Positions 1-64,000 of a DNA stretch of 64,000 nucleotides are shown piece by piece. Position numbers and translations under genes: made by a program. The stretch is taken from the IMG/VR virus record IMGVR_UViG_3300045988_181613. One strand, written 5' to 3'. The stretch is from a virus. Positions within the stretch are counted from its first letter, which is position 1, and every line of letters begins with the position of its first letter. Under the pieces are notes generated by a model that ran no database searches, was not told where the DNA came from, and saw nothing but the letters and a program-made list of their open reading frames with translations.

Positions 1-626
1 TTAATGAAAGAAGGTACATATTTTTGATAAGATTTTCCTAAGGATTTAAAGAAATTGATAAATTCAATTTGATTTTTCTTTATATAAATTTCTATTCTTT
101 CCTTTTGTAAAGAAACACTTGGAAATATTTTTTTACAACAATTGAAGATTATTTCTCGAGAATCTTTTAATTGGCTTATATTTATTCTTTTTGTAGATTT
201 ATATTCAGTATAAGATCCTTCAGATAAATAATATCCCAGAAATTCACAGAATAATTTCATATCATATTGATTTCCATCAAATGTAATATATTTTTTTTCT
301 ATTCCTTTCCAAGAAGGTAAATAAGTGAGAAATGAATATTCTTCTGTTAATTCAGACTCTTTTCTCAAACAAATATTTTTACCAGATTTATATTCATACT
401 GAGTTCTACCGACATGATAATGATTAGGAGAGGTACAGAGATTAAAATCTCTACTAATTCTTTCTATCATCTTTCCTTTATAATGAATAGAGAGGTAATG
501 TATGGCTTTAACATACTCACCTTCACCCGTTTCTGGATTAACTGATAAAAATTCTTCATCTCCTTTTAAATCAGAAAATAATATGAAACCATTTTTAGTA
601 AGTACTTCTGTTTGATCATCATAACA
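1..626 (-). mobile_element. Intein, partial (N-terminal splicing blocks + LAGLIDADG endonuclease), inside the head-morphogenesis gene
   Basis: Cys1 codon at 626..624 after GTTHPF; block A CYDDQTEVLTKNGFILFSDL; block B LCTSPNHYHV (TxxH); LAGLIDADG-type motif FCEFLGYYLSEGSY. C-terminal junction lies beyond position 1. Confidence 0.7.
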
Positions 627-1412
627 GAAAGGATGAGTAGTTCCGAGAACTGGCTTCCAATCTTTCGCTTTTCTTCCAATATTATCTCCATTCGATATAA
701 GTTGAGATATCTTAAATATACGGGGCTTACTTCCAATTCCTCCTGTAGTATATAAATGTCTACAATGAGAACATGCTTGTGGAAAAACATGTTTGTAAAC
801 CAGAGCTTCTGTACCATGTTTTTCCATTATAATTTGAGCTTTTCCAAGACAATAAATATCCTGCATCTCTGTTTCTACAATCCTTCCCCAATCTCTATTC
901 CAATCTTGCAATCGATTTGATATATTATTTGTAATTGATTGCACAGATTTCCTTCTCAATATCCCTTCTTTTACAGAATTATCCAATTGGCGATACTCAA
1001 CTGTATTTTTTATTTCTTGCTCTGAAATAGCATTCGAGATCGTTTCTTTAAAACGATGTCCCATTCCTTTTATATAAGAATAGGTTCTTGTAGCGGCAGC
1101 TCGATATTCCGCTTTTTCTCTTTCAGTTAGTTTTTGATAATCTCTTCTTTCAATATAAGTAGTTAAATCTTTATAATCTAATTGTTTCGTTTGAATCGGA
1201 CTCAATAAAGCAGAAACTCTACCAAATAAAAATGCCTGGTAATAAGGAGGTAACTTTATAAGTTCTTTCTCGATATCAAAACCATTCTTTTTTAACAATT
1301 CTTTATCCTCAGACGTTAAAAATTCTTTTCCTAAAACGTCTCCAACAATACGTGCCAATCGATAATCGACAATATTGAAAAGTTTTTGTATTTCCGCTGG
1401 TGTAAAAATCAT
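1..1412 (-). CDS. Head-morphogenesis / minor head protein (Mu F, SPP1 gp7-like), N-terminal part; interrupted by an intein and truncated by the window edge
   Basis: Absent from ORF track (no stop inside window). Own translation from ATG 1412..1410 (ATGA overlap with upstream stop): MIFTPAEIQKLF...ACSHCRHLYTTGG...WKPVLGTTHPF, then intein sequence. Lies directly downstream of the portal gene. Confidence 0.6.
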   Translation of the reverse strand, partial: MIFTPAEIQKLFNIVDYRLARIVGDVLGKEFLTSEDKELLKKNGFDIEKELIKLPPYYQAFLFGRVSALLSPIQTKQLDYKDLTTYIERRDYQKLTEREKAEYRAAATRTYSYIKGMGHRFKETISNAISEQEIKNTVEYRQLDNSVKEGILRRKSVQSITNNISNRLQDWNRDWGRIVETEMQDIYCLGKAQIIMEKHGTEALVYKHVFPQACSHCRHLYTTGGIGSKPRIFKISQLISNGDNIGRKAKDWKPVLGTTHPFCYDDQTEVLTKNGFILFSDLKGDEEFLSVNPETGEGEYVKAIHYLSIHYKGKMIERISRDFNLCTSPNHYHVGRTQYEYKSGKNICLRKESELTEEYSFLTYLPSWKGIEKKYITFDGNQYDMKLFCEFLGYYLSEGSYTEYKSTKRINISQLKDSREIIFNCCKKIFPSVSLQKERIEIYIKKNQIEFINFFKSLGKSYQKYVPSFI

Positions 1413-1609
1413 TCCTTTACAATATCAACCATTTCCTTTACAATATCTTTAAACATATTATTAGTCTGGGTTACGAAAATCGCTTGTGCTAAATTTTCGT
1501 AACCACACTGAACCTTAGGATACCTGATAGGATCTTTTACATGAGGCTTAATAGCAGGTGCTTTCTGCATATCATTAACCTTAATTCCCTTCACATATTT
1601 ATATTCCAT
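1409..1609 (-). CDS. Hypothetical small protein
   Basis: Track ORF 1409..1660; internal Met at 1609 begins just past the portal stop (1611); stop overlaps next ATG (ATGA). Confidence 0.35.
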   Translation of the reverse strand: MEYKYVKGIKVNDMQKAPAIKPHVKDPIRYPKVQCGYENLAQAIFVTQTNNMFKDIVKEMVDIVKE

Positions 1610-1610
1610 A

Positions 1611-3302
1611 TCAATTCTTATAAAGATTTTTTGCAATATATTCCATTGCAGCAGCTTCAATAGGATTATTCTCTATAGATTTTTCATATTGATCAAAAGG
1701 ATTCTCTCCATCCTCACCCGGTACGGGTTCTGCATACATAGCAGAATTCATTTCATTCATCTTTGCCGTTTGATATACAGAATTTAAAATAGTATCTGTA
1801 TCAGGATTAAATTGTCTTCCAGAATATTTACGGAAAATATCTTCCATAGATACCATTCCACCATCTAATTTCTTTTTATCTAATTCAACTTGTTTAGATT
1901 CATCTTCAATTTCAATTCCGGTAAAGGCGAATTCAAATTCTCCATCAAACATTTCATCCACTATATAATGATTGATGATGTTCTGGAGAAAAATCAATAA
2001 AGGTTTTAATCCTTTATCTCTACTATGATTCAAACGCTCATGTTGTCCATTTTGACCAAATATTTGTGTTTGATCTTTAAATTGGAATCCAAGTTCAGAA
2101 GGATCGATTCGATAAACAGAACAAGTAATTACAATCAAGAATTTTACCCATTCTGTAAATTCCATATCTCTATTTGATTTCTGTAAGTCAACCCATTCCA
2201 AATCTATTCCTTGCATTATAGGAGTTCGATGTGAATTACCTACCCCTCTCATTGTTTGGGTCCAAGCTTGCCGAAATTCATTTAAAGTTGCATTATCGAT
2301 ATTTCCATTCTTAATATTAATAAAACCTTTCGGTTGAGAACCTTTAGAAAAGAAATTACCGTTATATTGCATACCCCAAAGAATCCAGGTTATAATCTCA
2401 ACAAGAGTTTCAAGTTCCGAAGTACCGTAACCATTTCTATAAATAGATGTGCTTTTATTTCGAATACCATAGCCTAACTCCCATGGATAAAAAACTACTG
2501 ATTCATGAGTTGTAGGATTCTGAAGAATTTGTCCCTGCCAAGACATACAAAAACGGGGTAGATAACCTTTGAAACGATATCTTTCAAATTCATCGCGATA
2601 GCGTGGATCTACACTGTCTAATAGTCTGATCAAAGAGGCATCAATAGCCCGAAAACGTGCTAAATTCCATCCACGATCTCTTGTTATTTCAAAAGCTAAC
2701 TGATCTAACGTCAAGCTATCAAATACAATTTTCCTTCCAAAATCTTGGAAAGTATCATAATTAGCCCATTTATCATTTAAACCACCATTTTCAAGAAACT
2801 TGATTATATGCTCAATCTTTCCCTGGTCGCCTTCTTCAATTTCTTTGTTCTGAAAATCCTTCTCGAAAAGACTTTTCTTTTTTCTTATGGTGTAACCTTC
2901 TTTCTGTTCATCAACACTAAAATGCAGGAAATTTTGTACTTGTTCTACTCGTGTATTAACAACACTACGAACAATAAAAATATCCCCCATTCTTCTTAAT
3001 GTATCAAAAGAAAGGGCACCTCTATTTTCTTTATATCCTTTTCCAGAATCGCCTACATCATTTGGATTGAAAAAAATTGATTGCATTTTTCCATTATCCA
3101 ATCTATCTCGTTGATTCAAAAAAAGATTTGCTTTCATGATCTCTTCAAAATCATTAGAAGCGGCCATTTGTTGAATTTTTGACTCAAGTAATGTTGGAAT
3201 GGTCTTTTGCAATCCCGAAATTTCTTCCAAAGACAGACCAGCCAGACCTTTTAAAAGGTCTGGCTTTTCTTCTTTATTTATCTTCTTTCTACGACTGCTC
3301 AT
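1611..3302 (-). CDS. Portal protein (putative)
   Basis: 563 aa; size and position upstream of head-morphogenesis gene; segment ALSFDTLRRMGDIFIVRSVVNTRVEQVQNF resembles portal-family core. No search run. Confidence 0.6.
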   Translation of the reverse strand: MSSRRKKINKEEKPDLLKGLAGLSLEEISGLQKTIPTLLESKIQQMAASNDFEEIMKANLFLNQRDRLDNGKMQSIFFNPNDVGDSGKGYKENRGALSFDTLRRMGDIFIVRSVVNTRVEQVQNFLHFSVDEQKEGYTIRKKKSLFEKDFQNKEIEEGDQGKIEHIIKFLENGGLNDKWANYDTFQDFGRKIVFDSLTLDQLAFEITRDRGWNLARFRAIDASLIRLLDSVDPRYRDEFERYRFKGYLPRFCMSWQGQILQNPTTHESVVFYPWELGYGIRNKSTSIYRNGYGTSELETLVEIITWILWGMQYNGNFFSKGSQPKGFINIKNGNIDNATLNEFRQAWTQTMRGVGNSHRTPIMQGIDLEWVDLQKSNRDMEFTEWVKFLIVITCSVYRIDPSELGFQFKDQTQIFGQNGQHERLNHSRDKGLKPLLIFLQNIINHYIVDEMFDGEFEFAFTGIEIEDESKQVELDKKKLDGGMVSMEDIFRKYSGRQFNPDTDTILNSVYQTAKMNEMNSAMYAEPVPGEDGENPFDQYEKSIENNPIEAAAMEYIAKNLYKN

Positions 3303-3315
3303 GATAAATTATTTT

Positions 3316-3933
3316 TTATACGCCTGCTGTTTGACTCAATGTAATTGAAGCCGTAGCTGGTGAATCGCCTTCCAACTGAGTAATTGTTACTGTACCAGAT
3401 CTTCCAGCTCCTGTATTGGCAGATGCAATTACCATATCTTTAGTGTCATTCAAACTAAATCCATCTCCGGTAATTTCCACCTTATATTTTACATCGACAA
3501 TCATTCCTTTTACAAAGCCTTCACTGGTAACTGTTTTTGTTGATTTTACAGCAAAACTATCAGATCCTCCTGCAGCTGCAAAAGATAATTCTGTCGGATC
3601 TGCCTCTACTTTATAATCTCCAAATTCCATCTTCTCAGGAAGTAATTCAATCGGAGAAATTTCTCCGAGACCTTCATTCCATTGAATAAGCTGAAGACCA
3701 TTATTCAAAGCAAACAACAAAAAATCAAGATGTTCTCTTTCCGTACCTGCGACAAAATCAAACCCCATTTCCAAAATAGCAGAATTAGGATTATCAATTG
3801 CAGACGTGTTTCCGGGAATAGGAATACCTCTTGGAGTTTCAGTAATAAATACTTTTTTCTGTTCTCCAGAACCATCCGTAGCTACTACTACATCAATGTT
3901 TTTATCTGAGTTTTTAAATTCATATAGTCTCAT
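3316..3933 (-). CDS. Virion-associated protein with C-terminal Ig-like (BACON/Big-type) domain (putative)
   Basis: C-terminal ~90 aa PTELSFAAAGGSDSFAVKS...NTGAGRSGTVTITQ...ITLSQ fits the beta-sandwich repeat pattern of Bacteroidota Ig-like domains. Confidence 0.45.
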   Translation of the reverse strand: MRLYEFKNSDKNIDVVVATDGSGEQKKVFITETPRGIPIPGNTSAIDNPNSAILEMGFDFVAGTEREHLDFLLFALNNGLQLIQWNEGLGEISPIELLPEKMEFGDYKVEADPTELSFAAAGGSDSFAVKSTKTVTSEGFVKGMIVDVKYKVEITGDGFSLNDTKDMVIASANTGAGRSGTVTITQLEGDSPATASITLSQTAGV

Positions 3934-3964
3934 AATCTCAATATATTAAATTAAACGAATTTAC

Positions 3965-4441
3965 TTATGATTGCGGCTTCTTTACAAAACCATTTTCATC
4001 AAAATCTTTTAAATATTTTCGTATCCATACAGGTACTAATTCAGGATTAATTTTCCCGACATTTTCTACTATAGAAATTGCCTCTCTAACTAAAAGTGCT
4101 GTACACATTAAAGATCTAAACCAGGTGAAGGTATTATTTGGTTGTCCATCAATCGTAAAACTTCCAAGTACGTGAGCTACAATTAATAAAGAGGTATATA
4201 CTAATAGCTTCATAAAAATCATAGCAAAACCTTTACTTGAAAAATCTTTATGAATCAGATGATAGGTCCAGCTTACAATAGTATCTATCGTAATGAGAAC
4301 GATTAGGTATTTGACGAACTCCCAATCTTTAAACATGTATTTTTCTATCCAATCTACTATGGGTGACAATGGAATTGCCATTAATAGTGGATAAAAGAAA
4401 CTCGCCGCATAATTGATCACTTTATCTAAAATTTTACGCAT
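3965..4441 (-). CDS. Holin (Phage_holin_4-like)
   Basis: 158 aa, 3-4 hydrophobic helices, LVREAISIVENVGKI matches the E-x-x-S-I-x-EN signature of that holin family. Confidence 0.6.
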   Translation of the reverse strand: MRKILDKVINYAASFFYPLLMAIPLSPIVDWIEKYMFKDWEFVKYLIVLITIDTIVSWTYHLIHKDFSSKGFAMIFMKLLVYTSLLIVAHVLGSFTIDGQPNNTFTWFRSLMCTALLVREAISIVENVGKINPELVPVWIRKYLKDFDENGFVKKPQS

Positions 4442-4525
4442 TTTTTCTCAAACTTAAATGTTTCACGAAGTAAAACATTTTGCCAAACCTTACCCTAAAA
4501 ATTCCCTTAAAAACCTAATCGGATG

Positions 4526-5089
4526 CTAATCCTCTTTCTCATTGTCTTTAGAAGTGTGTTTATTGGTAACATCAGCAATCTTTTTAGATAACTCTGCTAC
4601 TTTGGCTTTATCACCTCTTTTTACAGCACTTGTATATTCAGCTCTAAGTTTAGCTAAATTACCAGCTCCTTCATTGAAGTCTTCTGCTTTTGTATCACCA
4701 TAAGGTTTACCTACAACACCCTTCTTACGATTTTCAGGAGTATCTTTATAATATCCTGTCTTGGATTTTATTAAAGTATCGGGATTAATTTCTTCCTTCC
4801 ATTCAATCTGAGAAGGTCTCCAGAATAAGATCGATTTGCTTAAATCATCGTTCACAACAGTGACTCTATTCAAAGAAACAAAATCTATCGCTCCATACTC
4901 TTTTTCAATAGGATCAATACTTTTAAGAACATCTTGTGAAAATCTTTTCACTTGCTCCTCAGTATATATTTCATATTCTGGATTATCAAATTTAGAAAGG
5001 AATTCCTTTCTTGTCATATCTGCATATTTTTTCATAAACTTCTTATATTTACGAGTATCGTATTTTACAATGCCTAAATATAAGAACAA
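4526..5089 (-). CDS. Hypothetical protein
   Basis: 187-aa ORF; true start may be the Met at 5035 (MKKYADMTRKEF). Confidence 0.5.
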   Translation of the reverse strand: MFLYLGIVKYDTRKYKKFMKKYADMTRKEFLSKFDNPEYEIYTEEQVKRFSQDVLKSIDPIEKEYGAIDFVSLNRVTVVNDDLSKSILFWRPSQIEWKEEINPDTLIKSKTGYYKDTPENRKKGVVGKPYGDTKAEDFNEGAGNLAKLRAEYTSAVKRGDKAKVAELSKKIADVTNKHTSKDNEKED

Positions 5090-5130
5090 TAAATCTAATA
5101 GTCAATATTTTTCTTTGAAATAAATCATTT

Positions 5131-6150
5131 TCAAATTACTAAAGGCGAATATCTACTCTGGAGTTCTAAATAAAATTCTTTTAATAAACTTGTTTCTTTT
5201 ATATTAGAAGCCTCTCTTTCTAATCGATGTGCCATTAATTCTGTGATCTCACCCATTTCTGCAAGTTTCGTTAAAAAATATTTGATCTGTAAAAGGTATG
5301 AATTAAAATGCTCTTCAATACTTTTCCATTGTTCTTTTCCTTCTTGTAACTTATCTAATTGAATTTCAACAATTTGAATCATACGTGACCAATCTAAAAT
5401 AGAAAGATTAGCACCTTTTAAATTTGCTTTATCTAATTTTAATTTTTCTTCTGGAGTTACAATTTTATAACGTGAATATTTTATATCATCTTTATTAGTA
5501 AGTTCCATTATTTTTCTCATAATGATACTCTTCCATTGAGATCTTTCTGGAATTTCAAAATTCCAAGAATAAAAATTCTTATAAATACCATAACGTTTAG
5601 TTATCTCTTTTTTTGTAGGGGGTCTATGGAAAGAATCGCCGAAATATAATTTTAATTTTTGTATGGAATTTCTAACTTCACTGTAAGTAAAATCTATATT
5701 TTCCATAGATAGATTCCTGCAAATATAATCTATTCCGAAAAAGTAAGATTCCTCCGAATTAGATTTTTGCTCTATATCTAATTCATTTTCAAAGACATAA
5801 TGAATATGCTTGGCTTTTCTATATATCATACATAGAATTTTCCAGTCTTTGATATCCAAATGATATTTAGCATCTGGAATTTGATTTGTCAATAAAATAT
5901 AATCAGGAACTCTATCATATTCAATAGAAGGGATGAATTTCATTCTGTGAAGCTTATTATTATCAAATAATACTTCGCCAGATTGAATCATTTGATCCAA
6001 GGTCTTTTTTATAGTTTGTTTACTCCATCCTATATTTGATTCGATTGTTTCTATAAGATGATTAGGTGAATTAAAATAATTTCCTTTATTTCCTTTCCAA
6101 CCTGCAATTCTTGTAAGTTGACTTCTTAATATGTTTAATTTTTTCTCCAT
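5131..6150 (-). CDS. Hypothetical protein with N-terminal winged-helix-like segment
   Basis: 339-aa ORF; SKQTIKKTLDQMIQSGEV resembles a wHTH recognition region; follows the 6151-6641 non-coding region. Confidence 0.5.
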   Translation of the reverse strand: MEKKLNILRSQLTRIAGWKGNKGNYFNSPNHLIETIESNIGWSKQTIKKTLDQMIQSGEVLFDNNKLHRMKFIPSIEYDRVPDYILLTNQIPDAKYHLDIKDWKILCMIYRKAKHIHYVFENELDIEQKSNSEESYFFGIDYICRNLSMENIDFTYSEVRNSIQKLKLYFGDSFHRPPTKKEITKRYGIYKNFYSWNFEIPERSQWKSIIMRKIMELTNKDDIKYSRYKIVTPEEKLKLDKANLKGANLSILDWSRMIQIVEIQLDKLQEGKEQWKSIEEHFNSYLLQIKYFLTKLAEMGEITELMAHRLEREASNIKETSLLKEFYLELQSRYSPLVI

Positions 6151-6221
6151 ATATACTTTTATTTTTGCTAACGTAAAATTACAAGTTTCTTTTTATTTAG
6201 ACAACTCCTTTAAAAAGAAAA

Positions 6222-6240
6222 AGTGACCATAAAGGTCACT
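6222..6240 (-). terminator. Intrinsic terminator
   Basis: AGTGACC/GGTCACT 7-bp stem, then TTTTCTTTTT on the minus strand. Confidence 0.6.
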
Positions 6241-6314
6241 TTATTTCTTATCGAATAACAAAAATAAAAGTATATAAATTATCGTGTTTCACAACACCTC
6301 TTTATATCATACTC

Positions 6315-6322
6315 TAAAGATA
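6315..6322 (-). promoter_or_regulatory. TATCTTTA promoter-like box followed by a short terminated leader
   Basis: Box, ~75 nt, then terminator 6222..6240; no ORF in between. Confidence 0.4.
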
Positions 6323-6405
6323 CAGCTTATATCCTTATTTACCAAATATTTTCAAAGAAAAATCCTTATTAGGGTGGATCTTCTTTTTATCTATTCTATA
6401 ACTAC

Positions 6406-6550
6406 TTGATAATCAACTGGTCAAAATTGCATCTAATATATAAGCTAAAGCTTAGATATATCTTTTATATTTATAATAGGAATAAGAGAATAAGTCTATC
6501 AATGTAATTGATATATATTATATACGATTTTGACCAGTGTTGATTATCAA
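6406..6550. repeat. Long-range inverted repeat (22/24 nt arms, ~99-nt AT-rich spacer)
   Basis: TTGATAATCAACTGGTCAAAAT (6406..6427) versus ATTTTGACCAGTGTTGATTATCAA (6527..6550); identical apart from a 2-nt bulge. Confidence 0.8.
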
Positions 6551-6594
6551 TGAATTATTGAGAAAAATATTTACTACCCTTATAAAAATAAAAA

Positions 6595-6625
6595 AGACAC
6601 GAAATTTATCATATTTTTCGTGTCT
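6595..6625 (-). terminator. Intrinsic terminator after gene 6642..7034
   Basis: AGACACGAAA/TTTCGTGTCT 10-bp stem, T-rich tail on the minus strand. Confidence 0.7.
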
Positions 6626-6641
6626 TTTCCTTCTATAAATA

Positions 6642-7034
6642 TTATACGGTTTTCTTCTTGGTAAATAAACTAAATAGCCATTCGATTAATCCGGTATCAA
6701 ATAAACCATTAGAGGCTAATCCTGCTCCGAGGCCCCATAGTAATGCTTGCCACCAATCCAATCCATTAAACATTCCCAAATGAAATCCCCATGCAAACAT
6801 ACCTAAAATAATTCCTATAAGCCACGAAATAATTCGCTGAACCCAAGCTGTTGGTTCTACTTTAAACAGCTTCTTGATAAATTCAGTGATGATACTCGTA
6901 ACAGAAACAATTCCCGCAAAAGTCGCAAAATAAGCCTCGTAATCAGTTCCTACTGGAGGATCTACTGTCTGTGCTGTAAGAATACCAATAGAGCACAGTA
7001 ATCCAAAAATAAGTGCAATAATAAAATTCTTCAT
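6642..7034 (-). CDS. Membrane protein
   Basis: Start moved to Met17 (MKNFIIALIFGLLCSIGILTAQ) because the TATCTTTA box at 7072..7079 lies inside the longer track ORF; four hydrophobic segments. Confidence 0.6.
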   Translation of the reverse strand: MKNFIIALIFGLLCSIGILTAQTVDPPVGTDYEAYFATFAGIVSVTSIITEFIKKLFKVEPTAWVQRIISWLIGIILGMFAWGFHLGMFNGLDWWQALLWGLGAGLASNGLFDTGLIEWLFSLFTKKKTV

Positions 7035-7071
7035 AACTCTTTTAATTTTAATTGTTATTATTAATTCGTGG

Positions 7072-7079
7072 TAAAGATA
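7072..7079 (-). promoter_or_regulatory. TATCTTTA promoter box
   Basis: 38 nt upstream of ATG 7034. Confidence 0.55.
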
Positions 7080-7095
7080 CAAATTATCTTTTTAG

Positions 7096-7446
7096 TCACC
7101 TAATTTTTTCGTAAAAATAACATTTATCTTCCACATGAACTGTCATGAGAGTAATTTTTCCGTAAGTAAAATCAACTTTCCAGTTTCCTCTTTCTTTATT
7201 ATCAAGATTATAAATAAAGAGGTGAGAACAATCTGCTGTATAAAAATACTGATAATTATAAACCTCTATATTTAATTTTGGACCCATATAGACTGAATCT
7301 TCTTTAAAAATCATAATGTCATCAGTCTTATGTTCGGTACTTGTAATCTGTTTCCAGGTTCCAATGAATGGATTGATCTCTATTTCTGCTTTATTGCAAG
7401 CGACTAATCCTATTACAAGGATTAGAAAGACAACTATCTTTTTCAT
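7096..7446 (-). CDS. Lipoprotein
   Basis: MKKIVVFLILVIGLVAC: signal peptide plus lipobox Cys. Confidence 0.65.
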   Translation of the reverse strand: MKKIVVFLILVIGLVACNKAEIEINPFIGTWKQITSTEHKTDDIMIFKEDSVYMGPKLNIEVYNYQYFYTADCSHLFIYNLDNKERGNWKVDFTYGKITLMTVHVEDKCYFYEKIR

Positions 7447-7945
7447 AATTTACTCTATAAATAGTATCAAATTTATATCCTGTATAAACAGGATTTCTGA
7501 TCATATTATTAATATCTGCATGCCATAATTTAATCTTAGGATGTTTGTAATATAGTCCAATAAGTTTGATAACATCTAAATTATTTTCAGCAACGAAAAT
7601 TTCTGTCACAATTCCTTTTTCAATTTTCTCCATTAAATTATGAAGAAGCAATCCTATCCCAAGACCTCCAATAAAAACTTTTCCAGTCGCCTTATTTATA
7701 ACTTCAGAATTACTTTTTAATTCCATAGGAGTATCTGACATAAAAACAGTTCCGTTTATTTTCAAACGAGTATAAGTTCCATTTTCAATGCAAAAGAGAT
7801 CTGTACCTCTATCTCTTATTTCTCTTAGTTTTTGCATCATTAAAGTAGTGTTATCCACCTCTACTTTAATACAATCAAGTTCTGCAATGCCGATTTCTTT
7901 TCGATCACCTACTTTCATTTTAAATACTTCGTTTACTTGTTTCAT
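7391..7945 (-). CDS. Class I SAM-dependent methyltransferase / spermidine-synthase-fold protein (putative)
   Basis: GKVFIGGLGIGLLLHNL (motif I GxGxG), FVAENN acidic beta-2 end, KLWHADINN; 3' end overlaps next gene by 56 nt. Confidence 0.45.
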   Translation of the reverse strand: MKQVNEVFKMKVGDRKEIGIAELDCIKVEVDNTTLMMQKLREIRDRGTDLFCIENGTYTRLKINGTVFMSDTPMELKSNSEVINKATGKVFIGGLGIGLLLHNLMEKIEKGIVTEIFVAENNLDVIKLIGLYYKHPKIKLWHADINNMIRNPVYTGYKFDTIYRVNYEKDSCLSNPCNRISRLQ

Positions 7946-7998
7946 TTCTCATTTATTTTTAGTGAGATTCTTTTATCTTCTCTTGTTTTATTATGACA

Positions 7999-8006
7999 TA
8001 AAGATA
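7999..8006 (-). promoter_or_regulatory. TATCTTTA promoter box
   Basis: 54 nt upstream of ATG 7945. Confidence 0.55.
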
Positions 8007-8170
8007 CAAAGAAAAAGTGAAATGAGCCAGATACTGGAACTTATTTTTATATGTTTTTGAGTGTTTTATTTTCGAAGATAATAAAAGCTAAATAAAGTAT
8101 CAGAACCGTATTTTAAAACTCATATAAACAATCAAATTCATTAGATTCTTAGTTGTTTATATAAAAGAAA

Positions 8171-8195
8171 ACAGAGAAGATGGAGACTTCTCTGT
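8171..8195 (-). terminator. Intrinsic terminator (T-runs on both strands)
   Basis: ACAGAGAAG/CTTCTCTGT 9-bp stem; TTTCTTTT follows on the minus strand. Confidence 0.7.
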
Positions 8196-8287
8196 TTTTA
8201 ATTTCGTTAAACGTCATCTCGACGTCTAAGAAATCGTACATATGAAATTAAGCTTTCTATACTAAAAGTTTTACTATAACGATTTGG

Positions 8288-8295
8288 TAAAGATA
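8288..8295 (-). promoter_or_regulatory. TATCTTTA promoter-like box followed by a short terminated unit
   Basis: Box (GGTATATCTTTACC), ~95 nt, then terminator 8171..8195; no TTTG at -33. Confidence 0.35.
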
Positions 8296-8305
8296 TACCA
8301 AAATT

Positions 8306-9496
8306 TTATAGTGAGGTCAGATAATTATAAAAATTATATGTTATTAAATAATCTAAAGGATTATTCATAGTTCCTGTAGAAACAGGTTCAGGATATTCAT
8401 CCAGAAATTTTTTAAGTATCATAGGATCGAATGATTTAAAATTACCTGATTTCAAAGCTTCGATAAAAGATAATTCAAAAAATTCCCCTCTCTTAAAACA
8501 TTTAGAAAGATGTTTTAAGAAGTTTTTCCTTCCTCCAAACCAAACCTCTCCCGATACAGCTAAACAATGATAAGAATTGTTTTTTATTTGAGTTCCAAAA
8601 ATTCTGTGCATAATAGGAAAATAAATCTTCTCAGCACAGAAAGTAAGTGGATAATAAATAAGAGAGTACAAGAATGATACAAATTTAGAATACTTTCCAA
8701 TTATACAATTCTTCTCAAAAGTTTTTCTAAAACCATAAGCATAATACCAATTGTTAGCACCTCTCTTTACTTTTATCTTATATTTAAGATGATCTTCTCG
8801 ATCTTTTATTCTATCCCAAGGTTTTACTTTATTTGTATTAAAAGTGGGGAGATAAGTCCAGTAGTGATAAATAGAAGACCAATATGGATTATAAATCGTG
8901 TGATTGTTTTTAATCACGAAATCTAATATATTGGTCAATATTTTTTGTGACATTGCGACAATCCAGGGGTCTTTAATAATTTTACCCTTTGAAAGGAAAG
9001 AAAGAATAGGAGCGAGATTCCAAATTTGATCTTGACTTACAAAGGGTGAGAAACAAGGATCTTCATTTTTACCTTCATAAAGCATTCCATATGCACTTGT
9101 AATCTCTTCAGTTTTAAAAGATTCTTTCATTTGGATTGAAATATCATCTCTTAAAAAGAATCCAGGCTCATAACTAAAATTTATACCTGGATATTGTTCA
9201 AATGCCTTTTTTAAGGGAGTTTCAGATAAGCGATTTAGAGCCTGTAAAACATCTCCAATACGATTGATACATATCTCCTGATTTTGTTCTTCACAAACTA
9301 AATACTTAGAAACTAAGTAAAGAAGATATTGTGCCATGTTAATAGTTCCATCTCCAACATTTAAAGATTTAGATTTACCATCTTTAAATACAACAAAGGA
9401 AGCAGGAATATTAGATCCCTTTATACACAGACCTTCAACTATAAAATAATCATAGAAGAGGTCTGTGTATTCACTGTATTTTTCTTCATTTGTCAT
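8306..9496 (-). CDS. Hypothetical protein
   Basis: 396-aa ORF, no motif recognised. Confidence 0.6.
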   Translation of the reverse strand: MTNEEKYSEYTDLFYDYFIVEGLCIKGSNIPASFVVFKDGKSKSLNVGDGTINMAQYLLYLVSKYLVCEEQNQEICINRIGDVLQALNRLSETPLKKAFEQYPGINFSYEPGFFLRDDISIQMKESFKTEEITSAYGMLYEGKNEDPCFSPFVSQDQIWNLAPILSFLSKGKIIKDPWIVAMSQKILTNILDFVIKNNHTIYNPYWSSIYHYWTYLPTFNTNKVKPWDRIKDREDHLKYKIKVKRGANNWYYAYGFRKTFEKNCIIGKYSKFVSFLYSLIYYPLTFCAEKIYFPIMHRIFGTQIKNNSYHCLAVSGEVWFGGRKNFLKHLSKCFKRGEFFELSFIEALKSGNFKSFDPMILKKFLDEYPEPVSTGTMNNPLDYLITYNFYNYLTSL

Positions 9497-9717
9497 GTTG
9501 TAGGTCTGCTTTTCATTCTTGCTTTAGCTTCCAGATTTTCAACTATAATAGCTAAAGCATTAATGTTAGTGTTCTCAATAATCTGAACTCCCGGAATGGT
9601 AGTACGGAAGATCAATTCACCATTATCACCTATAATTCCAGACTGTACAATAGCATCGGGATGAATTTTTAAAATTCTTCCTTTGAGCTCTTCAAATTTT
9701 TTTTCGTATTCTGACAT
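9493..9717 (-). CDS. Hypothetical protein
   Basis: 74-aa ORF, ATGA-type overlap with next gene. Confidence 0.5.
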   Translation of the reverse strand: MSEYEKKFEELKGRILKIHPDAIVQSGIIGDNGELIFRTTIPGVQIIENTNINALAIIVENLEAKARMKSRPTT

Positions 9718-9755
9718 AATCTATTAATTTTTAAATGAAACCAATTTTTAAAAAA

Positions 9756-9783
9756 GAAGGAGTATTTTCGCAAACACTCCTTC
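9756..9783 (-). terminator. Intrinsic terminator / leader hairpin
   Basis: GAAGGAGT/ACTCCTTC 8-bp stem followed by TTTTTT on the minus strand. Confidence 0.65.
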
Positions 9784-9839
9784 CAGGAAAGAAAAACTGC
9801 CAAAAAATCGGAAAACTTTTTCTACTCTTTTGTTCTTGC

Positions 9840-9847
9840 TAAAGATA
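9840..9847 (-). promoter_or_regulatory. TATCTTTA promoter-like box with terminator hairpin in the leader
   Basis: Box, ~55 nt, terminator 9756..9783, then ATG 9717. Confidence 0.35.
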
Positions 9848-9872
9848 TAAACAATTTTTGAGAAAGAAAACT

Positions 9873-10046
9873 TTATGAATACCAAATTTCAGAATATTGG
9901 GGTTTGGTATCTAACTGTTCCTTTTCGGTGCTCACAGGAACAGTTTCTGTGTTCCTAAATTGTTCCTCTTTTTGACTGTAATATTCTTCATATCCATAGG
10001 ATTCTTTTCGAAAATCATCTCTCATATTAATAATTCTCTTCTTCAT
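9873..10046 (-). CDS. Hypothetical small protein (57 aa, below track cutoff)
   Basis: Own translation MKKRIINMRDDFRKESYGYEEYYSQKEEQFRNTETVPVSTEKEQLDTKPQYSEIWYS; starts 4 nt after stop of 10051..10311. Confidence 0.4.
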   Translation of the reverse strand: MKKRIINMRDDFRKESYGYEEYYSQKEEQFRNTETVPVSTEKEQLDTKPQYSEIWYS

Positions 10047-10050
10047 AATC

Positions 10051-10311
10051 TTAAAAGTAAACTGTTATCCAATTGTAATTCTCTTTCTGTAAAACTCTTT
10101 GTTTTACCCACATATGATTTCTTCCAAATCCATGAACAAAGAAATGATCATATCCAGGTATCTCCTCTTTAATCTTTCTCATTCCAAGCACAAGTTCTGA
10201 ACCGTTTTTAGCATCTAAAATCATGTTCAGGATCATAATCGCAATAGCAGGAGTAGGATCTCCGAGATGAACATTCACTAACTTACTGTCAATAGAAACG
10301 TTTAACTTCAT
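10051..10311 (-). CDS. Hypothetical protein
   Basis: Start moved to Met17 (MKLNVS) because box 10326..10333 lies in the longer ORF. Confidence 0.5.
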   Translation of the reverse strand: MKLNVSIDSKLVNVHLGDPTPAIAIMILNMILDAKNGSELVLGMRKIKEEIPGYDHFFVHGFGRNHMWVKQRVLQKENYNWITVYF

Positions 10312-10325
10312 ATTCTTTTTTATTC

Positions 10326-10333
10326 TAAAGATA
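10326..10333 (-). promoter_or_regulatory. TATCTTTA promoter box
   Basis: 15 nt upstream of ATG 10311. Confidence 0.45.
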
Positions 10334-10355
10334 CGAAGAAAGAGAGATCCTTTCT

Positions 10356-10685
10356 TCAATCTGGATCTCTCTTTACTTTATTTAACATTTCCCAGGTATC
10401 AATCATTTCATCTGCCTGTTCTTCCTCCGTAGGTCCTTTCTTTGGATTCTTTCGAAGATAATCACAAGCAGCTTCCAGAATCCTCTGGAAGACAGGTTTA
10501 CGGTAAGCCGTAACAATAAGACTGTCACAAATAAGATCAGCTGTTCCGTTAGATACAGAGAAAACTGCATTTCCCTCTCTTTCCATTAATTGGATGTGAT
10601 AAGCCAAAGACGGATATTTTTTAAGTAGATCAAACATCTCCTTAGAAGCTGAAAGTAATTCATCAGAAACTTCTTTTTTGTTCAT
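10356..10685 (-). CDS. Hypothetical protein
   Basis: 109-aa ORF. Confidence 0.55.
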   Translation of the reverse strand: MNKKEVSDELLSASKEMFDLLKKYPSLAYHIQLMEREGNAVFSVSNGTADLICDSLIVTAYRKPVFQRILEAACDYLRKNPKKGPTEEEQADEMIDTWEMLNKVKRDPD

Positions 10686-10834
10686 AAACTTTCTTTAATT
10701 AAATTGTTGTTGTACTCCATGCAATCTTGTTTATCCGTATAAGGACATTTATCTTTATAGGAGCAACGATTGCAATTATGATTGCTCCTACGTTCTACAT
10801 CAGGCAGAACTTTCTTAGTTACTTTCTTACTCAT
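10682..10834 (-). CDS. Cys-rich small protein (50 aa, below track cutoff)
   Basis: Own translation MSKKVTKKVLPDVERRSNHNCNRCSYKDKCPYTDKQDCMEYNNNLIKESL; ATGA overlaps at both ends couple it to its neighbours. Confidence 0.45.
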   Translation of the reverse strand: MSKKVTKKVLPDVERRSNHNCNRCSYKDKCPYTDKQDCMEYNNNLIKESL

Positions 10835-11013
10835 TGGAAAAATATTTTTAGATCGCTAAATAGAACAAAGTAGAAGAAATTTAAGAAGAGAATTATAATT
10901 CCCATTAAAACAAATCCCATATCATTCATGATATTACCATACTCATTCTTAGGCTGAGCTTTCCACCAATCGAGTGACTTGATAATTACTTTATCTCCAA
11001 CTTTTCTTTTCAT
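10831..11013 (-). CDS. Hypothetical small membrane protein
   Basis: 60-aa ORF with hydrophobic C-terminus. Confidence 0.4.
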   Translation of the reverse strand: MKRKVGDKVIIKSLDWWKAQPKNEYGNIMNDMGFVLMGIIILFLNFFYFVLFSDLKIFFQ

Positions 11014-11447
11014 ATTATTTCCTCCTCTGTAATTAATTCAACTAATGTATTTTCAAAAAAATAAACTCCAGTCTTAGCAGTACCATCAATAATATGTCCA
11101 TAAATAATCGCATCATTAATCTGGACATTATCATGTTTCAATATAAGAAGTTTTGAAATATTAACTTTTGCTTTTTTGAAAGCATCGCTATCACTTAGCT
11201 TGTGAAGTTTGTAAAGACCTTCATATTCCATCTTTCTCAATTCTCCCATTGTGACAATCTTCTTTGATTTGAAATATTCTTCAAGAGCTTCTTTTACTCG
11301 CATCAATTCCCCTTCTGTCATGTAGGGAAGACAAGTTGTTTGATGATTCATGCAGACACTCAAAGACAGTTTTCTATTAGTCCCTGCATCTTCCTCCTTC
11401 TTAATCTCTACTTTGATCTGGCGATCTTTCTTAAATTTCTCTTCCAT
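11010..11447 (-). CDS. Hypothetical protein
   Basis: 145-aa ORF. Confidence 0.55.
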   Translation of the reverse strand: MEEKFKKDRQIKVEIKKEEDAGTNRKLSLSVCMNHQTTCLPYMTEGELMRVKEALEEYFKSKKIVTMGELRKMEYEGLYKLHKLSDSDAFKKAKVNISKLLILKHDNVQINDAIIYGHIIDGTAKTGVYFFENTLVELITEEEII

Positions 11448-11453
11448 ATCTTT

Positions 11454-11732
11454 TTATTTTTTAGTATATCTATCTCTGAACTCTTCTATATCATAGGTCA
11501 TCTCAATATCCAGAAATCTGGGATTTATATCCTTTATTATTCGAAATTTAACTATAGTCTCTCTATAGTCATTTCTCCTTACATCCAATACTTTTACCTC
11601 TTCGAGAGACTCTTCGAAAGGATCATTCGTCTTTTTCCTATAGATAGCTCCTACTTTAGGTGCTTTGAATACTTCGATTATCATAAAGAGTGTTCCGAGA
11701 ATGCCGATTATAATTCCTATTGATATCATCAT
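11454..11732 (-). CDS. Hypothetical protein with N-terminal TM helix
   Basis: MMISIGIIIGILGTLFMIIEVF; box 11757..11764 is 25 nt upstream. Confidence 0.55.
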   Translation of the reverse strand: MMISIGIIIGILGTLFMIIEVFKAPKVGAIYRKKTNDPFEESLEEVKVLDVRRNDYRETIVKFRIIKDINPRFLDIEMTYDIEEFRDRYTKK

Positions 11733-11756
11733 ATCTTTCTTCTTTTTTGTTATGCC

Positions 11757-11764
11757 TAAAGATA
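11757..11764 (-). promoter_or_regulatory. TATCTTTA promoter box
   Basis: GCAGTATCTTTAGG, 25 nt upstream of ATG 11732; first gene after the 1.5-kb non-coding region. Confidence 0.6.
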
Positions 11765-11821
11765 CTGCTTTTCTTCGTGCGAGCCTCGAAAGTGGATTGT
11801 TTTTCTTTTAAAATTCTATTC

Positions 11822-12067
11822 TATCTTAAAAATCGGACATAAGATTTGGCCTAACCTCGGTGTATTTTTAAGCATGTCTTAGTTTTATCTTAAAAATCGG
11901 ATACTACTTTAATAGTTCACCCTTGTATCCGCCCTAATTTTTTGCCTATATAAAGACCTTTTTGAAAATCTTATATACTCTCGAGTCTGTGTTTTTGAGT
12001 GGAGTTCCATGGTACGGGACTCAAATTTTTGCTTATATAGGTGATTTTGAAAATTTTATATATAGGA
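11822..12067. repeat. Two pairs of direct repeats in the non-coding region
   Basis: TATCTTAAAAATCGGA at 11822..11837 and 11886..11901 (exact). About 45-nt imperfect copies TTTTTGC(C/T)TATATA...TTTTGAAAAT(C/T)TTATATA at ~11936..11980 and ~12023..12067. Confidence 0.8.
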
Positions 12068-12256
12068 GCTATTGGGTTTTGGGAGCTTGTGTTTCATAAT
12101 CAATCTCAAAAAATAAGGATTGTTCTTTTTGGGTTTTTTGTACAAATATTGCTCCATAACGCTCCATCAATATAATCTATCTTCTTGATAATCAACATCT
12201 ATCGCTCTCGTCTTGATAGATCCTCTCGATCTCCCTTGATAAATTTCATTTCATCG

Positions 12257-12294
12257 CTTCTATCTATATATATTATAATATATATAGATAGAAG
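12257..12294. repeat. 38-bp perfect palindrome
   Basis: CTTCTATCTATATATATTA|TAATATATATAGATAGAAG checked base by base. Confidence 0.95.
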
Positions 12295-12339
12295 GTATCA
12301 TCTGTTTGATCGAGTATATCAATCCCTCCCTTCGTTTTA

Positions 12340-12700
12340 ATAGGTTTTATTTAATCGCTCGTTTCTATCTGATTAGTTATATTGATAGCTTTTATTTAAT
12401 CGATTAAACTAATCAAAACAAGCTTATTTATCGATTCTATTTAATAGATCTTATCTATTAACTGCTTGATAATGATCGATGTTATCTAATAGGTGTTCTC
12501 TATCATATGGGCTCTCTCGATAGCTATGGGTTAATCGATATTGTCTCTTATATAGATAAGGTTTCTTGATCACGCTCGATCGCTTTTATCTCTCAATCCA
12601 ATCGAATCCCTCTATCCTTTCAATCAATCTTATCTGGTATTCCCTCAATCATCTTTACCTCTCTCCTCGATTGATTCTATCGATCTCCCATTCCTTTTCT
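12340..12700. repeat. Iteron-like field rich in ATCGAT / TTATTTAATCG / CTTGATA motifs
   Basis: TTTTATTTAATCG twice (12347, 12391). 14-nt palindrome TTTAATCGATTAAA (12395..12408). ATCGAT recurs near 12431, 12474, 12533 and 12679. Confidence 0.6.
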
Positions 12701-12839
12701 CGATCTCCTCGATAACTTCCCTCTATCCTTCTTTCCCTATCGACTACCTCTATTTCTCCCATAGGGAATATCTATCAATAGTTCCCCTCTTACTGGAGTT
12801 CCAAACTTGACTTTTCTTATTACATTTTTATTCTCTTTC

Positions 12840-13091
12840 TATACCTTTATTAGGATTAATACTATCAAAAGGTTTCCAGTTCCCTTACATATATACCTTA
12901 TCCCTATTCTTCTTAGTCTATTTCTTGCCTAATCCTATACTTATCTCTTACCATATTATTTCTTATTTTAAGGCGATCTAATACATTTACTCCATCTTAC
13001 CCTACCTTCTATACCTTATACCTAATATCATTCTTTATACCTTCTTATATTGATCTTATTCCTTTATTATTTTCTTTTCTCCCTATACCTT
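12840..13091. repeat. Array of five exact TATACCTT octamers in a G-poor, pyrimidine-rich tract
   Basis: Copies at 12840, 12892, 13010, 13036, 13084 (plus variants TATACTTA, TATACCTA); 76-nt G-free run 12976..13051. Confidence 0.8.
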
Positions 13092-13222
13092 TGATCAATA
13101 TTTTCTATCTACATTTTATTCCTTCTTTCTTGATTATCTCCTATCTATCAATTAGGATCGATAATATCTATCTTATGGAGCAAAAGAAAAGGTAGTATTT
13201 CTACTACCTTATTTCTATTTGA

Positions 13223-13681
13223 TCAATTCATGTCCTCTTCTTGTACATATTCGATCTTTTCTTCTTGGTTGGCTAACCAATCCAACCTTTTCTGTTTGAA
13301 AAACTTATCAAATATTCTCTTGGTATTGTGGCTCGGAGTTCCCAAAACCTTGCAGCACTTGTAGATGGTACAATTCTTATCCATATAATGCTTTTCGAAA
13401 TACTTATAGATTTCATAAGCTTGCGATCCGTCTCTTGGAATATCGTAGCTTATTGATCTTCCTTTTCTCTTTTTAGGTTCTTCTACCTTCATTGCTAAAT
13501 CCTGATAGATGATTGCTGGTAGCAAACTTACCTGTTGGATTTCCTGGATCTCTTCAATTTCCTCTGATTGATTTTCTTTCTTAGCCTGATCGATTAAAAC
13601 GATCAATTCTTCTTTTGCATACTTGGTATAATTCTTGATACCTAATTTGCTTGCTTCTTTTCTTAATTCATTCGTTGTCAT
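13223..13681 (-). CDS. HeH/Rho-N (SAP-like) domain DNA-binding protein
   Basis: MTTNELRKEASKLGIKNYTKYAKEELIVLI matches the HeH/Rho_N motif; paralogous ends with 54196..54882. Confidence 0.55.
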   Translation of the reverse strand: MTTNELRKEASKLGIKNYTKYAKEELIVLIDQAKKENQSEEIEEIQEIQQVSLLPAIIYQDLAMKVEEPKKRKGRSISYDIPRDGSQAYEIYKYFEKHYMDKNCTIYKCCKVLGTPSHNTKRIFDKFFKQKRLDWLANQEEKIEYVQEEDMN

Positions 13682-13726
13682 GATTGTAATGTTTTTATTG
13701 TTAATATTGCTTTTATTATTATGATA

Positions 13727-13734
13727 TAAAGATA
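13727..13734 (-). promoter_or_regulatory. TATCTTTA promoter box (proximal of a tandem pair)
   Basis: Minus strand AATTTGGCGAGCTAAAATAAAAGCCTTATCTTTA: TTTG about 20 nt upstream; 46 nt from ATG 13681. Confidence 0.6.
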
Positions 13735-13838
13735 AGGCTTTTATTTTAGCTCGCCAAATTATTTTGCTTAAAATATTTAAACGCTCTCCTAATAAATCTT
13801 ATCAATACATCAATGATCTTTTCTCTTTTTCTTATACC

Positions 13839-13846
13839 TAAATATA
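13839..13846 (-). promoter_or_regulatory. TATATTTA promoter box (distal of a tandem pair)
   Basis: Minus strand TTTTTGTAGGTATAGGAATAAGCCGTATATTTAGG; shares the upstream TTATTAGGAGAGC...TTTAAGCAAAATA module with the proximal copy. Confidence 0.45.
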
Positions 13847-14177
13847 CGGCTTATTCCTATACCTACAAAAATATTTTGCTTAAAAATGCTTCAGGCTCTC
13901 CTAATAAATACTACTGTATTTTTGATAGATTTTATTTATACCCTTAATAGATCTACTTTATCCTCTGATTTATTTTAAAGCGATTTAAACAGCGATCTAT
14001 ATTTTAGCTTAGGAAGACTATAGTTTTAATATTTTTCTTCAGTAAATCGCTTTAAAACTATATATATGCGATTCATTTATATATTTCATTATGCTATTTT
14101 GATAAATAGTTTCTATCAATCATAGCGATCCTATAGATATTTTCTATCATTATTTTCATCCTTTTTAATCCAAATAT

Positions 14178-14209
14178 TTTGGCTCGCCAATAAATAAGCC
14201 CTATATTTA
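14178..14209 (+). promoter_or_regulatory. Plus-strand promoter (TTTG, 20 nt, TATATTTA)
   Basis: ATTTTGGCTCGCCAATAAATAAGCCCTATATTTAGG; mirrors the minus-strand TTTGGCGAGC promoters; 25 nt from ATG 14235. Confidence 0.55.
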
Positions 14210-14234
14210 GGTATAAATAAAAACAAACAATAAA

Positions 14235-14513
14235 ATGAGAGCAACCCATATTTATACGGAGCAATTCGATACCAACAGAAAGTTGGCGAATAGGGCATTA
14301 AAAGCCATGAATGATATTTCTGATGCAGATAATGGTACAATTAGAAATCCTTTTGAACTTGCAAGTTCAACAATGAAAGATGGGAGAACCTTGATCCAAA
14401 CTATCTATGAAGATGGTGAAGTAAGGTACTTGGATTTCTCCAGAATCCTTTGTTACTATTACCAGTATCATATCTCCTTGTTTGATTTAGTTTTTTTGCT
14501 ATTCATGTGTTGA
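14235..14513 (+). CDS. Hypothetical protein; only plausible plus-strand gene in the window
   Basis: Plus-strand TTTG (14178..14181), 20 nt, TATATTTA (14202..14209), then ATG 25 nt later; coding-like composition; 3' end converges on 14468..14680. Confidence 0.5.
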   Translation: MRATHIYTEQFDTNRKLANRALKAMNDISDADNGTIRNPFELASSTMKDGRTLIQTIYEDGEVRYLDFSRILCYYYQYHISLFDLVFLLFMC

Positions 14514-14680
14514 TGAACCATCATTAGAACGGAGTTGATTGCCTCTTTATTCTTATCCACTTCATCACGTGGGCAATCGGCTATGAAGTCCTCTATGCCT
14601 ACATACAACTTTGATAGTTCTTTAACTGTCATAGTGTAACGTTGTGCGCCAAATTCATCTATTATCATGAGGTTATGCAC
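14468..14680 (-). CDS. Hypothetical protein
   Basis: Track start is GTG 14680; first ATG at 14668 (MIIDEFGAQRY). Confidence 0.5.
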   Translation of the reverse strand: MHNLMIIDEFGAQRYTMTVKELSKLYVGIEDFIADCPRDEVDKNKEAINSVLMMVHQHMNSKKTKSNKEI

Positions 14681-14683
14681 TAT

Positions 14684-14701
14684 GCAGGGCTTTCGCCCTG
14701 C
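14684..14701. other. GC-rich hairpin between two minus-strand genes
   Basis: GCAGGGC tttc GCCCTGC; no U-tail on either strand, so not a classical terminator. Confidence 0.5.
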
Positions 14702-14712
14702 TGGTTAAAAAC

Positions 14713-14892
14713 TTAGTTTATCTCGTAATAGGGTTGTTCGCCTCTAATAACTCTCTTGGCATCAGCGATGCTAGCGTACAGCTTTGAATAGTCGCCATCT
14801 ATAATTGCAAACTCTTGGCTAAAGGCATCTTTAAACATTGTTACTGTGTGACCTTTGTAACTTACTTCTTTCAAAATCTTATTTGTTGCCAT
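14713..14892 (-). CDS. Hypothetical small protein (59 aa, below track cutoff)
   Basis: Own translation MATNKILKEVSYKGHTVTMFKDAFSQEFAIIDGDYSKLYASIADAKRVIRGEQPYYEIN; box 14937..14944 is 45 nt upstream. Confidence 0.5.
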   Translation of the reverse strand: MATNKILKEVSYKGHTVTMFKDAFSQEFAIIDGDYSKLYASIADAKRVIRGEQPYYEIN

Positions 14893-14936
14893 AATCGTAT
14901 ATCTTTTAATTGTTATTATTGCTTCTTTTAGTATTA

Positions 14937-14944
14937 TAAAGATA
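14937..14944 (-). promoter_or_regulatory. TATCTTTA promoter box
   Basis: 45 nt upstream of ATG 14892; upstream TTTTGGCGATCC. Confidence 0.6.
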
Positions 14945-15026
14945 CTGCTTATTTATAGGATCGCCAAAATAATATTCTTAAAAAAGATAAAAATTATCAT
15001 CGAAAATATCTATCTGATCAATTAGA

Positions 15027-15380
15027 TTATGTATAGAGATCTATCACTTTTTCCAAAGTAATTAATGGATCATTCAAATAAATTAATACCAGTACCTTAA
15101 AAGATAAAGGATATTTATTTCTTCCTCTCCCTATTTTAACATATATAGATTCTAATATTTCAAAATCTCCTTTCAAGAAATGAACGGCCCATTCATGAAA
15201 AGTTTTTTCTAATTTTGGGCCATCTATTTCCAAATTGTAGTTTTCAATATCACCAATCCAACAAGGGTTCAAATTTTTCAAAAGATCCATCAATAAAATA
15301 TCTTTTGAAAGATAATTTATAAGGTAAATGGAAGTACCACGTTTACCTTTACTTATAAATAAAGGAATTTTATTATTCAT
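15027..15380 (-). CDS. Hypothetical protein
   Basis: 117-aa ORF with box 15422..15429 upstream. Confidence 0.55.
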   Translation of the reverse strand: MNNKIPLFISKGKRGTSIYLINYLSKDILLMDLLKNLNPCWIGDIENYNLEIDGPKLEKTFHEWAVHFLKGDFEILESIYVKIGRGRNKYPLSFKVLVLIYLNDPLITLEKVIDLYT

Positions 15381-15421
15381 GATTAATTCTTTTAATGTTT
15401 ATGTTTCTTTTTATTATATCA

Positions 15422-15429
15422 TAAAGATA
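15422..15429 (-). promoter_or_regulatory. TATCTTTA promoter box
   Basis: 42 nt upstream of ATG 15380. Confidence 0.6.
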
Positions 15430-15519
15430 CAACTTATAGCTCTCCTATGCAAATTATTTTGCTTAAAAAAGATAAAAATAGTGATAGAAAGTTCCACTCT
15501 ATAAGAGAAATAGAATTGA

Positions 15520-15999
15520 TCATTTAAAGGAAACTATAATCTCCAATTCATTATTTTCTGGATCACTATCACGTTTAGTAATAGAAAAAGGATTGCAATC
15601 AATAGATATTTCAAACCCTAATTCTTTTGTTAAATTTTCTTCCAGTTTTGATACCTTAGAAGCGAATCTATCCTGAATTGTTTCGAATCGCTTCGGCGAT
15701 TCATATGGTGGTCTGTAAATATATTTTTTGAAGGTACATTTAAAGTAAACGTTAAAAGCTGATTGATCCCCTTTTGGATCAATATAAGGATTATAATAAT
15801 TCCCCATCCAATCCTCATAAACTGGATTTTTAAAACCACTTTTATGAAGAATTTCTTTTATTTTAGAAAGATGTTGGATTGCTCTTTCTTTATTTTCTTC
15901 ATACCATTTCTGATATTTTCTCATATCTTCTATTTCGATCAAATTTCTATCGATCATTTTCTGGACTTTTTGAGAGCCGTTTTCAATTACTTTTTCCAT
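15520..15999 (-). CDS. Hypothetical protein
   Basis: 159-aa ORF with box 16029..16036 upstream. Confidence 0.6.
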   Translation of the reverse strand: MEKVIENGSQKVQKMIDRNLIEIEDMRKYQKWYEENKERAIQHLSKIKEILHKSGFKNPVYEDWMGNYYNPYIDPKGDQSAFNVYFKCTFKKYIYRPPYESPKRFETIQDRFASKVSKLEENLTKELGFEISIDCNPFSITKRDSDPENNELEIIVSFK

Positions 16000-16028
16000 G
16001 ACTTACTTGTTTTATTGTTTCTAATGAC

Positions 16029-16036
16029 TAAAGATA
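16029..16036 (-). promoter_or_regulatory. TATCTTTA promoter box
   Basis: 30 nt upstream of ATG 15999; upstream TTTAGCTCGCCAAG. Confidence 0.6.
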
Positions 16037-16151
16037 CTGCTTATTTCTATGCAAAAGCTTATCTTGGCGAGCTAAAATAAAAAAGGATTGACTAATCTCA
16101 CGATCCGTCAATCCAGAAACAATAAAACATTATTTAATAATCATGACCTAA

Positions 16152-16454
16152 TCACCCTTCTCTCTTTTCAAAACAGAGACGGTGATAATAGATATCTTTA
16201 TATTTGGTCCATCCTCCAGTTTCATAAACTTCTAATCCACAAACAGGACAGATTCCCACTATTTCTTTATTACATAACCTTGCTTTTGGTAAATTATTTT
16301 CAATTTGATACCCTTTCGTTTGCCAAGCTCTCTTGACTGCTCCTACTGATGAAGAACGAAAAGGATATATTTTACTTATTGACTCTACTCCATTTTTATC
16401 AATAGAGCGGACAACAAATTTTTCTTTATCCACTAATTCAAATATTGCCTTCAT
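16152..16454 (-). CDS. Hypothetical protein with C-terminal Zn-finger-like motif
   Basis: CPVCGLEVYETGGWTKYKDIYYHRLC (CxxC...HxxC). Confidence 0.5.
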   Translation of the reverse strand: MKAIFELVDKEKFVVRSIDKNGVESISKIYPFRSSSVGAVKRAWQTKGYQIENNLPKARLCNKEIVGICPVCGLEVYETGGWTKYKDIYYHRLCFEKREG

Positions 16455-16470
16455 TTTCTTATCGTTTGCC

Positions 16471-16478
16471 TAAAGATA
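16471..16478 (-). promoter_or_regulatory. TATCTTTA promoter box
   Basis: 17 nt upstream of ATG 16454. Confidence 0.5.
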
Positions 16479-16484
16479 CTACTT

Positions 16485-16715
16485 TTATTCATTAATATCC
16501 TCTTCAGGATCTTCTTCTTCAGTTAATTTTGTCTCCCAAATTAAATACATAAGGCACATTCCAATTGCAAGTGTGCATAAATAATCCAAAGGCTTATCTG
16601 GATTACAAGCACTTATCAATACAACTATAACCACTATTACAGATAAGGAAATTTGCAATAATACTCCGATTCCCTTTAATAAAAATGTTAGGATGGATAA
16701 TAATACTCTTTTCAT
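16485..16715 (-). CDS. Small membrane protein
   Basis: Start moved to Met32 (MKRVLLSILTFLLK) since box 16750..16757 lies inside the longer ORF; two TM helices, acidic tail. Confidence 0.5.
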   Translation of the reverse strand: MKRVLLSILTFLLKGIGVLLQISLSVIVVIVVLISACNPDKPLDYLCTLAIGMCLMYLIWETKLTEEEDPEEDINE

Positions 16716-16749
16716 TGTTTTATTGTTTTTATTTGTTTTAATTATAACG

Positions 16750-16757
16750 TAAAGATA
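16750..16757 (-). promoter_or_regulatory. TATCTTTA promoter box
   Basis: 35 nt upstream of ATG 16715; just downstream of terminator 16783..16819. Confidence 0.6.
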
Positions 16758-16782
16758 CTGCTTATTTCGATATAAAAGATTA

Positions 16783-16819
16783 TTTAGGAGTGTTAAAAAC
16801 AAAATCAAACACTCCTAAA
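16783..16819 (-). terminator. Intrinsic terminator after gene 16825..17421
   Basis: TTTAGGAGTGTT/AACACTCCTAAA 12-bp stem. Confidence 0.6.
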
Positions 16820-16824
16820 TCTAA

Positions 16825-17421
16825 TCATTCAATAGTTATCAGTCCATTCAACATCTTTATACAGTTGGTCAACTCAGTTATCATTTCAAAGTCACTACCA
16901 ACTACCTTGGCTTCAATGGCTCTTGTAAGATAAGAAATGGTCTTCTCCATTCTTCTGATTATCTCTACATTAGGAGAGGGTTGCTTGATATAATTTTTCA
17001 GCTCCTCTATTTTCCTCTCCAGTGCTTCTTGATTCTTTTTCAATTCCTCATTCTCACTTTTAAGGATATCATTCTCCTGGTACAATTTTTTGTTTTCTTC
17101 TTCAGGGGAATTTTCATCGGGAATAATTGACCTTATCGGCCCTGGACTAACAATAGGAGGTAATTGTTTTTGTACATCAATAGTCACTATTTCTTTCCCT
17201 AATGAAGCAGCAACCTCTTTTAAAAGAGTAGATGATCGTTTCCCTCTCACTGAATTTTTCACCAGAAAAATATCCGATAAAACCTTTGAAATTTTCTTAC
17301 CATCTATAGTATTAATTAATGCCTTTCGAATACCATCTTTTTTAATAATATCAGTGACAGTACCTGCACTAATTTCACCTTTTTCGTCAACAAATTTGAC
17401 AATTTTCCCAGCTGTGATCAT
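16825..17421 (-). CDS. Coiled-coil protein, translationally coupled to the sigma factor gene
   Basis: 198 aa; ENDILKSENEELKKNQEALERKIEELK coiled coil; 4-nt overlap with 17418..17945. Confidence 0.55.
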   Translation of the reverse strand: MITAGKIVKFVDEKGEISAGTVTDIIKKDGIRKALINTIDGKKISKVLSDIFLVKNSVRGKRSSTLLKEVAASLGKEIVTIDVQKQLPPIVSPGPIRSIIPDENSPEEENKKLYQENDILKSENEELKKNQEALERKIEELKNYIKQPSPNVEIIRRMEKTISYLTRAIEAKVVGSDFEMITELTNCIKMLNGLITIE

Positions 17422-17945
17422 AATTCTATATTTTTAAAGTGTTCCAATATTCTTGTTCTTACAAGGTGTATTCTTGATTTTAATGTTCCCATTGGGAGCT
17501 CAAATATTTCTGATAACTCTTCATAGGAAAATCCATTTGCAAATCCAAGCATAATTTTTCGGTTTATGCTTGATTCATTCTTTTCCAGATATTCCAACAA
17601 CTTATTATAAAGAAACCTATTTTCATCCTGGGTATCAGAATATTTTTCATTTATTTCCCAAGAAATATTTTCATTTTCTTGACTGGATGTCTTATTTACA
17701 GCGGAACTTCCTAAATAATTAAGAGCTCTATTACGTGCTAATATACACAACCAAGCTTGAAAAGAACCCTCTCCTTCCCATGTAAATTTATCATGTTTTT
17801 GTAAAGCTGTTAAAAAGATATGGGAGGAAATATCTTCAACTTCTTCATCATCCAAACTTCCTGCAAATTTCTTTCTTAGATAATTTTGCAGGAAGTTCCA
17901 GTATTCTTTATAGTGGATTGCGATATCCTCTTTTACGTCAAACAT
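17418..17945 (-). CDS. RNA polymerase sigma factor, ECF-like (sigma-70 regions 2 and 4)
   Basis: Region 2-like VEDISSHIFLTALQKHDKF...FQAWLCILARNRALNYL; region 4-like FSYEELSEIFELPMGTLKSRIHLVRTRI. Confidence 0.7.
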   Translation of the reverse strand: MFDVKEDIAIHYKEYWNFLQNYLRKKFAGSLDDEEVEDISSHIFLTALQKHDKFTWEGEGSFQAWLCILARNRALNYLGSSAVNKTSSQENENISWEINEKYSDTQDENRFLYNKLLEYLEKNESSINRKIMLGFANGFSYEELSEIFELPMGTLKSRIHLVRTRILEHFKNIEL

Positions 17946-17972
17946 ATAAGTAACTGTTTCATTATTTATGAC

Positions 17973-17980
17973 TAAAGATA
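17973..17980 (-). promoter_or_regulatory. TATCTTTA promoter box
   Basis: 28 nt upstream of the sigma factor ATG 17945. Confidence 0.55.
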
Positions 17981-18014
17981 ATATAATTATGAAACAAAAA
18001 TTTGATATTGGAGT

Positions 18015-18170
18015 TTAAAAAGTCTTTCCATATATTTTCTTATAAGCCTCATTCAAACTATTGTAAAAACGAGTATGTCCGTTTACTTTAACAATAATAG
18101 TGCCACTCATACAAATGGCTGTCGAATGACCGTCTTTCTCTAATCTTCTTCTAATATATTCTTTCTTCAT
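18015..18170 (-). CDS. Hypothetical small protein (51 aa, below track cutoff)
   Basis: Own translation MKKEYIRRRLEKDGHSTAICMSGTIIVKVNGHTRFYNSLNEAYKKIYGKTF; box 18198..18205 is 28 nt upstream. Confidence 0.45.
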   Translation of the reverse strand: MKKEYIRRRLEKDGHSTAICMSGTIIVKVNGHTRFYNSLNEAYKKIYGKTF

Positions 18171-18197
18171 GATTACCTATGTTTTAATTGCTATGAC

Positions 18198-18205
18198 TAA
18201 AGATA
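18198..18205 (-). promoter_or_regulatory. TATCTTTA promoter box
   Basis: 28 nt upstream of ATG 18170; downstream of terminator 18256..18279. Confidence 0.55.
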
Positions 18206-18255
18206 AGTCTTATTTCGTTTTCATTATTTATTTTGGTTTGCTTATTTAAAAAGAA

Positions 18256-18279
18256 AGGAGAACCTTCACAAGTTCTCCT
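18256..18279 (-). terminator. Intrinsic terminator after gene 18320..19456
   Basis: AGGAGAAC/GTTCTCCT 8-bp stem followed by TTCTTTTT on the minus strand. Confidence 0.7.
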
Positions 18280-18319
18280 AACCTAATTAGAAACACATAA
18301 AACAAAAACCGGGCAGCTG

Positions 18320-19456
18320 TTAACCTTTTTTAGTGATTCTCCTGATCCTTTCGAGAATTTCACTTTTCTTTTTATCAGCAATTTCCACTTCTTCATAAGA
18401 AGCTTCTTCTATTGGAGTAGACATTTCTCCCAAGAATTTTTTATTCTTTTCTCTTAAATCATCCCAATCATAAGTTCGAATATAATCTCCTGGTAATTGA
18501 ATATTATCTTTACCAAGGATCATTTGATTAAATCCATTAAAGTCTTTATAATAAGAGGTTGCTAATTGAGAGATGATAACAGTAGGATTTAACCCCACTT
18601 TTGCTGCCACTAATCCAATAACTATTGAATTAATAGGTACACATCTCATAATTCTATCAGTATTTTCTACTCCATGTAAAGTGGCAGTAATATCAATCTT
18701 ACCATCAACAGTAAGTTTTAATTCATTACCTTTTACTTCTTTTCTGGCTTGTTCCAGGATAGCACGAACTTCTTGAGAATATACTTTTACAAGGGCATCT
18801 TTACCCTGCTCCAATCTATCTTTATATTTTAAAAGCATATCAGTCAACAGGGTATTTAAAATCTCTAAACGCCCTGCGTCTGTTGCTATTTTGTATTGAT
18901 TGGAACTGTGTAAGTATTCCTCTTTGCGTTTCTCAATTATGGCTTTATTGGAATTGTAAAATTGTGTTAGTTCAGTAATTCCAAGTTCTGTTCCAGTTTC
19001 AGCTTTAATGATCTTGATTATTTCTTCTACTGGATTGAACTTACCAAATAATTCTAATAATCTTTCAGTGTAAATACCAATAGCAGCTCCTCTATTTTTT
19101 TGTTCTCTTATTGCTTTCTGTAGGGAAGCCTTTTTCTCACCAAGATCTTCTATAAGTTTTGATAAGACACTATCTTGGATAGCAATTGCATCATCAACAT
19201 CTTGTTCTGTGCCATATTTGCTTAAAATGATGCTTCTTATGGATTTGTTCTTTAAATCCACAGTCTGTCTCTCTTTTAATTTATTTCGGAAGGTATACCA
19301 TCTATCTGGATGCTGATCCAACATTCGTCTTGCATATTCATACTGGATATATGATTCAACAAGCTCTGTACCACCTTCTTGGATATAATCAGGAGCATTT
19401 TTCAGAATGTCCTCTCTGTCATCGTAGCCTATATCGTAAAATACCCTTGTTTTCAT
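18320..19456 (-). CDS. Hypothetical protein
   Basis: Start moved to Met15 (MKTRVFYD) because a TATATTTA box (19476..19483) lies inside the longer ORF. Confidence 0.6.
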   Translation of the reverse strand: MKTRVFYDIGYDDREDILKNAPDYIQEGGTELVESYIQYEYARRMLDQHPDRWYTFRNKLKERQTVDLKNKSIRSIILSKYGTEQDVDDAIAIQDSVLSKLIEDLGEKKASLQKAIREQKNRGAAIGIYTERLLELFGKFNPVEEIIKIIKAETGTELGITELTQFYNSNKAIIEKRKEEYLHSSNQYKIATDAGRLEILNTLLTDMLLKYKDRLEQGKDALVKVYSQEVRAILEQARKEVKGNELKLTVDGKIDITATLHGVENTDRIMRCVPINSIVIGLVAAKVGLNPTVIISQLATSYYKDFNGFNQMILGKDNIQLPGDYIRTYDWDDLREKNKKFLGEMSTPIEEASYEEVEIADKKKSEILERIRRITKKG

Positions 19457-19475
19457 GTGTTTTATATTTATGGCG

Positions 19476-19483
19476 TAAATATA
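19476..19483 (-). promoter_or_regulatory. TATATTTA promoter box
   Basis: 20 nt upstream of ATG 19456; downstream of terminator 19538..19566. Confidence 0.5.
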
Positions 19484-19537
19484 CCAAACCTTTTTCAAAT
19501 TAAAAACAAAAAAGGGTTTTTAAATCACATTAAAAAC

Positions 19538-19566
19538 GAAGGAGGAGTTAACAACTCTCCTCCTTC
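19538..19566 (-). terminator. Intrinsic terminator after gene 19765..20088
   Basis: GAAGGAGGAG/CTCCTCCTTC 10-bp stem followed by GTTTTT on the minus strand. Confidence 0.7.
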
Positions 19567-19764
19567 TATGTAATATTATTAACAACTTTGTTGTTGGCTA
19601 CTCTATTTCAGGATTTTCGCCTTCCTCCTTGTGAAAGATAATTTTTTAAATAGATCTCCGAATAATTTTTCGAAGTATTGTTATGCTAATCATAAAAAGG
19701 CCAACTGTCGTCATACATGGTCACACCTCCCTTCAAAATTTTTAATAGGTTAATTACTTAATTT

Positions 19765-20088
19765 TCAATCGCCGCTATATACAGTATTATCCTTTTCCAG
19801 ACATCCTTTTTCAAACCCTCTCAAGGGATGGAACTGTGCTTCACCTCCTCCTCCGGAACCAATTGGGGTTTCAAAGATTTTTGAAATAACATCTGTGATC
19901 TCCTCTACATCTACAGTTTCTTTTATCCGGTCCTTTTTCTTATCATAGAGGAGGACGATTCTCTCAGGTTTTAAAGCATATCGATCTCCGTCTTCATCAC
20001 TGACTACTGTTGTTTCCTCAAGTCCCACTACTGTGCAAGTAAAAACTTCTCCTTTTGCATCAATGCAAATCTTTTCTCCTGGACGCAA
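19765..20088 (-). CDS. Hypothetical protein, start uncertain
   Basis: Track start is TTG. The frame is open up to 20145 without an ATG. An ATG at 20126 lies in the -1 frame and could join through AGAAAAC (20115..20120). Confidence 0.45.
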   Translation of the reverse strand: MRPGEKICIDAKGEVFTCTVVGLEETTVVSDEDGDRYALKPERIVLLYDKKKDRIKETVDVEEITDVISKIFETPIGSGGGGEAQFHPLRGFEKGCLEKDNTVYSGD

Positions 20089-20145
20089 ATCAATTGCTTG
20101 AACTGCTAAAAATGTTTTCTTTCCATACTCTAAATTTATTAATAG

Positions 20146-20337
20146 TTATACTAATTCTATTGCTTTTTCAGGTACACATATTATAGTCCATGTCTTACCT
20201 TTCTTCAAGTAATCCACTGAATATTGTATTTCTCCAGTGCATAGATTGGTGTCGATACTGGTAATAGTTCCATATATTTTATTACCATTCTTCACTGTTA
20301 CTATTACCGCTTGATCTTTTTTAAACTTTGCTTTCAT
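20146..20337 (-). CDS. Hypothetical protein
   Basis: 63-aa ORF. Confidence 0.5.
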   Translation of the reverse strand: MKAKFKKDQAVIVTVKNGNKIYGTITSIDTNLCTGEIQYSVDYLKKGKTWTIICVPEKAIELV

Positions 20338-20343
20338 AGACCT

Positions 20344-20562
20344 TTATTTTGCGAATTTGAATCTTTCTATTTTGAGATTGTCATTAATGATGAACTTACG
20401 ACCACATTCTAAAATTACGTGGGTATCTGTGATTCTTTTTATCACTCTTACCACATCTTCATGTACTACATTCGGCGTACCATCTGCATAGTGACCGTTA
20501 GCTAAATCACCAGATACTCTATATCTCAAACCAATCTCTACTTCTTTTATATTCATAATCAT
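20344..20562 (-). CDS. Hypothetical protein
   Basis: 72-aa ORF; box 20588..20595 is 26 nt upstream. Confidence 0.55.
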   Translation of the reverse strand: MIMNIKEVEIGLRYRVSGDLANGHYADGTPNVVHEDVVRVIKRITDTHVILECGRKFIINDNLKIERFKFAK

Positions 20563-20587
20563 ATCTTTTTACTTTGTTTCTAATGAC

Positions 20588-20595
20588 TAAAGATA
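20588..20595 (-). promoter_or_regulatory. TATCTTTA promoter box
   Basis: 26 nt upstream of ATG 20562. Confidence 0.6.
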
Positions 20596-20634
20596 CTGCT
20601 TATTTCGATAGGAATTCCTATTGTGGAGAGCTGA

Positions 20635-21620
20635 TTATTTAAACCATTTTCTTTTATTAGAAACCGCAAATAAACGCCGTTCAATCATTTTCATGGCTGA
20701 TTCATCATTCTTTGAGATCGGGCGTTTCCATTTATTTTTATATTTCCACCAATTAATGAGTTCCATTATTATATCTTCATAAGTCAATCCCTTTTTAGGA
20801 GCAAGATTTCTTTTTTGGCATTCACCAATTAACATTAAACAAAACTGATCTTCTTGATCTTGCTCTTCGAGAAGATGTTTCTTGATCGTTTTTAAAATAG
20901 GAAGGAAAGCTAAGTAATTTGATCGGTCTGTTCTATCATTGATATAAAAGTCAACATCGTCAATATCAATTCCATCATAATTGAGAATCTGTCTTTCTTT
21001 TTTAAGATCGATCAAGAAAGATATATTATTCTTTCTGTCAAAATATCCACTCCAAGTCCAATAGCCCCCTCCAGGATTGTATTTGATGCAATTATGTTTT
21101 GTTTCTTCGTATTTTTTCTCTCCCTGCTTCCAATAATGTTTCTTTTCGACACATTCTTCAACAATATATACTCCATCACCTGGGTATTCTGGAATATTAT
21201 ATTTATCATAATATCTGAGAAACCGTTTTTCAGAATAAGATCCTTTATTTCAGATGACATTTCAGTTCCTTCGTCATCATCATGAATATCATCAGTCACT
21301 CCATGAATAAGAATATAGTTGGCTTCTTCGATCAATTTATCTAAATCTTGAATAGGGGATTCTACACAATAACTTCTATAAAACTCAGTAAAATTACTGT
21401 ACCCATAATTAGTCCAGGTTCGTTCTATAAGATCAGTTATTCTTTCGTATCGATATTGAGTTATAGCGTGAGCTCCTGCTCTATATTGTTGATCAAAGAT
21501 TTCTGTAATCCGAACAATCTCTCCTCCTCTACGACTGAGAAACATCATTCCAATCCTAAGAGATTCTTTTAATTGTATCTCCCTTAATTGTTGAGCTTCA
21601 CTTTTTGTTAATTCTCCCAT
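20635..21620 (-). CDS. Hypothetical protein encoded in two frames (track ORFs 21012..21620 + 20635..21015); needs a -1 shift at an A5 run
   Basis: Frame of 20635..21015 stays open up to 21249 and encodes YPGDGVYIVEECVEKKHYWKQGEKKYEETKHNCIKYNPGGGYWTWSGYF. The 3' third of 21012..21620 is low-complexity. The frames meet at A-run 21226..21230. Confidence 0.5.
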
Positions 21621-21852
21621 ATCCTTCTCTTTCTAAGTCAGTTGATTTTAATTCTTCTGGTATCGTTTTGATGCGTTTATAAACACCTCTATCGATTCTG
21701 TCAATATATCCAGCTTTCATAAACCATCTCACTGTTTTCCGTAATGTGTTTGGTGACATATCATTACAACTACATAAATCATAATTCTCAAACGGACGAT
21801 CCATTGAGTTGATCTTTTCCTTTAATTTTTGGAACTCAGTTTTTATTTCCAT
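21598..21852 (-). CDS. Winged-helix DNA-binding protein (putative)
   Basis: NTLRKTVRWFMKAGYIDRIDRGVYKRI resembles a wHTH recognition helix plus wing. Confidence 0.5.
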   Translation of the reverse strand: MEIKTEFQKLKEKINSMDRPFENYDLCSCNDMSPNTLRKTVRWFMKAGYIDRIDRGVYKRIKTIPEELKSTDLEREGYGRINKK

Positions 21853-21872
21853 AATGTGTTTCTTTTATAGAG

Positions 21873-21880
21873 TAAAGATA
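21873..21880 (-). promoter_or_regulatory. TATCTTTA promoter box
   Basis: 21 nt upstream of ATG 21852. Confidence 0.55.
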
Positions 21881-21923
21881 CGAAGAAATCTGAGATGAAT
21901 TTTAAATCCGGAGATCGTTTTTA

Positions 21924-22466
21924 TCAATTATTATTTGTACTGAGACTCACCCCAAAGCCATCTCCCACAGCTTCAACAATCCTACTTCTAAATTCAGGAT
22001 TCATGAAAGTAATAGCTGGAGGATCTAATTCACTTCCTTCTAAAATATATTTATAAGAAATTCCTGTACCTAAATCTCTTATAAATATAAATGCAGTATC
22101 CGCTATGGTGATTGTAAAATCACTTTTTCTTCTAAAATCAACATCTTCCGCAATACAAATTTTCTCTAATGTACCAATCACTTCAGATGCAAATTTAAGT
22201 GGTATCATACATTTAATTGCTATTGGTTTTTTAATTTTTGACCAGCTATAAGCTTCACTTAAAGCCACTCCAAGAATATCATAACAAAGTTTGATAGTAT
22301 TTCCGCATCCTCTTCCTGATAATTCTTCCAGACAAACTTTATGGAGACGATCTATATCAAGAACAAAGTTTGTCGATCTCTTCATAATAGGTTGTTCCTT
22401 TCCGAAGAACCTCTTTAGCTTTTGCATCACACCAATTATTACATCTCTGTCTACCATTCTTTCCAT
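21924..22466 (-). CDS. Hypothetical protein, start uncertain
   Basis: 180-aa ORF overlapping the upstream gene by 110 nt; internal Mets at 22427 or 22385 are more likely starts. Confidence 0.5.
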   Translation of the reverse strand: MERMVDRDVIIGVMQKLKRFFGKEQPIMKRSTNFVLDIDRLHKVCLEELSGRGCGNTIKLCYDILGVALSEAYSWSKIKKPIAIKCMIPLKFASEVIGTLEKICIAEDVDFRRKSDFTITIADTAFIFIRDLGTGISYKYILEGSELDPPAITFMNPEFRSRIVEAVGDGFGVSLSTNNN

Positions 22467-22827
22467 GTTGATGTCCCTTTATTATTTTAGGATAGCAAGT
22501 TATAAAACATTCCATCTGTTGTGTAATATAACTTGCTAAATGTTCGTATTTCTTATTTACTTTTATTTTTTGAGAGACTATACCTCTTACTGTTGAGTTA
22601 TCACAATTAATCACTACAGTGGTAGGATTGAATCTTGATTTTATCAATAGATGAAGGGAGTTTATCAGTCCTTTAATTTCCGCTTCATTTGAATCTAAAC
22701 AAGGTTCTCTGAAAGAACTTGCTGCCTTAATTATTAAATCATCAGAGACAATAAGGCAAGCAAAAGACCCTTTCTTAATCTTATGATCAAATGAAGCATC
22801 TACATTAATAGTACAGAATCCTCTCAT
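22357..22827 (-). CDS. RNase H-like (RVT_3-type) protein
   Basis: INVDASF...SNEAEIKGLINSL...INCDNSTV...GHQHGKNGRQRCNNWCDAKAKE follows the D-E-D...D order of RNase H-fold proteins. Confidence 0.5.
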   Translation of the reverse strand: MRGFCTINVDASFDHKIKKGSFACLIVSDDLIIKAASSFREPCLDSNEAEIKGLINSLHLLIKSRFNPTTVVINCDNSTVRGIVSQKIKVNKKYEHLASYITQQMECFITCYPKIIKGHQHGKNGRQRCNNWCDAKAKEVLRKGTTYYEEIDKLCS

Positions 22828-23126
22828 TCTATTTCTTTATAAAGTTTCCATTTTAGAAGTGTTCGAAAATCTTCTCTTCTTCCATTTCGAATCATATCAT
22901 ATCTATCCTGAGCATCCTCTTTTGCTTTTTGAATTTCTCTTTGGGAATAAGTTTCTCTAAAACGAATAGGAAAATCGATACCAAATTCTATATGATATTC
23001 TTCTGAACCATCTGTTTTACAAATCTTCCCAATAATATCAACACTTCCTTGATAGATAAGATATTCGTCCTTTCCTTCTTTCTTATTCTTTTTGAAACGA
23101 AGTTTGACCCATTCTCTTGCTGCCAT
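22824..23126 (-). CDS. Hypothetical protein
   Basis: 100-aa ORF. Confidence 0.55.
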   Translation of the reverse strand: MAAREWVKLRFKKNKKEGKDEYLIYQGSVDIIGKICKTDGSEEYHIEFGIDFPIRFRETYSQREIQKAKEDAQDRYDMIRNGRREDFRTLLKWKLYKEIE

Positions 23127-23130
23127 AAAA

Positions 23131-23397
23131 TTATTTTAAAAAAGATTCTACATAAGCAAAGTCCATTCTTGGATCAGGACCAAAGTAATAAAGATCGACA
23201 CTATTGTAACGAGTAACTTTCTTTATTACTTTTTTCTTTCCACAATTCTTTTTCATTGCATCAATGAAAACAACTCCGCTAATTGGATCTGAAAAACCTA
23301 TTCCTGGTTTATACTCCAAATCCTTACGTAATTCCTCTTCAGTTTTTACTGTTACGGAGTCACCTACTTTGAATTTCAAATATTTAATCTTTTCCAT
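23131..23397 (-). CDS. Hypothetical protein
   Basis: 88-aa ORF. Confidence 0.55.
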   Translation of the reverse strand: MEKIKYLKFKVGDSVTVKTEEELRKDLEYKPGIGFSDPISGVVFIDAMKKNCGKKKVIKKVTRYNSVDLYYFGPDPRMDFAYVESFLK

Positions 23398-23400
23398 ATT

Positions 23401-23727
23401 TTAACTTTTTGACCATTCAATTAATTCTTCTTTAGTTGCTTCGAGTCTTTTTCGATGAAAAAATATCATTCCATCACCGTCATCCCAATAATTAGCTATA
23501 TACTCGATCCAATTTAATTTTTCTTCCTCGATCTTTTTAGAAATCCTCGAACAAATTCCAGAGATTTCTTTTCCTTTAAAATGTCTGCCTTTAGCTATAT
23601 CAGAAGTACAATATCCATACTCTATTGTTGGTTCTTCATCTCCTTTGAATAAACAATCGGTATCTCCCCCATAATCCATAACGTAGGCAATCTTTGATCG
23701 CCTGTATTTGTTTTTCTGTGAAGACAT
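23401..23727 (-). CDS. Hypothetical protein
   Basis: 108-aa ORF; box 23769..23776 is 42 nt upstream. Confidence 0.55.
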   Translation of the reverse strand: MSSQKNKYRRSKIAYVMDYGGDTDCLFKGDEEPTIEYGYCTSDIAKGRHFKGKEISGICSRISKKIEEEKLNWIEYIANYWDDGDGMIFFHRKRLEATKEELIEWSKS

Positions 23728-23768
23728 TGAATAATTCTGTTTTCATAACTCTTTGATTTTTATTTATC

Positions 23769-23776
23769 TAAAGATA
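23769..23776 (-). promoter_or_regulatory. TATCTTTA promoter box
   Basis: 42 nt upstream of ATG 23727. Confidence 0.55.
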
Positions 23777-23956
23777 CAAATAATCTACTGAGTAAAATTA
23801 ATTTTGGAGTTCTTTTAAAAAGAAAATAGGAGATTTTCACAAACCCCCTATTCCAAACCAACTTAATTGTCATGAAAAACTAAACCAAACCTTGTACTAC
23901 TTCTTCTTGTTATTGTTATGTACAGCTAAATATACAAAGTTTTTAATTAACTACGT

Positions 23957-24403
23957 TTATAATGGGGTTAAAATCGCAGTAATTTTTGTCTTTGTTATAT
24001 TTAGAACTTCACAATCGTCTTTGTGAGACCATTTATTCATAAGTTCTTTGGCCCTGGCAGCTGCTTCTTTAGAATCTGAAGATTGGACTAAGATTGCACG
24101 TTTATATGCTTTTCTTTTTCCCTTTTCGTTGATATCATAATATATGCAACCACATTTAAACCAAGGAACATCAGTAGGTTCACCAGGTAGAGGATGATAA
24201 TCTTCTATTTTCATTTCTTTAATAGGATTGATATCAAAATCCTCTACTGTGATATCGGAGCCATATTCCGTTGCCAAAGCTTCAGCATCTGTATAATTGA
24301 TTGCTTGACACAGGACATGTTTGTGGACATGTACATTAACATCCTCACCTGTGTTTTCGTCCACATCTTCTTCCCAAAAATTAATTACTGCTTCGAAATA
24401 CAT
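23957..24403 (-). CDS. Hypothetical protein
   Basis: 148-aa ORF. Confidence 0.55.
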   Translation of the reverse strand: MYFEAVINFWEEDVDENTGEDVNVHVHKHVLCQAINYTDAEALATEYGSDITVEDFDINPIKEMKIEDYHPLPGEPTDVPWFKCGCIYYDINEKGKRKAYKRAILVQSSDSKEAAARAKELMNKWSHKDDCEVLNITKTKITAILTPL

Positions 24404-24405
24404 AA

Positions 24406-24903
24406 TTATTTATTTTTAAATTTCCATTTATAACCATAGGCTGTTGTATTCCTTGATATACTTTGTTTTATCGTAGGAATATCAAACCCATACCTTTTCT
24501 TAGCTTCAGTTAAAGACGCCAAGACCTCTACTACCTTATTATTTAAGTCCATTTTAATAAGAGGTCTCTTTTTCATTTCATTAAACGCATTCAACCTTTC
24601 TGTTTGTACTTCAATGAAATGAGGGTGATTACAATTTTCCTTGTGAGTTACCCATCGAAGATTAGAGGAAATATTGTTAGATCGATTAGTATCTATATGA
24701 TCTATTTCAGGCTTATTTTCAGGATTTGGAACAAAAGCTTCCGCAACAAGACGATGTACTCTTTCGAGTTTACCAGCAACCCATACTTGTAAATACCCGT
24801 CAGGATTTTTATTCAAATGCTTTAACTTTCCTGATTTAATAGACAAAACTTTTCCATAATTAGAAACTTTACAATCTCCAATAATTTTCCATTCTTCTTT
24901 CAT
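24406..24903 (-). mobile_element. Free-standing homing endonuclease gene (NUMOD4 + HNH_3 type)
   Basis: EWKIIGDCKVSNYGKV (NUMOD4-like); VHRLVAEAFVPNP...IDHIDTNRSNNISSNLRWVTHKEN (HNH_3); C-terminal ...NTTAYGYKWKF DNA-binding tail. Confidence 0.75.
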
Positions 24904-25487
24904 TCTTCGAATTTTAAATCATTTAAACGATTGATCCAGCCTTTTAAAAATTTCTGTTGAGAAGGGTTTTTTTCAACAATTCTATAATAAAAGGCAGTTT
25001 GTGCTTCACGAACTTGATTAAAGATAACCTCAGGATTGAACTTATTTAATGCCTCAATAGTTTTTGGTCCGACGATTCCATCTGCAGTGACTCCTAATAA
25101 CTTTTGTGGAATTTTTATTCCATTTACGCCAGACCCCCAAACCCAATTTACCAAAATATTGGCAACTGATTGATTAAATATCAAATCCGCTTTCCAACGA
25201 TCCCAATATTCTTTGGAAAGTATAGTAAGCCAAGTTTCGAAATCAATATTCTTTAAATCCTCAACTGTCGGATTTGCCTTGATCATGTTCTTTTTACAAT
25301 AAGTAGTAAAAGTACCAAAGGTTACTCCAATGACTGTTGCACCACCTCTATCATCTGGATCATTGACAAAACCATATTTACTGTTTTTCGCTCTTTGAAA
25401 CAAGGCTTCAAGAGGTTCATCTCTTTTCTGTTCGATCCCACATTCCCATTTGATGAGAAAGGGAATTAATCCTTCAATTTTCGCCAT
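24900..25487 (-). CDS. Endolysin (GH108 lysozyme + peptidoglycan-binding domain)
   Basis: KWECG...NDPDDRGGATVIGVT (GH108 motif) and C-terminal LGVTADGIVGPKTIEAL (PG_binding_3-like). Confidence 0.8.
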   Translation of the reverse strand: MAKIEGLIPFLIKWECGIEQKRDEPLEALFQRAKNSKYGFVNDPDDRGGATVIGVTFGTFTTYCKKNMIKANPTVEDLKNIDFETWLTILSKEYWDRWKADLIFNQSVANILVNWVWGSGVNGIKIPQKLLGVTADGIVGPKTIEALNKFNPEVIFNQVREAQTAFYYRIVEKNPSQQKFLKGWINRLNDLKFEE

Positions 25488-25950
25488 ATTCTATTGATTT
25501 AATTTCATTAATTTCCGCCCATCGTATACTTCCAGTAGTATCTACATAATTAAAACTTGCCGGCTGTCCAATTCCATCTTGCCATTCATTATATTTCTTT
25601 CCTTGAATAGCAATAATTTCACCTCCAGTACCATCGAAAAGATTTACTACCATTCCAATCCTTAAATCTTTTTCACCTAATTTCCCTGCAGGCTTGAATT
25701 GCTTCCATACTGAAATCATATAATCAGCAAGTTCAGCCCTTTCACTTTCTGTCAAAGGTAATTGTTCTACCTCTTCCATATTCATGAACTCTTCTTGCAA
25801 AATATCTGTTTCCAAATACATGCCATTTCCAGAATAAATAGATAGATCTTCTGGATTTATTCCCACTACGTGATTAGTTGTAGCTAATCTCCTTCCAGAA
25901 GATAATATCAAATATTCACGAGAACCGTTTTCTTCTTTCTTCCATTCCAT
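25474..25950 (-). CDS. Hypothetical protein
   Basis: 158-aa ORF. Confidence 0.55.
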   Translation of the reverse strand: MEWKKEENGSREYLILSSGRRLATTNHVVGINPEDLSIYSGNGMYLETDILQEEFMNMEEVEQLPLTESERAELADYMISVWKQFKPAGKLGEKDLRIGMVVNLFDGTGGEIIAIQGKKYNEWQDGIGQPASFNYVDTTGSIRWAEINEIKSIEYGEN

Positions 25951-26183
25951 TAATAAGTCATTTTAAAGCGTTTATCTGCTCTTTCTTTTGAAATACCATA
26001 ACTCTTACAGTATTCTTTTTTCTTCTTTTGTAACAACGGAAAACTACCTTTAGCAAAGATTTTTCCATCTAATAAGAGTGTGCCGATCTTTTCTCCTCGA
26101 ATATTAGGATTTATCTTTTTAGGAGTGATCGGTTCAGGCCAACCATTTTTATTCCAAACAAATTTTTTCAATTGTTCTTCCAT
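25950..26183 (-). CDS. Hypothetical protein
   Basis: 77-aa ORF; box 26200..26207 is 17 nt upstream. Confidence 0.5.
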   Translation of the reverse strand: MEEQLKKFVWNKNGWPEPITPKKINPNIRGEKIGTLLLDGKIFAKGSFPLLQKKKKEYCKSYGISKERADKRFKMTY

Positions 26184-26199
26184 GCTTTTTAATTATGTA

Positions 26200-26207
26200 T
26201 AAAGATA
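26200..26207 (-). promoter_or_regulatory. TATCTTTA promoter box
   Basis: 17 nt upstream of ATG 26183. Confidence 0.5.
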
Positions 26208-26245
26208 AGAATAAGTCTTTAACTATTGTGCAATTAGGGTATCTT

Positions 26246-27173
26246 TTAGTCGATTTTTAAAGCCCTTTTAATTTCAAAATACAATATTTGATAATTTGGA
26301 GGAATTTTTGAAGATTTCTTTAAATTATCTTTAGCCCATAAGGGCTGGAGGTTTCTATAGTTGAAACAAATCCTTTGATTTTCCTCAATGGAAAGATCAA
26401 AATATTTACAAGGAATGATATGGTCCAAATGCCAACCATCTTTTCCTTGATTTTCCCAAGTCATTCCTTCTTGGAACTGAGATTCGATGTGAAGTCTAAA
26501 TTCTTCAATGGAACAACCAAGAAGGTCAAGGGTGTGAACGGATTTTTTAGCTCCTACTCTTTTTAAAGAAAACCAAAGGCGATTATACAAATGTTCCTTT
26601 ATTTTAAAAGAAGGATCTTCCTTTCTTTTCTTTTTGTAATATTCAACAACCTTACCTTCTTCCTGTCTTTTTTTATGACTAATTTTCGTAACTAACTTTC
26701 CTTTTTCCGTTTTATTGTATTCCCTGTGAGATTTATTACTGATTTCTTTTCTTTTTTCTGCCCCCTGCCTCCCTTTTTCAGAAGACAAGTAATTGTTTCG
26801 AATTTCTTTATATCTTTCAGAAGCTCCGTAGGCTTTTCTTTGATTTATTTCTCTTTCAGACTTAATACGAGAACGTGCTCTTTCCTTTATACAGGATTTA
26901 CAATAGCATAAGTGTCCGTCAGCGCGGCCTGTAGATTTATAAAACTCTTCTATTGGTAAATCCTTACCGCAGGAAGGGCATATTTTATGAGATCTATTCA
27001 CATCAATAAAATGCAAAGCCCTTTGCTTTTTAGTTTTTTTTGCAGAAACACATTCTTTACAATAACAATCAACCCCTAAAAATCTATTTTTTTGATTTAT
27101 GAAACTTATCTAAAGAAAGACTTCGCTTGCACATAGGGCATAATTTAACCAGTTGTTCTTTATTTTCTCCCAT
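26246..27173 (-). mobile_element. Zn-ribbon + HNH homing-endonuclease-like gene (family member 1), frame broken at an A7 run
   Basis: ATG 27173: MGENKEQLVKLCPMCKRSLSLDKFHKSKK, stop. The next frame continues NRFLGVDCYCKECVS...ALHFIDVN into track ORF 26246..27016 (TTG start). Break at A-run 27087..27093. C-terminal WHLDHIIP...NLQPLWAKDNLKK. Confidence 0.65.
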
Positions 27174-27189
27174 ATCTATTAAATTTTGA

Positions 27190-27197
27190 TAAAGATA
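27190..27197 (-). promoter_or_regulatory. TATCTTTA promoter box
   Basis: 17 nt upstream of ATG 27173, the upstream-frame start of HNH family member 1; supports that start. Confidence 0.5.
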
Positions 27198-27251
27198 CGC
27201 AGGAAATGAAAAAGTAACAACTGGTTAAAGACTTTTTGGTTAAGATTAAGA

Positions 27252-29570
27252 TTATATAAGACAGGCGCCACCACTGCAAGCTGTTCCTATTTGACTACCG
27301 GCTTCCTTAAATTCTTGCTCCCATTCAACGGAAGTCCAATCAATAGATTCTTGCTTCTTAATTTTATGCCATTGATGGAAAATATTTACATGCTTTAAAC
27401 AATTAGCACATTTATATTCATCACCATCAAAATAATTAGCAGCGAATTTTTTGAAACGTCGAACCCAATCGATTCTTAAATGTACTTTATGCTGTAAATG
27501 AGAGGAAATTGCATTTACATCCGAGACACAAAGACCATCAATTTCAACAAGAAGTTTACCATTATCGAGATGTTTCTTAATGTAAGAAAGCAAATATTCA
27601 TCGGAATACTTCAATAAATCATCTGCTTTGCCAAGAGCTGCATTACAAGCTGTCCAGATATCATTGAATACATTCAATCCATCAACAATCAGTCCTGAAG
27701 AAAGAATAGCTCCTGAACCATATGTTTCTGCCAATTCTTTTTCATTGAGATAAGAAGTATAAGGTGCTTGAGGATAATCAAGATCTCCTCTTTCTGGTAA
27801 GAAAGAAAGTCCGCAAAAACCTTCTCGATGTGACCAAATCCATTCAGCGACCTTTTCCCATTCATCATCTCTAACGGAAACTGTGCAGCTTACATTCATT
27901 CGAATATCAGGCCACATCTTTGTAGATGGATGATCCCAATTAGTTCCATCTTCAATCCAATTCATCTTTGTCGAATAGATTCTCTTCAGAAAATCAATTG
28001 TAGAAAAATCGGTACGAACCATTGTATCTTCATCTAATTCAATAGGAAATGATACAACGCTTTCTCTCTCTGGATTCCAGAATGATTTTGATACAATTTC
28101 AGGATATACTTTTTCAATCTCATGAAGTGCCTGTTCATTATTGCTTGCCTGAATGTTGCGGATATACTTTCTAAAATGATAAGCATGAATACCGCTTCCG
28201 CAACCAAGTAATTGAGAAGCATTTCCTGAAGGCTTGATTACCGTTGTTCTTGCTGCTGGATTAATACCGATTATCTCAGCTACCAGTTTATTCGTGCTCT
28301 TTATTATCTCAGCACCATTTCTTTGAATTTGCTCATTAAACAAAATAGTCGGATTATCAGCCATTCCAGTAATTCCGACTCCAATTAAAGCATCTCTTTC
28401 CGCAATTTTCTTTGAAGCCTCTGAAAGTACTGGGAAATCAGTGTAAGCAGCTTGTAATGTACCTAAAATAGCAGCGGCTTCACAAGCCTTATAAAATTCC
28501 TCTTCTGTTCTAATCTTGGCACCATTGATTTCACATAAGTTACAAAAACCGAAACCATATTGTCTTCTACCAAAATCATCCTGAACATAAGGAATCATGG
28601 AAACTTCAGCACATGGATTAAGTACTTGATCTGGATGCGATAAGAAAATAATTCCAGGTTCACCATAATTTTGAATATACTGAATTAGATTCAGATATTT
28701 TTCTTTTGGAGTATCTTCAAAAATCACCGCTGAATTATTACAACGACACAATTCTTGATGAGTAATAAACCAATCACCTGTTTTACAAGAGAGCATTTCA
28801 TTATCATCGATATCAAATAGGGAGATCATTGCACTCCTTCTGATTCCTCCACTTATTACGGCATTTGCAATAACACAAGTAATGTAATGTAGCTCAAAAG
28901 GTCTTAATTGACGCATTTGTACCTTATCAAAAATCTTTCTGATTTTATCGTGACAAATCTTCAGTGGTTCATGACCTGGCGCTTTGAAACCACCTGAAAT
29001 AAATGCACCTGAAGGGCGGATCTGAGAATAATCAAATTCAATTTGCGGAAGATGATAATAATAATGTTCAATCAACATTCCAACAGATCTCGCCCAACCT
29101 TCAATAGAATCTGGAATGATAAAAGTTTCTCTTCTTGATTTATCTATTCCTAATAAAATAGGAAGTTGATTCGTATGCTGCTTTTGGACGGAATAACCCA
29201 CTCCAGCTCCAGCAAGTAATGCTTCCATACATTCTTCGAAAAACTCAACCCTATTCAAATAACTCGACATACAGTTGTATAATCGTAGATGGTTTTTAAG
29301 TAGTTGAGGGCCTCCATATTGAAGAGCTCTTTGACTTCCAAGAATCAATTTATCGTTATAAGCACCCCACGCTTTTTGGAATACTTCTTGGAAAGCATCT
29401 TTCTTTTTATCAAGTATTTTCCCTTCAAAGTATTGCCAATGCATTGCCATTACACGTGAAACTGATTCATTCCAAGTTTCTTTTTTACCATCTGATTTTA
29501 CTCGACTGTATTTCGAATAAAAAACATAGTCGGAGATTATATTCCGACTGTCAACATGTTCATTCTCCAT
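27252..29570 (-). CDS. nrdJ: Adenosylcobalamin-dependent ribonucleoside-triphosphate reductase (class II, monomeric type)
   Basis: 772 aa; active-site loop VLNPCAEVS; C-terminal redox pair GTACSGGACLI as in the Lactobacillus leichmannii-type enzyme. Confidence 0.8.
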   Translation of the reverse strand: MENEHVDSRNIISDYVFYSKYSRVKSDGKKETWNESVSRVMAMHWQYFEGKILDKKKDAFQEVFQKAWGAYNDKLILGSQRALQYGGPQLLKNHLRLYNCMSSYLNRVEFFEECMEALLAGAGVGYSVQKQHTNQLPILLGIDKSRRETFIIPDSIEGWARSVGMLIEHYYYHLPQIEFDYSQIRPSGAFISGGFKAPGHEPLKICHDKIRKIFDKVQMRQLRPFELHYITCVIANAVISGGIRRSAMISLFDIDDNEMLSCKTGDWFITHQELCRCNNSAVIFEDTPKEKYLNLIQYIQNYGEPGIIFLSHPDQVLNPCAEVSMIPYVQDDFGRRQYGFGFCNLCEINGAKIRTEEEFYKACEAAAILGTLQAAYTDFPVLSEASKKIAERDALIGVGITGMADNPTILFNEQIQRNGAEIIKSTNKLVAEIIGINPAARTTVIKPSGNASQLLGCGSGIHAYHFRKYIRNIQASNNEQALHEIEKVYPEIVSKSFWNPERESVVSFPIELDEDTMVRTDFSTIDFLKRIYSTKMNWIEDGTNWDHPSTKMWPDIRMNVSCTVSVRDDEWEKVAEWIWSHREGFCGLSFLPERGDLDYPQAPYTSYLNEKELAETYGSGAILSSGLIVDGLNVFNDIWTACNAALGKADDLLKYSDEYLLSYIKKHLDNGKLLVEIDGLCVSDVNAISSHLQHKVHLRIDWVRRFKKFAANYFDGDEYKCANCLKHVNIFHQWHKIKKQESIDWTSVEWEQEFKEAGSQIGTACSGGACLI

Positions 29571-29958
29571 TTTTAAGAGATTTTTTATTACGAATTTCTG
29601 GTACTATGAAACAAACAGGTATCCCGGGATACTGTCCAAATAACGCGATATGACCACTTTTCTCTACGTTATTATTCTTCTTTTTCATTTCATTTAATAT
29701 ACCGGTAAATATACTCTTTTCAACAGTTACTACAAACGGTTTGGGTTTGTAATTTTTATCCTTTTCAAGTTTTATACGCTGAATTTGAAGATGTGTTATC
29801 AAAGCTTCTTCAAACGGAATAATATCTCTTAAAATAGGTATTTTATTTGCGTTTAGAAGAGTTGCTTGCATCTGCTTTGAGACTTCATTATATAAACGTT
29901 GTTTCTCATTTAAAACAGGTATATACAACTTAGCTCTTCTTAATTTGATCGTGCTCAT
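29560..29958 (-). CDS. Hypothetical protein
   Basis: 132-aa ORF. Confidence 0.5.
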   Translation of the reverse strand: MSTIKLRRAKLYIPVLNEKQRLYNEVSKQMQATLLNANKIPILRDIIPFEEALITHLQIQRIKLEKDKNYKPKPFVVTVEKSIFTGILNEMKKKNNNVEKSGHIALFGQYPGIPVCFIVPEIRNKKSLKNGE

Positions 29959-30057
29959 TTTTTATATAATTTTTACATTTGCAATATTTCATTTTTTGCA
30001 TGACAAAAGCCATCATAAACACATGAATAACACAAAGCTATTCTTCCATCTTTATTT

Positions 30058-30273
30058 TCATAAAACATCACAGAATTTTTGTCCTTTATCTTCATTTAAC
30101 CATTTTGCATTATCAGGCATTAATTCTTTGAAACATTCAGGAACATCACCCTGGTGCCACCAGTTATTAGAAGTAATAACTTCACCGTTATTTTTAATTG
30201 CTGTCATCACTCGGCCGCCACAACCAACAAAATTCATAGAGCGATTAAATCCAGAGGCTACTGGACCTGCCAC
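30058..30273 (-). CDS. Hypothetical protein
   Basis: 71-aa ORF with GTG start; a 31-codon ORF (MFYENKDGRIALCYSCVYDGFCHAKNEILQM) overlaps its end in another frame. Confidence 0.35.
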   Translation of the reverse strand: MAGPVASGFNRSMNFVGCGGRVMTAIKNNGEVITSNNWWHQGDVPECFKELMPDNAKWLNEDKGQKFCDVL

Positions 30274-30292
30274 CCAAGATTCTCCTTCTATT

Positions 30293-32683
30293 CTAAATTG
30301 TACAATACACGAGTTCGTGACGAGCTCTTGTTACCGCTACAAATCTCAAACATTTTTCTGAATATAATGCTTTTTCCGATGTAGCCTTCGGTGATGGGAT
30401 TAAATTTTGATTTAAAAAGAATACCCTGTCAGCTTCCAAACCCTTACTTTTATGAATAGTAGAAAGAACGATCCCTTCTGTTTCATCTACAAAAATTTCA
30501 CTGATCCTATTTCTAAGTTCAAAAATACTTGGCCATCGTTTGAACAGCAAACGAAGAATCATACATTTCTCTTCTAAAAGAGCATAACTGGGGTGATTGA
30601 TAGCAACAGCCTCTGGAATTCCTTTTTCCATCAAAGATTTTTTCTTTTCTAATAAAAGAACATCTAAGTCTTTGATTTCATTGATTTTATCCAGAATTAA
30701 TAATAAATTTTCACCAAAATCTTTTCCCTTTATTGTAGCTTTCTTTTTTAACTCTAAAAATATGATAAATGCTGCAACCAGTGGAATGTTATTACGACAA
30801 AGAACAAAATCGCCTTCTTGCGCTTCTTTCAACTCTCCATTTCTTACAACACCTTCTTGCGCAAAAGGTGAAGCTTCTATTTTATCTGCAAAGGTCTTCT
30901 TAGCTTCCGCAACGATAGCCTTATCACAACGATAGGAGATACTCAAAGGTAAAGTAATAGTATTTTCCATTCTTTTATAAGATTCAAATATTTCCACTGT
31001 ACTTCCCATAAAAGAATAAATACAATTATGCGTTAAAATACCATCAGCCACATAATTTTGATTCCATCCAACTTCTAAAGAAAAGACTTTTCCTTTATAA
31101 GAAATTTTCTCCCAATTTTCAATATCTTTATAAATAGGCTTCGCCCTTGAACATTGAGAAGCTTTGTTATAATTAAAACCATCATAAATTATTACCTGCA
31201 TTAATTCTGGAAATATATTACAAGCATATGTATTAAACATATAAGAAATACCCGTTTTCCAACGTGAATCTTCTTTTTCTTTTTTAAGAAAAGGACATTC
31301 TATTTTTCTATCAAATACCTTTAATAGATTTATTGCATTTTGTTTTAATTCCCCATTAAATCTATTAAAAAAAGTGTTAAGCCCCTCTTGACCAAACATA
31401 ACATCTTTCTCTTTTCTGCAATTAAAAATAGTTTGAGGGATTCCAAATTTATATGAATAATATAATTCATCTAACCTGGCTTGTGATTTATCATCATACA
31501 AATTTAAAAGCCAAAGTCTATCTGCCTCTTCGCAATAAAATCGAAATAAAAGTCCTCCAGATCTTTTTGCACCTGTTACATAAGGAGTAATTCCTATCCG
31601 AAACCAATCTCCTTTTTGCATTAAATAAAGAGCAAATTTATTTTTTATAGAAGGTTTCCATCGCACATAACATATATGCTCCGGTGTATATTTAGAAGTA
31701 AAATCACCTGTTGTTACTTTATAAAGAATATCATCATATTCTCTCTGGGCAATTTTTAAAATTTTACTTTTAGAATTTTCACACAATTTTTTATATTGCT
31801 GTAATGATTTTTTCTTAATACGTTCATAATTTCCGACAAAACAATTATCATGCCGATATTCATAAGAAACAACACTTTCTCCAATTTGAACGTCTTCAAT
31901 GTTTTTTTTGGTTCCATCTGACATTAAAATCTTAGTACCTTCAGGTTGACATTGATAAGGATCTCCTACTGTAATAAATCGACCTCCTGGTTTAATATAA
32001 TTCAAGATCATTTCCCTTTGCAAAATATTAGAATCTTGTGCTTCATCTGTAAACACGACCCCATACTTAGGAAAATTCTCAGAGGGTATCATCATATAAG
32101 GAATCCAAAGCATATCGGTAAAATCCATAATAAATTCACTGACTATAGAAATCTTCTTTAATTGTTTTCTCCATTCTGCTTCAATCAAAGTTATGTCCTC
32201 AATCATTCTCTCTCGAAATTCTATATCTTTTTCCCAACAAATAGGAGGTATATCGTTTCGATAATCAATCGAAAGCATTTGCCGTAAAAAATTCCAAATT
32301 ACTTGGAGTTCGAATAAATATTTAGCTTGCTTTTTACTTCCCCCCTCTATGTCGTCCAAATCTAAAACTTTCTTTCCAATTTGAAAACATTTATTCTCTG
32401 AAATCTTAAACCTTACTCGGACATTTTGTAAAAGAGTTTTTAATCCTTTACTATGAAACGTTGCCACTTCAACTTGTTCGGGAACTTTAGTTTTCAATTC
32501 TTCTGCTATACTTTTATTGAAAGCCATGAATAAAACTCTTTTTCCCGGTGAAGTTCTTTTATTTAATTCCAGTAAAGTACTACTTTTGCCAGCGCCTGCT
32601 GTTGCTTCTACAACTATATTTTTTCTGGTATTTTCATACGCATCAAAAATTGCAAGCTGATATTTACTCCATTCTTTTCCCAT
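30293..32683 (-). CDS. UvrD/PcrA-type SF1 helicase containing an intein
   Basis: Walker A ATAGAGKS; FTDEAQD; motif III split as VGDPYQ / CIYSFMGS; TIHKSKGLEADRVF; FVAVTRARHEL. Confidence 0.9.
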   Translation of the reverse strand: MGKEWSKYQLAIFDAYENTRKNIVVEATAGAGKSSTLLELNKRTSPGKRVLFMAFNKSIAEELKTKVPEQVEVATFHSKGLKTLLQNVRVRFKISENKCFQIGKKVLDLDDIEGGSKKQAKYLFELQVIWNFLRQMLSIDYRNDIPPICWEKDIEFRERMIEDITLIEAEWRKQLKKISIVSEFIMDFTDMLWIPYMMIPSENFPKYGVVFTDEAQDSNILQREMILNYIKPGGRFITVGDPYQCQPEGTKILMSDGTKKNIEDVQIGESVVSYEYRHDNCFVGNYERIKKKSLQQYKKLCENSKSKILKIAQREYDDILYKVTTGDFTSKYTPEHICYVRWKPSIKNKFALYLMQKGDWFRIGITPYVTGAKRSGGLLFRFYCEEADRLWLLNLYDDKSQARLDELYYSYKFGIPQTIFNCRKEKDVMFGQEGLNTFFNRFNGELKQNAINLLKVFDRKIECPFLKKEKEDSRWKTGISYMFNTYACNIFPELMQVIIYDGFNYNKASQCSRAKPIYKDIENWEKISYKGKVFSLEVGWNQNYVADGILTHNCIYSFMGSTVEIFESYKRMENTITLPLSISYRCDKAIVAEAKKTFADKIEASPFAQEGVVRNGELKEAQEGDFVLCRNNIPLVAAFIIFLELKKKATIKGKDFGENLLLILDKINEIKDLDVLLLEKKKSLMEKGIPEAVAINHPSYALLEEKCMILRLLFKRWPSIFELRNRISEIFVDETEGIVLSTIHKSKGLEADRVFFLNQNLIPSPKATSEKALYSEKCLRFVAVTRARHELVYCTI
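31025..31951 (-). mobile_element. Intein (309 aa, class 1) in UvrD helicase motif III
   Basis: Cys1 at 31951..31949 (CQPEGTKILMSDGTKKNIEDVQIG); block B YTPEHICYV; ends VADGILTHN (Asn codon 31027..31025) followed by Cys+1. Central ~170 aa has no LAGLIDADG or HNH motif. Confidence 0.85.
31878..31915. repeat. 38-nt stretch identical to 52673..52710 (intein block A region)
   Basis: TCTCCAATTTGAACGTCTTCAATGTTTTTTTTGGTTCC in both; encodes GTKKNIEDVQIG(E/D) of the UvrD and DnaE inteins. Confidence 0.9.
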
Positions 32684-32701
32684 TATGTTTCTAAAATTAT
32701 C

Positions 32702-33397
32702 TTAGTTTTCCAATTCTATATCTAATTTACCAGTATCATATAAATCCATAAGCCAACCAAAATTATTATTTTTACAAACCTCTCTTAATTCAGATATATC
32801 TCTCTGCCTGCATGGACCAATATGATGAGTAAATTCATTTTCATTACCAAAATCACAATCTTCTCTTTCGACAATAATAACATCCGAATTTTCATGATAG
32901 AAGTAAGCTAAATTATTTACCAAATCAATTTCATATTCTTTGAATTGTTTATAACTTGCCAGTTGATCTGCTATAAAATTACCTCGTGTGAGTGGATTCT
33001 CATAATCCTTTTGATGACCTGGAATCCACTTCAATTTCAACCTCATTAATCGATGTTTTTGTATTTCCTTGAAAATAGCATCCAATAAATCAAAATTTTC
33101 AAATTGAAATTCCAATAAATTGTTTTTCCAATCAAAAATTTTTTCTTGAATCATTTTTACTGAATACTCGGAATCACTATAAAGATAAACAGTTACAACT
33201 TGATCTACTTTAACAGCTCTCAATGCATATAAGATAGCCCTTAATTCCATCCGGCTTATTGTCGTATTTTTATATCCTTTCTGAATGGTAAATTCTTTGT
33301 CTTCCCATTGGATATAAACGCCAAAGCCACCTCTTTTTTCAGGATCTTTGGCATAACAAGAACCATCTGTAAATATTGTTATCTCTTTCTTTTTCAT
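32702..33397 (-). CDS. rnhA: Ribonuclease HI
   Basis: FTDGSC...GGFGVY...TISRMELRAILYAL...YSDSEY...IPGHQ...GNFIADQLA: canonical D-E-D-H-D RNase H1 order. Confidence 0.85.
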   Translation of the reverse strand: MKKKEITIFTDGSCYAKDPEKRGGFGVYIQWEDKEFTIQKGYKNTTISRMELRAILYALRAVKVDQVVTVYLYSDSEYSVKMIQEKIFDWKNNLLEFQFENFDLLDAIFKEIQKHRLMRLKLKWIPGHQKDYENPLTRGNFIADQLASYKQFKEYEIDLVNNLAYFYHENSDVIIVEREDCDFGNENEFTHHIGPCRQRDISELREVCKNNNFGWLMDLYDTGKLDIELEN

Positions 33398-33432
33398 ATA
33401 TAAATATACAAAGATTAATTCAATAATCCGAT

Positions 33433-36180
33433 CTACTTGGTATCTCTATAACTACTAATTAATTCTAACGATACATCATCTACAAATCCCTTATTAATTG
33501 TATCTGCAACTTCTTTCTTTTCTTTCAATAATTTCCAAATTTTCATATCAATGGTTTCAGTACTTAACAAATAATAAATATTAATGTTTGATTTTTGTCC
33601 CATTCTTTCAAGTCGACCAATCGCTTGAACTAAATCACTTGGTTTCATAGGAAGCTCAATAATTAGTGCATTAGAACAGGCTTCTTGCAAACCATCAACT
33701 CCAGTGCCAATACACTGAATATTTGCAAATAAAATTCTTGTATTTGGATCAGTAATAAACTCCTCCTTAACTTTCATCTTTTTAGAAAGAGAAAGATCCC
33801 CTGTGATCAAACAACTATTCTCTATTTGTTGAGCCATTTCTATTAAAGGTTTCTTATGGATACCGAATACAATCAATTTTTCATCTTCATTTGCTTCCAT
33901 CCATTCTTTTATAAAAACAATCATTTGTTTTTGTTTCCCTTCTACAGAAAGCTGGAACAAAACATTTAATTGAACCAATTGATCCGCTCTTAATGCTTTT
34001 TCTATCTGATCTGGATTTACCTTTTCCAAATAATTAATAAGATCTTCCTCAGCCTGTGTATAAACTTTTTTATTGCTGATTTTCATTTCAATGAGCTGTT
34101 CTGTAATAGGAGGGAGCTCGTTTAATACTTCTCTCTTTTCTTTTCTAAAATAACAGTAGTGTCTTAACAACAAATGGAGTTCTTCAATATTACTACAACA
34201 AGAAACATCCCTTCCAAACTCTGTTACTTTCGCATTACAGTACCTGAAATCAAAATAATTGCTATCTGGAAATATATCAGTAAAGCGACCTAAAAATTTC
34301 AAAACATTTTTAAGTTCGCTTGGACGATTCATTATTATTGTACCACTTAAACCAATTCGTGTATTTATTTTAGAAGCTATTTGAATAAAAGCTTGGCTTC
34401 TCATAGCTTGACGATTTTTTAGAAGGTGAATTTCATCACCTACAATTGCATAATATTTATTTTGAATAAGTTCTGGAAATTTTACAATAACTTGCTTCTT
34501 TACTTTATTCAATAATTTTTTCTCTTCAAATTTTCCCAATAAATCATAGTTGATAACAACAACATCAGCTTCCCAATTCTGTTTTTTACCTGAATTAATT
34601 ATAGAAAGAGATCTATTTGGATTCCAAAGACTCCATTCTTTTTTCCATCCTTCCTTTACTGTTGAAGGGCAAACAATAATACAGGGAAACAAATCAAGTA
34701 ATTCTAAATAAATAATGGTTTGTGCTGTATTATGTGTCAATAAGCAATCTTCTCCACAAACATATAAAGCATCAGGGTTAGATACTTTAATACACTGCAT
34801 TTCCTTTTTTCCAATATATTCAACTTTGCAAATACTTCTATTAGGTGCTGTTTTTTTTGAATCGAGCAATAAATCTCTTTTTCTTTTTAATCTACAAGGA
34901 ATTATATCAGAGGGAAGATTGATTCCAATTCTATAATGTTCTCTACATTCCACTTTTTCTTTTTTAGAATTTACATAATAACTTCTTTTAGTTCTAATAG
35001 GATTGTGTATTCCTCCCAAACTTTTAACAATAAAGCCAACTTGCTCAACCAATTTTTTAGAAGTACAACCGAACTCTATAAGACCTGATTTAGAAATATA
35101 ACCATCAGAATCTAATATTCCTTGTAAGATCGCTAAACGAATTTCTTTTTTATTATAAATATAATCTTCAGGAATTTCTTTTTCATAAGAATATTTTTCC
35201 ATTAAATTATATTGTTCCAATATTTTTTTTACTCGATTTTGTCTTTTACTTATAGAATCAATAATATTGTAATCAAGTTTCTCTCCTGTCTTTTTCAAAA
35301 AACAACCTTCTGGGAACTTTAAATAAGTCAATATTTCTTTATCCGCACAAGATACTTTGGGATTTCTCCTTAAACAACCGTCTCCAATTAAAAAACCTAA
35401 AGTATAAGGATCAAGTAAAATTTTTCTTTCTTCAAATTCAATAGGATTTTTTATTATAGGGAGTTTCCATTTCCAATATCCCTTACTTTCATGTCCTTTT
35501 ATTCTTGTATTATTGCAAGATTTACCTCTTAATGGTGCATTCATTATTTCTTTTAAAGTTATGACTTGCAATGGATTCGTTTGCTTCCATGCACGAACAG
35601 ACCAAAAATGTTCATCGCAACATTCGACTGAAGATCCATCTGTAAAAGTTACTTTATAACAATCTTTTATTCCTTGAGGATAAACAGCTTCTATTTTTTG
35701 AGAATATCCATCTGAACCAAAAATTATATCGCCAGATTTTAAATCTCCAAAATTAACTAATCCTTTAGGTGTCGGAATTTTCATATCCAAAGGCTGAGCC
35801 TTACCCAAACCTACATCTGATCCATTTATACAATTTCCATGATTAAGCATGTAATGGATACCTTCGATCTGATAATCACGAGGTATCCTTTTTAAATTTA
35901 ATTCTGGTATCAGTAGTTTAACATCTTGAATAGAAATTTTTTCTCTAATAGGAGAAAGCTTAACATCTCTTTCCCTTTCTGGATATGCTTCTTTGAATTT
36001 ATTTTCCTCAATAAATTTATTGAGTATACCAATATTCCAAATTTCGGCTTTGACATACCATTCAAAATTTGCAGGATTCCAACTTCCTTTAAACCTGTTT
36101 TTAATCTCATTTAAGAGATCTTGATTATAGTCAAAACCGAAATAATAATAACCTTTCTCCTTATAAAAATATCTTTTCAT
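33433..36180 (-). CDS. SNF2-family helicase containing an intein
   Basis: DYQIEGIHYM; motif I split as DVGLGK / TAQTIIY; DEIHLLKN; LSGTIIMNRPSEL; QAIGRLERMGQKSNINIYYL. Confidence 0.9.
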   Translation of the reverse strand: MKRYFYKEKGYYYFGFDYNQDLLNEIKNRFKGSWNPANFEWYVKAEIWNIGILNKFIEENKFKEAYPERERDVKLSPIREKISIQDVKLLIPELNLKRIPRDYQIEGIHYMLNHGNCINGSDVGLGKAQPLDMKIPTPKGLVNFGDLKSGDIIFGSDGYSQKIEAVYPQGIKDCYKVTFTDGSSVECCDEHFWSVRAWKQTNPLQVITLKEIMNAPLRGKSCNNTRIKGHESKGYWKWKLPIIKNPIEFEERKILLDPYTLGFLIGDGCLRRNPKVSCADKEILTYLKFPEGCFLKKTGEKLDYNIIDSISKRQNRVKKILEQYNLMEKYSYEKEIPEDYIYNKKEIRLAILQGILDSDGYISKSGLIEFGCTSKKLVEQVGFIVKSLGGIHNPIRTKRSYYVNSKKEKVECREHYRIGINLPSDIIPCRLKRKRDLLLDSKKTAPNRSICKVEYIGKKEMQCIKVSNPDALYVCGEDCLLTHNTAQTIIYLELLDLFPCIIVCPSTVKEGWKKEWSLWNPNRSLSIINSGKKQNWEADVVVINYDLLGKFEEKKLLNKVKKQVIVKFPELIQNKYYAIVGDEIHLLKNRQAMRSQAFIQIASKINTRIGLSGTIIMNRPSELKNVLKFLGRFTDIFPDSNYFDFRYCNAKVTEFGRDVSCCSNIEELHLLLRHYCYFRKEKREVLNELPPITEQLIEMKISNKKVYTQAEEDLINYLEKVNPDQIEKALRADQLVQLNVLFQLSVEGKQKQMIVFIKEWMEANEDEKLIVFGIHKKPLIEMAQQIENSCLITGDLSLSKKMKVKEEFITDPNTRILFANIQCIGTGVDGLQEACSNALIIELPMKPSDLVQAIGRLERMGQKSNINIYYLLSTETIDMKIWKLLKEKKEVADTINKGFVDDVSLELISSYRDTK
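34729..35799 (-). mobile_element. Class 3 intein (357 aa) with LAGLIDADG endonuclease, in SNF2 motif I
   Basis: Starts with Ala (AQPLDMKIPTPKG, codon 35799..35797). Block B CDEHFW (Trp at B:12); block F MQCIKV (Cys at F:4); ends LLTHN (Thr at G:5; Asn codon 34731..34729) with Thr+1. LAGLIDADG motifs LGFLIGDGCL and LQGILDSDGYI. Confidence 0.8.
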
Positions 36181-36653
36181 TTATTCTTAAACACCTTTAC
36201 CAATACAAGAATTATAATTCCAAGAACTATTAAGGCTCCACTTGTAAATCCTTTCCAAAACCAATTCCATTTATTGGGAGCTGCTTTAACTTCTTCTTGT
36301 AATTGTTCATTCTGCTTATTGACCTTCGTTAATTCTTCAGTTAATACTTGGATCTTCAATTCTAAACTATCACAAGATGCAGTTACAAGTAACGTCCCAT
36401 CTTCTTGTTTCTCAACCGAGACAGTTGCTTGTCCTTTTTTCTCTTCTTTCTTCTCACCTACATCTAACTTATCTGGAAGTACAACTAAAGGTACATATGA
36501 TCCTGGTATTTTTATCAAACTATCTCCTGATGTTTTTTTCCAATACAAAGAATCATTTAAAGTTACAGTGAGATTAGTATTCTTGGTAGGAGTACTTCTA
36601 CAACCTACCAAGATACACATAAACACAAATACTATGCAAAACAGTTTCTTCAT
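36177..36653 (-). CDS. Lipoprotein with C-terminal TM anchor (u-spanin-like topology)
   Basis: MKKLFCIVFVFMCILVGC lipobox; coiled coil LELKIQVLTEELTKVNKQNEQLQEEV; C-terminal TM GFTSGALIVLGIIILVLVKVF. Confidence 0.55.
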   Translation of the reverse strand: MKKLFCIVFVFMCILVGCRSTPTKNTNLTVTLNDSLYWKKTSGDSLIKIPGSYVPLVVLPDKLDVGEKKEEKKGQATVSVEKQEDGTLLVTASCDSLELKIQVLTEELTKVNKQNEQLQEEVKAAPNKWNWFWKGFTSGALIVLGIIILVLVKVFKNK

Positions 36654-37960
36654 TTTTCAATAGTGATTAGTTCACTTGCATATGGAAGTGACTCGATCCA
36701 TTCACAAAATTCATGCCATACTGGCAATCTATGATTTTTTCTTTGAAAATAGATCCTACGAAGTGTCTGATAAGAAAATACTTGGATTCTTTTTTGAATA
36801 AAAGATTCTGGAAGTAATTCTTTGATCCTTCGTACATATTCGAAATCTTCGGTTTCTTGATACATAGAGGCTAATTCGTTGATAGAATCAATAGTCTGCT
36901 CATATATAGAAGCTAAACGAAACCAATAAGCAAGCTCTGAATCATATTGATCTAACTTTCCTTCAGTATATTTCCATATAAAAGACGAATCTACATTATA
37001 TAATTCAGCAATTTCTTTTAAAGTTTTACCTTCTTTCCTGAGACTTTTCCATTCTTTTATAGAATCATCAGACCATTTCGAAGAATTTTTAAAAGCAAGA
37101 TATCTTTGATGTAAAGTAGTCTCTCTTAAACCTGTATCAAAAGCATGTTTAGTGTTAATACTACTTGTACACCATTCAAGATTCGACGGAGAACAATTCC
37201 CTTTGTTACCATCAATATGATTTACAACTGGAAATTCATTAGGATTTGGACAAAAAGCCTCAGCTATTATTCTGTGAACAGAATAAGTTTTACCATTTAT
37301 CTTTCCTCCTAATCTCACTTGATAATAACCTTGTTGATTTCTAGTTACACCCAATTTGATTTTCTTCTTTTCAAAGTGTCGGATTCTTTTAATTCCGTTT
37401 CCCAAATCTTCTTCTCTATCGTAAGGCAAAGAAAAGATTTCTCCGTTATTCCATATCTCATATTCTCTACCTCCGTAAACTTTGACAATACTCTTTAATT
37501 CTTTAGGAGTTTCAAAAAACAAAGGCTGAATGATTCTTTCTTCTTTCTTAGGATCTAACATATCGACAACGATATCAGGTACATCAAAATTTCTGATAGA
37601 GAGATTTCCTTTACCTATTGTATGCATCGTCGATTCAGAAGATAGACGATCAGTCCCAACTCTATATGTGTCCAATTCTTGCCATATTTCTCTAGGGGCT
37701 TCAATTTCTGCATATACTTGCAATCCTCTGATAGCTTTCGCATGTTCATCACCTCTTTTGACAAGAGTTGACATAAGTTGCAAGTCTCTTTCATCAATAC
37801 AAAAATTACTTTTAAATGAGAGTCCTGTGCCCCTTGATGCCGGACCAGGAAGCCATTCTGCATCACTTCTCATTTCTTTACCAAAAGGCAATCTTAACGC
37901 TGCTAATACACTGACAAACCCTGCGATTTCCAATGTCGAAATCTTGAATCTTTCTTTCAT
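36650..37960 (-). CDS. ThyX-like (FAD-dependent thymidylate synthase fold) protein with degenerate catalytic motifs and an in-frame HNH endonuclease insertion
   Basis: DERDLQLMSTLVKRGDEHAKAIRGLQVYAEIEAPREIWQELDTYRVGTDRLSSESTMH parallels the ThyX core around RHR/SxRY. C-terminal VFSYQTLRRIYFQRKNHR parallels the ThyX NxRxLxxFxxxR helix. Confidence 0.6.
   Translation of the reverse strand: MKERFKISTLEIAGFVSVLAALRLPFGKEMRSDAEWLPGPASRGTGLSFKSNFCIDERDLQLMSTLVKRGDEHAKAIRGLQVYAEIEAPREIWQELDTYRVGTDRLSSESTMHTIGKGNLSIRNFDVPDIVVDMLDPKKEERIIQPLFFETPKELKSIVKVYGGREYEIWNNGEIFSLPYDREEDLGNGIKRIRHFEKKKIKLGVTRNQQGYYQVRLGGKINGKTYSVHRIIAEAFCPNPNEFPVVNHIDGNKGNCSPSNLEWCTSSINTKHAFDTGLRETTLHQRYLAFKNSSKWSDDSIKEWKSLRKEGKTLKEIAELYNVDSSFIWKYTEGKLDQYDSELAYWFRLASIYEQTIDSINELASMYQETEDFEYVRRIKELLPESFIQKRIQVFSYQTLRRIYFQRKNHRLPVWHEFCEWIESLPYASELITIEK
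36941..37489 (-). mobile_element. NUMOD4 + HNH_3 + HTH endonuclease module fused in frame inside the ThyX-like ORF (approximate limits)
   Basis: YEIWNNGEIFSLPY; YSVHRIIAEAFCPNPNEFPVVNHIDGNKGNCSPSNLEWCTSSINTKHA; GKTLKEIAELYNVDSSFIWKY. No intein junction residues at either side. Confidence 0.65.
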
Positions 37961-37967
37961 TTTTCTG

Positions 37968-39878
37968 CTATAAAGTTAATAATATATTTTCAAATTCTTC
38001 CGTATTTAGGATTGTAATTCCTAATTCCTGGGCTTTTTTAATTTTAGAAGAAGAACTATTCTTATCTTTTACAATAAGATGTGTGGTATTCTTTGAAACA
38101 CCGCTTACTACTTTATGCCCTTTATTTATAAGAGTATTCTCCCATTCTTTATTTCTGAAACCTGAAAAACAAACCGCTATTTGATTTTCAGCTGCTTCAA
38201 TTTTTTTATTCCAAACCATTGAAATTTTAATAGGATCTGCGTCTAACATAGAATATCTCTTGATACCTTCATTAAACACCATTGCAGTTGTTTCAGCCAC
38301 GCCTTCAATTGAAATTAGAATTTCAATAGGAAGTTCTTTAAGATCTAAAACACGTTCCATTGCAAACTCAGGTAACTTATCAAAAATCATTTGACAGGTC
38401 TTTTCACCAAAAGTTCCATTGAAAACATTGTAGGCTGTTAATAATTTAGCAAACGGAACTCCTTCTGATTTTAATTTACCGAATTGGTTAGTTAAACTTT
38501 CAACTAATGAAGCTCCAATTCCTTCGATTTTATCAAAATGTATTACATTAGAAATGATATCGTTTACAGTCTGATATCCCGCTTCGTAAATTTTTCGAAT
38601 TGTCGGTTCTCTAAAATTATCTATTCCCAATGTAGTAAAAAAGAAAACAAGCTTCTGTATTTTCTTTTCTTTACAATCAGAATTTGTACAAACGAGTTCC
38701 GTCATTGTATTATCCCATACTAACGGTTCTCCACAAGAAGGACAAATCATCATATTATCCATTTCACGCCTTCTGTCCTCTGCATTGGAACGAATAGTTT
38801 TAATGTGTTTAGGAATAACATCTCCTGATCTTGCAATTACGATAACAGCATTTTCACAAATATCGTTATCACAAAGATATCTCGCATTATGAGCGGTTGC
38901 TCTTTGAACTGTTGCACCACAAAGATCGATAGGATCAAAAATCAATACTGGTTTTGATTTTCCATCTTTGGAAATATTCCATTCGATTTTTTTTACAATC
39001 GTTTCTGCTCTCTCTGACCATTCTGGATTTTTAAAAGCAACTGCATAGCGAGGATTACCATTAGGCAAGCGACCAAGTTTCTTCCTCAAAAGAGAATTAT
39101 TAACCTCAATAACAAGCCCGTCACACTTATATTCATTCAAATTCTTGAAAATACCATCTAAGAATTTTAAAATAGAAGCATTATCATTATTAAAAACACT
39201 GGCTGTTGTAACCCAATACGAAGTACAATAGTTGAATATTCTTTGTATTTCATCCAGTTGAACTACTTTATCAAGATCATCCCTTGAAGTCCCATAACGC
39301 ACATATTGCACATGCTGCAACATGTCTTTATTTATATCCGGGGAATTAAATAATCCTGCTACACAATTCCGAGCCGATTTATATTCACCCTTATTTTTTA
39401 AGAAATCTCTTATTGGGAAAATCGCTTCACCAAAAGTATATTCAAAACATCCAGGTTTAGTTGCATTGATGACTCCATTTTGGATAGCTTCATAATGTTC
39501 ATCTGAACGTTGTCCTTCCACTCCGTCTCCTCTTGTATACGCTTCACGCGACCATTCGTCAACACAAAGACTAATTCCGTCATACTTAGGAGTAATAATA
39601 ACTTTATCAGTTGGTGTAAGTTGCCAGTTATTTTGAATAAATTTCTTTAACTCCTCAACATCTTTAATTTTTTCCAGAGAATACATAGGAATGGGAAGTT
39701 TTTCCATTCGTGTATTAGATTTCTCTATTATTCCTCTTTCAAAAATTTTATTTCCAGGATCCATACTTTTAAGTTGATCTATCAATAGATCATACTCAGT
39801 ATCACTAATTAAAGGCTCACCTTTTCGATAAGCTTCATTACAAGTGATAATTCTTTTTTCTAACTCTTTTACTGTCAT
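37968..39878 (-). CDS. ligA: NAD-dependent DNA ligase
   Basis: 636 aa; adenylation motif PKYDGISL; Zn finger CPSCGEPL...CTNSDC; HhH region; C-terminal BRCT-like AVCFSGFRNKEWE...THLIVKD. Confidence 0.9.
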   Translation of the reverse strand: MTVKELEKRIITCNEAYRKGEPLISDTEYDLLIDQLKSMDPGNKIFERGIIEKSNTRMEKLPIPMYSLEKIKDVEELKKFIQNNWQLTPTDKVIITPKYDGISLCVDEWSREAYTRGDGVEGQRSDEHYEAIQNGVINATKPGCFEYTFGEAIFPIRDFLKNKGEYKSARNCVAGLFNSPDINKDMLQHVQYVRYGTSRDDLDKVVQLDEIQRIFNYCTSYWVTTASVFNNDNASILKFLDGIFKNLNEYKCDGLVIEVNNSLLRKKLGRLPNGNPRYAVAFKNPEWSERAETIVKKIEWNISKDGKSKPVLIFDPIDLCGATVQRATAHNARYLCDNDICENAVIVIARSGDVIPKHIKTIRSNAEDRRREMDNMMICPSCGEPLVWDNTMTELVCTNSDCKEKKIQKLVFFFTTLGIDNFREPTIRKIYEAGYQTVNDIISNVIHFDKIEGIGASLVESLTNQFGKLKSEGVPFAKLLTAYNVFNGTFGEKTCQMIFDKLPEFAMERVLDLKELPIEILISIEGVAETTAMVFNEGIKRYSMLDADPIKISMVWNKKIEAAENQIAVCFSGFRNKEWENTLINKGHKVVSGVSKNTTHLIVKDKNSSSSKIKKAQELGITILNTEEFENILLTL

Positions 39879-40389
39879 TTTTCTTCGGTAATTTGTGAAA
39901 GTTGTGCCCTCAATCCTTCAATGGAATCACATCGATTAGGAACGATTTTTTCTGCTTTATCTACCTTTTCAATGAGAATTTTGTATGCTTCAGGGAATTG
40001 TTCTTGTAATTGTTTATACGTATTGATTGTATCAAGAACACAACTTGACTTCCCTCGAATCTCTTTTCTGGTTTTCTCCAATCTCATAATCTTGGGAAGG
40101 ATTGTATTCTTAATTTTTTCACAACCTTTACTTGCATTAAAACGATCCCAAAATTCTGGAATTGCACCACTAACTTTTGGTTGAGATAATGGAATATGAC
40201 AACCTTCTATTTTATGCATTAAGCACTTTATGTAATTGTAATAAAACCCCTTTTCGATATTGCAAACATTAGGGTACTTCTCGGCGAACTCGAGAACTTC
40301 TTTTGGTGTATTTGCTACGACAAACTCATCTACTACCTCACCGATTTCTTTACGATCTTTTCTTTTTGATACTGTGCTATTCGTGCCAT
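39875..40389 (-). CDS. Hypothetical protein encoded in two frames; needs a -1 shift at an A5 run
   Basis: Track ORF 39875..40219 stays open upstream without an ATG (…KDRKEIGEVVDEFVVANTPKEVLEFAEKYPNVCNIEKGFYYNYIKCLMHKIEG). ATG 40389 (MARIAQYQK) is in the other frame. The frames meet at A-run 40363..40367. Confidence 0.45.
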
Positions 40390-40392
40390 AAT

Positions 40393-40710
40393 TTAAAATT
40401 TATCATTTGTTATTGATTTATACCATTCAAACTGATCATGAGAGAAAGAGAAATTTCTTTTCTCAATACTTAGAATTCTTTGTTCCAGAATTACTTTATC
40501 TTGGATTACAGTATGTGCTCCAAAGTTTTCAATAATACTGGTAACCTCTCTTCCTCCCATAACTTCATTAGCAAAGAAGTCTCTTGACTTGGGTCTAAAA
40601 TCATCAAAAGTATAAAATTTTATACTTCCAAATTGGCCAACAACTATGAGCTGTTTTTCCATAGCACGAACAAAAGCCCATGCATTTTCTATAAGATTAT
40701 CTACTGTCAT
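40393..40710 (-). CDS. Hypothetical protein
   Basis: 105-aa ORF. Confidence 0.55.
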   Translation of the reverse strand: MTVDNLIENAWAFVRAMEKQLIVVGQFGSIKFYTFDDFRPKSRDFFANEVMGGREVTSIIENFGAHTVIQDKVILEQRILSIEKRNFSFSHDQFEWYKSITNDKF

Positions 40711-40713
40711 AAT

Positions 40714-41043
40714 TTAATTTCCAAAAAATCTTTTTAACGTATTATCTGCATGAAACTTTGCCTCTTCTTTTGTATTAGAAGACATGGTATGCTCTTGATG
40801 TCTTTTCTTCAAAATATCAGCCTTTTGTTCTGCACTCATGCCATTAAATTCTCCAATATTGATATTGGGAACTGTAGAATTTCTCTCTTCAATAAGAGCA
40901 AGAGGTTCACCACAATCTCTACAATTTGGTGTACGGGAAGGAACTAATTTGCCTTCTCTCAATACATACTGAACTTTATGTCCAGCAATCGTTTTCCTAA
41001 AACCAGGACAATCCGGATTTTCACAAAAGAATTTTAATGCCAT
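40714..41043 (-). CDS. Zn-ribbon protein
   Basis: CENPDCPGF...CRDCGEPL. Confidence 0.5.
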   Translation of the reverse strand: MALKFFCENPDCPGFRKTIAGHKVQYVLREGKLVPSRTPNCRDCGEPLALIEERNSTVPNINIGEFNGMSAEQKADILKKRHQEHTMSSNTKEEAKFHADNTLKRFFGN

Positions 41044-41044
41044 T

Positions 41045-41218
41045 TTATTCCTCCTTAATTGAATTTAACAATCTCGACATATCATTGAGCTTAGCTTGAA
41101 ACCAGATCCATTTATCTTTATTTTTTGAATGATTATCGATTAAATACTGGATATCTCTGCTTACGCCTTCTAATCTATCTTCGATTGAAGATACGAAGAA
41201 TTTTTCTGTTTTACACAT
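41045..41218 (-). CDS. Hypothetical small protein (57 aa, below track cutoff)
   Basis: Own translation MCKTEKFFVSSIEDRLEGVSRDIQYLIDNHSKNKDKWIWFQAKLNDMSRLLNSIKEE; tightly packed between neighbours. Confidence 0.45.
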   Translation of the reverse strand: MCKTEKFFVSSIEDRLEGVSRDIQYLIDNHSKNKDKWIWFQAKLNDMSRLLNSIKEE

Positions 41219-41220
41219 GA

Positions 41221-41721
41221 TTATAGATTTTTTCGTCGACCATATTCCGCTATTAATAACCCATCCATATCCTTATGTTTGGATATAACGTAATTAGGAA
41301 ACAATCTTGTTCCTATTTCAAGAGAAGCTTTTTTCAACTCTTCAGAACCTTTGATTCCTTTTGGTAAAAGCTCTTTTTGCCACTCCTTGCTATCAATAAA
41401 TTGATAAGGTATTTTTAAAGTTTCAATAATTACCAGAGTTGCTTCAAAAGCTCTCAAAGCTGTTACTGTTGATTGAAATCTTGTTGGATTAACCATAGGT
41501 CTTTCAATCAAAGCTAAAACCTGTAAATTCGGACCAGGAATATAAACACTTAATTTTCTTTGCAATTCAGTTCCTACTATTCTGGAAATTTCTTTCTTGG
41601 CCTTTGTATAATCTTGTCCTTTTACCACTGGCGTTTTGAAAAAATCAATAACACCTTCATCTCTTTCAATAACACCTATAGTTCCGGTAGTGCCATTGTC
41701 AATACCAATCCATATTTTCAT
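41221..41721 (-). CDS. RuvC-like Holliday junction resolvase (putative)
   Basis: N-terminal MKIWIGIDNGTTGTIGVI matches the GIDxG catalytic-Asp start of RuvC-fold resolvases; 166 aa. Confidence 0.55.
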   Translation of the reverse strand: MKIWIGIDNGTTGTIGVIERDEGVIDFFKTPVVKGQDYTKAKKEISRIVGTELQRKLSVYIPGPNLQVLALIERPMVNPTRFQSTVTALRAFEATLVIIETLKIPYQFIDSKEWQKELLPKGIKGSEELKKASLEIGTRLFPNYVISKHKDMDGLLIAEYGRRKNL

Positions 41722-42059
41722 TTCAACATAATTTTATCATAAAAATTTTTCGTTACCCATTTAAGATCTCCTCTATTTAAAATCTTAACAACTTTAAATA
41801 AGAGCGGACCTTTAAATGGATATAATCCACATACAAATATAGAGCCCCAATTTGCTCTACCGCCATGGGGAGCACAAATTGGCCCCTTTTTGGATTTATC
41901 ATGTAAAATCATAGCTTTCATCCTGTAGGTCCTTTTATCTGTCTTTACCTTATAATTAACCTCACAGCCTCGATATTGAGCTCTAACTATTTTACTTCCA
42001 CCTTTACCTATAAAGATATCTGTATTTGCATCCTTCGAATATCTTACTGAATATTTCAT
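41718..42059 (-). CDS. Hypothetical protein
   Basis: 113-aa ORF. Confidence 0.55.
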   Translation of the reverse strand: MKYSVRYSKDANTDIFIGKGGSKIVRAQYRGCEVNYKVKTDKRTYRMKAMILHDKSKKGPICAPHGGRANWGSIFVCGLYPFKGPLLFKVVKILNRGDLKWVTKNFYDKIMLK

Positions 42060-44038
42060 ACCACTCTACTTATTCCGTCCACCTTTTCAACTTTTAAGGC
42101 AGCACATTTTACATTTTGATTACTTACCTGAGTCGTAATTAAAACAGGATACTGTATAAAATTTAACGCCTCAATTACATTATAGAGACCTTCTTCTGAG
42201 AGACCTTCTGTGATCTCATCCAGATAAAGTAATTTCAATCCACCATATCTATTTGTTGCGTTAATCATTGTTTGAATTGCCAAAATTAACGCAATTTCTA
42301 CCCGAGCTCTTTCACCTCCTGAATAATACCAGAAACTTTCTGCCTGCTCCCGAAATACATAAGGTGTTATTTCATCCTTTACATTTCCTTTTGAATCCTT
42401 TTTGAAAGATTCGATGATTAATCTCAAATCACTTCGTTCTTTCTGAAGAATTGTATTCGCCTGTGCTTGTATATTTTTAATTTGCTCAATAGCCAAGTAC
42501 ATTTTAAATTCCTTAAATCTATTGATCCATTGATTCTTCTTGAAAATCTGATCCGTAATTTCCGTGATCTTATCAGATTCAACTTTAATATTACCAGTAA
42601 TTTCCGTGATCTTATCTTCAATGAATTTGGTATCAATATCTTTAATTTCTTCATCTACTTGATTGATCTTCTTTTCCAAACTTTCAACTTCTTTCGCTCT
42701 ATCTTCCAATAAAGTTAAAGCATTTTCATTTCTTTCCGTTATAGATTTCATTTTCAATCTTACAGAAGATAAATCAGAAGTTGCTGATGAAATTTGATTT
42801 TCTAATCCTCGGATTTTATTGCGGGCTTCTTCCTCTTCTTCTTCCACAGAGTTTTTAGCGGTAATATAATCAGAAATTACAGCTTCATATTCTTTTAATT
42901 GATTAGTAATTTCCACATCACGTGCTGCTAAATCTTTATCCTCTTTGAATAATTTTTTCTGTTTTGCAAGTTCCAATTCTAAAGAGGTATCTTTCAATGT
43001 CAAAAATTCATGTTTACATTTAGGACAGGTAATTTTCCCTGCTAAATTGATGTGAATTTTCTGAAGTTCTTGTTTAATTTTCCCTCTTGTATGATTATTA
43101 ATTTCTTGCTTATTCAAATAGGTGTTTTGGCTTTCCTTTAATTGGAAAAGCTCATCTTTCAATTCCTTAATCGTTTCCTGGAAAGAAGTGATATCTGGAA
43201 GATCCTTTCTTTTATTTTCTAAGAGTTTTAAAAACTCCTCTTTTTCAGCCGCTTTCCTCGATAATTCATTATAAGTTTGATTTCTTTCTTCAATACCCTT
43301 ATCAATTGTTTCGACTTCATCCGCCAGTGCGTGGATCTTAGCTTCATAAGATGCAATTTTTTCTTCCCGCTCCTTTTTTAGATCTCGATTTAATTCCTTT
43401 TCCAATTGCTCTGAATAAACAATAAGCTTACCTTCCAGAATATTCTTTTCTTGTTCATAAGATCGTTTCTTTGCGTTTAAAGCATCGATCTGTGAATTGA
43501 TAACATCTTTCGTTTCGTCTATATAAGAAAAGTTAATAAAACGACTTATAAGAGCTAATTTCTCAGTATTTGAAGATCTGAAGAAAGACTTATAACATTC
43601 TTTGCAAATGATATAATAACTTTTCAGATCTTCTGGAGAAATTGCTAACCATTCTAAAATAAACCTATTACCATCCATAACATTGGCAAAATTCACTGGA
43701 TTACCATTTATTTTTAATGATAATTTACTACTCCCTTTAATAGGAATAGTCCTTTGAATTTCCAAGGTTTCTTTTCTTTGAGGGCAATAAGTTTCCAGAA
43801 GAACCCAAGCTTCTTCCGTTCCTCTTCGAACTAATTTTCTATCCAATACATTACGGATATTATTTCCTGTATATGCATAATAGATCATTTGTTGGATTCC
43901 AGATTTACCAGAACCATTACCCCCTTGATCTTCCTCTGTCTTATTATCCCCTGAAAGTGCTATAACACGATCTTCAAAAGAATATTTCAAATGAGCCCAG
44001 GAGAGGAAGTTCTTTGCTTCTAAATTAATCGGTTTCAT
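42056..44038 (-). CDS. sbcC: Rad50/SbcC-type ATPase
   Basis: Walker A GGNGSGKS; long coiled coil with central zinc hook CPKC; signature YSGGERARVEIAL; Walker B LLYLDEITEGL. Confidence 0.85.
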   Translation of the reverse strand: MKPINLEAKNFLSWAHLKYSFEDRVIALSGDNKTEEDQGGNGSGKSGIQQMIYYAYTGNNIRNVLDRKLVRRGTEEAWVLLETYCPQRKETLEIQRTIPIKGSSKLSLKINGNPVNFANVMDGNRFILEWLAISPEDLKSYYIICKECYKSFFRSSNTEKLALISRFINFSYIDETKDVINSQIDALNAKKRSYEQEKNILEGKLIVYSEQLEKELNRDLKKEREEKIASYEAKIHALADEVETIDKGIEERNQTYNELSRKAAEKEEFLKLLENKRKDLPDITSFQETIKELKDELFQLKESQNTYLNKQEINNHTRGKIKQELQKIHINLAGKITCPKCKHEFLTLKDTSLELELAKQKKLFKEDKDLAARDVEITNQLKEYEAVISDYITAKNSVEEEEEEARNKIRGLENQISSATSDLSSVRLKMKSITERNENALTLLEDRAKEVESLEKKINQVDEEIKDIDTKFIEDKITEITGNIKVESDKITEITDQIFKKNQWINRFKEFKMYLAIEQIKNIQAQANTILQKERSDLRLIIESFKKDSKGNVKDEITPYVFREQAESFWYYSGGERARVEIALILAIQTMINATNRYGGLKLLYLDEITEGLSEEGLYNVIEALNFIQYPVLITTQVSNQNVKCAALKVEKVDGISRVV

Positions 44039-45047
44039 CTTCTTCCTCCTTTGCTTCAGCCTCTTGAATAGCTTGTGTAGTTAAATCCTTTATTTCTTCT
44101 AACAAAGCAGAATCCTTTGCTAAAATCTCACGAACATTTGCCATACCTTGACCTAAACGATAAGAATCATCTCCTGATCCATAATAAAAGAAAGAACCTT
44201 TTTTAGTACAGATTTTATATTCAATCGCTAAATCAACAATTTCTTGTATCTGGTCGAAACCTATACCAAAACGAATCAAAATATCACATTTCCTGTAAGG
44301 TTTTGCTACTTTATTTTTCTTTACAGTGATTCGTGTTTTATTAGCAACGGTTTCCTCACCTTCTTTTTCAGAACCGATTCTTGCCATTTCAGCTCTTTGA
44401 CTGGAATAAAATCTTAATGCCCTACCTCCAGGAGTTTGAGTAGTAGCCGCTCCAAATCCAAAACCTCCGCCTACTTTATCTCGAATTTGATTAATACAAA
44501 ACAAGATGCAATTATTTTTCTTGCAAATATTTTTTAAAATATTTAATTGAGCAGACATTAATCTTGCTACTAAGGCCACTTTAGCATCCCCTGCTTCACC
44601 CATTAAAGTAGCAGTGGGAGTCAAGCCTGCAACGGAATCTAATACTACAAGACCAATAGCTGGTTCTTCACACATAATACGAACGATTTCCATTGCCTGT
44701 TCTGCATTATCTGGCTGAGATAAAATAAATTTTTCATCACTCATATCCAATCCAAGAGATTGCATATATTCAGGATCCATTGCCTGTTCAACATCCACGT
44801 ATCCGACTGCACGACCGGTTTTTTGCATTTCAACAGCTGCATGAATAGCTGCAGTAGTTTTCCCACAAGACTCTGGTCCATAGATTTCAATAATACGACC
44901 AATCGCCCAACCTCCACCTAAAGCTATATCTAATCCGAAAGAACCAGAATGTAAAAAATCAACATTTGCTGTTCCATGAGAAACAGCTTCTTTTCCAAAT
45001 TTCTTTTCGATTCGAGAAATCAAATCTTTAACCCCGTTTGTCGCCAT
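44025..45047 (-). CDS. recA: RecA recombinase
   Basis: SGSFGLDIALGGGWAIGRIIEIYGPESCGKTT...VGYVDVEQAMDPEY: near-canonical RecA core. Confidence 0.95.
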   Translation of the reverse strand: MATNGVKDLISRIEKKFGKEAVSHGTANVDFLHSGSFGLDIALGGGWAIGRIIEIYGPESCGKTTAAIHAAVEMQKTGRAVGYVDVEQAMDPEYMQSLGLDMSDEKFILSQPDNAEQAMEIVRIMCEEPAIGLVVLDSVAGLTPTATLMGEAGDAKVALVARLMSAQLNILKNICKKNNCILFCINQIRDKVGGGFGFGAATTQTPGGRALRFYSSQRAEMARIGSEKEGEETVANKTRITVKKNKVAKPYRKCDILIRFGIGFDQIQEIVDLAIEYKICTKKGSFFYYGSGDDSYRLGQGMANVREILAKDSALLEEIKDLTTQAIQEAEAKEEEDETD

Positions 45048-46074
45048 AAAGTATTTCTTTTAAAATTGTCATTCCTTCTTCATAATCATAAGAATTTTCT
45101 TCACAGAAGTTTTTAAATCGATCTGTGATATCCTCAGCAGAGAGAGCATTTACAGCTGAAATTCTTTCATCTGCATCAACACCTTCTATTTCATTAACCT
45201 TTTTCTTGATATCAATGCCAAGTTCCTGATATTCATGACTATCAAAAGATTGTACAGAATCTCCATTTCCTTTAACAATTACACGAAGATTAGCGCCTTC
45301 GTTTTCTTTTTTAAATTGATAGATTAATTCTTTAACCTGTTTTTGAGATACTTCCTCTAAATTAATTTCCAGTTTCTTAAAAGACACTCCTTTTGAAGGA
45401 ATCAAATCGAAGAAGATCTCTCCTTTTTCAAGAGAAAGTAACCAGAATCCCTTAAATTCATCATCACTAAAATCATTCTGAGAAAGACTTCCTAAATGCA
45501 GAATATTCCCTCCTATTTCTTGATAATTATGATAATGTCCAAGAAATACTTTTTGAAAGCTTTTAAACATAGAAGGCTTTATCCGATTCTCGACTTTTGT
45601 ACCATCATTATTAACACTTCCTGAAACGGCAAAATGACCAAACAAAAGACCTTCTTTTCCTTCAACTGCTTCCAGATTTTCATATAAAAGTTTATCTTCA
45701 AAAAAAGGTGCAAAATAGCAGTTGATCCCTTCTATATTTCGTACATCAATATCATCAATCAAATCAAAAGAAGGATGATACTTATATGCATCTAAAAAAG
45801 AATCTCTACTGTTATAATTCGTTTTATCATGATTTCCAGGAATACATATAATCTGATGACCGGCTTCATCATACATCTCAATTATACGCGTCAATCCATT
45901 TAATATATCCTGTCTTTGGCTTACTCTTGAATCAAAAATATCTCCTAACCAAATATGTAATTTAGTTCCATGATTATTTGCTTCAATAATTTCTTGTTCA
46001 TTGAGCTTTATAATCTGTTCCAAATTTTTGGATTGAAGATGCCAGTCAGTACTTATTACTGCTATATTTTTCAT
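45028..46074 (-). CDS. sbcD: Mre11/SbcD-type nuclease
   Basis: Phosphoesterase motifs DWH, GDIFD, GNHD, GHFA, GHYH in order. Confidence 0.85.
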   Translation of the reverse strand: MKNIAVISTDWHLQSKNLEQIIKLNEQEIIEANNHGTKLHIWLGDIFDSRVSQRQDILNGLTRIIEMYDEAGHQIICIPGNHDKTNYNSRDSFLDAYKYHPSFDLIDDIDVRNIEGINCYFAPFFEDKLLYENLEAVEGKEGLLFGHFAVSGSVNNDGTKVENRIKPSMFKSFQKVFLGHYHNYQEIGGNILHLGSLSQNDFSDDEFKGFWLLSLEKGEIFFDLIPSKGVSFKKLEINLEEVSQKQVKELIYQFKKENEGANLRVIVKGNGDSVQSFDSHEYQELGIDIKKKVNEIEGVDADERISAVNALSAEDITDRFKNFCEENSYDYEEGMTILKEILYGDKRG

Positions 46075-46330
46075 TATCTTGCTTATAATTTATCTAACAT
46101 TTTGTCGCCCATTTCCTGCCAATCATCACTCGCACTTATACATAATCCTATAAGAGTTAATGATAATAATAGAGTTGTGATAATCCAAAACAAAAAGCAA
46201 ATAAAGACATAAAACATTTCATAATTTCAATTATTAAGATAAATCGCTCATGCCACTATCTCCATGATAAGGATTAATCCAAATACTTATAATACAAATA
46301 ATGGCAATGAGCGATATGATATACCCCATT

Positions 46331-47683
46331 TTATGATCTTCTGTTTTTAGTCAGATTTGCTAATCGACTTTTTGCAGCAGAGAGAGTGTCATCTCCTTTT
46401 GTAGTTTTCGATTCATCAATAGGAGAGTCTTCGTTTTCTCCTGTTTCATCAAAAGGGAGTCCATCAGGATCATTTTTGTATTCTTCAAAAGGAAGCATTC
46501 GACCCTCCATGGCAAGATCGTACCAACGGCGTAATTCGACCAACGGAAGATCTTCCGGTAATTTTTCGGTATCTTCATACTCTGTCCGAATATAATCTTC
46601 CAGAAAAGCTTTCAATTTAATCAAAGGAGGATACTTTTGCACTTGACTGGCAGCTGCAGCTGCTGCCGGACGTGTAATATTTTGAGCCGGTACTGCTTTC
46701 GTATCGCGTGTAGTTTTTTCTTCTTGGTGTTTAGCTTCCTTATCTTCTGAAGATTTATCTTCTTCCGGAAGAAGAGCTTCCATTTCTTGAAGTTCATCCA
46801 GAAAAGCATCATTTTGGAAAATATTGTAACCCTGTTCTTCATCGAAACGCTGCAAACCGTCTAATGCCATATCCCAATCTTTGCGGCCATAACAATTGAC
46901 ATAAGCTTCATCTAAAGAAGGGACTTTAGTCAATTTTTCCAGAAAAGCATCTGACAATGCTGATGCTTCAAAAAATTCTTCCCAAGATTGACCTCTTTGC
47001 AAAGAAGCAGCATAAACAATAAACTTAGCCTTCTTCTTTCCTTTCTTATCCTCTTCATAAGTCTTTTCAATACAAAGGGGATATCCTTCTGTAGGATCAC
47101 TGAAAATATCCAGAGACAAAGTATCTTTTGAGCTGGCCTTGATACTTTCAGTTTTCATATCCTTCATCCACTGAGGTCTGAGCTGAAGTTTCTTTACTTC
47201 GCCGTTGTCGTTGACATAACAAACATATCCTAAAATAGGACTGATTCCCCAAACCCAACCTTTCTTACCATTATAACCGGTAATAGGAGCCAAGAATTTA
47301 TTTTTTTCATCGGTATCCTGGATTTCATCTGCTAATTCATATGCATACTTAATATATGATGCAATAGGATCCTTTCCTCCTAAAACATCTGTTCCATGAA
47401 CATCAGCACAGAAAACATTTTTGTCTTTCACCTCTTTACCGGTTACATTTCCTTGTCCGTCATAAACCGGAACTTCTACTGGTAACTTTGAAGTTTTTAC
47501 AGGCGCATAAGCCATTCCTGTTTCAGAAGGACATACACGAAAAACATTCAAACCATCTTCCACAGTAACAAATTGAACCCAATTACTACCACCGGAAGAT
47601 GGCATTGTTGCTTCAGCTTTTTTTGAAATAGTTTCAATTGCCTGTAAACTCGTTTTCTTAAATTTTGATCTGTCAAATGCCAT
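46331..47683 (-). CDS. Single-stranded DNA-binding protein, gp32-like (tentative)
   Basis: N-terminus (MAFDRSKFKKTS...GGSNWVQFVTVEDGLNVFRVCP) parallels T4 gp32 layout; Ala-run linker; acidic C-terminal tail; replication-module context. Confidence 0.4.
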   Translation of the reverse strand: MAFDRSKFKKTSLQAIETISKKAEATMPSSGGSNWVQFVTVEDGLNVFRVCPSETGMAYAPVKTSKLPVEVPVYDGQGNVTGKEVKDKNVFCADVHGTDVLGGKDPIASYIKYAYELADEIQDTDEKNKFLAPITGYNGKKGWVWGISPILGYVCYVNDNGEVKKLQLRPQWMKDMKTESIKASSKDTLSLDIFSDPTEGYPLCIEKTYEEDKKGKKKAKFIVYAASLQRGQSWEEFFEASALSDAFLEKLTKVPSLDEAYVNCYGRKDWDMALDGLQRFDEEQGYNIFQNDAFLDELQEMEALLPEEDKSSEDKEAKHQEEKTTRDTKAVPAQNITRPAAAAAASQVQKYPPLIKLKAFLEDYIRTEYEDTEKLPEDLPLVELRRWYDLAMEGRMLPFEEYKNDPDGLPFDETGENEDSPIDESKTTKGDDTLSAAKSRLANLTKNRRS

Positions 47684-47688
47684 TTTCT

Positions 47689-47982
47689 TTACTTTTTAAA
47701 TTGATTAATATTTTTCTTTAACTCTTTTAAAATTTCTCCTTGAATCTTTTCAAATTTCTCCACAAATTGTTCTAAATTCATCTTTTCTTCTTGCGTCATA
47801 TCTAATTCATAAAATGCAGCTTTCTTTGCAATAAATTCAAGATCTAATCCAGAAGAGACGTTCTTTTCCACTTCTTTCATTTCTCCTTTACGGATTCCTT
47901 TAGAAACTGTGTATAAGTCCCATGCAAATGGAGCATACGCACATTGTTCGATAAAAATATTTTTAGTTAAATAAATTCTCAT
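47689..47982 (-). CDS. Hypothetical protein
   Basis: 97-aa ORF. Confidence 0.55.
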   Translation of the reverse strand: MRIYLTKNIFIEQCAYAPFAWDLYTVSKGIRKGEMKEVEKNVSSGLDLEFIAKKAAFYELDMTQEEKMNLEQFVEKFEKIQGEILKELKKNINQFKK

Positions 47983-48554
47983 CCTTCTATCTTTTTAATT
48001 GTAATTGTATTAACCACACCTTCAATTAATTCATCAAAAAACTCTTTTGGAGTTATTTTGGGTAAAATATTATTAAGCTTCTTATCTTTAGATTGTAAAG
48101 CCCAATAAAGAGAATCTACATAGCCTAAATCTTTTTCTGCTGAGATAATTCTTTTTTGTAAAACCTGATAGCCTCTGTCTCCAATAATAGCTTCCATTAA
48201 ACTATTTTCTGTCAGCTTAATCGAATCATCTCCAAGTTTAACTCTTCCGCCATTTAGCAGTGCTTCCTTGCGAAACTTTCTTTTTAAATCCGCTTCGTAA
48301 ATATTGCATTCTAACTTTACAGAAGATAGAATTGCCTGTGCATCAGCTCTCAATCCACCTACCTTATTCATCAATGCAGCACAGGTTACAGCTTCTCCAT
48401 AGATGTTTCCGTAATCAATAGAAGTTACGACATCCATATCAATTTCGGAAACATCATCACTGGAAATCAATACTATGTTTCTCTTATCATCTAAAGGAAT
48501 TAATTGTCTCATATTTTCTTTTCTTATTAATGTATGTTTCAATCCACGCTTCAT
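47979..48554 (-). CDS. Hypothetical protein
   Basis: 191-aa ORF; TATTTTTA box 48588..48595 is 34 nt upstream. Confidence 0.55.
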   Translation of the reverse strand: MKRGLKHTLIRKENMRQLIPLDDKRNIVLISSDDVSEIDMDVVTSIDYGNIYGEAVTCAALMNKVGGLRADAQAILSSVKLECNIYEADLKRKFRKEALLNGGRVKLGDDSIKLTENSLMEAIIGDRGYQVLQKRIISAEKDLGYVDSLYWALQSKDKKLNNILPKITPKEFFDELIEGVVNTITIKKIEG

Positions 48555-48587
48555 AAAGACGCGACATTCATCTTTCTTATTAATGTA

Positions 48588-48595
48588 TAAAAATA
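48588..48595 (-). promoter_or_regulatory. TATTTTTA promoter-like box
   Basis: 34 nt upstream of ATG 48554; variant box. Confidence 0.35.
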
Positions 48596-48625
48596 CGAAG
48601 AATTTTTCTTATAAACAATATCCCT

Positions 48626-50633
48626 TTAAACAATACTCATCCCAATAAACTCAGTATAATTACTTGTCTGAAGCACATATTCATCATGGAATTTATTATA
48701 TAAAATAAAGCCATTTAACAATAAAAGATTTCCTTCACAACCTCTCAAAAATTCACCATAATCTTCGAAAAGTTCTGGATAAACAAGCACTTTTATAAAC
48801 TCATAATTACTTTCAAGAACTAAATTACAGAATGGTCCTTTTTTAGATTTTCTCTCTTGAATCTCTAAAACATAACCTCCCATTGCAACTTGATTGTCAG
48901 AAGTGGCTTTCCATTTCTTCAAATCTTCAGCACTTATAAAATTGACATCCTTTCCAATATTCGGAGAAAGATAAGTCTTTACAAGTGTTTTATAATCAAA
49001 GAAACCAAAACCTGATTTTTTCTTTTGTTGCAGTTGCCACCACCATTCTAAAGATGTTTTTCCTTTTTCATGCGCAATTGTATAGTCATCTTTAGTAGGA
49101 TCGATCTTAACCTTTTGATTTTTCCTATACTGTTGCAATAAGGTTTCTCTCTGTAAAAACGGTGAACCATCACTTTGATTTAATTTATCAAAAGCACCTG
49201 AATAAATTAAATTTTCTATGACAGATTTATTTACAGCCGATCCTTTAAAAAGATGCCTGTCAAGAAATTCTTCAAAAGAAAAATAAGGTCCATTTTCTTT
49301 CCTTTCTGAAATAAGTTGCGCCTGTGCTTTTTCTCCAACCTGATCGACTGAATTTAATGCCCAATACATACTATTGGTGGTAGGATCACTTATAATATTT
49401 ATCTCAGATTTGTTGATGTCAACTGGACGAATTTCTATATCACCAGAATTTCTAATCTCATTAATATAATAAGGGAAATCATCCATACTACCTCGACTAA
49501 ATGCTACTGACCAAAATTCAATAGGATAATGAACTTTCAGCCATTCACAATTATATCCATTTATTGAGTAAGCTACTGAATGCGACTTATTAAATAAATA
49601 AGAGGAAGCTTTTACAATTTCATCCCAAAAATCCTTTGCATATTCTGGTGTAACGCCATGACGAGAACAATATCCTTCAATAAACTTTGTTTCCAAAGAT
49701 TTAATTACATCGATCTTTTTCTTACCCATTGCCTTACGAGCAGTATCACAAGTAACAAGATCCATTCCAGCTAATTCATGCATCAAAGCCATTACCTGTT
49801 CTTGATATACAAATAAGCCGTAAGTCTGCCCTAATATTTCTTCTGTTCCTATATGATATTCTACTTCTCGTTCTCCAGATCTTCTAAGTAAGTACTCATT
49901 GTGGAAATTATTTTCTATTGTACCAGGACGATATAAAGCTGCGCAGTCGCTAAGTTCATCAATACTCGAAGGACCCATCTGAACACAATAAGAAGACAAA
50001 CCTTTTGCACCAAAGTGAAATACATCTCCTAAGAACCCTTTCTGGAAATAAGAAAAAACTTTTTTATCATCCAGAGGAATATCTTTGTAGAGATCGATTC
50101 TTTTTCCGTGATGTTCTTCAACAAGATTCAATATATCTGTAAATTTATCCAATTGCTCAATTCCAAGAACGTCTTCTTTTAAGAAACCAGCAGCATCTAA
50201 TTCCCCACCTTCCCATTCACTGACAATCATATCTTTTTGCTTTCGAACAGGCACCCACTCATACATTGTTTTATTATCAGGGAAAATCATCATAGCGCAT
50301 GCATGAATAGAAGCTGCTTTTGGTTGTCCGAGAATAAGTAACATGTCATTGAACATGTCCGAGTACTTCTTCACAAAGTTTCTCAATTCCTCACTGGCAC
50401 AAACTGTTTTCCAAAAGTCATCTGCTGTTTTTTCTTTTTCTAATCCTAATTTACTGGTAAATCGTCTAACCGTAGGAATATCAACTCCTTCTTGACGGCA
50501 AAGGTCTGTTATAGCTGCCTTTAATTGCAAAGTAGTATAGGTACCTACGGAACATACTTGTGATTGACCGAATCTTTGTTCCATATATTCTTTTACTAAA
50601 GGACGTTGTTCTCCACCGAAGTCAGTATCGACT
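48626..50633 (-). CDS. dnaE: DNA polymerase III alpha subunit, C-terminal coding segment (3' exon)
   Basis: The frame is open from just after a TGA (50636..50634): (V)VDTDFGGEQRPLVKEYMEQRFGQSQVCSVGTYTT. It aligns residue-for-residue with the DnaE catalytic PDxDxDF...R..V..Y....YG...TFGT block. There is no start codon before Met 50584. Confidence 0.85.
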
Positions 50634-50701
50634 CACTCAAATATCCGGCAGCGACCCACCTTGAAGTCTTTGCCGGATATTCTTCTTTATAGTTTTAATT
50701 G

Positions 50702-51487
50702 TTAACATTTTATTTCTCCTCTCAAATTATTAATTAATTCTTCTACGTTTTCAGGAACTTTATTAGATTTAGACGGGTTGTCTTCAGCCCATAGAGGTTG
50801 TAAATTTCTGAAATTGAAACAAATCCTTTGTTGCTCTAAATCAGAAAGATCAAAGTAATCACAAGGAATAATATGATCAACATGCCATTCTCCCATATTT
50901 TTCCAGGTCATTCCTTCTTGGAACTGAGATTCAAGATACTGCTTTAACTTTAAAGGAGTACATCCTAACAGTTCAATCGTTTTTGCACATTTACATTCTC
51001 CGATTAAAGCACTATGAAGTCTATGTCTTAATCTTGAGATTAACCTTTTTAAGGGATCTCTTTCTCTAATACGAGACCATTCCTTTATCTTTTCGGGATT
51101 GTTAATTCTATAATCCTTTATCTTTTCAATAATAATATCCCTGTTTTTTTGATAATATAAAGGATTATATTCTTTCATGTACCCAGGATTTTCTGTTCTA
51201 AAAATTTGTAACATGTTCTTATTACATTCTTTACAAGAACAACTATACCCATCAATTCTACCAATATCTTTATTAAAAAAACTTATTGGTAAGATTCTTC
51301 CACAACGTTGGCATTTCTTTTCAAAAACTTCTTTTTTTTCTTTATTTCTATTATTTTTTCTATTTTTAGCAACCTCCTTTTTATTACATTCCTTGCAATA
51401 AGAATTATATCCATCCTTACTGGCAGAACATTTATAAAATTCTGAGAGCTCCTTATTTTCTTTACATTTTATACAATATTTCATCAT
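50702..51487 (-). mobile_element. Zn-ribbon + HNH homing-endonuclease-like gene (family member 2), inside the dnaE intron
   Basis: Two CxxC...C(K)xC modules (CIKCKEN...YCKECN; CQRCGRI...CSCKECN), then LLGC...QFQEGMTW...WHVDHIIPC...NLQPLWAEDN. Confidence 0.8.
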
Positions 51488-51509
51488 TTAAAATTTTATC
51501 GTTCTTCTG

Positions 51510-51517
51510 TAAAGATA
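51510..51517 (-). promoter_or_regulatory. TATCTTTA promoter box inside the dnaE intron
   Basis: GCATTATCTTTACAG, 23 nt upstream of ATG 51487 of the intron-borne HNH gene. Confidence 0.5.
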
Positions 51518-51615
51518 ATGCTTTTATTTCAATTATTTGATCGTTTCTTGAAATTTTTAATATTTTTTCTGCCTCTATTTCAAATTCATCGTTTATTAAA
51601 ATCATTTCCACATCA

Positions 51616-51728
51616 ACTTTCTTACCTAAACGGCCAGATGATAAAAATCTTTCAAAAAGAAGATTATATTTCAATGGATTTACATTAGTAATTCCAAGTA
51701 AATAGGAACATAGACATCCTGCTGCTGA
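51616..51728 (-). CDS. dnaE: DNA polymerase III alpha subunit, middle coding segment (between intein and intron)
   Basis: SAAGCLCSYLLGITNVNPLKYNLLFERFLSSGRLGKKV: the DnaE GxGRGSAAGSLV..LGIT..P....LLFERFLN motif. The rest of track ORF 51462..51893 is intron read-through. Confidence 0.8.
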
Positions 51729-51836
51729 ATTATGAACAGTTATATTATTTACCGTATAAGAATGATGTCTATTATCAACCTGAAGATCATAAACCTTCCC
51801 TGAATAATTTATATATTTCTTCTTTTGTAATTTCAT
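51729..51836 (-). mobile_element. DnaE intein C-terminal splicing segment (36 aa)
   Basis: MKLQKKKYINYSGKVYDLQVDNRHHSYTVNNITVHN followed by Ser+1 (51728..51726). Same length and block F/G pattern as split-intein C-fragments. Different frame from the N-part, overlapping it by 50 nt. Confidence 0.75.
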
Positions 51837-52746
51837 TTTTCTTAAATTTTTGCCATCTAAACCCTTTATAACTCTTATTTGATTTCCCTGCAACAGTATT
51901 TATCGAATTTATGATAAAACCTGTTTTGTTTTTTAAATCTAAAGGAGAGTCATAGATATGAAGAATTTCCCCTTTTTTCGATAATTGCACAATATAAGAT
52001 AATGAATTCTTTTCAGAAAATCGTTTACATAATTCAGGTGTCATTAATTTATTATTCTTCATTCTTTCAGAATTAATTTTTCTTTTTTCTTCAGTCCACC
52101 TTTCACTTGTTTTTACACCTACAGAAATCTTTTCCTTAATAGAATTCATATATTCAGAACCTAAGACTCCATATATATTACCACCGTCACCTCCTGGTGC
52201 TATATTATAAACCAAATCACCAAATTTAGATCTATATTCTTCTATATAAAATTTTTCTCGATTGTTTAAATTAGAAGGATTTTCAACATATTCAATAATT
52301 TCCCATAAAAAAGATTCCCATCCATTTTTCTCTATTGATTCATAAAAAGGAGTTCTTATTTCTTTGTTCTGAAAATCCTTTTTATGAAAATTAATTCTTT
52401 TCTCCAGACCTTGAGTTGTTTTACCTATATAGATCTCCCCGGTTTTTAAATTCGTTGCTTTATAAATTAAAGGTCCTATATAAATAACATTGTCTTCTTC
52501 AGTTAATTTATCTGCTTCTACCCAACCACGATTCTTTGTGTAAAATTGATGATCTTTAGTACATTGAATTTTTATACCCGCCTCAAATTCTAATTCAACT
52601 ATCTCTTCATTACAATCATATTCAAATCGATTAATTACCTGATTCTTCTCATTCCAATAAGTAGAAAGATTATCTCCAATTTGAACGTCTTCAATGTTTT
52701 TTTTGGTTCCGTCTTTTAAAAGGACTTTTTGTCCTGGAAGAAAACA
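51787..52746 (-). mobile_element. DnaE intein N-terminal splicing domain fused in frame to a GIY-YIG homing endonuclease
   Basis: Cys1 at 52746..52744 after LLGAGRG. CFLPGQKVLLKDGTKKNIEDVQIG, block B CTKDHQF. Then IYKATNLKTGEIYIGKTT...R..H...E...N (GIY-YIG), NUMOD3-like repeats, tail YKGFRWQKF. Stop at 51787. Confidence 0.8.
52673..52710. repeat. 38-nt stretch identical to 31878..31915
   Basis: See partner copy. Confidence 0.9.
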
Positions 52747-54096
52747 ACCTCTACCCGCACCTAATAAAATATTGTTTTTCTTACACCAATTTACAATATC
52801 TCTTAGGATCAAGAAGTAATCAATAACATCCCCTTCTGTAATTACTTTGATTTCCCTATCAATTCTTTCTCCCACGACATCAATTCCATAATCTTCAATA
52901 AGATCAAGATGATCTTCCATTCCCTTAAAAACAAGTTCAGTGAACATAGTTTTATTATCAGGATAAAGTTTCGATTCCTCTTCTGTCATGTAATATTTAG
53001 GTAGATGTCTTTGGCCGGTTTCAATTGTATAATCACATTTTGAACATACATCTTTTAAATTATTCACAGCAGCTTCAAACACATCGAAAAACGAATCAAA
53101 ATCACCAAATAATTCACCTAATTCGAAATAATATTCTTGATTGTTTTTAAAATATTGGTTTTGGCTTTCATAACTCATAGTTCCAGCTATTTTATTTAGC
53201 CTAACTCGGTTATATGCATATTCTCTCTCCAAATAATATGCATCACACATAGCAATCGGAGAAAAATTAGAATCAAAAAACTTTTTTAAATTCTGTAAGT
53301 ACCATTTATCACGATCTTCCTTTTCATAGACAACCGTATCTAACTGGTAATAAAATTGTTGGCTAAACATTTTCCAAAGTTTGGAAACATCCTCAAATTC
53401 AATTGTTTTAGGATCTAAAATAATTATTAAACCCTCTCTTAATTGTTCGATTTCCTTTTCAGTAACATAGCCATTCTCGACATTAATTATGCGATTAATC
53501 TCTAAAATATTCAGCCAACCCTGTTCATTTTTAACAAAAGCTTTTACAGTATATTGCAAATCTTTCTCTTCAACCTTTATTGGAATTTCCATTCCAAAAA
53601 TAGGTCTGATATTTGCTTTTTTACAAGCTTCCTGAAATTTTAAAATTCCTGCAAGAGTTCCTTTTTCACATATACCAAGACTTTTGATGCCTAAAAAATT
53701 AGCTTTCTGGCACCATTCCTTATACAATCCACTTCCGTTTAAAAGTTCGAAAGGACCGTGGACTCCTAAGAAACAATCTACTTTTAAACATGGTTCTGAA
53801 AACTCAGCATTACCAAGCCAAAGTACTCTTTCTAATTTTACAGAACTTTCTTCTCCCGCTTTTAAGCGATACCAAATACCACCAAACCGGAAAATATAAT
53901 AATCATATTCCGTTCTATCACTATCCCAACAAAAACTTTCATCAAAAAACGAACCTTCATTATTAGGAAGTGACAATTGATGCTTCTCCCCATTGATAAT
54001 CACAACTGGACGTTCATCATTTAAAATTTGTAGAATGGAATATGAAATGAAATGTTCTTCTAAATATCTTTTTAAATCTTCAAACAGTTCTTCCAT
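52747..54096 (-). CDS. dnaE: DNA polymerase III alpha subunit, N-terminal coding segment (PHP domain to GAGRG)
   Basis: PHP-like FLGVHGPFELLNGSG...IRPIFGMEI; ends ...NNILLGAGRG immediately before intein Cys1. Confidence 0.85.
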
Positions 54097-54195
54097 ATTG
54101 ATAAAATTAAAAAAGACTCTGGATATTCTCCTGAATCCACTAAATATGGATTATAGAGTTCCCAGAGTCTTTTAGCATTAACCTAAAAATTTTTT

Positions 54196-54882
54196 TTATT
54201 CTGCAGCTTCTTGAGAATCAGTAGTCTCAGCGCTCTGGGCCTCAGTTTTAGCTTCAGCAACAGCTTCGGTGGCTACTGGCTCAAAATAGGTTTCGGCGAT
54301 TCGCCGTACCATATTGTAATGTGAGCCTAAATCACGGGCAATCGTTCCATAAGATCGGCCGTCATTCTTCAACAGCTCTGCATAGATTTTTTTACTGGTT
54401 TCTGCTTTCAATACCGGTTCGATACCTTCTTTCGGACGAATATTCGTCATTGCTGCTGCGGGACGTTTAGCTGCTTTGAGAGCTGCTTTAGCAGCCTTCT
54501 TCTCTGCCTTCTCAGCTTCTTTCTTTGCTTTTGCTTCAGCTTTCTTTGCCTCTTTTTCTTTGGCGGCAGCTTCTTTCTTTGCTTCACGTTCTGCAGCTTT
54601 GGCAGCAGCCTTCTCTTCTTTGGTCAACTTCGGTTTCTGATTGGGATCAATTTCAGCAGCCTGTTCTGCTGAAATTTCTTCAGCACCGTCTTCGGCAACT
54701 TTTTCTTTCAGTTCCTGTTTGTCTTCCTCAGTAACAATGGTTTCCGGATCCTGTACTATGTCCTGACCTTGTTTTTTTGCGGCGATCACTTTTGCCAACT
54801 CTTCTTTCGTGTACTTAGCGTAATTTTCAATTCCTAACGCCTGCGCTTCTTTACGAAGTTCCAATAAATTCAAAACTTTCAT
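54196..54882 (-). CDS. HeH/Rho-N domain protein with Lys/Ala/Glu-rich repeat region (histone H1-like)
   Basis: Start moved to Met24 (MKVLNLLELRKEAQALGIENYAKYTKEEL) because box 54922..54929 lies in the longer ORF; KAAEREAKKEAAAKEKEAKKAEAKAKKEAEKAEKKAAKAALKAAKR. Confidence 0.6.
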   Translation of the reverse strand: MKVLNLLELRKEAQALGIENYAKYTKEELAKVIAAKKQGQDIVQDPETIVTEEDKQELKEKVAEDGAEEISAEQAAEIDPNQKPKLTKEEKAAAKAAEREAKKEAAAKEKEAKKAEAKAKKEAEKAEKKAAKAALKAAKRPAAAMTNIRPKEGIEPVLKAETSKKIYAELLKNDGRSYGTIARDLGSHYNMVRRIAETYFEPVATEAVAEAKTEAQSAETTDSQEAAE

Positions 54883-54921
54883 CTTTTTATAAATTAAAAT
54901 TGTTTGTTTCTTATAACACTC

Positions 54922-54929
54922 TAAAGATA
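54922..54929 (-). promoter_or_regulatory. TATCTTTA promoter box
   Basis: 40 nt upstream of ATG 54882. Confidence 0.55.
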
Positions 54930-54986
54930 CGAACTCTATTTGATATAACAAAATGTTAGCTCGCTTTTTCGAAAAAATTTTCTTTT

Positions 54987-55661
54987 TTAGACTCCCTCTT
55001 TAATCTCTTTTAGGAGCTGTGCATAATTAGGAGGTAAGTTATTTGATTTTCTTAAATTATCTTCTACTTTTAAAGGTTGAAAATTTCTCCAATTCCAACA
55101 AATATAAAGATTTTCTTCAATAGAGAGATCAAAATAAGAACAAGGAATGATATGATCAAGATGCCAATAAGTGCCTTTATTCGCCCAAGTCATATTTTCA
55201 TCAAATTGAGATTCAATATATTCTTTAAAATCATTCCAAGAACAACCAAGATATTCCCAAGAGCAATGTTTACGGCCATAAGAACATTTTTGATTTATAT
55301 AAGTTCTAAAATCTGTTACCAGCTTAAACAAAGGATCTTCTTTTCTTCGACGCCTTCTTCTTTCTGCAGATTTACCTGAAACAACTTCTCGCTTATGACT
55401 CTCTTGATGTTTTTCAGATCCATAATATTTCTGATGGGCTTCTTTCCCTTTTTTAGAATGATTATATTCTCTTTGACATTCTTTGCAACGGTAAAAAAGA
55501 ATTCCGTTTTTTAAAACAGAAAATTCTTCAATAGATTTCCATTTCTTACAAACCCTACATTCTTTTTTACCATCGACAATAGATCTCTTATCCCCTTTTT
55601 GCATGCTCGGTAATTTCCTTTTCGCATACCTCTTTGAAAAACTCTTTATTATCTCCCTCAA
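54987..55661 (-). mobile_element. Zn-ribbon + HNH homing-endonuclease-like gene (family member 3)
   Basis: CRVCKKWKSIEEF...YRCKECQ; YLGC...QFDENMTW...WHLDHIIPC...NFQPLKVEDNLRK. 5' end overlaps queC; start may be Met 55604. Confidence 0.75.
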
Positions 55662-56379
55662 TCAACGACTCTAATCCATTGCAATAAAGAGCTAAATTTC
55701 GCTCACAGCAGGTACCGCAACGATTACAAGGATTTCCATCTTTATCAGGTCCTTTATAACAAGACCATGTATTATTAATAATATCAGCCTGCTCTCTTTT
55801 TGAGAAATTCAAAAAATCCATGGCATAGATTCCTTCTTTCAAAACATCTATTTTATCAAGATTCACAAAAGGTGCTTGATAAGAAATCTTATCACTATCC
55901 CAATTAGAGATCTTGAATGCATTTTCGCAAGCAAAACGACTTTCTTCAGTGCAGTCCGGGTAACATGTTGAATCCCCTTTATGAATCCCTAAAAAGATTT
56001 CAACATTGGTATCATATTTCTTTGCCAAGGAAAGAGCTTTTCCATAAATAATAGAAGCAAAAATAACATTTCTATTTTCTATTACGGTGGATTTCATATT
56101 TTCATCAGCATAATGACCTTCTGGTATTTTTTCACCATTCTGATGCAGAGAGGATTGACTGTCGCTAAAACAATCTCTTAGATCGATACACTGTAACTCA
56201 ACTGGATAACCCTTTCCAGAAAGAAAAGAAATATTCTGTTTGAGTTTGTGCTGTTCCACAATATGTTTCTGCCCATAATTAAAAGAATAACATTTTACTG
56301 TATATCCTTCCATTAAAAGCGAAAGTAAGAGGCAGGTACTGTCCAAACCCCCTGAAATACTTAAAACTGCTAATTTCAT
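55588..56379 (-). CDS. queC: 7-cyano-7-deazaguanine (preQ0) synthase
   Basis: Start moved to MKLAVLSISGGLDS (box 56402..56409 is 23 nt upstream); PP-loop SGGLDS; C-terminal Zn cluster CNRCGTCCER. Confidence 0.85.
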   Translation of the reverse strand: MKLAVLSISGGLDSTCLLLSLLMEGYTVKCYSFNYGQKHIVEQHKLKQNISFLSGKGYPVELQCIDLRDCFSDSQSSLHQNGEKIPEGHYADENMKSTVIENRNVIFASIIYGKALSLAKKYDTNVEIFLGIHKGDSTCYPDCTEESRFACENAFKISNWDSDKISYQAPFVNLDKIDVLKEGIYAMDFLNFSKREQADIINNTWSCYKGPDKDGNPCNRCGTCCERNLALYCNGLESLIEGDNKEFFKEVCEKEITEHAKRG

Positions 56380-56401
56380 TTTCGTTCTTATTTTAATACT
56401 A

Positions 56402-56409
56402 TAAAGATA
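56402..56409 (-). promoter_or_regulatory. TATCTTTA promoter box
   Basis: 23 nt upstream of queC ATG 56379. Confidence 0.55.
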
Positions 56410-56419
56410 CAAAACTAAA

Positions 56420-56983
56420 TCATTTAACAGGCTTAAAAAGGATCGCTTTAATAGCCTTCACTCTTTCTTCTACAGATCCATGCATAATTAAATGTGAAAT
56501 CAAATTACTATGCAAAATCTGATGAATTTTTCCGTCAATTTCTTTTTGATATTCTTTATCGATAGAGCGGACGCCATCGGCAACAATTTCAAATTCAATA
56601 GGGAAATAACAAACTAATCCTAATTCAGACTTTCTTTGAATAATTTCCTTCTCTTGTTTCTGCTCCAATTCTATCCATTTATCAATATTACTCATTGCAG
56701 CATTTCGACCGGATGCTGTATAAGCGCATACATCAATAATACAACGATCAGAAACATAAGAATTTTGCTTACTCAAAACATTTTCATAAGCTTCGAATAA
56801 AACTTCCTGAGTTTCTGGAGTACCTTGTTTATTAATTGTTATCCCCTTTTCTTTGACAAAGTTACGAACAACTTCTGTCACAAATTCAAATTCAGCAAAT
56901 TCAGGATCTTGTTGAAGTGCTTTTAAAACACTTGTTTTCCCGGTTCCCTGAGCTCCTGTAAAATTAATTCTTTTGATATCCAT
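56420..56983 (-). CDS. P-loop NTPase, AAA_28/NadR-kinase-like
   Basis: FTGAQGTGKTSVLKAL Walker A; overall layout like NadR-type nucleoside/nucleotide kinases; embedded between queC and dpdA-like. Confidence 0.55.
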   Translation of the reverse strand: MDIKRINFTGAQGTGKTSVLKALQQDPEFAEFEFVTEVVRNFVKEKGITINKQGTPETQEVLFEAYENVLSKQNSYVSDRCIIDVCAYTASGRNAAMSNIDKWIELEQKQEKEIIQRKSELGLVCYFPIEFEIVADGVRSIDKEYQKEIDGKIHQILHSNLISHLIMHGSVEERVKAIKAILFKPVK

Positions 56984-57821
56984 GAAATTCTTTGATATTT
57001 TTTATTACACAATTGTATTGTTCCGGATCAAGTGACATTCGAAAATATTCATCGATACTAATCTTTTCTTTTTCACCTGCATCTAAATGAGCTTTCATAA
57101 TCCCTTTAGTTACAGGGAAAGAAGTGTCCATTGAAGTAATCCATTCAAATTCATCTCTCATTGGATTTCTATATGTTAGCCATTGTAATTCTGCTGCCCA
57201 ATGACAACCAAGAAGATGATATTTTTTTGAATCATCAATCAATTTCTCTTTTATCAAATACTGTAAAAGAAAACAACGACCCTGTGCATAAGCCATATCA
57301 GCATTCCACTTAAATGCGAGATGCTCGTGCTTCGACAATACTTCATATATTGCAGTTCCTAAATCCCAGAAGAAGTCATTGTGAAAAGGAATTCCAATAT
57401 ATTCAAAACCTCCTTTATTTAGCATTTCTTTATAACAAGATAGCCAATCTTTAAGAGATTTTCCCTGAGGAACTACCATTCTTTTATGTCCATTTAATCG
57501 ACCGCCCCAATAACGGAATTTCATCATTGTCTCTGGATAATCCATCAACACATCAGGAACAATAAAATAAGTAGGATTAAATTCCTCTACAATTTCGGTA
57601 AATGTCTGAGGATCAAATTTACCACCATCTCGATAAAATTCATAAGCTGAATTATCTAAAATAGTCATTCTCTTCCCTTCTTTCATTACCTGGGAAAAGA
57701 ACCTCCTATAGTCCTTATCTTTGACGAATAAATGATATAATATAAAATCATAATCATTTAGTTCCTCGCTTTTAGATAAAAGTTCCATAGGAAGTTCACA
57801 ATTTAAAAGAATTTTTTTCAT
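56964..57821 (-). CDS. dpdA: DpdA-like DNA (guanine) transglycosylase, TGT-fold (putative)
   Basis: Ordered barrel motifs ILDNSAYEF / FIVPDV / YIGIPF / YHLLGCHW / ITSMDTSFPV parallel the TGT DSGGFQ...LMGVG...GVDMFD; context with queCDE/folE. Confidence 0.6.
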   Translation of the reverse strand: MKKILLNCELPMELLSKSEELNDYDFILYHLFVKDKDYRRFFSQVMKEGKRMTILDNSAYEFYRDGGKFDPQTFTEIVEEFNPTYFIVPDVLMDYPETMMKFRYWGGRLNGHKRMVVPQGKSLKDWLSCYKEMLNKGGFEYIGIPFHNDFFWDLGTAIYEVLSKHEHLAFKWNADMAYAQGRCFLLQYLIKEKLIDDSKKYHLLGCHWAAELQWLTYRNPMRDEFEWITSMDTSFPVTKGIMKAHLDAGEKEKISIDEYFRMSLDPEQYNCVIKNIKEFHGYQKN

Positions 57822-58465
57822 CGTATTACTTTTATTTCACTTTTTAAAAATTCAACTAATTCTTCTACATTTCCCGGAACTTTATCAGATTTCTTTCGAT
57901 TATCTTTCCACCATAAGGGTTGAAGATTCCTGTAATTGAAACAAAGTTTTTGTTGTTCTGGATCAGAAAGATCAAAATATGAAATTGGGATAATATGATC
58001 TATATGCCAACCTCGATATCCATGATTTTCCCAGGTCATACCTGGTTCAAACTGAGATTCAATGTAATTACGAAAATCTTTCATAGAACAACCGAGAAGA
58101 TCAAGAGTTTTATAAGCTTTTTTAGAACCAATTCTTTGTAAAATCCTTCTTAATCTAACTCTCAATTTCGATAAAATATAACTTCGAGAATTTTTTGTCT
58201 GGCAAAATCTTTTCTTTTGGTTATATTTTCGAACAACTTCTTTTCTTTTTTCAGGATTTTCTAATCTCCAAATTAACGATTTACTACTTGTATAACTTCG
58301 TCCCTTTTCACTTCTTCTCCATCTAAAATCTGACTTTTTCTTACATTCTTTACACTGACAATAAAGACCATCGGGAGATGAGAGTGCTTTAGGAAACATA
58401 GAAAGAGGTAGCTCTCTTTTGCAGTGAGAGCATACCTTCAATCCAGTTTCAAAATTTGCTTTCAT
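57818..58465 (-). mobile_element. Zn-ribbon + HNH homing-endonuclease-like gene (family member 4)
   Basis: MKANFETGLKVCSHCKRELPLS...YCQCKECK; LLGC...QFEPGMTW...WHIDHIIPI...NLQPLWWKDNRKK; 4-nt overlaps with both neighbours. Confidence 0.8.
58405..58459. repeat. 55-nt stretch identical to 63946..64000 (5' ends of two HNH family genes)
   Basis: AGAGGTAGCTCTCTTTTGCAGTGAGAGCATACCTTCAATCCAGTTTCAAAATTTG in both; second copy cut by the window end. Confidence 0.9.
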
Positions 58466-58992
58466 CGAATATCAGAGTCTCCAGAACCATGTAAACAATT
58501 ATTTGCTTTTCTTTTAGCAAGTTTTTTAATATTATCTTCGGCGATTGCTTCTAAAGATACATTAAAATACTTTCCAGCCATACTTTGAAGATTCTGAAGA
58601 ATTATTGTCAAAGCTTCATGAATTTTTTGCTTGCGATCTTCAGAAAGTTCTTTCATAGGTTCTTCTTCGTTCCAATCATCACGCAAATATTTTTTCATTT
58701 GCTCTGCAATTACTCCAACATTTGCCTGAATAAGAAATCCCGCATTTTTATCCATTCCTTTTGCCGATGGCCATTCAATTGGATCCAAATTCAATTCTAC
58801 ACGAATAGCTGCTGAATACCAGAGGATATCTCCAATTTCTTTCAAAACAAGATCTCTCGCCTCTACTTTCAAAAGTTTTTCAAAAAATTCCCCTGTCTCT
58901 CCGCACAAGCCTAATACAACATAAGGAAGAGCTACTTTGGGAGAATAGACTCTTGTTGTAATCGCTTTTTCTTCGTACTCTTTAAAATTCAT
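58462..58992 (-). CDS. mazG: MazG-like nucleoside triphosphate pyrophosphohydrolase
   Basis: GLCGETGEFFEKL...KEIGDILWYSAAI: the ExxE...E..D MazG helix pair. Confidence 0.75.
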   Translation of the reverse strand: MNFKEYEEKAITTRVYSPKVALPYVVLGLCGETGEFFEKLLKVEARDLVLKEIGDILWYSAAIRVELNLDPIEWPSAKGMDKNAGFLIQANVGVIAEQMKKYLRDDWNEEEPMKELSEDRKQKIHEALTIILQNLQSMAGKYFNVSLEAIAEDNIKKLAKRKANNCLHGSGDSDIR

Positions 58993-59010
58993 TTTTGATA
59001 TTGTTTAAAA

Positions 59011-59592
59011 TTAAAAAATAAAACCTCTCTTTTCCAGATCTCTAAAAGAAGTAAAAAGTTCATCTGGATATAATTCATAAAAATGTTTTCTACGTTCTGC
59101 ATTAATTATTTGTTGTTGCTTTCGTAGAAGGGAAATTTCACGAAGCATTGCTTTATGTTCTTCTTTTATTCGCAATCTCCTTCTCTTTTCCCATCTTTTA
59201 TTTTTACTCTTTACCCATTTAATATGTTCTTTTCTTTTCCTTCTATTTTCTATAAAAATCTTTCGATCTTCTTCTTTTCGAGCTTCTCTTTCTGCTTTAC
59301 GTTGTTTTTCAAATTCTTTTCTTTTTGCTCTTTCTGCTTTATACTGAGCTTCTTCCTCTCTTTTTCTTTTAAAATAAAGACCTACTTGTTTTGTATTACA
59401 AGTTTTGCAGAAAGCAAAATATCCATCTTTTGATCCTCTTTTCGTTTTATAAAATTCTGAGATGGGCTTAAATTCTCCACAACGAGTACATCTTTTAAGC
59501 CCAGTCTCAGGATTATAATGATAAGCCTCAGGATTATCAGGATCATAAAATGGATTAAGATATTTTACTCTTGGATTTCCCGGACTTGCCAT
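59011..59592 (-). pseudogene. Zn-ribbon + basic-linker remnant of the HNH family (family member 5; nuclease domain absent)
   Basis: CTRCGEFKPISEFYKTKRGSKDGYFAFCKTCN matches the family N-module, followed by a long R/K/E-rich helix. No DHIIP/NLQPLW block. The ORF itself is intact. Confidence 0.5.
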
Positions 59593-59594
59593 TT

Positions 59595-60269
59595 TTATTT
59601 TTCTGCAGATTGAATTATTCTCAAAAATTCATCGCGACTATTCAAATCATTGTCCATAAAACAACCAGAGCAATAATTTGTTACCATAGTACTGTCATCT
59701 TCAGCTCCTCTCATAGAAACACACATATGTTTTGCTTTAATATAAACCGCGATTCCTTGTGTATCTCCGAGAACATCACAAAGATGATCATGAATTTGTT
59801 TTGTTAACTGTTCTTGTAATTGAGGTCGTTTTGCATACCAATGAACAATTCTATTTAATTTAGAAAGTCCAACTACTTTTCCTCCTTTTACAGGAACATA
59901 ACCTACATGACATACTCCAATAAAAGGAAGGAAATGATGTGAACATAAAGATTTTACTTCAATATTACATTGTGTAACCATTCCTGTGTAACCATAACTC
60001 GGGAAAGTAGTTATACGAGGCTCTGGTGTATATGCGCCTGCTGTAATTTCTTTTAACATCATTTTAGCAACTCGATAAGGAGTTTTTACCATATTAGGAT
60101 CGTTTTTCCAATCATATCCTAATGCTGATAAAAATTCTCCATATTTTTCAGCCACTTGTTCGATTCTTATATCGAAACCGTCATCATCAAGAATTATATT
60201 TTCTCCTGCTTTTAACATGTTTAACTTTGTTTTAAAATATAAATTTACGAAATTAATATAAGATATCAA
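59595..60269 (-). CDS. folE: GTP cyclohydrolase I
   Basis: CSHHFLPFIGVCHVGYVP...VVGLSKLNRIVHWYAKRPQLQEQLT: canonical FolE core. Start may be Met 60218. Confidence 0.9.
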   Translation of the reverse strand: MISYINFVNLYFKTKLNMLKAGENIILDDDGFDIRIEQVAEKYGEFLSALGYDWKNDPNMVKTPYRVAKMMLKEITAGAYTPEPRITTFPSYGYTGMVTQCNIEVKSLCSHHFLPFIGVCHVGYVPVKGGKVVGLSKLNRIVHWYAKRPQLQEQLTKQIHDHLCDVLGDTQGIAVYIKAKHMCVSMRGAEDDSTMVTNYCSGCFMDNDLNSRDEFLRIIQSAEK

Positions 60270-60274
60270 CTACC

Positions 60275-61114
60275 CTATCTTTCTCTTTCATTACCAAAAG
60301 CAACGATATGTAATCGATCCGAATAGTTGAATCCTAACTTTATACAAGTATCCATAAGCCAAGCCCTTTTTTCTTCCAATTGTTCTTTCGTAATACCTGC
60401 AGGCATTAAATAAATAGAACTATTGGAGATCCGACTCTCGAAATCTTTTGGCAAATCTTGTTCTTTTTCAATTTGCATCAAAATTCTTCTTTGTTCTTCT
60501 TTGGGACGGCCTGTCACATAATCTGCAATAGACATTGTAAGGATATGCTCTTTTATTTCATAAAGATCTTCCTCTCCATTTACCACATATTTTAATTGAA
60601 AATCTTGAGCTCCCAAAATCCAACTCATTAACGCTTCTAAACTGAAACGTAAAATATCATGTGCCTGCATTTTAGGAGTATACTTTATCCCCATTTTAGA
60701 ACACTTATCTTCTGTCGGAACAGAACTACTTAATTTAGGAGAAATAGAAGCGAAATCTACTTTGGAAGCGGTTTCAGGTGAAAGAATAACTGTCCCATTA
60801 GTTTCTACTAAAAGAAAATGATCTGGATAAGTATCTTTTAAATAAGAAATTAATTCGGGATATAGTCCAGGTTCACCTCCACTTAATGATAATTGACGAA
60901 TCTGTGGATATCGTTTTATCATCTCGTCTACATCTTCTAAAGTAAATTTATCCTTTTCAGGAGTAAATGAACTATATGGTGTATCACAAATTGAATTTTC
61001 AAACATACAGCAAAGATTGCAACCGGATACACGGATCATTATCATGGGGGATCCCATGAAAGCACCTTCACCTTGAATAATAGGATGAAGATCTACTATT
61101 GGAAATTTCTTCAT
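60275..61114 (-). CDS. queE: 7-carboxy-7-deazaguanine synthase (radical SAM)
   Basis: IIQGEGAFMGSPMIMIRVSGCNLCCMFENSICDTPY: QueE-type Cys cluster and SAM-binding start. Confidence 0.85.
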   Translation of the reverse strand: MKKFPIVDLHPIIQGEGAFMGSPMIMIRVSGCNLCCMFENSICDTPYSSFTPEKDKFTLEDVDEMIKRYPQIRQLSLSGGEPGLYPELISYLKDTYPDHFLLVETNGTVILSPETASKVDFASISPKLSSSVPTEDKCSKMGIKYTPKMQAHDILRFSLEALMSWILGAQDFQLKYVVNGEEDLYEIKEHILTMSIADYVTGRPKEEQRRILMQIEKEQDLPKDFESRISNSSIYLMPAGITKEQLEEKRAWLMDTCIKLGFNYSDRLHIVAFGNERER

Positions 61115-61698
61115 TTGATTTTCGGATTTATAAAGTAAATTTTGTCAGGATGAACTGTACCTATTTCATCAATGAAATGAGTTAAATTTGCATTCCAATC
61201 TTTTCTCACTCCAGAAGAAAAACTTAATGAAATCGCCTTTGGTAACCAATGATATATGTCACTACAAAAAGCTTCTGCATATCCTGTTGCAGTTTCATGT
61301 ACACGAACGGATTCTAAACGGATACCATTTTCTCCATTTAAAAAATCTGTGGCTTTTAAAATCCCTTCGATAAAATAATAGAACATTGCGGCAAAATTTT
61401 CAGCCGAAGGATTTATCGACATTTCAATCCAACGTTCATTATTTTCTTTAAAAAATGACTTAACATCCTCTGATTCCTGTGAACTGATAACATGTGTATG
61501 ATCAAAGGAATCAATAAACATCTTTACATTTTTTAAAAGATGAAAATCACAAACCATTCCTGCATTATCCGGACCATCCGAACTTAGAAAAACTTCTACC
61601 ACATAAGAATGTCCGTGAAACGATTTTTTACAACGATCCGCTGTACAGTCTAAAACTCTGTGCGAACCTTCGAATTTAAACAACTTTCTAATAATCAT
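61111..61698 (-). CDS. queD: 6-carboxy-5,6,7,8-tetrahydropterin synthase
   Basis: FKFEGSHRV...CKKSFHGHSYVVEV (CxxxHGH motif); box 61721..61728 is 23 nt upstream. Confidence 0.8.
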   Translation of the reverse strand: MIIRKLFKFEGSHRVLDCTADRCKKSFHGHSYVVEVFLSSDGPDNAGMVCDFHLLKNVKMFIDSFDHTHVISSQESEDVKSFFKENNERWIEMSINPSAENFAAMFYYFIEGILKATDFLNGENGIRLESVRVHETATGYAEAFCSDIYHWLPKAISLSFSSGVRKDWNANLTHFIDEIGTVHPDKIYFINPKIK

Positions 61699-61720
61699 AA
61701 TCTTGTTCTTTTTAATATGA

Positions 61721-61728
61721 TAAAGATA
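61721..61728 (-). promoter_or_regulatory. TATCTTTA promoter box
   Basis: 23 nt upstream of queD ATG 61698. Confidence 0.55.
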
Positions 61729-61734
61729 CGATTA

Positions 61735-62223
61735 TTATTTTAATTTAGCTCTCAAAAGGGTCTTCAATCCTTTGATTTTTATGTCTGTATATGGTAACAA
61801 GACAAAATCACCATTTACAAGGATTTGTACATATTGAGAGTTAGGATCGTTACCGTCAATTTTATATGTTTTATTTTTATAAATAACTTCTGTTCCTGGT
61901 TTTAAAAGATAAAACATATCCCAATAAGCTACTGCTTTCTTTTTATCTGTATTCAATCCATATTGGAATTTAGGTAAGCCAAATTCCTGAAAAAAATTCT
62001 TTTCACAAAATCCTGTAAATTGTTCTTCTGAATCGAAAATACAAAGCAGTTGAAATTTCTTAGCAATTTCCAAGATTTTTACCTTCTTTTTACTTGCAAT
62101 TTCACGGCTCATTTTTATAAACTCAGGTTTTACATATATAGCCTCTCTTAATTTATGGCTTAAATACTCAAGTTGTAATACCTTTAAATATTCTATAGCT
62201 GATATTTGTCTACTTCCATTCAT
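61735..62223 (-). CDS. Hypothetical protein
   Basis: 162-aa ORF. Confidence 0.55.
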   Translation of the reverse strand: MNGSRQISAIEYLKVLQLEYLSHKLREAIYVKPEFIKMSREIASKKKVKILEIAKKFQLLCIFDSEEQFTGFCEKNFFQEFGLPKFQYGLNTDKKKAVAYWDMFYLLKPGTEVIYKNKTYKIDGNDPNSQYVQILVNGDFVLLPYTDIKIKGLKTLLRAKLK

Positions 62224-62271
62224 GATATATAACCTTTTAAGCCTAAAATAACGAATAATTTAGCAGATAAC

Positions 62272-63280
62272 CTACCATCTTTTATCTAATTTATCAACGT
62301 AAAAATTAATAGGATCTGTTAAATCAGAAAGAGCTTCTAATAATTCTTCTTCAGTCGCGTCTCCTGGATCTTTTTTTACATCTTTTAATAAAGCTATCCA
62401 GGTATTAAAAGTCTTTTGAAGTATGAGGGCGTTGCTTTTAATCTCAGATAATTTATCTGGATCATACATTAAAATAACTGTTTTTATTCCTTTCTTTTTT
62501 AGAAGGTTTACTTGATCTTTACTGACACTATTTCCGAAAGTAAAAACACACCGAATTTGTTCATCTTCTCTCAGTCTTAGTTTATTATCTACACCAATAT
62601 AATCAAATAATCCTTCCACCATAATTACAATTTCAGTTTTATCTGTTATATTATCATAACCTCCTAATATTTTCGTAAAATTGGTTTCACTATTTTCATA
62701 ACGTAAAATTGGTTTGATACCCTTTTTCTTTGATTCCTTTAAATTTTTTTCATGCCATTCTTTTGTCTTTCTTGATCTCGCTAACCAGGCAATTACCCTA
62801 CCATCCATTTTTAATTTAAAAATAATATAATCCCATAATTTTTTCTCAAGAAAAAAATTAGTAATAGATGGTTCAAATTCTTTATAATGTATTTCCCGAA
62901 ATCCTCTTCCATCTAAATAAGGATCATTGATTAATAATTCCAATCTTTTCGGTAAAGCGACTTCCTTTATTTCTTCTTCCTTTATTTCTTCTTCCTCATC
63001 TACCAGACTAACTAAACTCGACTTTATTGAATTTTCATAATGCGCCTTAATTAAATCGAGCCTGTTTATTTCTTTTAAATAATTATAAGCATTAGTTTTT
63101 GTCCCACACTTCCAACAATGAAAAACAAAAGAAGTTTCACTGTCATTAAAATGTATTCCCCATTTATTTTTTTTTTTGACAGAACGGACAACTTTCATTT
63201 CTGTTCTGTAGCCAGTTTTGCGCACCAAAAGGTCTGAGATTTAATTCTTGTAGAATTTCATTCTTATCTATTCTTATCAT
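62272..63280 (-). CDS. DNA primase (Zn-ribbon + TOPRIM), frame broken at an A11 run
   Basis: ATG 63280: MIRIDKNEILQELNLRPFGAQNWLQNRNESCPFCQKKK, stop. The next frame continues NKWGIHFNDSETSFVFHCWKCGTKT (completing a CxxC...CxxC ribbon) into track ORF 62272..63228. TOPRIM VIMVEGLFDYI and MYDPD. A-run 63167..63177. Confidence 0.7.
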
Positions 63281-64000
63281 TTTTAATATCCTCCAAAATT
63301 TCTATATAATTATCAGGAATCCTATCTCTTTTACTACTATTTTTGTCTTTCCATAGAGGCTGTAAATTTCTAAAATTAAAACAGATATACTGCTGTTCTG
63401 GATCAGAAAAATCAAAATAAGAACAAGGGATTATATGATCAATTTCCCAACCATTTTTACCATAATTATTCCAAGTCATACCTTCTTGAAACTGTAATTC
63501 GATATGCTGTTTTAACTCTAAAGGAGTGCAACCTATTAATGATATAAAATGATCTGATTTTAATTCTTTTATATCACGAAAGCGTCTTCTTAAATTTTCT
63601 TTTATTTTAAAAAGAGGATTTTTTCTTCTTTTATCTCTTAAATAACTTGCAATTTTTCCTCTTTCTATTCTATTCCTATAACATTTCAAAGAAATCTCTT
63701 TCCCTCTTTCTGTTTGCTGGTAATTTTTACAATAAATAAGCCTTTCTTCTTTATGATTATCATAATAAATCTTTTGATATGCTCTACGTTGGATTTTATT
63801 GTTTTGATAATATTTTTGAGAAAAATTTTTAGACTTTTCTTTTCCCACTCCTGTTCTTTTATATTCTTTGTCATATAAAGCGATACAATTTTTGCACTGA
63901 TAAGTATAGCCATCAGAACTTTTCTTATTTTTTCTAAAATAATTTAGAGGTAGCTCTCTTTTGCAGTGAGAGCATACCTTCAATCCAGTTTCAAAATTTG
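63264..64000 (-). mobile_element. Zn-ribbon + HNH homing-endonuclease-like gene (family member 6), 5' end beyond window
   Basis: KVCSHCKRELPLNYF...YQCKNC; LIGC...QFQEGMTW...WEIDHIIPC...NLQPLWKDKN. The last 55 nt of the window are identical to 58405..58459, so the true start (MKANFETGL...) lies past 64000. Confidence 0.8.

What the first reader, a model, noticed from the sequence alone, without database searches (positions are those of the whole stretch)
11733..13222. 1.5-kb gene-free region with palindrome, iterons and extreme strand asymmetry: candidate origin or packaging/concatemer-junction region
Seen: there is no ORF of 60 aa or more in any frame, in a genome otherwise packed end to end. 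The region contains, in order: exact 16-nt direct repeats (11822, 11886); a ~45-nt imperfect duplication (11936, 12023); a 38-bp perfect palindrome (12257..12294); a field of ATCGAT, TTATTTAATCG and CTTGATA motifs including a 14-nt palindrome (12395..12408); and a pyrimidine-rich, G-poor tract (76-nt G-free run 12976..13051) carrying five exact TATACCTT octamers. It is flanked by a HeH DNA-binding gene and, 0.5 kb further, the only divergent promoter pair. Inference: this is a replication origin with iterons, the physical genome ends or pac/concatemer junction (T7-like short-repeat arrays look similar), or a binding platform for a phage regulator. I cannot distinguish these from sequence alone.
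Basis: partly seen in the sequence, partly recalled or inferred. Interest (0 to 1): 0.65.

Follow-up and report, generated by a model that had tools for sequence, protein, structure and literature searches.

The report
Conserved palindrome-and-repeat control region in gut phage
This 1.5-kb gene-free stretch of an uncultured gut phage is a real, conserved DNA control region built around a perfectly symmetric TA-rich palindrome, most likely a replication origin joined to a promoter control module, though sequence alone cannot prove that function.

Summary
Window 11733-13222 is the largest ORF-free gap in the window. It is not explained by stop-codon recoding and matches no Rfam family. All the listed repeats are present and far above chance.

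The main new result is about the 38-bp palindrome. It marks a large clade of roughly 100-kb uncultured gut myoviruses. I found 16 sequence variants in about 50 related loci. Every variant is perfectly Watson-Crick symmetric over at least 16 bp per arm, with no mismatch and no G·T pair, although 14 of those 16 positions vary.

The true iteron is GATAGA (TCTATC on the + strand). It occurs 13 times against 0.8 expected, mostly in one orientation, and is also enriched in relatives. A 7 x 45-bp phased array runs directly into the palindrome.

The half next to the downstream gene is 67-73% identical in relatives whose proteins are only 54-60% identical. It contains a promoter with two unique upstream boxes at fixed spacing.

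Contigs that end at the palindrome are k=31 assembly artefacts, not genome ends.

Best reading: a lytic replication origin plus the control region of the adjacent operon (confidence about 0.4). A terminal-repeat or concatemer-processing site, or a purely regulatory platform, remain possible.

The parts
13223..13681 (-). Flanking gene for a 152-aa protein. It has an N-terminal HeH (Rho_N-like) motif, an acidic linker, a basic patch, a C-terminal 4-helix HTH-like domain and a conserved acidic tail (IQEEDMN). It is the candidate binder of the repeats.
   Evidence: Pfam Rho_N E=9e-7. Alignment A2. AF2 model with pLDDT 72 and above 90 for residues 87-139. Foldseek gives only weak homeodomain and winged-HTH matches, E about 1. 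The gene lies next to the non-coding region in L011, L013, L014, L019 and L071, and is inverted in the last two.
13189..13210 (-). Intrinsic-terminator hairpin of the HeH gene: a 9-bp stem and 4-nt loop, followed by TTCTTTTGCT.
   Evidence: Terminator scan; inverted-repeat list.
13140..13172 (-). Conserved box just after the terminator: GATAGATAttATCGATCCTAatTGATAGATAG.
   Evidence: The same box follows the terminator in L011 and L013. BLAST 73% over 71 nt against L013.
12800..13135 (-). Tract that is purine-rich and C-poor on the gene-sense strand. It carries five AAGGTATA (TATACCTT on +) and the 76-nt G-free run at 12976-13051.
   Evidence: C-free tracts of 73 nt (L013) and 124 and 109 nt (L019) occupy the equivalent place. 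TATACCTT also sits within 210 bp of the palindrome in 17 of the 48 IMG/VR loci that have one, and in GenBank record L015, always on one strand.
12662..12713 (-). A 20-bp tandem repeat (2.5 copies) inside the only strain-variable part of the region (12600-12799, small indels).
   Evidence: TRF; variable columns per 100 nt; alignment A5.
12270..12584 (-). Seven 45-bp phased units, each starting A(T/G/C)C(G/T)AT(T/C)A(A/G/C)(A/C/G). The last unit contains the left arm of the palindrome.
   Evidence: the repeat finder family D1; rows of 45 nt and autocorrelation 0.51 at lag 45. The periodicity is not clearly conserved in L013 or L071.
12257..12294 (.). A 38-bp perfect palindrome, CTTCTATC-TATATATATTATAATATATATA-GATAGAAG. 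Two inverted GATAGA sites flank a 22-bp pure A/T core.
   Evidence: The DNA hairpin folds at -13.5 kcal/mol, z = -4.6. 16 variants in relatives are all perfectly symmetric.
12146..12256 (-). Further GATAGA and CTATCAAG sites, plus the conserved block GATAGAtgTTGATTATCAAG.
11925..12145 (-). Sequence-conserved blocks: AAACCCAAAAAGAA, CACAAGCTCCCAAAACCCAATAGC, and the duplicated TATATA..TTTTCAAAA..TATATA unit.
   Evidence: 67-73% nt identity to L017 and L018, against 57-61% for the 396-aa gene. Alignments, also shared with L019 and L071. RNAalifold finds no convincing structure.
11823..11902 (-). Two TCCGATTTTTAAGAT boxes 64 bp apart, with the invariant ACACCGAGGTTAGGCC (11848-11863) between them.
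   Evidence: The boxes are unique in the 64-kb window. The 64-bp spacing and the roughly 72-bp distance to the promoter are identical in L001, L010, L017 and L018.
11755..11765 (-). Promoter element GTATCTTTAGG of the downstream operon; the first gene, at 11454-11732, encodes a 92-aa protein.
   Evidence: The GTATCTTTAGG pattern gives 45 matches against 21 expected, mostly on the minus strand. The core TATCTTTA occurs 28 times on the minus strand, mostly just upstream of start codons. This is the only copy inside the region.

Best explanation
The region is a composite cis-acting DNA element that works as DNA, not as a coding region or a known RNA.

Core (about 12150-13175): most likely the phage's lytic replication origin.
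- A 22-bp pure A/T core is framed by inverted GATAGA sites. It forms a perfect palindrome that can melt easily or extrude as a cruciform.
- It is flanked by many mostly co-oriented GATAGA sites and a 45-bp phased array of ATCGAT-type sites. These would assemble a sequence-specific binding protein; the adjacent HeH+HTH protein is the obvious candidate.
- A strongly purine/pyrimidine-asymmetric tract lies on one side.

Part next to the downstream gene (about 11755-12145): the control region of the next operon. It has a phage-type promoter preceded by two unique boxes at fixed helical spacing and by other conserved blocks.

Shown: the anatomy, its conservation, DNA-level symmetry selection, and the absence of a coding or known RNA function.

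Inferred: that the proteins bind, that unwinding or initiation happens here, and which protein is involved.
For: 1. It is truly non-coding and has no Rfam match even at E<=1.
2. Among strains 95-98% identical, the region varies no more than the flanking genes, except at 12600-12799.
3. In relatives whose 396-aa protein is 54-60% identical, the half next to the downstream gene is 67-73% identical at nucleotide level. That is more than the coding DNA.
4. A perfect TA-rich palindrome was found in 48 of 79 IMG/VR relatives fetched (excluding the window's own strain), and in L015, L013/L017, L018 and L011. Many of the loci without one have less than 10 kb of upstream flank. There are 16 variants.
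   - All 256 arm-pair cells at positions 1-16 are Watson-Crick, with 0 G·T and 0 mismatches.
   - 14 of the 16 positions vary.
   - Symmetry stops abruptly at positions 17-19.
   - Phages whose 396-aa-protein gene is 94-99% identical carry different perfect variants.
   - Zero G·T wobble and zero-loop symmetry argue for a constraint on duplex DNA (a cruciform or a symmetric complex), not on an RNA hairpin.
5. GATAGA is enriched and oriented: 13 vs 2 in the window and 25 vs 2 in L013+L017. It is also abundant in L019 and L071. No second cluster exists in the 64 kb.
6. A 7 x 45-bp phased array abuts the palindrome.
7. A DNA-binding-type gene stays next to the region even where its orientation is flipped.
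8. A terminator shields the region from upstream transcription, and no phage-type promoter lies inside it.
9. The phage carries its own replication set: PolA, primase, helicases, ligase, two RNase H, RecA/UvsX and SbcCD. A dedicated origin is therefore expected somewhere in the genome.
10. From general knowledge: lambda ori (iterons, AT-rich region, palindrome), HSV oriS/oriL (inverted initiator sites around an A/T centre) and lactococcal phage origins in ORF-free repeat regions have the same layout.
Against: - No recognisable initiator protein was found (Rep, O-like, DnaA-like or P4-alpha-like).
- The HeH/HTH protein has no significant structural match. It was not detected (tblastn, E<=1e-4) within the 10-kb flanks fetched for the 45%-identity group, which still keeps the palindrome.
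- In L076 and L078 the palindrome sits in a short intergenic spacer with no iteron field. L019 lacks the perfect palindrome at the homologous place. The parts are therefore separable.
- The 45-bp periodicity is specific to this lineage.
- Nearly all genes lie on one strand, so cumulative GC skew gives no origin signal.
- The local skew change at the palindrome (G>C on its low-coordinate side, C>>G on its high-coordinate side, on the + strand) is not the sign expected of a bidirectional origin. It probably reflects motif content.
- There are no DnaA boxes in the region.
Confidence: 0.4

Rival explanations
1. It is a boundary of a long terminal repeat, a concatemer-processing or packaging site, or a T5-type injection-stop region. 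The repeats bind terminase or host proteins. The palindrome forms a hairpin intermediate during end formation, as proposed for T7 concatemer processing (from memory: Chung, Nardone & Hinkle 1990).
For: T5's Repeat Region 3 is a 1.2-kb untranslated stretch full of direct repeats, inverted repeats and palindromes. It is better conserved than nearby ORFs and lies at the inner edge of the terminal repeat (10.1101/866236). That is the same general picture as here.

The region follows a run of small genes that each have their own promoter (13.7-24 kb). This resembles a pre-early or host-takeover block.

The portal is SPO1-like, and from general knowledge SPO1-type phages have long terminal repeats.

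The flanks of the palindrome are mosaic in relatives. The palindrome lies within 4.2 kb of a contig end in 12 of 48 IMG/VR contigs, against about 4 expected.
Against: - Logan contig ends at the palindrome are exactly the k=31 artefact.
- IMG/VR contig starts near it are at non-homologous positions and fall in sequences repeated 0.8-1.25 kb apart, which explains the breaks.
- There are no DnaA boxes, a conserved feature that Davison reports in the T5 iss region.
- BLAST finds no similarity to any of 50,697 phage records.
- No second copy of the motif arrays exists in 64 kb.
- No terminase gene was found nearby among the proteins scanned.
Confidence: 0.2
2. It is purely a transcription-control platform for the switch from the early/middle genes to the downstream (late) operon. 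The repeats are operators or enhancer-like sites for the HeH/HTH protein or the phage ECF-type sigma factor. There is no role in replication or packaging.
For: - The promoter at 11755-11765 has two upstream boxes that are unique in the window and have fixed spacing in four other genomes (L001, L010, L017, L018).
- The region lies between the replication and small-gene module and the portal-containing module.
- The phage encodes an ECF-like sigma factor at 17418-17945.
- The neighbouring protein looks like a DNA binder.
- The conserved blocks show sequence conservation without RNA structure, which fits protein-binding sites.
Against: - 1.4 kb and more than 30 sites is far more than known phage operators need.
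- A 34-38-bp zero-loop perfect palindrome whose sequence drifts while staying symmetric does not behave like an operator. An operator should conserve sequence.
- The palindrome persists in relatives where the promoter module is different or distant.
Confidence: 0.2
3. The region encodes one or more non-coding RNAs, for example a purine-rich unstructured transcript acting as a primer (R-loop) or as a sponge.
For: - The tract is C-free on the gene-sense strand, and this composition is conserved in L013 and L019 although the sequence is not.
- There are two RNase H genes.
- In the 45%-identity group a conserved promoter is followed by about 1.1 kb without ORFs.
Against: - No Rfam match at any threshold.
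- No phage-type promoter lies upstream of the tract, and a terminator precedes it.
- RNAalifold gives weak energies and no useful covariation on the conserved blocks.
- The palindrome shows no G·U tolerance.
Confidence: 0.08
4. The palindrome is cut or resolved as a cruciform or hairpin. Either a telomere-resolution-like reaction makes hairpin-ended molecules, or the phage's own junction nuclease cleaves it to create the first double-strand end for recombination-dependent replication.
For: - Both arms change in concert among near-identical phages. This is what copying one arm from the other through a hairpin would produce.
- From general knowledge, pure TA cores extrude cruciforms easily.
- The phage encodes an endonuclease VII-like protein, SbcCD and RecA/UvsX.
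- The flanks are mosaic, consistent with a recombination hot spot.
Against: - No protelomerase or tyrosine recombinase was found among the window proteins scanned.
- The conserved 396-aa neighbour folds like an (alpha/alpha)-barrel glycosidase, not a recombinase.
- Template-switch correction of quasi-palindromes (general knowledge) would also keep the arms identical.
- About 40% of the genome lies outside the window and was not examined.
Confidence: 0.08

Closest known systems
Iteron-type viral origins: lambda ori (four iterons, AT-rich region, palindrome) and HSV-1 oriS/oriL (inverted initiator sites around an A/T centre forming a palindrome). Compared from general knowledge.
   Same: - Repeated short binding sites next to an A/T-only segment.
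- The A/T segment is framed by inverted copies of the repeated site, giving a palindrome.
- The element is unique in the 64 kb examined.
- A DNA-binding-type gene lies beside it.
   Different: - No recognisable initiator protein.
- The element is much longer (about 1 kb), with 13-25 mostly co-oriented hexamer sites and a 45-bp phased array.
- The palindrome sequence drifts quickly while staying perfect.
- Function has not been tested.
Bacteriophage T5 injection-stop region, 'Repeat Region 3' (Davison, bioRxiv 10.1101/866236)
   Same: [quoted passage not shown]
- It is better conserved than neighbouring small ORFs.
- It is next to a block of small genes.
   Different: - No DnaA boxes.
- No sequence similarity.
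- The position relative to a terminal repeat is unknown.
- T5 has many short palindromes rather than one long, perfectly maintained one.
Protelomerase target sites of linear plasmid prophages (N15 telRL, PY54, phiKO2). Compared from general knowledge.
   Same: - A single long palindrome per genome in non-coding DNA.
- An alternating pyrimidine-purine centre.
- A DNA-level symmetry requirement.
   Different: - No protelomerase gene was found in the window.
- The phage looks virulent: no integrase or partition genes were seen.
- The arm sequence is not conserved, whereas tel sites are recognised sequence-specifically.
Human palindromic AT-rich repeats (PATRRs) (PMC1851657, abstract only)
   Same: AT-rich palindromes. 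The abstract links their secondary-structure (cruciform) propensity to genomic instability and chromosomal breakpoints.
   Different: PATRRs are hundreds of bp long and are accidents of genome structure. This one is 32-38 bp and is clearly maintained by selection or concerted copying.

Membership tests
Iteron-containing phage/plasmid replication origin | Several copies of a short repeated initiator-binding sequence | tested here: met
   GATAGA occurs 13 times against 0.8 expected, and 25 times in L013+L017. There is also a 7 x 45-bp phased array. Binding itself was not tested.
Iteron-containing phage/plasmid replication origin | Adjacent A/T-rich DNA-unwinding segment | tested here: met
   A 22-bp pure A/T core sits within the palindrome at 12257-12294.
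Iteron-containing phage/plasmid replication origin | Cognate initiator protein encoded by the replicon | tested here: inconclusive
   Only an uncharacterised HeH+HTH protein lies next to the region. No Rep, O or DnaA-like family matched in Pfam, PHROGs or NCBIfam for the window proteins scanned.
Iteron-containing phage/plasmid replication origin | Initiation of DNA synthesis maps to the element | not testable with these tools
   This needs marker-frequency data, 2D gels or nascent-strand mapping.
T5-type injection-stop / terminal-repeat boundary region | About 1 kb untranslated region dense in repeats, inverted repeats and palindromes, conserved among relatives | tested here: met
   T5 description.
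T5-type injection-stop / terminal-repeat boundary region | Paired DnaA boxes | tested here: not met
   No TTATCCACA-like site (1 mismatch or fewer) lies within 11733-13222.
T5-type injection-stop / terminal-repeat boundary region | Location at the inner edge of a long terminal repeat | not testable with these tools
   Needs read coverage and read-start data. Contig ends give no support.
Protelomerase (telomere resolvase) target site | Long palindrome with dyad symmetry at DNA level | tested here: met
Protelomerase (telomere resolvase) target site | Protelomerase gene in the same genome, usually adjacent | tested here: not met
   No such family was found among the scanned window proteins. The 396-aa neighbour has a glycosidase-like fold. 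The part of the genome outside the window was not examined.
Plasmid-type partition centromere (sopC/parS arrays) | Phased array of repeats plus ParA/ParB genes | tested here: not met
   The array is present, but no ParA or ParB was found in the window.
Known structured RNA family / intrinsic terminator | Match to a covariance model, or a G+C-rich stem followed by a U-tract | tested here: not met
   No Rfam hit at E<=1. The palindrome has an A/T stem, no T-run and no G·U tolerance. Only 13189-13210 is terminator-like.

The most novel reading that the evidence does not exclude
The palindrome is a programmed hairpin or cruciform site. It is extruded and cut, or copied arm from arm, in each replication cycle. 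This creates the first DNA end for recombination-dependent replication, or hairpin-ended intermediates, in a virulent tailed phage. That mechanism would explain why both arms change together among nearly identical phages.
Probability: 0.1. Interest if true: 0.85.

Novelty: new variant of a known kind. Interest (0 to 1): 0.5.

Why it matters
The phage belongs to a large clade of uncultured human-gut phages of about 100 kb. IMG/VR alone holds 570 relatives of the neighbouring 396-aa protein. No cis-acting site has been described for this clade in the sources searched here.

A single, easily recognised palindrome with flanking repeats gives three things:
- a concrete candidate origin or processing site to test;
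- a landmark for orienting and comparing these genomes;
- a practical warning, because the palindrome splits every k=31 assembly of these phages into two contigs.

The perfectly concerted evolution of the two arms is also a clean natural example of DNA-level symmetry maintenance.

Tried and rejected
- **Stop-codon recoding.** Rejected: all three stop codons are frequent in all frames.
- **Known RNA.** Rejected: no Rfam hit at gathering threshold or at E<=1 in the window, and nothing in the equivalent non-coding regions of the relatives. No tRNA.
- **Structured RNA in the conserved blocks.** RNAalifold gave weak results with no useful covariation.
- **Contig ends as physical genome ends.** Rejected as a k=31 artefact and as breaks in repeated sequence.
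- **Similar DNA in 50,697 phage records.** None found.
- **Search of IMG/VR with the conserved 16-mer ACACCGAGGTTARGCC.** It recovered only the already known contig plus chance hits.
- **Metagenome and genome-collection scans.** They added almost nothing.
- **The 396-aa neighbour as a protelomerase.** Rejected: it shows only a weak match (E=0.02, TM 0.29) to (alpha/alpha)-barrel glycosidases, not a recombinase fold.
- **Identifying the HeH protein by PDB sequence search, Foldseek, PHROGs and NCBIfam.** Nothing significant.
- **TGGAAC as an ECF-type -35 box.** It occurs mostly inside coding sequence, so it was dropped.
- **Bacteroidetes TAnnTTTG promoters.** None were found in the region with a -33 partner.
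- **DnaA boxes.** None in the region.
- **Literature searches** for similar phage palindromes or for the related GenBank record name. Nothing relevant except the T5 paper.
- **MAFFT alignment of the palindromes.** It broke the centre register, so pairs were counted from centre-anchored windows instead.
Full report
**Context**

The window is part of a phage genome with 32% G+C. Almost every gene is on the minus strand, so transcription runs from 64000 towards 1.

From high to low coordinates it encodes:
- a replication and nucleotide-metabolism module: DNA polymerase I split by a homing-endonuclease insertion, primase, SNF2 and UvrD helicases with inteins, NAD ligase, SbcCD, RecA/UvsX, ribonucleotide reductase, two RNase H, and queuosine-type genes;
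- a run of small genes, each with its own promoter;
- an ECF-like sigma factor (17418-17945);
- the gene-free region;
- more small genes, a conserved 396-aa protein (8306-9496), a holin-like protein and an SPO1-like portal.

Related IMG/VR contigs cluster at 99-108 kb. The genome is therefore probably about 100 kb, of which the window shows 64 kb. No cultured relative exists in the phage collection searched. A Bacteroidota host is only a guess. It rests on the promoter style, on distant portal matches to Bacteroides and Chryseobacterium phages, and on MAG bins.

**The observation**

- The region is the largest ORF-free gap in the window.
- It is not produced by an alternative genetic code.
- The palindrome's 19-nt arms lie far outside what Markov simulations of the window give.
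- TATACCTT occurs five times here and nowhere else in the window on that strand.

Two things were missed.
- The strongest signal is TCTATC, which is GATAGA on the gene-sense strand. It occurs 13 times against 0.8 expected and is almost always in one orientation.
- The ATCGAT-type sites are not scattered. They head seven units spaced exactly 45 bp apart (12584 to 12270), and the last unit runs into the palindrome. Base autocorrelation is 0.51 at lag 45, against 0.42 or less at other lags.

The outer arms of the palindrome are themselves inverted GATAGA sites around a 22-bp pure A/T core.

**Anatomy on the gene-sense strand**

In order along the minus strand:
1. Stop codon of the HeH gene (13223).
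2. Intrinsic terminator (13210-13189).
3. A conserved box, GATAGATA..TCGATCCTA..TGATAGATAG.
4. A purine-rich, C-poor tract with five AAGGTATA (13135-12800).
5. A small, strain-variable 20-bp tandem repeat.
6. The 45-bp array.
7. The palindrome.
8. More GATAGA and TATCAAG sites.
9. Strongly conserved sequence blocks (12145-11925).
10. Two TCCGATTTTTAAGAT boxes 64 bp apart, with an invariant ACACCGAGGTTAGGCC between them.
11. A promoter element GTATCTTTAGG, 22 nt before the start codon at 11732.

The GTATCTTTAGG pattern gives 45 matches against 21 expected. Its core TATCTTTA occurs 28 times on the minus strand, mostly just upstream of start codons. It therefore marks the phage's main promoter class, and only this one copy lies inside the region.

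**Contig ends**

Six Logan contigs that carry the HeH gene all stop 947-958 nt after it. Each ends with the first 30 nt of the palindrome.
- A 38-nt perfect palindrone makes the eight internal 31-mers pair up as reverse complements.
- The last unambiguous 31-mer therefore ends at palindrome position 30.
- This is a property of k=31 assembly, not of the DNA ends.

Assemblies made with longer k read through the palindrome: ENA contig L001, IMG/VR contig L010/L021, and the window itself.

In the wider clade the palindrome lies within 4.2 kb of a contig end in 12 of 48 IMG/VR contigs, against about 4 expected. Those contigs start at different, non-homologous places, inside sequences that occur twice 0.8-1.25 kb apart in other contigs. 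Repeats again explain the breaks. I found no evidence for physical termini here, although such evidence could only come from reads.

**Conservation**

The region varies no more than its flanking genes among strains 95-98% identical, except for small indels at 12600-12799.

More distant relatives were reached in two ways.
- Through the HeH protein: only four clusters exist in 5.8 billion proteins.
- Through the 396-aa protein: 163 clusters in that database and 570 IMG/VR loci.

In L017 and L018 the 396-aa protein is 60% and 54% identical. The stretch from the palindrome to the promoter is 67-73% identical at nucleotide level, against 57-61% for the 396-aa gene itself. The box spacing of 64 bp and the box-to-promoter distance of about 72 bp are unchanged.

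The half of the region next to the HeH gene keeps its character rather than its sequence.
- L013, from the same sample as L017 and ending in the same palindrome, has 25 GATAGA against 2 TCTATC, and a 73-nt C-free run.
- L019 has C-free runs of 124 and 109 nt.

L019 and L071 show the same blocks and sites, with the HeH gene inverted but still adjacent.

TATACCTT also turns up within 210 bp of the palindrome in 17 of the 48 IMG/VR loci that have one, and in GenBank record L015. It is always on one strand, against about 2 expected.

**The palindrome**

A perfect, zero-loop, TA-rich palindrome of 32-38 bp was found in:
- 48 of the 79 IMG/VR relatives fetched, excluding the window's own strain;
- GenBank record MT835500.1;
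- the Logan relatives.

Many loci without one have less than 10 kb of upstream flank. The more distant group with genomes of about 150 kb lacks it.

There are 16 distinct complete sequences. With all 16 anchored on the centre:
- every one of the 256 arm-pair cells at positions 1-16 is a Watson-Crick pair;
- 14 of the 16 positions vary, with two to four pair types each;
- there is not a single G·T pair or mismatch;
- symmetry collapses at positions 17-19;
- sliding one arm by one base drops pairing to 12-16%.

Phages whose 396-aa-protein genes are 94-99% identical carry different perfect variants. The arms therefore change together and fast.

An RNA hairpin would tolerate G·U pairs and an asymmetric loop. 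An operator would conserve its sequence. What is conserved here is duplex symmetry and A/T richness. This points to a DNA structure (easy melting or cruciform extrusion) or to a process that copies one arm from the other.

The flanks of the palindrome are mosaic among otherwise similar phages. That fits a recombination-prone site.

Three exceptions show the parts are separable:
- L057 has a tandem duplicate of the palindrome unit, and L068 has two different palindromes 150 bp apart.
- L078 keeps only the palindrome, in a short spacer between small genes.
- L019 has lost the perfect form at the homologous place but has another AT-rich palindrome 400 nt away.

**Neighbouring proteins**

The 152-aa product of 13223-13681 has these parts:
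- an N-terminal HeH motif;
- a disordered acidic linker;
- a basic KKRKGR patch;
- a confidently modelled four-helix C-terminal domain;
- a conserved acidic tail.

Foldseek gives only weak homeodomain and winged-helix matches. It is a plausible DNA binder of unknown specificity.

The 396-aa protein was modelled at pLDDT 93. It shows only a weak match (E=0.02, TM 0.29) to (alpha/alpha)-barrel beta-1,2-glucanases, so it is not a telomere resolvase or recombinase. No integrase, ParA/ParB, protelomerase, initiator or terminase was recognised among about 60 window proteins scanned.

**Interpretation**

The part next to the downstream gene is best read as the control region of the next operon.

For the core I favour a lytic replication origin. 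The grounds are:
- a unique site in the 64 kb examined;
- an array of oriented repeats and a phased array abutting an A/T-only palindrome framed by inverted copies of the repeat;
- insulation from incoming transcription;
- a DNA-binding-type gene kept alongside;
- a phage that brings its own replication machinery.

This layout matches lambda ori and the herpesvirus oriS/oriL design (general knowledge).

It is not proven.
- No initiator was identified.
- The parts are separable in some relatives.
- Strand skew is uninformative because the genes are co-oriented.

The nearest described look-alike as a genome feature is the T5 injection-stop Repeat Region 3 (10.1101/866236). This region lacks the conserved DnaA boxes of that element. 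Its position relative to any terminal repeat cannot be judged from assemblies.

A purely regulatory role, a primer or sponge RNA, and a cut-or-copied hairpin site remain open at lower probability.

**Verdict**

This is a real, conserved and unusual cis-acting region. It is a new variant of a known kind of element rather than a new category. The concerted, perfectly symmetric evolution of the palindrome across a large gut-phage clade is the part most worth following up.

Noticed in passing
window 3240-3265: A 26-bp perfect palindrome, AGCCAGACCTTTTAAAAGGTCTGGCT, lies inside the 5' end of the portal gene, 37-62 nt after its ATG. The 60%-identity relative L017 has a covarying version, GCCAAATCTTTTAAAAGATTTGGC, at the same place in its portal gene (L017 8486-8509).
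   Followed up: no
window 48626-54096: DNA polymerase I is split into two ORFs (51787-54096 and 48626-50584). The first carries a GIY-YIG/homing-endonuclease-like C-terminal part. An endonuclease VII/HNH-like gene (50702-51487) lies between the two halves.
   Followed up: no
window 30293-32683 and 33433-36180: Both large helicases appear to carry inteins. The UvrD-like helicase has Intein_splicing and Hom_end_hint matches. The SNF2-like helicase has a LAGLIDADG_3 match. A relative's portal (L019) also carries an intein.
   Followed up: no
window 55588-56412, 59595-60269, 60275-61114: QueC-like, GTP cyclohydrolase I and QueE-like genes are present. Together they suggest a 7-deazaguanine modification of the phage DNA.
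   Followed up: no
window, minus strand, e.g. 6322, 8006, 10333, 11764, 13734, 14944, 15429, 16036, 16478, 16757, 17980, 18205, 20595, 21880, 23776: A phage promoter class with consensus (A)AATAAGCAGTATCTTTAG lies 20-45 nt before start codons. TATCTTTA occurs 28 times on the minus strand and 13 times on the plus strand. It is densest in the small-gene block at 13.7-24 kb.
   Followed up: partly
window 8306-9496: The widely conserved 396-aa protein has no Pfam, PHROG or NCBIfam match, yet gives a very confident model (pLDDT 93). Its only structural similarity is a weak one to (alpha/alpha)-barrel beta-1,2-glucanases and glucoamylases (E=0.02).
   Followed up: partly
L011 680-1160 and 1700-1950: Two copies of a conserved block of about 190 nt lie upstream of two small genes. 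Each contains a 13-bp stem (CGATTTAAAGAGAG ... CTCTCTTAAATCG) and ends in the GTATCTTTAG promoter. Similar sequence is present in the window at 13920-14230 and 14900-15520.
   Followed up: no
L042 2520-3695 (also L015 340-1500): In the group of relatives whose 396-aa protein is 45% identical, a conserved promoter (GGTATCTTTAGGGACTGTTTGAGGACTCTCCATAT) about 300 nt from the palindrome is followed by about 1.1 kb without ORFs. That stretch contains a G+C-rich hairpin (CGGAAGGGG...CCCCTTCCG). It may be a long non-coding transcript; Rfam has no match.
   Followed up: partly
L042 5722-6282 and 17764-18004: A truncated TnpB (OrfB_IS605 / Cas12f-like TNB) ORF and a full-length HEARO RNA (Rfam RF02033, 96 bits) are present in a relative. 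This indicates IS605/IscB-type elements inside these phage genomes.
   Followed up: no
L002-L007, L011, L013, L017, L018 (contig ends): Every Logan (k=31) assembly of these phages is split at the palindrome. Genome recovery for this clade from k=31 assemblies will systematically yield two pieces that end or start in the palindrome.
   Followed up: yes

What the first reader, a model, noticed from the sequence alone, without database searches (positions are those of the whole stretch)
34729..35799. Class 3 intein (complete W-C-T signature, Ala1, Thr+1) in the phage SNF2 helicase
Seen: SNF2 motif I is split as DVGLGK | AQPLDMK ... LLTHN | TAQTIIY. The insert lacks an N-terminal Cys/Ser nucleophile (Ala1). 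Block B reads CDEHFW (Trp two residues after the His). Block F reads MQCIKV, with Cys where standard inteins have Asp. Block G reads THN, and the +1 residue is Thr. Two LAGLIDADG motifs lie in between. Established: class 3 inteins (mycobacteriophage Bethlehem DnaB, Deinococcus radiodurans Snf2) splice through a block F cysteine branched intermediate and are defined by this Trp-Cys-Thr triplet. Inference: this is a class 3 intein at the Snf2 P-loop site in a phage of a different host phylum.
Basis: partly seen in the sequence, partly recalled or inferred. Interest (0 to 1): 0.65.

Follow-up and report, generated by a model that had tools for sequence, protein, structure and literature searches.

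The report
Class 3 intein in phage SNF2 helicase
A self-excising, mobile protein element (a class 3 intein carrying a homing endonuclease) interrupts the ATP-binding loop of a gut phage's SNF2 helicase; it is real and well formed, but it is one more member of a very large, already described family.

Summary
Window 34729..35799 (minus strand) encodes a 357-aa insert, A1...THN357, between Lys and Thr of the SNF2 Walker A motif (DVGLGK|T). A sibling phage that is about 98% identical in DNA lacks precisely these 1071 nt. Its 558-aa helicase equals the conceptual spliced product apart from two Val->Ile changes.

Every sequence criterion for a class 3 intein is met:
- Ala1, with no N-terminal nucleophile
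- His B:10 (H64) and Trp B:12 (W66)
- Cys F:4 (C336) and Thr G:5 (T355)
- His356-Asn357, followed by Thr+1

The blocks align in register with class 3 inteins that were characterised experimentally or solved structurally. These are the MP-Be TerL ("DnaB") intein, Catera gp206, Msm DnaBi1 and Mch DnaB1. They also align with SNF2 inteins of several Deinococcus species at the same GLGK|T site. The AlphaFold model (pLDDT 89.5) is a HINT domain plus a LAGLIDADG domain.

The intein looks mobile. Its distribution is sporadic among close relatives. It is 83.5% identical in DNA to the intein of a phage whose exteins are only 64-66% identical.

It is not novel. Thousands of relatives exist (3,955 clusters at E<=1e-30). 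Of the 146 newly retrieved among the best 150, 144 carry H-W-C-T-H-N. Relatives also sit unannotated in deposited Bacteroides, Parabacteroides and Clostridium phage genomes. Verdict: new member of a known kind, low interest.

The parts
33433..36180 (-). SNF2-family helicase precursor gene (915 aa including the intein). It carries motif I GLGK|T, DEIH (aa 582), LSGT (aa 611) and GRLERMGQ (aa 855).
35800..36180 (-). N-extein (aa 1-127), ending ...GSDVGLGK. The Lys-1 codon is AAG here and AAA in the empty allele.
34729..35799 (-). Intein of 357 aa (Ala1 ... Thr355-His356-Asn357). It is a precise 1071-nt insertion relative to the sibling phage contig L087.
35761..35799 (-). Block A (AQPLDMKIPTPKG). 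Position 1 is Ala, so there is no N-terminal nucleophile.
35596..35637 (-). Block B (SSVECCDEHFWSVR): Cys60-Cys61 (B:6-B:7), His64 (B:10), Trp66 (B:12).
35374..35400 (-). LAGLIDADG motif 1 (LGFLIGDGC; catalytic Asp140).
35101..35127 (-). LAGLIDADG motif 2 (LQGILDSDG; catalytic Asp232). The Pfam LAGLIDADG_3 match covers intein aa 220-275.
34756..34803 (-). Block F (KEMQCIKVSNPDALYV). Cys336 at F:4 is the predicted initiating nucleophile.
34726..34749 (-). Block G (DCLLTHN|T): Thr355 (G:5), His356 (G:6), Asn357 (G:7), and Thr+1 (G:8), which is the Walker A Thr.
33433..34728 (-). C-extein (TAQTIIYLELL... to the stop codon). The Ala+2 codon is GCA here and GCT in the empty allele.

Best explanation

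Predicted mechanism, by homology with MP-Be TerL, Dra Snf2 and Msm DnaBi1:
(1) The thiol of Cys336 (block F:4), helped by His64 and Trp66 of block B, attacks the Lys127-Ala1 peptide bond. The N-extein moves onto the intein as a thioester (the block F branched intermediate).
(2) The N-extein is passed by transesterification to the hydroxyl of Thr+1 (the block G branched intermediate).
(3) Asn357 cyclises, assisted by His356 and positioned by Thr355, and releases the intein.
(4) An O-to-N acyl shift rebuilds the GLGK-T peptide bond. This restores the ATP-binding loop, which cannot be functional while it is interrupted.

Separately, the embedded LAGLIDADG endonuclease is predicted to cut intein-less alleles (...GGT AAA|ACA GCT...) in co-infecting related phages. 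Repair then copies the intein in (homing).

Shown here: the exact boundaries, the presence and family-wide invariance of every catalytic residue, the fold, and the presence/absence polymorphism with discordant intein-versus-extein divergence. Inferred: the chemistry of splicing and the endonuclease activity.
For: Boundaries: the spliced product equals intein-less P0004 apart from 2 V->I. Contig L087, about 98% identical in DNA, lacks exactly these 1071 nt.

Signature: A1, H64, W66, C336, T355, H356, N357 and T+1 are all present.

Alignment: the blocks align in register with Msm DnaBi1 6BS8, Mch DnaB1 6RIX/6RIY and gp41-1_WCT 6RIZ. They also align with MP-Be TerL, Catera gp206 and Deinococcus SNF2 inteins.

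Conservation: in 139 family members, H B:10, C F:4 and T-H-N are 139/139, W is 138/139 and Ala1 is 132/139. Of the 146 newly retrieved representatives among the best 150 (50%-identity clusters), 144 carry HWCTHN, mostly with GK at -2/-1 and T or S at +1.

Fold: the AF2 model has pLDDT 89.5 and pTM 0.88. Foldseek gives full-length matches to endonuclease-containing inteins (TliVMA E 4.7e-18, PI-SceI, PI-PfuI). The best matches to the HINT domain alone are gp41-1 and the class 3 DnaB inteins, at about 2 A rmsd.

Endonuclease: both LAGLIDADG Asp residues are retained, in 130/139 and 137/139 family members.

Mobility: relatives with 99.6% and 79% extein identity lack the intein. Against L091, the intein is 83.5% identical in DNA while the exteins are 64-66% identical.

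Definition and mechanism of class 3: PMC2807308, PMC6195587, PMC7664689.
Against: No biochemical evidence exists for this intein. Splicing, the branched intermediate and endonuclease cleavage are all inferred. Grafting W-C-T alone onto a class 1 intein did not give splicing (PMC7664689), so the triplet is necessary but not proof of activity. One class 3-like intein, Arth_1007, is a pseudogene (PMC3196547), although it lacks Cys F:4. Pfam's Intein_splicing model did not match this insert; only LAGLIDADG_3 did. No model coordinates were available to measure the distance from Cys336 to the scissile bond. A formal phylogeny with class 1 outgroups was not built.
Confidence: 0.9

Rival explanations
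1. The insert is a decaying or splicing-dead intein (a pseudogene-like relic such as Arth_1007), so this phage's SNF2 helicase is inactive.
For: No splicing data exist. An inactive class 3-like intein is documented (PMC3196547). The sibling phage does without the intein. The intein has diverged more than the extein in the closest allele: 96.6% versus 99.8% identity to P0001.
Against: Every catalytic residue is intact and sits at positions that are invariant in 139 relatives. The ORF is uninterrupted over 915 codons. The extein is 99.6-99.8% identical to its closest alleles, with and without the intein, with all helicase motifs present. Arth_1007 lacks Cys F:4, whereas this intein has it.
Confidence: 0.05
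2. The intein splices by another route. One option is class 2-like: direct attack of Thr+1 on the N-terminal junction. The other is an otherwise standard mechanism in which Cys336 plays only the structural or coordinating role that Asp F:4 plays in class 1 inteins.
For: Ala1 inteins of KlbA type splice without a block F nucleophile (PMC2807308). Mechanism cannot be read from sequence alone.
Against: Class 2 inteins lack W-C-T and were known only in archaeal KlbA. Here the full triplet is present. The closest sequence and structure matches for the HINT domain are class 3 inteins or gp41-1. Cys F:4 is invariant across the family. Direct attack by a Thr hydroxyl on an amide is disfavoured, which is the reason class 3 pairs a Cys at F:4 with Ser or Thr at +1.
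Confidence: 0.04
3. The intein splices, but its LAGLIDADG endonuclease no longer works. The presence/absence pattern would then reflect vertical inheritance plus precise deletions or general recombination, not ongoing homing.
For: Endonuclease decay is common in the intein life cycle (general knowledge). No cleavage data exist. Only two synonymous differences flank the site, which is a weak signal.
Against: Both catalytic Asp residues and the LAGLIDADG glycines are retained and conserved across the family. The endonuclease domain is modelled with high confidence. The intein is about 18 percentage points more similar in DNA than its exteins between diverged phages, with a sharp step at both junctions. 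The distribution among close relatives is sporadic.
Confidence: 0.2

Closest known systems
Deinococcus SNF2 inteins (the Dra Snf2 intein group; class 3, block F branched intermediate detected by Brace et al. 2010, as cited in PMC3196547)
   Same: The host protein family is the same, and so is the insertion site (DMGLGK|AQPLD...VTHN|T in SNF2 motif I). Both have Ala1, H-x-W, Cys F:4, T-H-N, Thr+1, an embedded LAGLIDADG endonuclease and a similar length (328-348 aa versus 357 aa).
   Different: Identity is only about 32-35%. The Deinococcus inteins lie in bacterial chromosomes, whereas this one lies in a gut phage. Block B:7 is Asp in the Deinococcus sequences (DEDHLW) and Cys here (CCDEHFW). 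The D. radiodurans R1 sequence itself was not retrieved, so other Deinococcus species served as proxies.
Mycobacteriophage Bethlehem 'DnaB' (really TerL1-c) intein, the class 3 prototype
   Same: It has the W-C-T triplet, His B:10, T-H-N and Thr+1, lacks an N-terminal nucleophile, carries a LAGLIDADG endonuclease, and is phage-encoded. All blocks align in register.
   Different: It starts with Pro1 rather than Ala1. It sits in the terminase at VSQDQ|...|TKNTF, which is not a Walker A K|T site. Identity is about 23%. The host phylum is Actinomycetota.
Msm DnaBi1 / Mch DnaB1 class 3 mini-inteins (PDB 6BS8, 6RIX, 6RIY)
   Same: They are P-loop insertions with Ala1, HxW, Cys F:4, THN and a hydroxyl residue at +1. 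They are among the best sequence and structure matches for the splicing domain (E 2e-9 to 9e-8; about 2 A rmsd).
   Different: They are mini-inteins without an endonuclease, hosted in DnaB. Block B is DxxH rather than CxxH.
Mycobacteriophage Catera gp206 intein (class 3 with Cys1)
   Same: It has HLW, RCITV, PTHN|T and a LAGLIDADG endonuclease. tblastn to the window intein gives E 1.6e-27.
   Different: It has Cys at position 1. Its host protein and site differ (VELKSLA|C...). Identity is 26%.
Unannotated class 3 inteins in deposited phages: Bacteroides phage BS-TP3 gp36, Parabacteroides phage PF672P2 gp26, Clostridium phage phi8074-B1 gp42
   Same: They belong to the same intein family (32-36% identity). 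Each is inserted after GK of a Walker A motif, starts with Ala, and has H-x-W, C-x-C-I-x-V and VTHN|T. Two of them infect Bacteroidota.
   Different: The host proteins are other P-loop ATPases (terminase-, DnaB- or DnaC-like), not SNF2.

Membership tests
Class 3 inteins (Tori et al. 2010) | No Cys, Ser or Thr at intein position 1 | tested here: met
   Position 1 is Ala1. The boundary is fixed by the intein-less allele P0004 and by the empty site in L087.
Class 3 inteins (Tori et al. 2010) | Trp at block B position 12, two residues after the block B His (B:10) | tested here: met
   H64-F65-W66 aligns with HQW of 6BS8, HLW of 6RIZ and HGW of MP-Be.
Class 3 inteins (Tori et al. 2010) | Cys at block F position 4 | tested here: met
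   C336 in MQCIKV aligns with VRCVEV (6BS8), VKCIGI (MP-Be, Cys320) and VRCITV (Catera). It is invariant in 139/139 relatives.
Class 3 inteins (Tori et al. 2010) | Thr at block G position 5, followed by His-Asn at the intein C terminus | tested here: met
   T355-H356-N357 is present and is found in 139/139 relatives.
Class 3 inteins (Tori et al. 2010) | [quoted passage not shown] | tested here: met
   The +1 residue is Thr, the Walker A Thr.
Class 3 inteins (Tori et al. 2010) | Belongs to the monophyletic class 3 clade (Tori & Perler 2011, as summarised in PMC3196547) | tested here: inconclusive
   The intein shows significant similarity to Catera gp206 (E 1.6e-27). Its best PDB sequence hits for the splicing domain are class 3 inteins or gp41-1. 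Of the 146 newly retrieved representatives among the best 150, 144 carry HWCTHN. No tree with class 1 outgroups was built.
Class 3 inteins (Tori et al. 2010) | Splicing absolutely requires Cys F:4 and passes through a block F branched thioester intermediate | not testable with these tools
   This needs mutagenesis and mass spectrometry.
HINT-fold inteins | A Hedgehog/intein fold formed by the N- and C-terminal splicing regions | tested here: met
   The AF2 model has pLDDT 89.5. Foldseek matches inteins: TliVMA at 4.7e-18, PI-SceI, gp41-1, 6BS8 and 6RIX.
LAGLIDADG homing endonucleases (intein-embedded, two-motif) | Two LAGLIDADG motifs, each with a catalytic acidic residue, in an alpha-beta-beta-alpha-beta-beta-alpha core | tested here: met
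   The motifs are LGFLIGDGC (D140) and LQGILDSDG (D232). Pfam LAGLIDADG_3 matches at 6e-8. The fold matches PI-SceI and PI-PfuI. The residues are conserved.
LAGLIDADG homing endonucleases (intein-embedded, two-motif) | Site-specific cleavage of the intein-less allele | not testable with these tools
   There is indirect support only: sporadic distribution, and intein DNA identity of 83.5% against 64-66% for the exteins.
SNF2-family helicase (host protein) | An SNF2 N-terminal ATPase domain with motifs I, II (DExH), III and VI, plus the Helicase_C lobe | tested here: met
   Pfam SNF2-rel_dom matches at 2.9e-17 and Helicase_C at 1e-5. The motifs GLGK|T, DEIH, LSGT and GRLERMGQ are present.

The most novel reading that the evidence does not exclude
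The vicinal Cys-Cys pair at block B:6-B:7 (ECCDEH, present in about 79% of this family) lies next to the catalytic His64. Together with the nucleophile Cys336 it could form a disulfide or metal-binding switch. SNF2 helicase maturation would then be conditional on redox state or zinc, as shown for the class 3 Msm DnaBi1 intein. Here that would be a phage-encoded post-translational control in an anaerobic gut host. Nothing here tests this. It rests only on conservation and on analogy with PMC6195587 and PMC7360933.
Probability: 0.1. Interest if true: 0.45.

Novelty: new member of a known kind. Interest (0 to 1): 0.2.

Why it matters
The direct value is in annotation. The gene should be read as an SNF2 helicase precursor carrying a class 3 intein, and the mature helicase is 558 aa.

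The locus also offers a convenient natural pair. Two phage genomes about 98% identical differ by the precise presence or absence of this intein and of several other homing elements. The empty target site is therefore known to the nucleotide. That would make homing, co-conversion and the fitness cost of inteins directly testable in a gut phage lineage.

It does not change the understanding of class 3 inteins. SNF2 hosts, Walker A Lys|Thr sites and a phage origin were all described in 2010-2016.

Tried and rejected
- Megablast of the gene against 50,697 phage records found nothing. Relatives are visible only at protein level.
- Pfam's Intein_splicing, Hint and Hom_end_hint models did not match this insert. 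Only LAGLIDADG_3 did. NCBIfam gave only weak matches to intein-containing RNR, DnaB and Tes models.
- Brace et al. 2010 (Dra Snf2) and Tori & Perler 2011 are not held. The supplementary tables of Tori 2010 are not held either. A text search for 'Dra Snf2' found nothing. The D. radiodurans R1 intein itself could therefore not be aligned, and SNF2 inteins of other Deinococcus species were used instead.
- The MP-Be intein was first sought in Bethlehem's replication genes and annotated DnaB-like gene and was not found. It lies in gp11, the terminase.
A 5-sequence alignment worked.
- A group I intron or other RNA element as an explanation was rejected. The ORF is continuous and in frame, and Rfam and tRNA scans of the whole window found nothing.
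- The plus-strand ORF 34715..34936 (73 aa) overlapping the intein was treated as spurious. It lies antisense inside a conserved coding region and has no support.
- No model coordinates were returned, so the distance from Cys336 to the scissile bond could not be measured.
Full report
**Observation**

The minus-strand ORF 33433..36180 encodes a 915-aa protein. Pfam assigns it SNF2-rel_dom (E 2.9e-17), Helicase_C, ResIII and a LAGLIDADG_3 domain. The sequence starts AQPLDMK and ends LLTHN. It is preceded by DVGLGK and followed by TAQTIIY. Joining the flanks gives DVGLGKTAQTIIY, a canonical SNF2 motif I.

**Boundaries**

A search of 5.8 billion proteins returned a 558-aa protein, P0004, and 558 = 915 - 357. 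P0004 differs from the conceptual spliced product at only two conservative positions, both V->I. Its contig (L087, Logan ERR11779415, 51 kb) is 96-99% identical in DNA to window 22066..46539 over most aligned blocks. One divergent stretch next to the HNH insertion is about 73% identical. L087 lacks precisely the 1071-nt segment.

In coding orientation the junctions read:
- empty site: GGT AAA | ACA GCT CAA
- occupied site: GGT AAG | GCT CAG ... CAT AAT | ACA GCA CAA

The insert is therefore delimited to the codon, and no alternative boundary gives GK-T. The two alleles differ by two synonymous changes within 6 nt of the junction. The next differences are 40 and 54 nt away, and the background divergence is about 2%. 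This is suggestive of co-conversion or target-site immunity, but it is statistically weak.

**Class 3 signature**

Tori et al. 2010 define class 3 by four features: absence of a Cys, Ser or Thr at position 1; the triplet Trp B:12, Cys F:4 and Thr G:5; the block B His; and Ser or Thr at +1 (PMC2807308). Here the residues are Ala1, His64, Trp66, Cys336, Thr355, His356, Asn357 and Thr+1.

The register is not just my reading:
- phmmer against PDB sequences aligns HFW with HQW of the class 3 Msm DnaBi1 (6BS8) and HLW of gp41-1_WCT (6RIZ). It aligns MQCIKV with VRCVEV and LICIEV, and LLTHN with VPTHN and ILTHN. The class 3 Mch DnaB1 chains (6RIX, 6RIY) are also hits, at E 2.1e-8 and 8.7e-8, but their residue-level alignments were not displayed. 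Overall E ranges from 6.7e-12 to 8.7e-8. The identity of these entries is confirmed in PMC7664689 and PMC6195587.
- I recovered the prototype MP-Be intein from Bethlehem gp11 (VSQDQ|PLALN...SHGW...VKCIGI...ILTHN|TKNTF).
- I recovered the Catera gp206 intein.
- I recovered SNF2 inteins from Deinococcus, Hymenobacter and Chloroflexota genomes.

In a MAFFT alignment, blocks A, B, F and G and both LAGLIDADG motifs line up across all of these.

**Fold**

An AlphaFold2 model of the intein with 8-aa flanks, built on a 20-sequence alignment, has mean pLDDT 89.5 and pTM 0.88. Foldseek against the PDB gives full-length matches to endonuclease-containing inteins: TliVMA at E 4.7e-18, plus PI-SceI and PI-PfuI. 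For the splicing domain alone, the closest matches are gp41-1 and the class 3 DnaB inteins, at about 2 A rmsd and 27-29% identity.

**Family and distribution**

Seventy metagenomic SNF2 homologues carry an intein at the same GK|T site. H-W-C-T-H-N is near-invariant among them. Pooled with genome-derived relatives (139 sequences):
- His B:10, Cys F:4 and Thr-His-Asn are 139/139.
- Trp B:12 is 138/139.
- Ala1 is 132/139.
- The two LAGLIDADG catalytic Asp residues are 130/139 and 137/139.

A scan of one genome per bacterial species found the same AQPL...THN|T intein at GLGK|T of SNF2 in Hymenobacter (Bacteroidota), Chloroflexota, many Deinococcus species, Planctomycetota and others. It also found it after GK in the Walker A motifs of DnaB, PhoH-like and other ATPases.

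An exhaustive phmmer search of 1.84 billion cluster representatives found 3,955 clusters at E<=1e-30. Of the 146 newly retrieved sequences among the best 150, 144 carry HWCTHN, mostly with GK at -2/-1 and T or S at +1.

tblastn against 50,697 phage records matched 859 records. The matches I inspected are class 3 inteins by the same criteria. They are in Bacteroides phage BS-TP3, Parabacteroides phage PF672P2 and Clostridium phage phi8074-B1, and all sit unannotated inside 'hypothetical' or 'terminase' genes.

The literature already covers this ground. [quoted passage not shown] Class 3 inteins are described as monophyletic with a proposed phage origin (PMC3196547). The Lys|Thr P-loop position is called a 'classic' intein site (PMC5050341).

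**Mobility**

Ranked by extein identity to the window protein, intein-containing and intein-free alleles interleave:
- 99.8% with intein
- 99.6% without
- 79% without
- 63% without
- 62% with

Against the 62% relative (L091, a 110-kb contig from a human gut metagenome), the intein is 83.5% identical in DNA. The N- and C-exteins are 64.0% and 66.1% identical, with a sharp step at both junctions. This is the signature of horizontal transfer of the intein between diverged phages. Together with the intact LAGLIDADG catalytic residues, it favours an endonuclease that is active now or was active recently.

**Host and context**

The window is a phage replication and structural region. It encodes a portal protein, NAD-dependent DNA ligase, RNase H, ribonucleotide reductase, SbcC, a UvrD-like helicase and Pol III alpha. 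GC content is about 30% in both the intein and its flanks.

The nearest cultured relatives of the helicase extein are Cellulophaga, Tenacibaculum and Bacteroides phages. The nearest relatives of the portal are a human faecal phage (64%), a Chryseobacterium phage and the Bacteroides DAC phages. A Bacteroidota host is therefore likely, but it is inferred.

**Mechanism**

The mechanism is inferred by homology:
1. Cys336 attacks the Lys127-Ala1 amide, activated by His64 and Trp66.
2. The N-extein passes from this thioester to the hydroxyl of Thr+1.
3. Asn357 cyclises.
4. An O-N shift restores GLGK-T.

Because the Walker A loop is split, the helicase cannot bind ATP properly until splicing occurs. 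No experiment supports this for this particular intein. The failure of a W-C-T graft to convert gp41-1 shows that the triplet alone is not proof of activity. The invariance of all catalytic positions across thousands of relatives makes a dead element unlikely.

**Verdict**

This is an ordinary, if very clean, new member of the class 3 P-loop intein family. The most useful by-product is the sibling pair of phage genomes, which differ almost only by homing-type elements (see the items noticed in passing).

Noticed in passing
window 31025..31951 (-), inside the UvrD-like helicase ORF 30293..32683: This is a second intein of 309 aa: GDPYQ|CQPEGTKIL...VADGILTHN|CIYSFMG, with Cys1, THN and Cys+1. 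Block F reads VFSLEV, so it is not class 3. The sibling contig L087 has a 487-aa UvrD without it, and there the +1 position is Asn (GDPYQNIYSFMG). No endonuclease domain was detected by Pfam.
   Followed up: partly
window 48626..54096 (-): ORFs 51787..54096, 50702..51487, 48626..50584: DNA polymerase III alpha is broken into pieces. The first ORF carries the PHP domain and the start of the NTPase domain, ending at ...GAGRG. It continues as an N-terminal intein fragment (CFLPGQKVLL...QCTKDHQF) fused to a GIY-YIG endonuclease, then stops. Next comes an HNH/endonuclease VII-like ORF. A third ORF resumes at Pfam DNA_pol3_alpha position 121. The roughly 55-residue segment that should hold the catalytic PDxDxD aspartates was not found by motif search in any frame of the window, and neither was a C-terminal intein fragment. 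This may be a fractured gene or a split intein with a piece encoded elsewhere. It remains unexplained.
   Followed up: partly
window 36650..37960 (-), especially about 36800..37620: A 436-aa protein of unknown function (phrog_6721) contains an in-frame HNH_3 endonuclease module, about 252 extra residues, with no Hint motifs. The sibling L087 has a 184-aa version without it. The adjacent stretch 36179..36799 is only 73% identical to L087, against about 98% elsewhere. That looks like a co-conversion or replacement tract.
   Followed up: partly
window 24407..24930 and 26195..27275: Two further segments are absent from the 98%-identical sibling L087. Each carries a free-standing endonuclease gene: ORF 24406..24903 (HNH, phrog_59) and ORF 26246..27016 (endonuclease VII-like). 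Conversely, L087 has about 1 kb of small ORFs that the window lacks at about 30291..30296. Almost all differences between the two phages are homing-type elements.
   Followed up: partly
window 34723 and 35800 (codons flanking the intein): The intein-plus and intein-minus alleles differ by two synonymous changes right at the insertion point: Lys-1 AAG versus AAA, and Ala+2 GCA versus GCT. The next differences are 40-54 nt away. This could reflect endonuclease target immunity or a co-conversion tract. The signal is statistically weak.
   Followed up: partly
intein aa 60-61 (window 35617..35622): A vicinal Cys-Cys at block B:6-B:7 (ECC[DE]EH[LF]W) is conserved in about 79% of this intein family. 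Mycobacterial class 3 inteins have DxxH at the corresponding position, and MP-Be has SxxH. A possible redox or metal role was not tested.
   Followed up: no
L006 (AY500153 Bethlehem) 7260..9971; L088, L089, L090: There are annotation issues in public records. The 'MP-Be DnaB' class 3 prototype lies in gp11, which is annotated as a hypothetical protein but is the terminase large subunit. Class 3 inteins in Parabacteroides phage PF672P2 gp26, Bacteroides phage BS-TP3 gp36 and Clostridium phage phi8074-B1 gp42 are not annotated as inteins. BS-TP3 gp36 is labelled terminase, but it looks like a DnaB-like or AAA ATPase.
   Followed up: partly
P0086, P0094; loci L076, L078, L080-L086: The same AQPL...THN intein family occupies the Walker A GK|T/S site of unrelated ATPases. 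These include PhoH-like ATPases, DnaB (GRPSMGK|AQPLD...THN|TAFSLN) and others (YGVHGIGK|...). This is consistent with repeated jumps between P-loops.
   Followed up: no

What the first reader, a model, noticed from the sequence alone, without database searches (positions are those of the whole stretch)
36650..37960. ThyX-fold gene with degenerate catalytic motifs and an intein-less, in-frame HNH endonuclease insertion
Seen: the N-terminal 115 aa and C-terminal 95 aa parallel ThyX (DERD...LVKRGDEH...APREIW... and ...VFSYQTLRRIYFQRKNHR). However, the ThyX signature RHRxxxxxxxxSxRY is replaced by (Y)RVGTDRLSSESTMH. At best the first Arg and the Ser are kept, and the RY pair is lost. Between the two halves, about 180 aa encode a complete NUMOD4 + HNH_3 + HTH module in the same frame. 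The junctions show no Cys/Ser/Thr...HN intein residues and there is no frame change. Established: those Arg residues bind dUMP in ThyX, and homing endonucleases normally avoid disrupting hosts by riding in introns or inteins or by being free-standing. Inference: either the host protein tolerates a nuclease domain in a surface loop (a rarely described arrangement), or this ThyX homologue has changed or lost function. A changed function would be relevant in a phage that already rewrites its guanines.
Basis: partly seen in the sequence, partly recalled or inferred. Interest (0 to 1): 0.65.

Follow-up and report, generated by a model that had tools for sequence, protein, structure and literature searches.

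The report
Mobile nuclease domain inside ThyX-like gene
A phage gene for an uncharacterised relative of the thymidylate synthase ThyX carries a selfish DNA-cutting (HNH) domain that is translated as part of the protein instead of being spliced out, and comparison with sister phages shows that this insert has moved between genomes.

Summary
ORF 36650-37960 (-) encodes 436 aa. Its two ends form a ThyX fold and its middle is an I-HmuI-type HNH nuclease.

- **Translated, not spliced.** There is no intein domain and no group I intron match. All 42 diverged HNH-bearing homologues keep one reading frame. Measurable dN/dS is below 1 in every insert segment, and HNH residues are invariant.
- **Mobile.** A near-isogenic phage (L001, 97-100% identical around the gene) carries a 184-aa insert-free allele. 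The window differs from it only in a ~1.37 kb patch: the 821-nt insert, 72 nt to its left and ~480 nt to its right. That patch matches a different lineage (L004/L005), as homing with co-conversion predicts. Two further occupied/empty pairs and in-frame decayed copies exist.
- **Divergent host family.** The missing RHR...SxRY motif is not decay caused by the insert. It is shared by a family of about 3,200 clusters that fails the Pfam Thy1 threshold but keeps its own invariant residues. dUTPase is its commonest neighbour. I found no link to the 7-deazaguanine genes.

Verdict: a splice-free, in-frame homing HNH in a surface loop of a divergent ThyX-fold protein. This is a new variant of a known kind. 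The family's biochemical function is unknown.

The parts
36650..37960 (-). Whole ORF, 436 aa: a ThyX-fold protein with an in-frame HNH module
   Evidence: ORF list. AlphaFold model pLDDT 85.5. Structural matches to I-HmuI and ThyX.
37622..37960 (-). ThyX-like N-terminal half (aa 1-113). It ends in ...DTYRVGTDRLSSESTMH, the counterpart of the ThyX motif.
   Evidence: Alignments A1/A2. hhalign to TM0449 and to a ThyX profile. 97-100% identical to the insert-free phage L001 up to codon 89.
37622..37693 (-). Left co-converted flank (codons 90-113): donor-like (L004) rather than L001-like
   Evidence: Site-by-site three-way alignment. dS between the window and L004 falls from 1.9 (codons 1-89) to 0.22 here.
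37523..37621 (-). Host loop element TIGKGNLSIRNFDVPD... (aa 114-146). It is present in long and 246-aa alleles and absent from short alleles. It aligns with the ThyX 'EFYIP' loop.
   Evidence: hhalign. Comparison of P0070 with P0050. Column conservation, with F125 in 42 of 42 long forms. dN/dS 0.2-0.36 where measurable.
36923..37522 (-). HNH homing-endonuclease module (aa 147-346): NUMOD4-like beta region, HNH core and helix-turn-helix tail
   Evidence: Pfam HNH_3. phrog_59. I-HmuI by sequence and by structure. Absent from the 246-aa allele P0070. H229, H248, G251, N260 and N269 invariant in 42 of 42 long forms.
37151..37282 (-). HNH_3 catalytic core (aa 227-270), ...VVNHIDGNKGNCSPSNLEWCTSSIN...
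   Evidence: Alignment to I-HmuI. Invariant columns.
36797..36922 (-). Two host helices (aa 347-388) that correspond to ThyX helices alpha4/alpha5. They include the invariant K380, the counterpart of ThyX R147.
   Evidence: Model helices 344-370 and 373-382 at pLDDT about 90. hhalign. dN/dS 0.08-0.34.
36650..36796 (-). ThyX-like C-terminal part (aa 389-436 plus the stop codon). It contains R407, the counterpart of ThyX R174.
   Evidence: Alignments. 96% identical to L005 but only about 74% to L001.
36800..37620 (-). The 821-nt segment that replaces a 66-67-nt linker in the short (insert-free) alleles of sister phages
   Evidence: blastn of the window against L001. The same replacement, 823 nt for 67 nt, separates L004 from L005.
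36320..37693 (-). Gene-conversion patch of about 1.37 kb, of L004/L005-type sequence inside an L001-type genome (insert plus both co-converted flanks)
36177..36653 (-). Downstream 158-aa ORF with a lipoprotein-like signal. It is chimeric: donor-like in its first ~110 codons and L001-like at its 3' end. The right end of the conversion tract lies at about 36314-36325.
   Evidence: Alignment. Identity profile.

Best explanation
**What it is.** The gene encodes a member of a large, uncharacterised phage family that has the ThyX fold but not the ThyX flavin/dUMP signature.

**Where the nuclease sits.** An I-HmuI-type HNH homing endonuclease (NUMOD4-like region, HNH core and HTH tail, aa 147-346) is inserted in frame. 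The insertion point is the surface loop between the strand carrying the motif counterpart and helix alpha4. Canonical ThyX has a long variable loop at the same place.

**How the host survives.** The insert is neither an intron nor an intein. It is translated and stays as a separate folded domain, and the two ThyX-like halves pack together around it, so the host protein remains functional.

**How it spreads (inferred).**
1. In a mixed infection, the nuclease domain cuts or nicks an allele that lacks the insert.
2. The break is repaired by recombination using the occupied allele as template. The phage encodes its own RecA, helicases and ligase.
3. Repair copies the insert together with neighbouring DNA.

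**What is shown and what is inferred.**
- Shown: the fold, the in-frame coding constraint, the presence/absence polymorphism, and the conversion patch with co-converted flanks.
- Inferred: that the HNH domain makes the initiating cut, where it cuts, and that the fusion protein is enzymatically active.

**Host family function.** It is probably binding or conversion of a pyrimidine nucleotide such as dUMP. This rests on the retained counterparts of ThyX R174 and R147, the many invariant basic residues, and the frequent dUTPase neighbour. It is unlikely to be canonical flavin-dependent thymidylate synthesis.
For: **Fold.**
- Structural matches to ThyX and I-HmuI.
- hhalign E 2.2e-5 over the whole domain.

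**Not spliced.**
- No Hint or intein match in this ORF, although Pfam does find inteins in neighbouring genes of the same window.
- No Rfam match at E<=1 in 36000-38600.
- 42 long homologues, 48-93% identical to the window protein in alignment A2, all keep one frame.
- dN/dS is 0.08-0.55 wherever dS was measurable, in every insert segment including the linkers.
- There is no conserved internal start codon.

**Nuclease intact.** H229, H248, G251, N260 and N269 are invariant in 42 of 42 long forms.

**Mobility.**
- The window is 97-100% identical to L001 up to codon 89. It then follows L004/L005 through the insert, the C-terminal part and most of the next ORF, and returns to L001-type at about 36320.
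- L004 and L005 are 96-97% identical around a clean replacement of 67 nt by 823 nt.
- A third pair, L008 and L025, shows the same pattern.
- Long and short forms are intermixed on the tree of codons 1-89: 26 state changes among 121 taxa.
- Decayed in-frame copies exist: P0033, P0036 and P0039.

**Host still under selection.**
- Flank dN/dS is 0.04-0.18 between HNH-bearing alleles.
- Family-invariant residues are kept in long forms.
Against: - No transcript or protein data exist, so cryptic RNA or protein processing is excluded only by argument.
- Nuclease activity and target site are untested.
- The mosaic could in principle come from ordinary homologous recombination without the nuclease.
- The recombination junctions show only 6-10 nt of identity between the available representatives. 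The true parents must therefore have differed from L001, L004 and L005.
- The window protein is not found identically in any other assembly, so the mosaic allele itself is seen once. An assembly chimera is unlikely for the same reason: no long shared k-mers exist at the junctions.
- ThyX is a tetramer with active sites at subunit interfaces. Whether four nuclease domains are compatible with the oligomer was not modelled.
Confidence: 0.7

Rival explanations
1. Domesticated fusion. The HNH domain no longer acts as a selfish element. It has been recruited as a working part of the ThyX-like protein, for example as a nuclease tethered to a nucleotide-sensing tetramer and used against host or competitor DNA.
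For: The nuclease is strongly conserved and always in frame. HNH-bearing alleles make up 42 of the 121 closest homologues. The host flanks stay conserved.
Against: The insert is polymorphic between near-isogenic phages. Decayed and deleted copies keep the host frame. Most of the family lacks the insert. Related HNH genes are free-standing next to the same gene in other phages. These are the marks of a selfish element, not of a fixed functional domain.
Confidence: 0.12
2. Ordinary mosaicism. The patch and the patchy distribution come from general homologous recombination between co-infecting phages. The HNH domain is an inactive passenger.
For: The genomes are mosaic elsewhere too, with several other gene-presence differences between the window and L001.
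Against: In three independent pairs the exchanged tract is centred on the insert, and identity returns to background within 0.1-0.5 kb. The catalytic residues are invariant and under purifying selection, which is not expected for an inert passenger.
Confidence: 0.1
3. Cryptic splicing. The insert is removed as a group I intron whose ORF happens to read through, or as an atypical intein.
For: I-HmuI, the closest solved relative, is encoded in an intron (from my knowledge of the SPO1 system). The genome carries several inteins.
Against: - There is no Rfam match.
- The segments on either side of the HNH module are coding, with measurable dN/dS of 0.08-0.36, and fold as confident helices.
- Those segments align with ThyX's own loop and helices, and they persist in alleles that have lost the HNH module.
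- There is no Hint domain.
- The junctions lack an N-terminal Cys/Ser and a His-Asn followed by Cys/Ser/Thr (read directly from the sequence).
Confidence: 0.03
4. The host protein is a genuine thymidylate synthase that uses an atypical motif, and the insert is simply tolerated.
For: - dUTPase is the commonest neighbour (17 of 80 loci).
- No ThyA or ThyX was found in the window by tblastn.
- Counterparts of R174 and R147 are retained.
- Some viral ThyX sequences fetched here carry YKH in place of RHR.
Against: In the register that fits the predicted secondary structure, counterparts of R78, H79, R90, Y91, E86, N163, R165 and N169 are all replaced, and this holds family-wide. The family fails the Pfam and TIGRFAM ThyX thresholds.
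Confidence: 0.15

Closest known systems
ThyX / flavin-dependent thymidylate synthase (Pfam PF02511 Thy1; T. maritima TM0449, PDB 1o26)
   Same: - Same fold.
- Profile-profile alignment over the whole domain.
- Counterparts of G52, E54, P69, R80, R147 (as Lys) and R174.
- The same order of secondary-structure elements.
- The long forms keep the 'EFYIP'-like loop and helix alpha4.
   Different: - Below every curated sequence threshold.
- The RHR...SxRY motif and most flavin-contacting residues are replaced.
- The family has its own invariant set: R23, H73, K75, R78, E95, Y99, S110, K380, Q406, R407, H410 and R411.
- Many members are shortened to about 181 aa by loss of the loop and alpha4.
I-HmuI-type HNH homing endonucleases (Pfam HNH_3 with NUMOD4; PDB 1u3e)
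   Same: Sequence and structural similarity over the HNH core and the following helices. The catalytic His and Asn are conserved. The distribution and co-conversion pattern are those of a homing element.
   Different: I-HmuI is a separate protein encoded inside a group I intron (my knowledge). Here the nuclease is a domain of the host polypeptide, and no splicing element is present.
ShiLan-domain insertion in a mycobacteriophage DNA methylase (Arsenault, Gosselin and Gogarten 2025, PMC11855218)
   Same: An insertion in a phage gene that leaves the host frame open. It has no detectable intron or intein features, shows a homing-like distribution, contains an HNH endonuclease, and is predicted to loop out of the host protein.
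   Different: In ShiLan the HNH is read in a different frame from the host, and the in-frame product is a featureless hairpin. Here the HNH is in the host frame and is made as part of the host protein. This study also finds conversion tracts and decayed copies.
LAGLIDADG endonuclease genes fused in frame to mitochondrial rps3 in ophiostomatoid fungi (Gibb and Hausner 2005, as cited in PMC7902536)
   Same: A homing endonuclease coding sequence fused in frame to a host protein-coding gene, without its own intron or intein.
   Different: A different nuclease family and a different biological setting. As far as I recall, those are terminal fusions that displace or duplicate the host 3' end, not a domain nested in an internal loop that the host fold closes around.
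Free-standing phage homing endonucleases (for example T4 mobE and the seg genes; PMC2790892)
   Same: Gene conversion that carries flanking DNA along. Related HNH genes lie free-standing beside the same ThyX-like gene in L022, L052 and L062.
   Different: Free-standing genes sit between host genes. This one sits inside the host reading frame.

Membership tests
ThyX (flavin-dependent thymidylate synthase, PF02511/TIGR02170) | ThyX fold | tested here: met
   Structural search: ThyX fills ranks 2-50 for the full ORF and 1-50 for the short homologue, with TM up to 0.67. Viral ThyX models also match.
ThyX (flavin-dependent thymidylate synthase, PF02511/TIGR02170) | Score above the curated family threshold | tested here: not met
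   No Thy1 match for the ORF or for 36 short homologues. HMMER profiles do not reach PDB ThyX chains. The best result is a distant member, P0255, at 21.7 bits against a cutoff of 24.8, and TIGR02170 at 15.4 bits against 87.9.
ThyX (flavin-dependent thymidylate synthase, PF02511/TIGR02170) | ThyX motif RHRxxxxxxxSxRY | tested here: not met
   RHR corresponds to T98-Y99-R100. SxRY corresponds to S108-E-S110-T111 in the ungapped register, or has K117 at the R90 position in the hhalign register. The same holds in all family alignments.
ThyX (flavin-dependent thymidylate synthase, PF02511/TIGR02170) | dUMP-binding arginines R90, R147 and R174 | tested here: inconclusive
   R174 corresponds to the invariant R407. 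R147 corresponds to the invariant K380. R90 corresponds to S110 or K117, depending on the register.
ThyX (flavin-dependent thymidylate synthase, PF02511/TIGR02170) | Bound FAD and dTMP synthesis | not testable with these tools
   Needs spectroscopy, an activity assay or complementation.
HNH homing endonuclease, I-HmuI type (PF13392 HNH_3) | HNH_3 domain above threshold with the catalytic His and Asn | tested here: met
   39.7 bits against a cutoff of 24.8. Alignment to I-HmuI. H248, N260 and N269 invariant in 42 of 42 long forms.
HNH homing endonuclease, I-HmuI type (PF13392 HNH_3) | Presence/absence polymorphism with co-conversion of flanks (homing signature) | tested here: met
   Three near-isogenic occupied/empty pairs and a conversion patch. 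Homoplasy on the host tree.
HNH homing endonuclease, I-HmuI type (PF13392 HNH_3) | Site-specific cleavage of the empty allele | not testable with these tools
   Needs purified protein and substrate DNA.
Intein | Hint/splicing domain, with N-terminal Cys/Ser and C-terminal His-Asn followed by Cys/Ser/Thr | tested here: not met
   No Hint or Intein_splicing match in this ORF, whereas the same search finds inteins in the UvrD, SNF2 and Pol III genes of the window. The junction residues are H113|T114 and F387|I388, or P146|L147 and W346|F347, with no His-Asn. The model shows no Hint-like fold.
Group I intron with an in-frame ORF | Ribozyme core in non-coding sequence flanking the ORF | tested here: not met
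   No Rfam match at E<=1. The flanking segments are coding (measurable dN/dS 0.08-0.36), are confidently folded, and are homologous to ThyX elements.
Group I intron with an in-frame ORF | Removal from the transcript | not testable with these tools
   Needs RT-PCR or RNA-seq.
Non-splicing HNH insertion elements in phage genes (ShiLan type, PMC11855218) | Insertion that keeps the host frame open, has no splicing features, has a homing-like distribution and encodes an HNH | tested here: met
   compared.
Non-splicing HNH insertion elements in phage genes (ShiLan type, PMC11855218) | HNH encoded in an alternative frame, hidden from the host frame | tested here: not met
   Here the HNH is in the host frame.

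The most novel reading that the evidence does not exclude
The ThyX-fold host family is a new, flavin-independent enzyme of pyrimidine-nucleotide metabolism or modification in gut and rumen phages. In addition, the nested HNH domain has been co-opted, so that a nucleotide-binding tetramer carries four nuclease domains and serves the phage (for instance against competitor or host DNA) as well as propagating itself.
Probability: 0.12. Interest if true: 0.8.

Novelty: new variant of a known kind. Interest (0 to 1): 0.6.

Why it matters
**A third way for homing endonucleases to avoid harming their host gene.**
- They are thought to do this by hiding in introns or inteins, or by sitting between genes.
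- This locus shows another route in natural populations. The nuclease lives as a folded domain in a tolerant surface loop of the host protein, with no splicing.
- The whole homing cycle is visible in sequence data: occupied alleles, empty alleles, conversion tracts and decayed copies.
- That makes it a tractable system for asking how much structural tolerance can replace splicing.
- It is also a caution for annotation pipelines, which would call this gene simply an "HNH endonuclease".

**A large unstudied family.** The work also defines a family of about 3,200 clusters at 50% identity. It is ThyX-derived, has lost the flavin/dUMP signature, is strongly conserved, and often lies beside dUTPase. 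It is a candidate for new nucleotide chemistry in phages.

Tried and rejected
- **HMMER profiles against PDB and Pfam.** Profiles of the family (A3 and A4) found no ThyX. Only structure comparison and profile-profile comparison show the relationship.
- **hhalign against a single TM0449 sequence.** It gave only a partial alignment. A small ThyX profile built from 11 viral-contig sequences was needed.
- **DNA search of GenBank phages.** No close relative was found. Annotated relatives of the short form are all "hypothetical protein".
- **NCBIfam.** Nothing useful.
- **Literature searches.** Searches for ThyX with HNH insertion, ThyX with 7-deazaguanine, and "ThyX-like" found nothing about this family.
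- **Exact look-up of the window protein in other assemblies.** No hit.
- **DNA-level insertion junction for the HNH module alone.** I compared L187 (P0050) with L188 (P0070). They are only 71-75% identical, so the junction is defined only at protein level.
- **A fixed left end of the conversion tract as a pointer to the cut site.** Considered because the window and L004 both switch near codon 89-90. Rejected as a rule because the L008/L025 tract runs to the start of the gene.
- **Strict covariation of residues 90-93 with the type of insert.** Considered and rejected. Long and 246-aa forms elsewhere also carry the aromatic pattern.
- **Global MAFFT alignment of L008 with L025.** It misaligned inside the gene, so the blastn figures are used instead.
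Full report
**1. What is in the sequence**

The minus strand carries one uninterrupted ORF at 36650..37960, 436 aa long. It lies in a replication and nucleotide-metabolism block in which all genes point the same way:
- RecA at 44025-45047
- NAD-dependent ligase at 37968-39878
- an SNF2 helicase at 33433-36180
- RNase H and a UvrD helicase further downstream

The middle of the ORF is a nuclease:
- Pfam HNH_3 matches aa 227-270 (E 3.6e-10, 39.7 bits against a cutoff of 24.8).
- PHROG HNH family phrog_59 matches aa 154-374 (E 5e-41).
- I-HmuI (PDB 1u3e) matches aa 209-294 (E 4e-12).

The two ends match a PHROG of unknown function, phrog_6721, in two stretches. They match no Pfam family.

**2. The flanks have the ThyX fold**

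- An AlphaFold model of the whole ORF, built on 74 homologues, has mean pLDDT 85.5.
- Against the PDB, its best match is I-HmuI (E 3e-6). Every further match in the top 50 is ThyX.
- Alignments that bridge the insert give TM-scores of 0.6-0.67 normalised to H. pylori ThyX. The two halves are therefore predicted to close up around the nuclease.
- The model of a 181-aa insert-free homologue matches only ThyX in the top 50 (E 3e-5, TM 0.5-0.64).
- In the viral structure library it first matches unnamed gut-virome proteins and then viral ThyX.

Sequence evidence is weaker:
- HMMER profiles of the family do not reach ThyX.
- One distant member has a sub-threshold Thy1 match (21.7 bits against 24.8).
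- A profile-profile comparison with 11 ThyX sequences gives E 2.2e-5 and probability 76% over 177 columns covering the whole domain. I checked my T. maritima reference sequence against PDB 1kq4.

**3. The motif**

The alignments give these correspondences:

| ThyX (T. maritima) | Window protein | Note |
|---|---|---|
| R78-H79-R80 | T98-Y99-R100 | only the third position is kept |
| R147 | K380 | invariant Lys |
| R174 | R407 | invariant Arg |
| S88, R90, Y91 | S108, S110, T111 | ungapped register, which fits the predicted strand 103-108 |
| R90 | K117 | hhalign register, which inserts eight residues |

In either register the ThyX signature is absent.

This is a property of the whole family, not of this gene:
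- The same residues are invariant or nearly so in short, long and distant members.
- The family is large: 3,236 clusters at 50% identity with E<=0.001.

The motifs are therefore "different and conserved", not "degenerate".

**4. What exactly is inserted**

Homologues come in several lengths. Among the 121 closest there are 75 short forms (about 181 aa), 42 long forms (about 435 aa) and 4 intermediates.

- **Distant members.** Members of about 225-245 aa, and the 246-aa allele P0070, contain the segments TIGxxxLTIxDFxV... and ...IxxINxLxxxY...IKxLLPESFxQ. hhalign aligns these with the ThyX 'EFYIP' loop and helices alpha4/alpha5. Window aa 114-146 and 347-388 are therefore host elements.
- **The nuclease module proper.** P0070 compared with the long form P0050 shows a clean absence of about 190 aa between ...ETT and FREA.... 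This defines the HNH module as window aa 147-346 (nt 36923-37522).
- **Short alleles.** They lack the loop, the module and alpha4 together, and have a 22-aa linker instead.

**5. The insert is translated, not spliced**

- Pfam finds no Hint or intein domain in this ORF. The same library finds inteins in the UvrD, SNF2 and Pol III alpha genes of this window.
- The junction residues are not intein-like.
- Rfam finds nothing at E<=1 in 36000-38600.
- All 42 long homologues, 48-93% identical to the window protein, keep one frame.
- Against L004, and against L008 where synonymous change is not saturated, dN/dS is below 1 in every segment:

| Segment | dN/dS |
|---|---|
| left linker | 0.20-0.36 |
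| NUMOD4/HNH | 0.08-0.16 |
| HTH tail | 0.23-0.55 |
| right helices | 0.08-0.34 |

- No internal Met is conserved, so the nuclease is most simply made as part of the fusion protein.
- H229, H248, G251, N260 and N269 are invariant in 42 of 42 long forms.

**6. The insert is mobile**

*Window versus L001.*
- L001 is a contig with the same gene order that carries the 184-aa short allele.
- It is 97-100% identical to the window from 900 nt upstream of the gene to codon 89.
- Codons 90-113 of the window are L004-like.
- The 821-nt segment 36800-37620 has no counterpart in L001.
- The next ~480 nt, covering the C-terminal part and most of the following 158-aa ORF, are only 54-80% identical to L001 but 96% identical to L005.
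- From about 36320 the window is L001-like again.
- Elsewhere L004 and L005 are only 65-75% identical to the window and have a different gene order.

*Second pair.* L004 (long) and L005 (short) belong to one lineage. They are 96-97% identical on both sides of a replacement of 67 nt by 823 nt.

*Third pair.* L008 (long) and L025 (short) have flanks 88-93% identical, while the N-terminal part of the gene is only 77% identical.

*Wider pattern.*
- On a neighbour-joining tree of codons 1-89, long and short forms need 26 state changes among 121 taxa, against 37 for random labels.
- P0033 and P0036 are in-frame deletions of the NUMOD4/HNH core. P0039 has lost nearly the whole module.
- Related HNH genes lie free-standing beside the same gene in L022, L052 and L062. 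The L062 copy is 34% identical to the insert over 184 aa.

Together these are the stages expected of a homing element: invasion, co-conversion, decay and loss.

*Is the mosaic an assembly artefact?* That is unlikely. The representatives share only 6-10 identical bases at the two junctions. However, the exact window allele is not seen in another assembly.

**7. The host protein stays functional**

- Between HNH-bearing alleles, dN/dS is 0.12-0.18 in the N-terminal part and about 0.04 in the C-terminal part.
- All family-invariant residues are present in the long forms.

**8. What the family may do**

- In 80 viral-contig loci the commonest neighbour is dUTPase: 17 loci, usually just upstream (also L187).
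- A MazG-like protein recurs in six loci. I named it by eye from the sequence, not from a family search.
- The window has no dUTPase, ThyX or ThyA detectable by tblastn.
- With the retained counterparts of R174 and R147 and many invariant Arg, Lys and His residues, a pyrimidine-nucleotide ligand is the best guess.
- Loss of most flavin-contacting residues argues against canonical ThyX chemistry.
- The window does carry FolE, QueD, QueE and QueC at 55.6-61.7 kb. Nothing ties the ThyX-like gene to them.
- Family members occur in gut and rumen metagenome bins of many phyla. The host of this phage is not established.

**9. Comparison with what is known**

- **ShiLan insertion in a mycobacteriophage methylase.** This is the closest described case: a non-splicing, homing-like insert with an HNH, but read in another frame (PMC11855218).
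- **Fungal mitochondrial rps3.** In-frame fusion of LAGLIDADG genes to this host gene is a second precedent (PMC7902536).
- **What I did not find.** I found no description of an I-HmuI-type HNH nested in frame in an internal loop of a host enzyme with the host fold closing around it, nor of this ThyX-derived family. The paper library is limited to open-access texts.

**10. Verdict**

- The element is best described as a splice-free, in-frame homing HNH domain in a divergent ThyX-fold protein.
- Confidence in the composite explanation is about 0.7.
- Novelty: a new variant of a known kind.
- Interest: 0.6.

Noticed in passing
window 30293-32683 (-): The UvrD-type helicase is 796 aa and carries an intein (weak, sub-threshold Intein_splicing and Hom_end_hint matches). 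The orthologues in L001, L004 and L005 are 487-488 aa without it, so this is another presence/absence polymorphism of a mobile element.
   Followed up: partly
window 33433-36180 (-): The SNF2 helicase is 915 aa and has a LAGLIDADG-containing intein. The same insert is present in L001, but the L004/L005 orthologues are 555 aa.
   Followed up: partly
window 48626-54096 (-): DNA polymerase III alpha is split across two ORFs. ORF 51787-54096 has the PHP and N-terminal part, then weak, sub-threshold intein and Hint matches and a GIY-YIG nuclease domain. ORF 48626-50584 holds the rest. An unassigned 261-aa ORF lies between them. The layout resembles the 'fractured gene' arrangement with split inteins (PMC2677866).
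   Followed up: no
window 42056-44038 (-): This 660-aa protein has no Pfam match. Its positional counterparts in L005 and L185 are 1020-1029 aa with a LAGLIDADG match, which suggests an intein that this window lacks.
   Followed up: no
window about 39875-40440 (-): The gene upstream of the ligase has a weak Nmad5 (nucleotide-modification-associated domain 5) match. It is 186 aa in L001. In the window a 46-nt deletion shifts the frame, leaving a 114-aa ORF at 39875-40219. It is a likely pseudogene or an assembly error.
   Followed up: yes
window 55588-61698 (-): A set of 7-deazaguanine precursor genes: QueC (55588-56412), GTP cyclohydrolase I (59595-60269), a radical-SAM QueE-like gene (60275-61114) and a QueD/PTPS gene (61111-61698). 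No transglycosylase was identified in the ORFs I scanned.
   Followed up: partly
window 24406-24903 (-): A free-standing HNH_3/NUMOD4 endonuclease of 165 aa. It is 44% identical to the inserted HNH core over 68 aa.
   Followed up: partly
window 36177-36653 (-); L001 7050-7388: The ORF downstream of the finding has a lipoprotein-like signal (MKKLFCIVFVFMCILVGC). It is a chimera of donor-type and L001-type sequence. L001 has an extra 112-aa gene between this ORF and the SNF2 gene that the window lacks.
   Followed up: partly
L022 3141-4947; L052 4001-5662; L187 51-512: In other phages the ThyX-like gene lies directly after, or within about 2.5 kb downstream of, a dUTPase gene. In L022 and L052 a free-standing HNH gene also lies in the same cluster. 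dUTPase is the commonest neighbour overall (17 of 80 loci).
   Followed up: partly
L090-L100 (viral contigs with canonical ThyX): Several viral ThyX sequences fetched as a reference set carry YKH in place of the RHR of the ThyX motif, with an insertion before the SGRY part. The motif is therefore less universal than usually stated.
   Followed up: no
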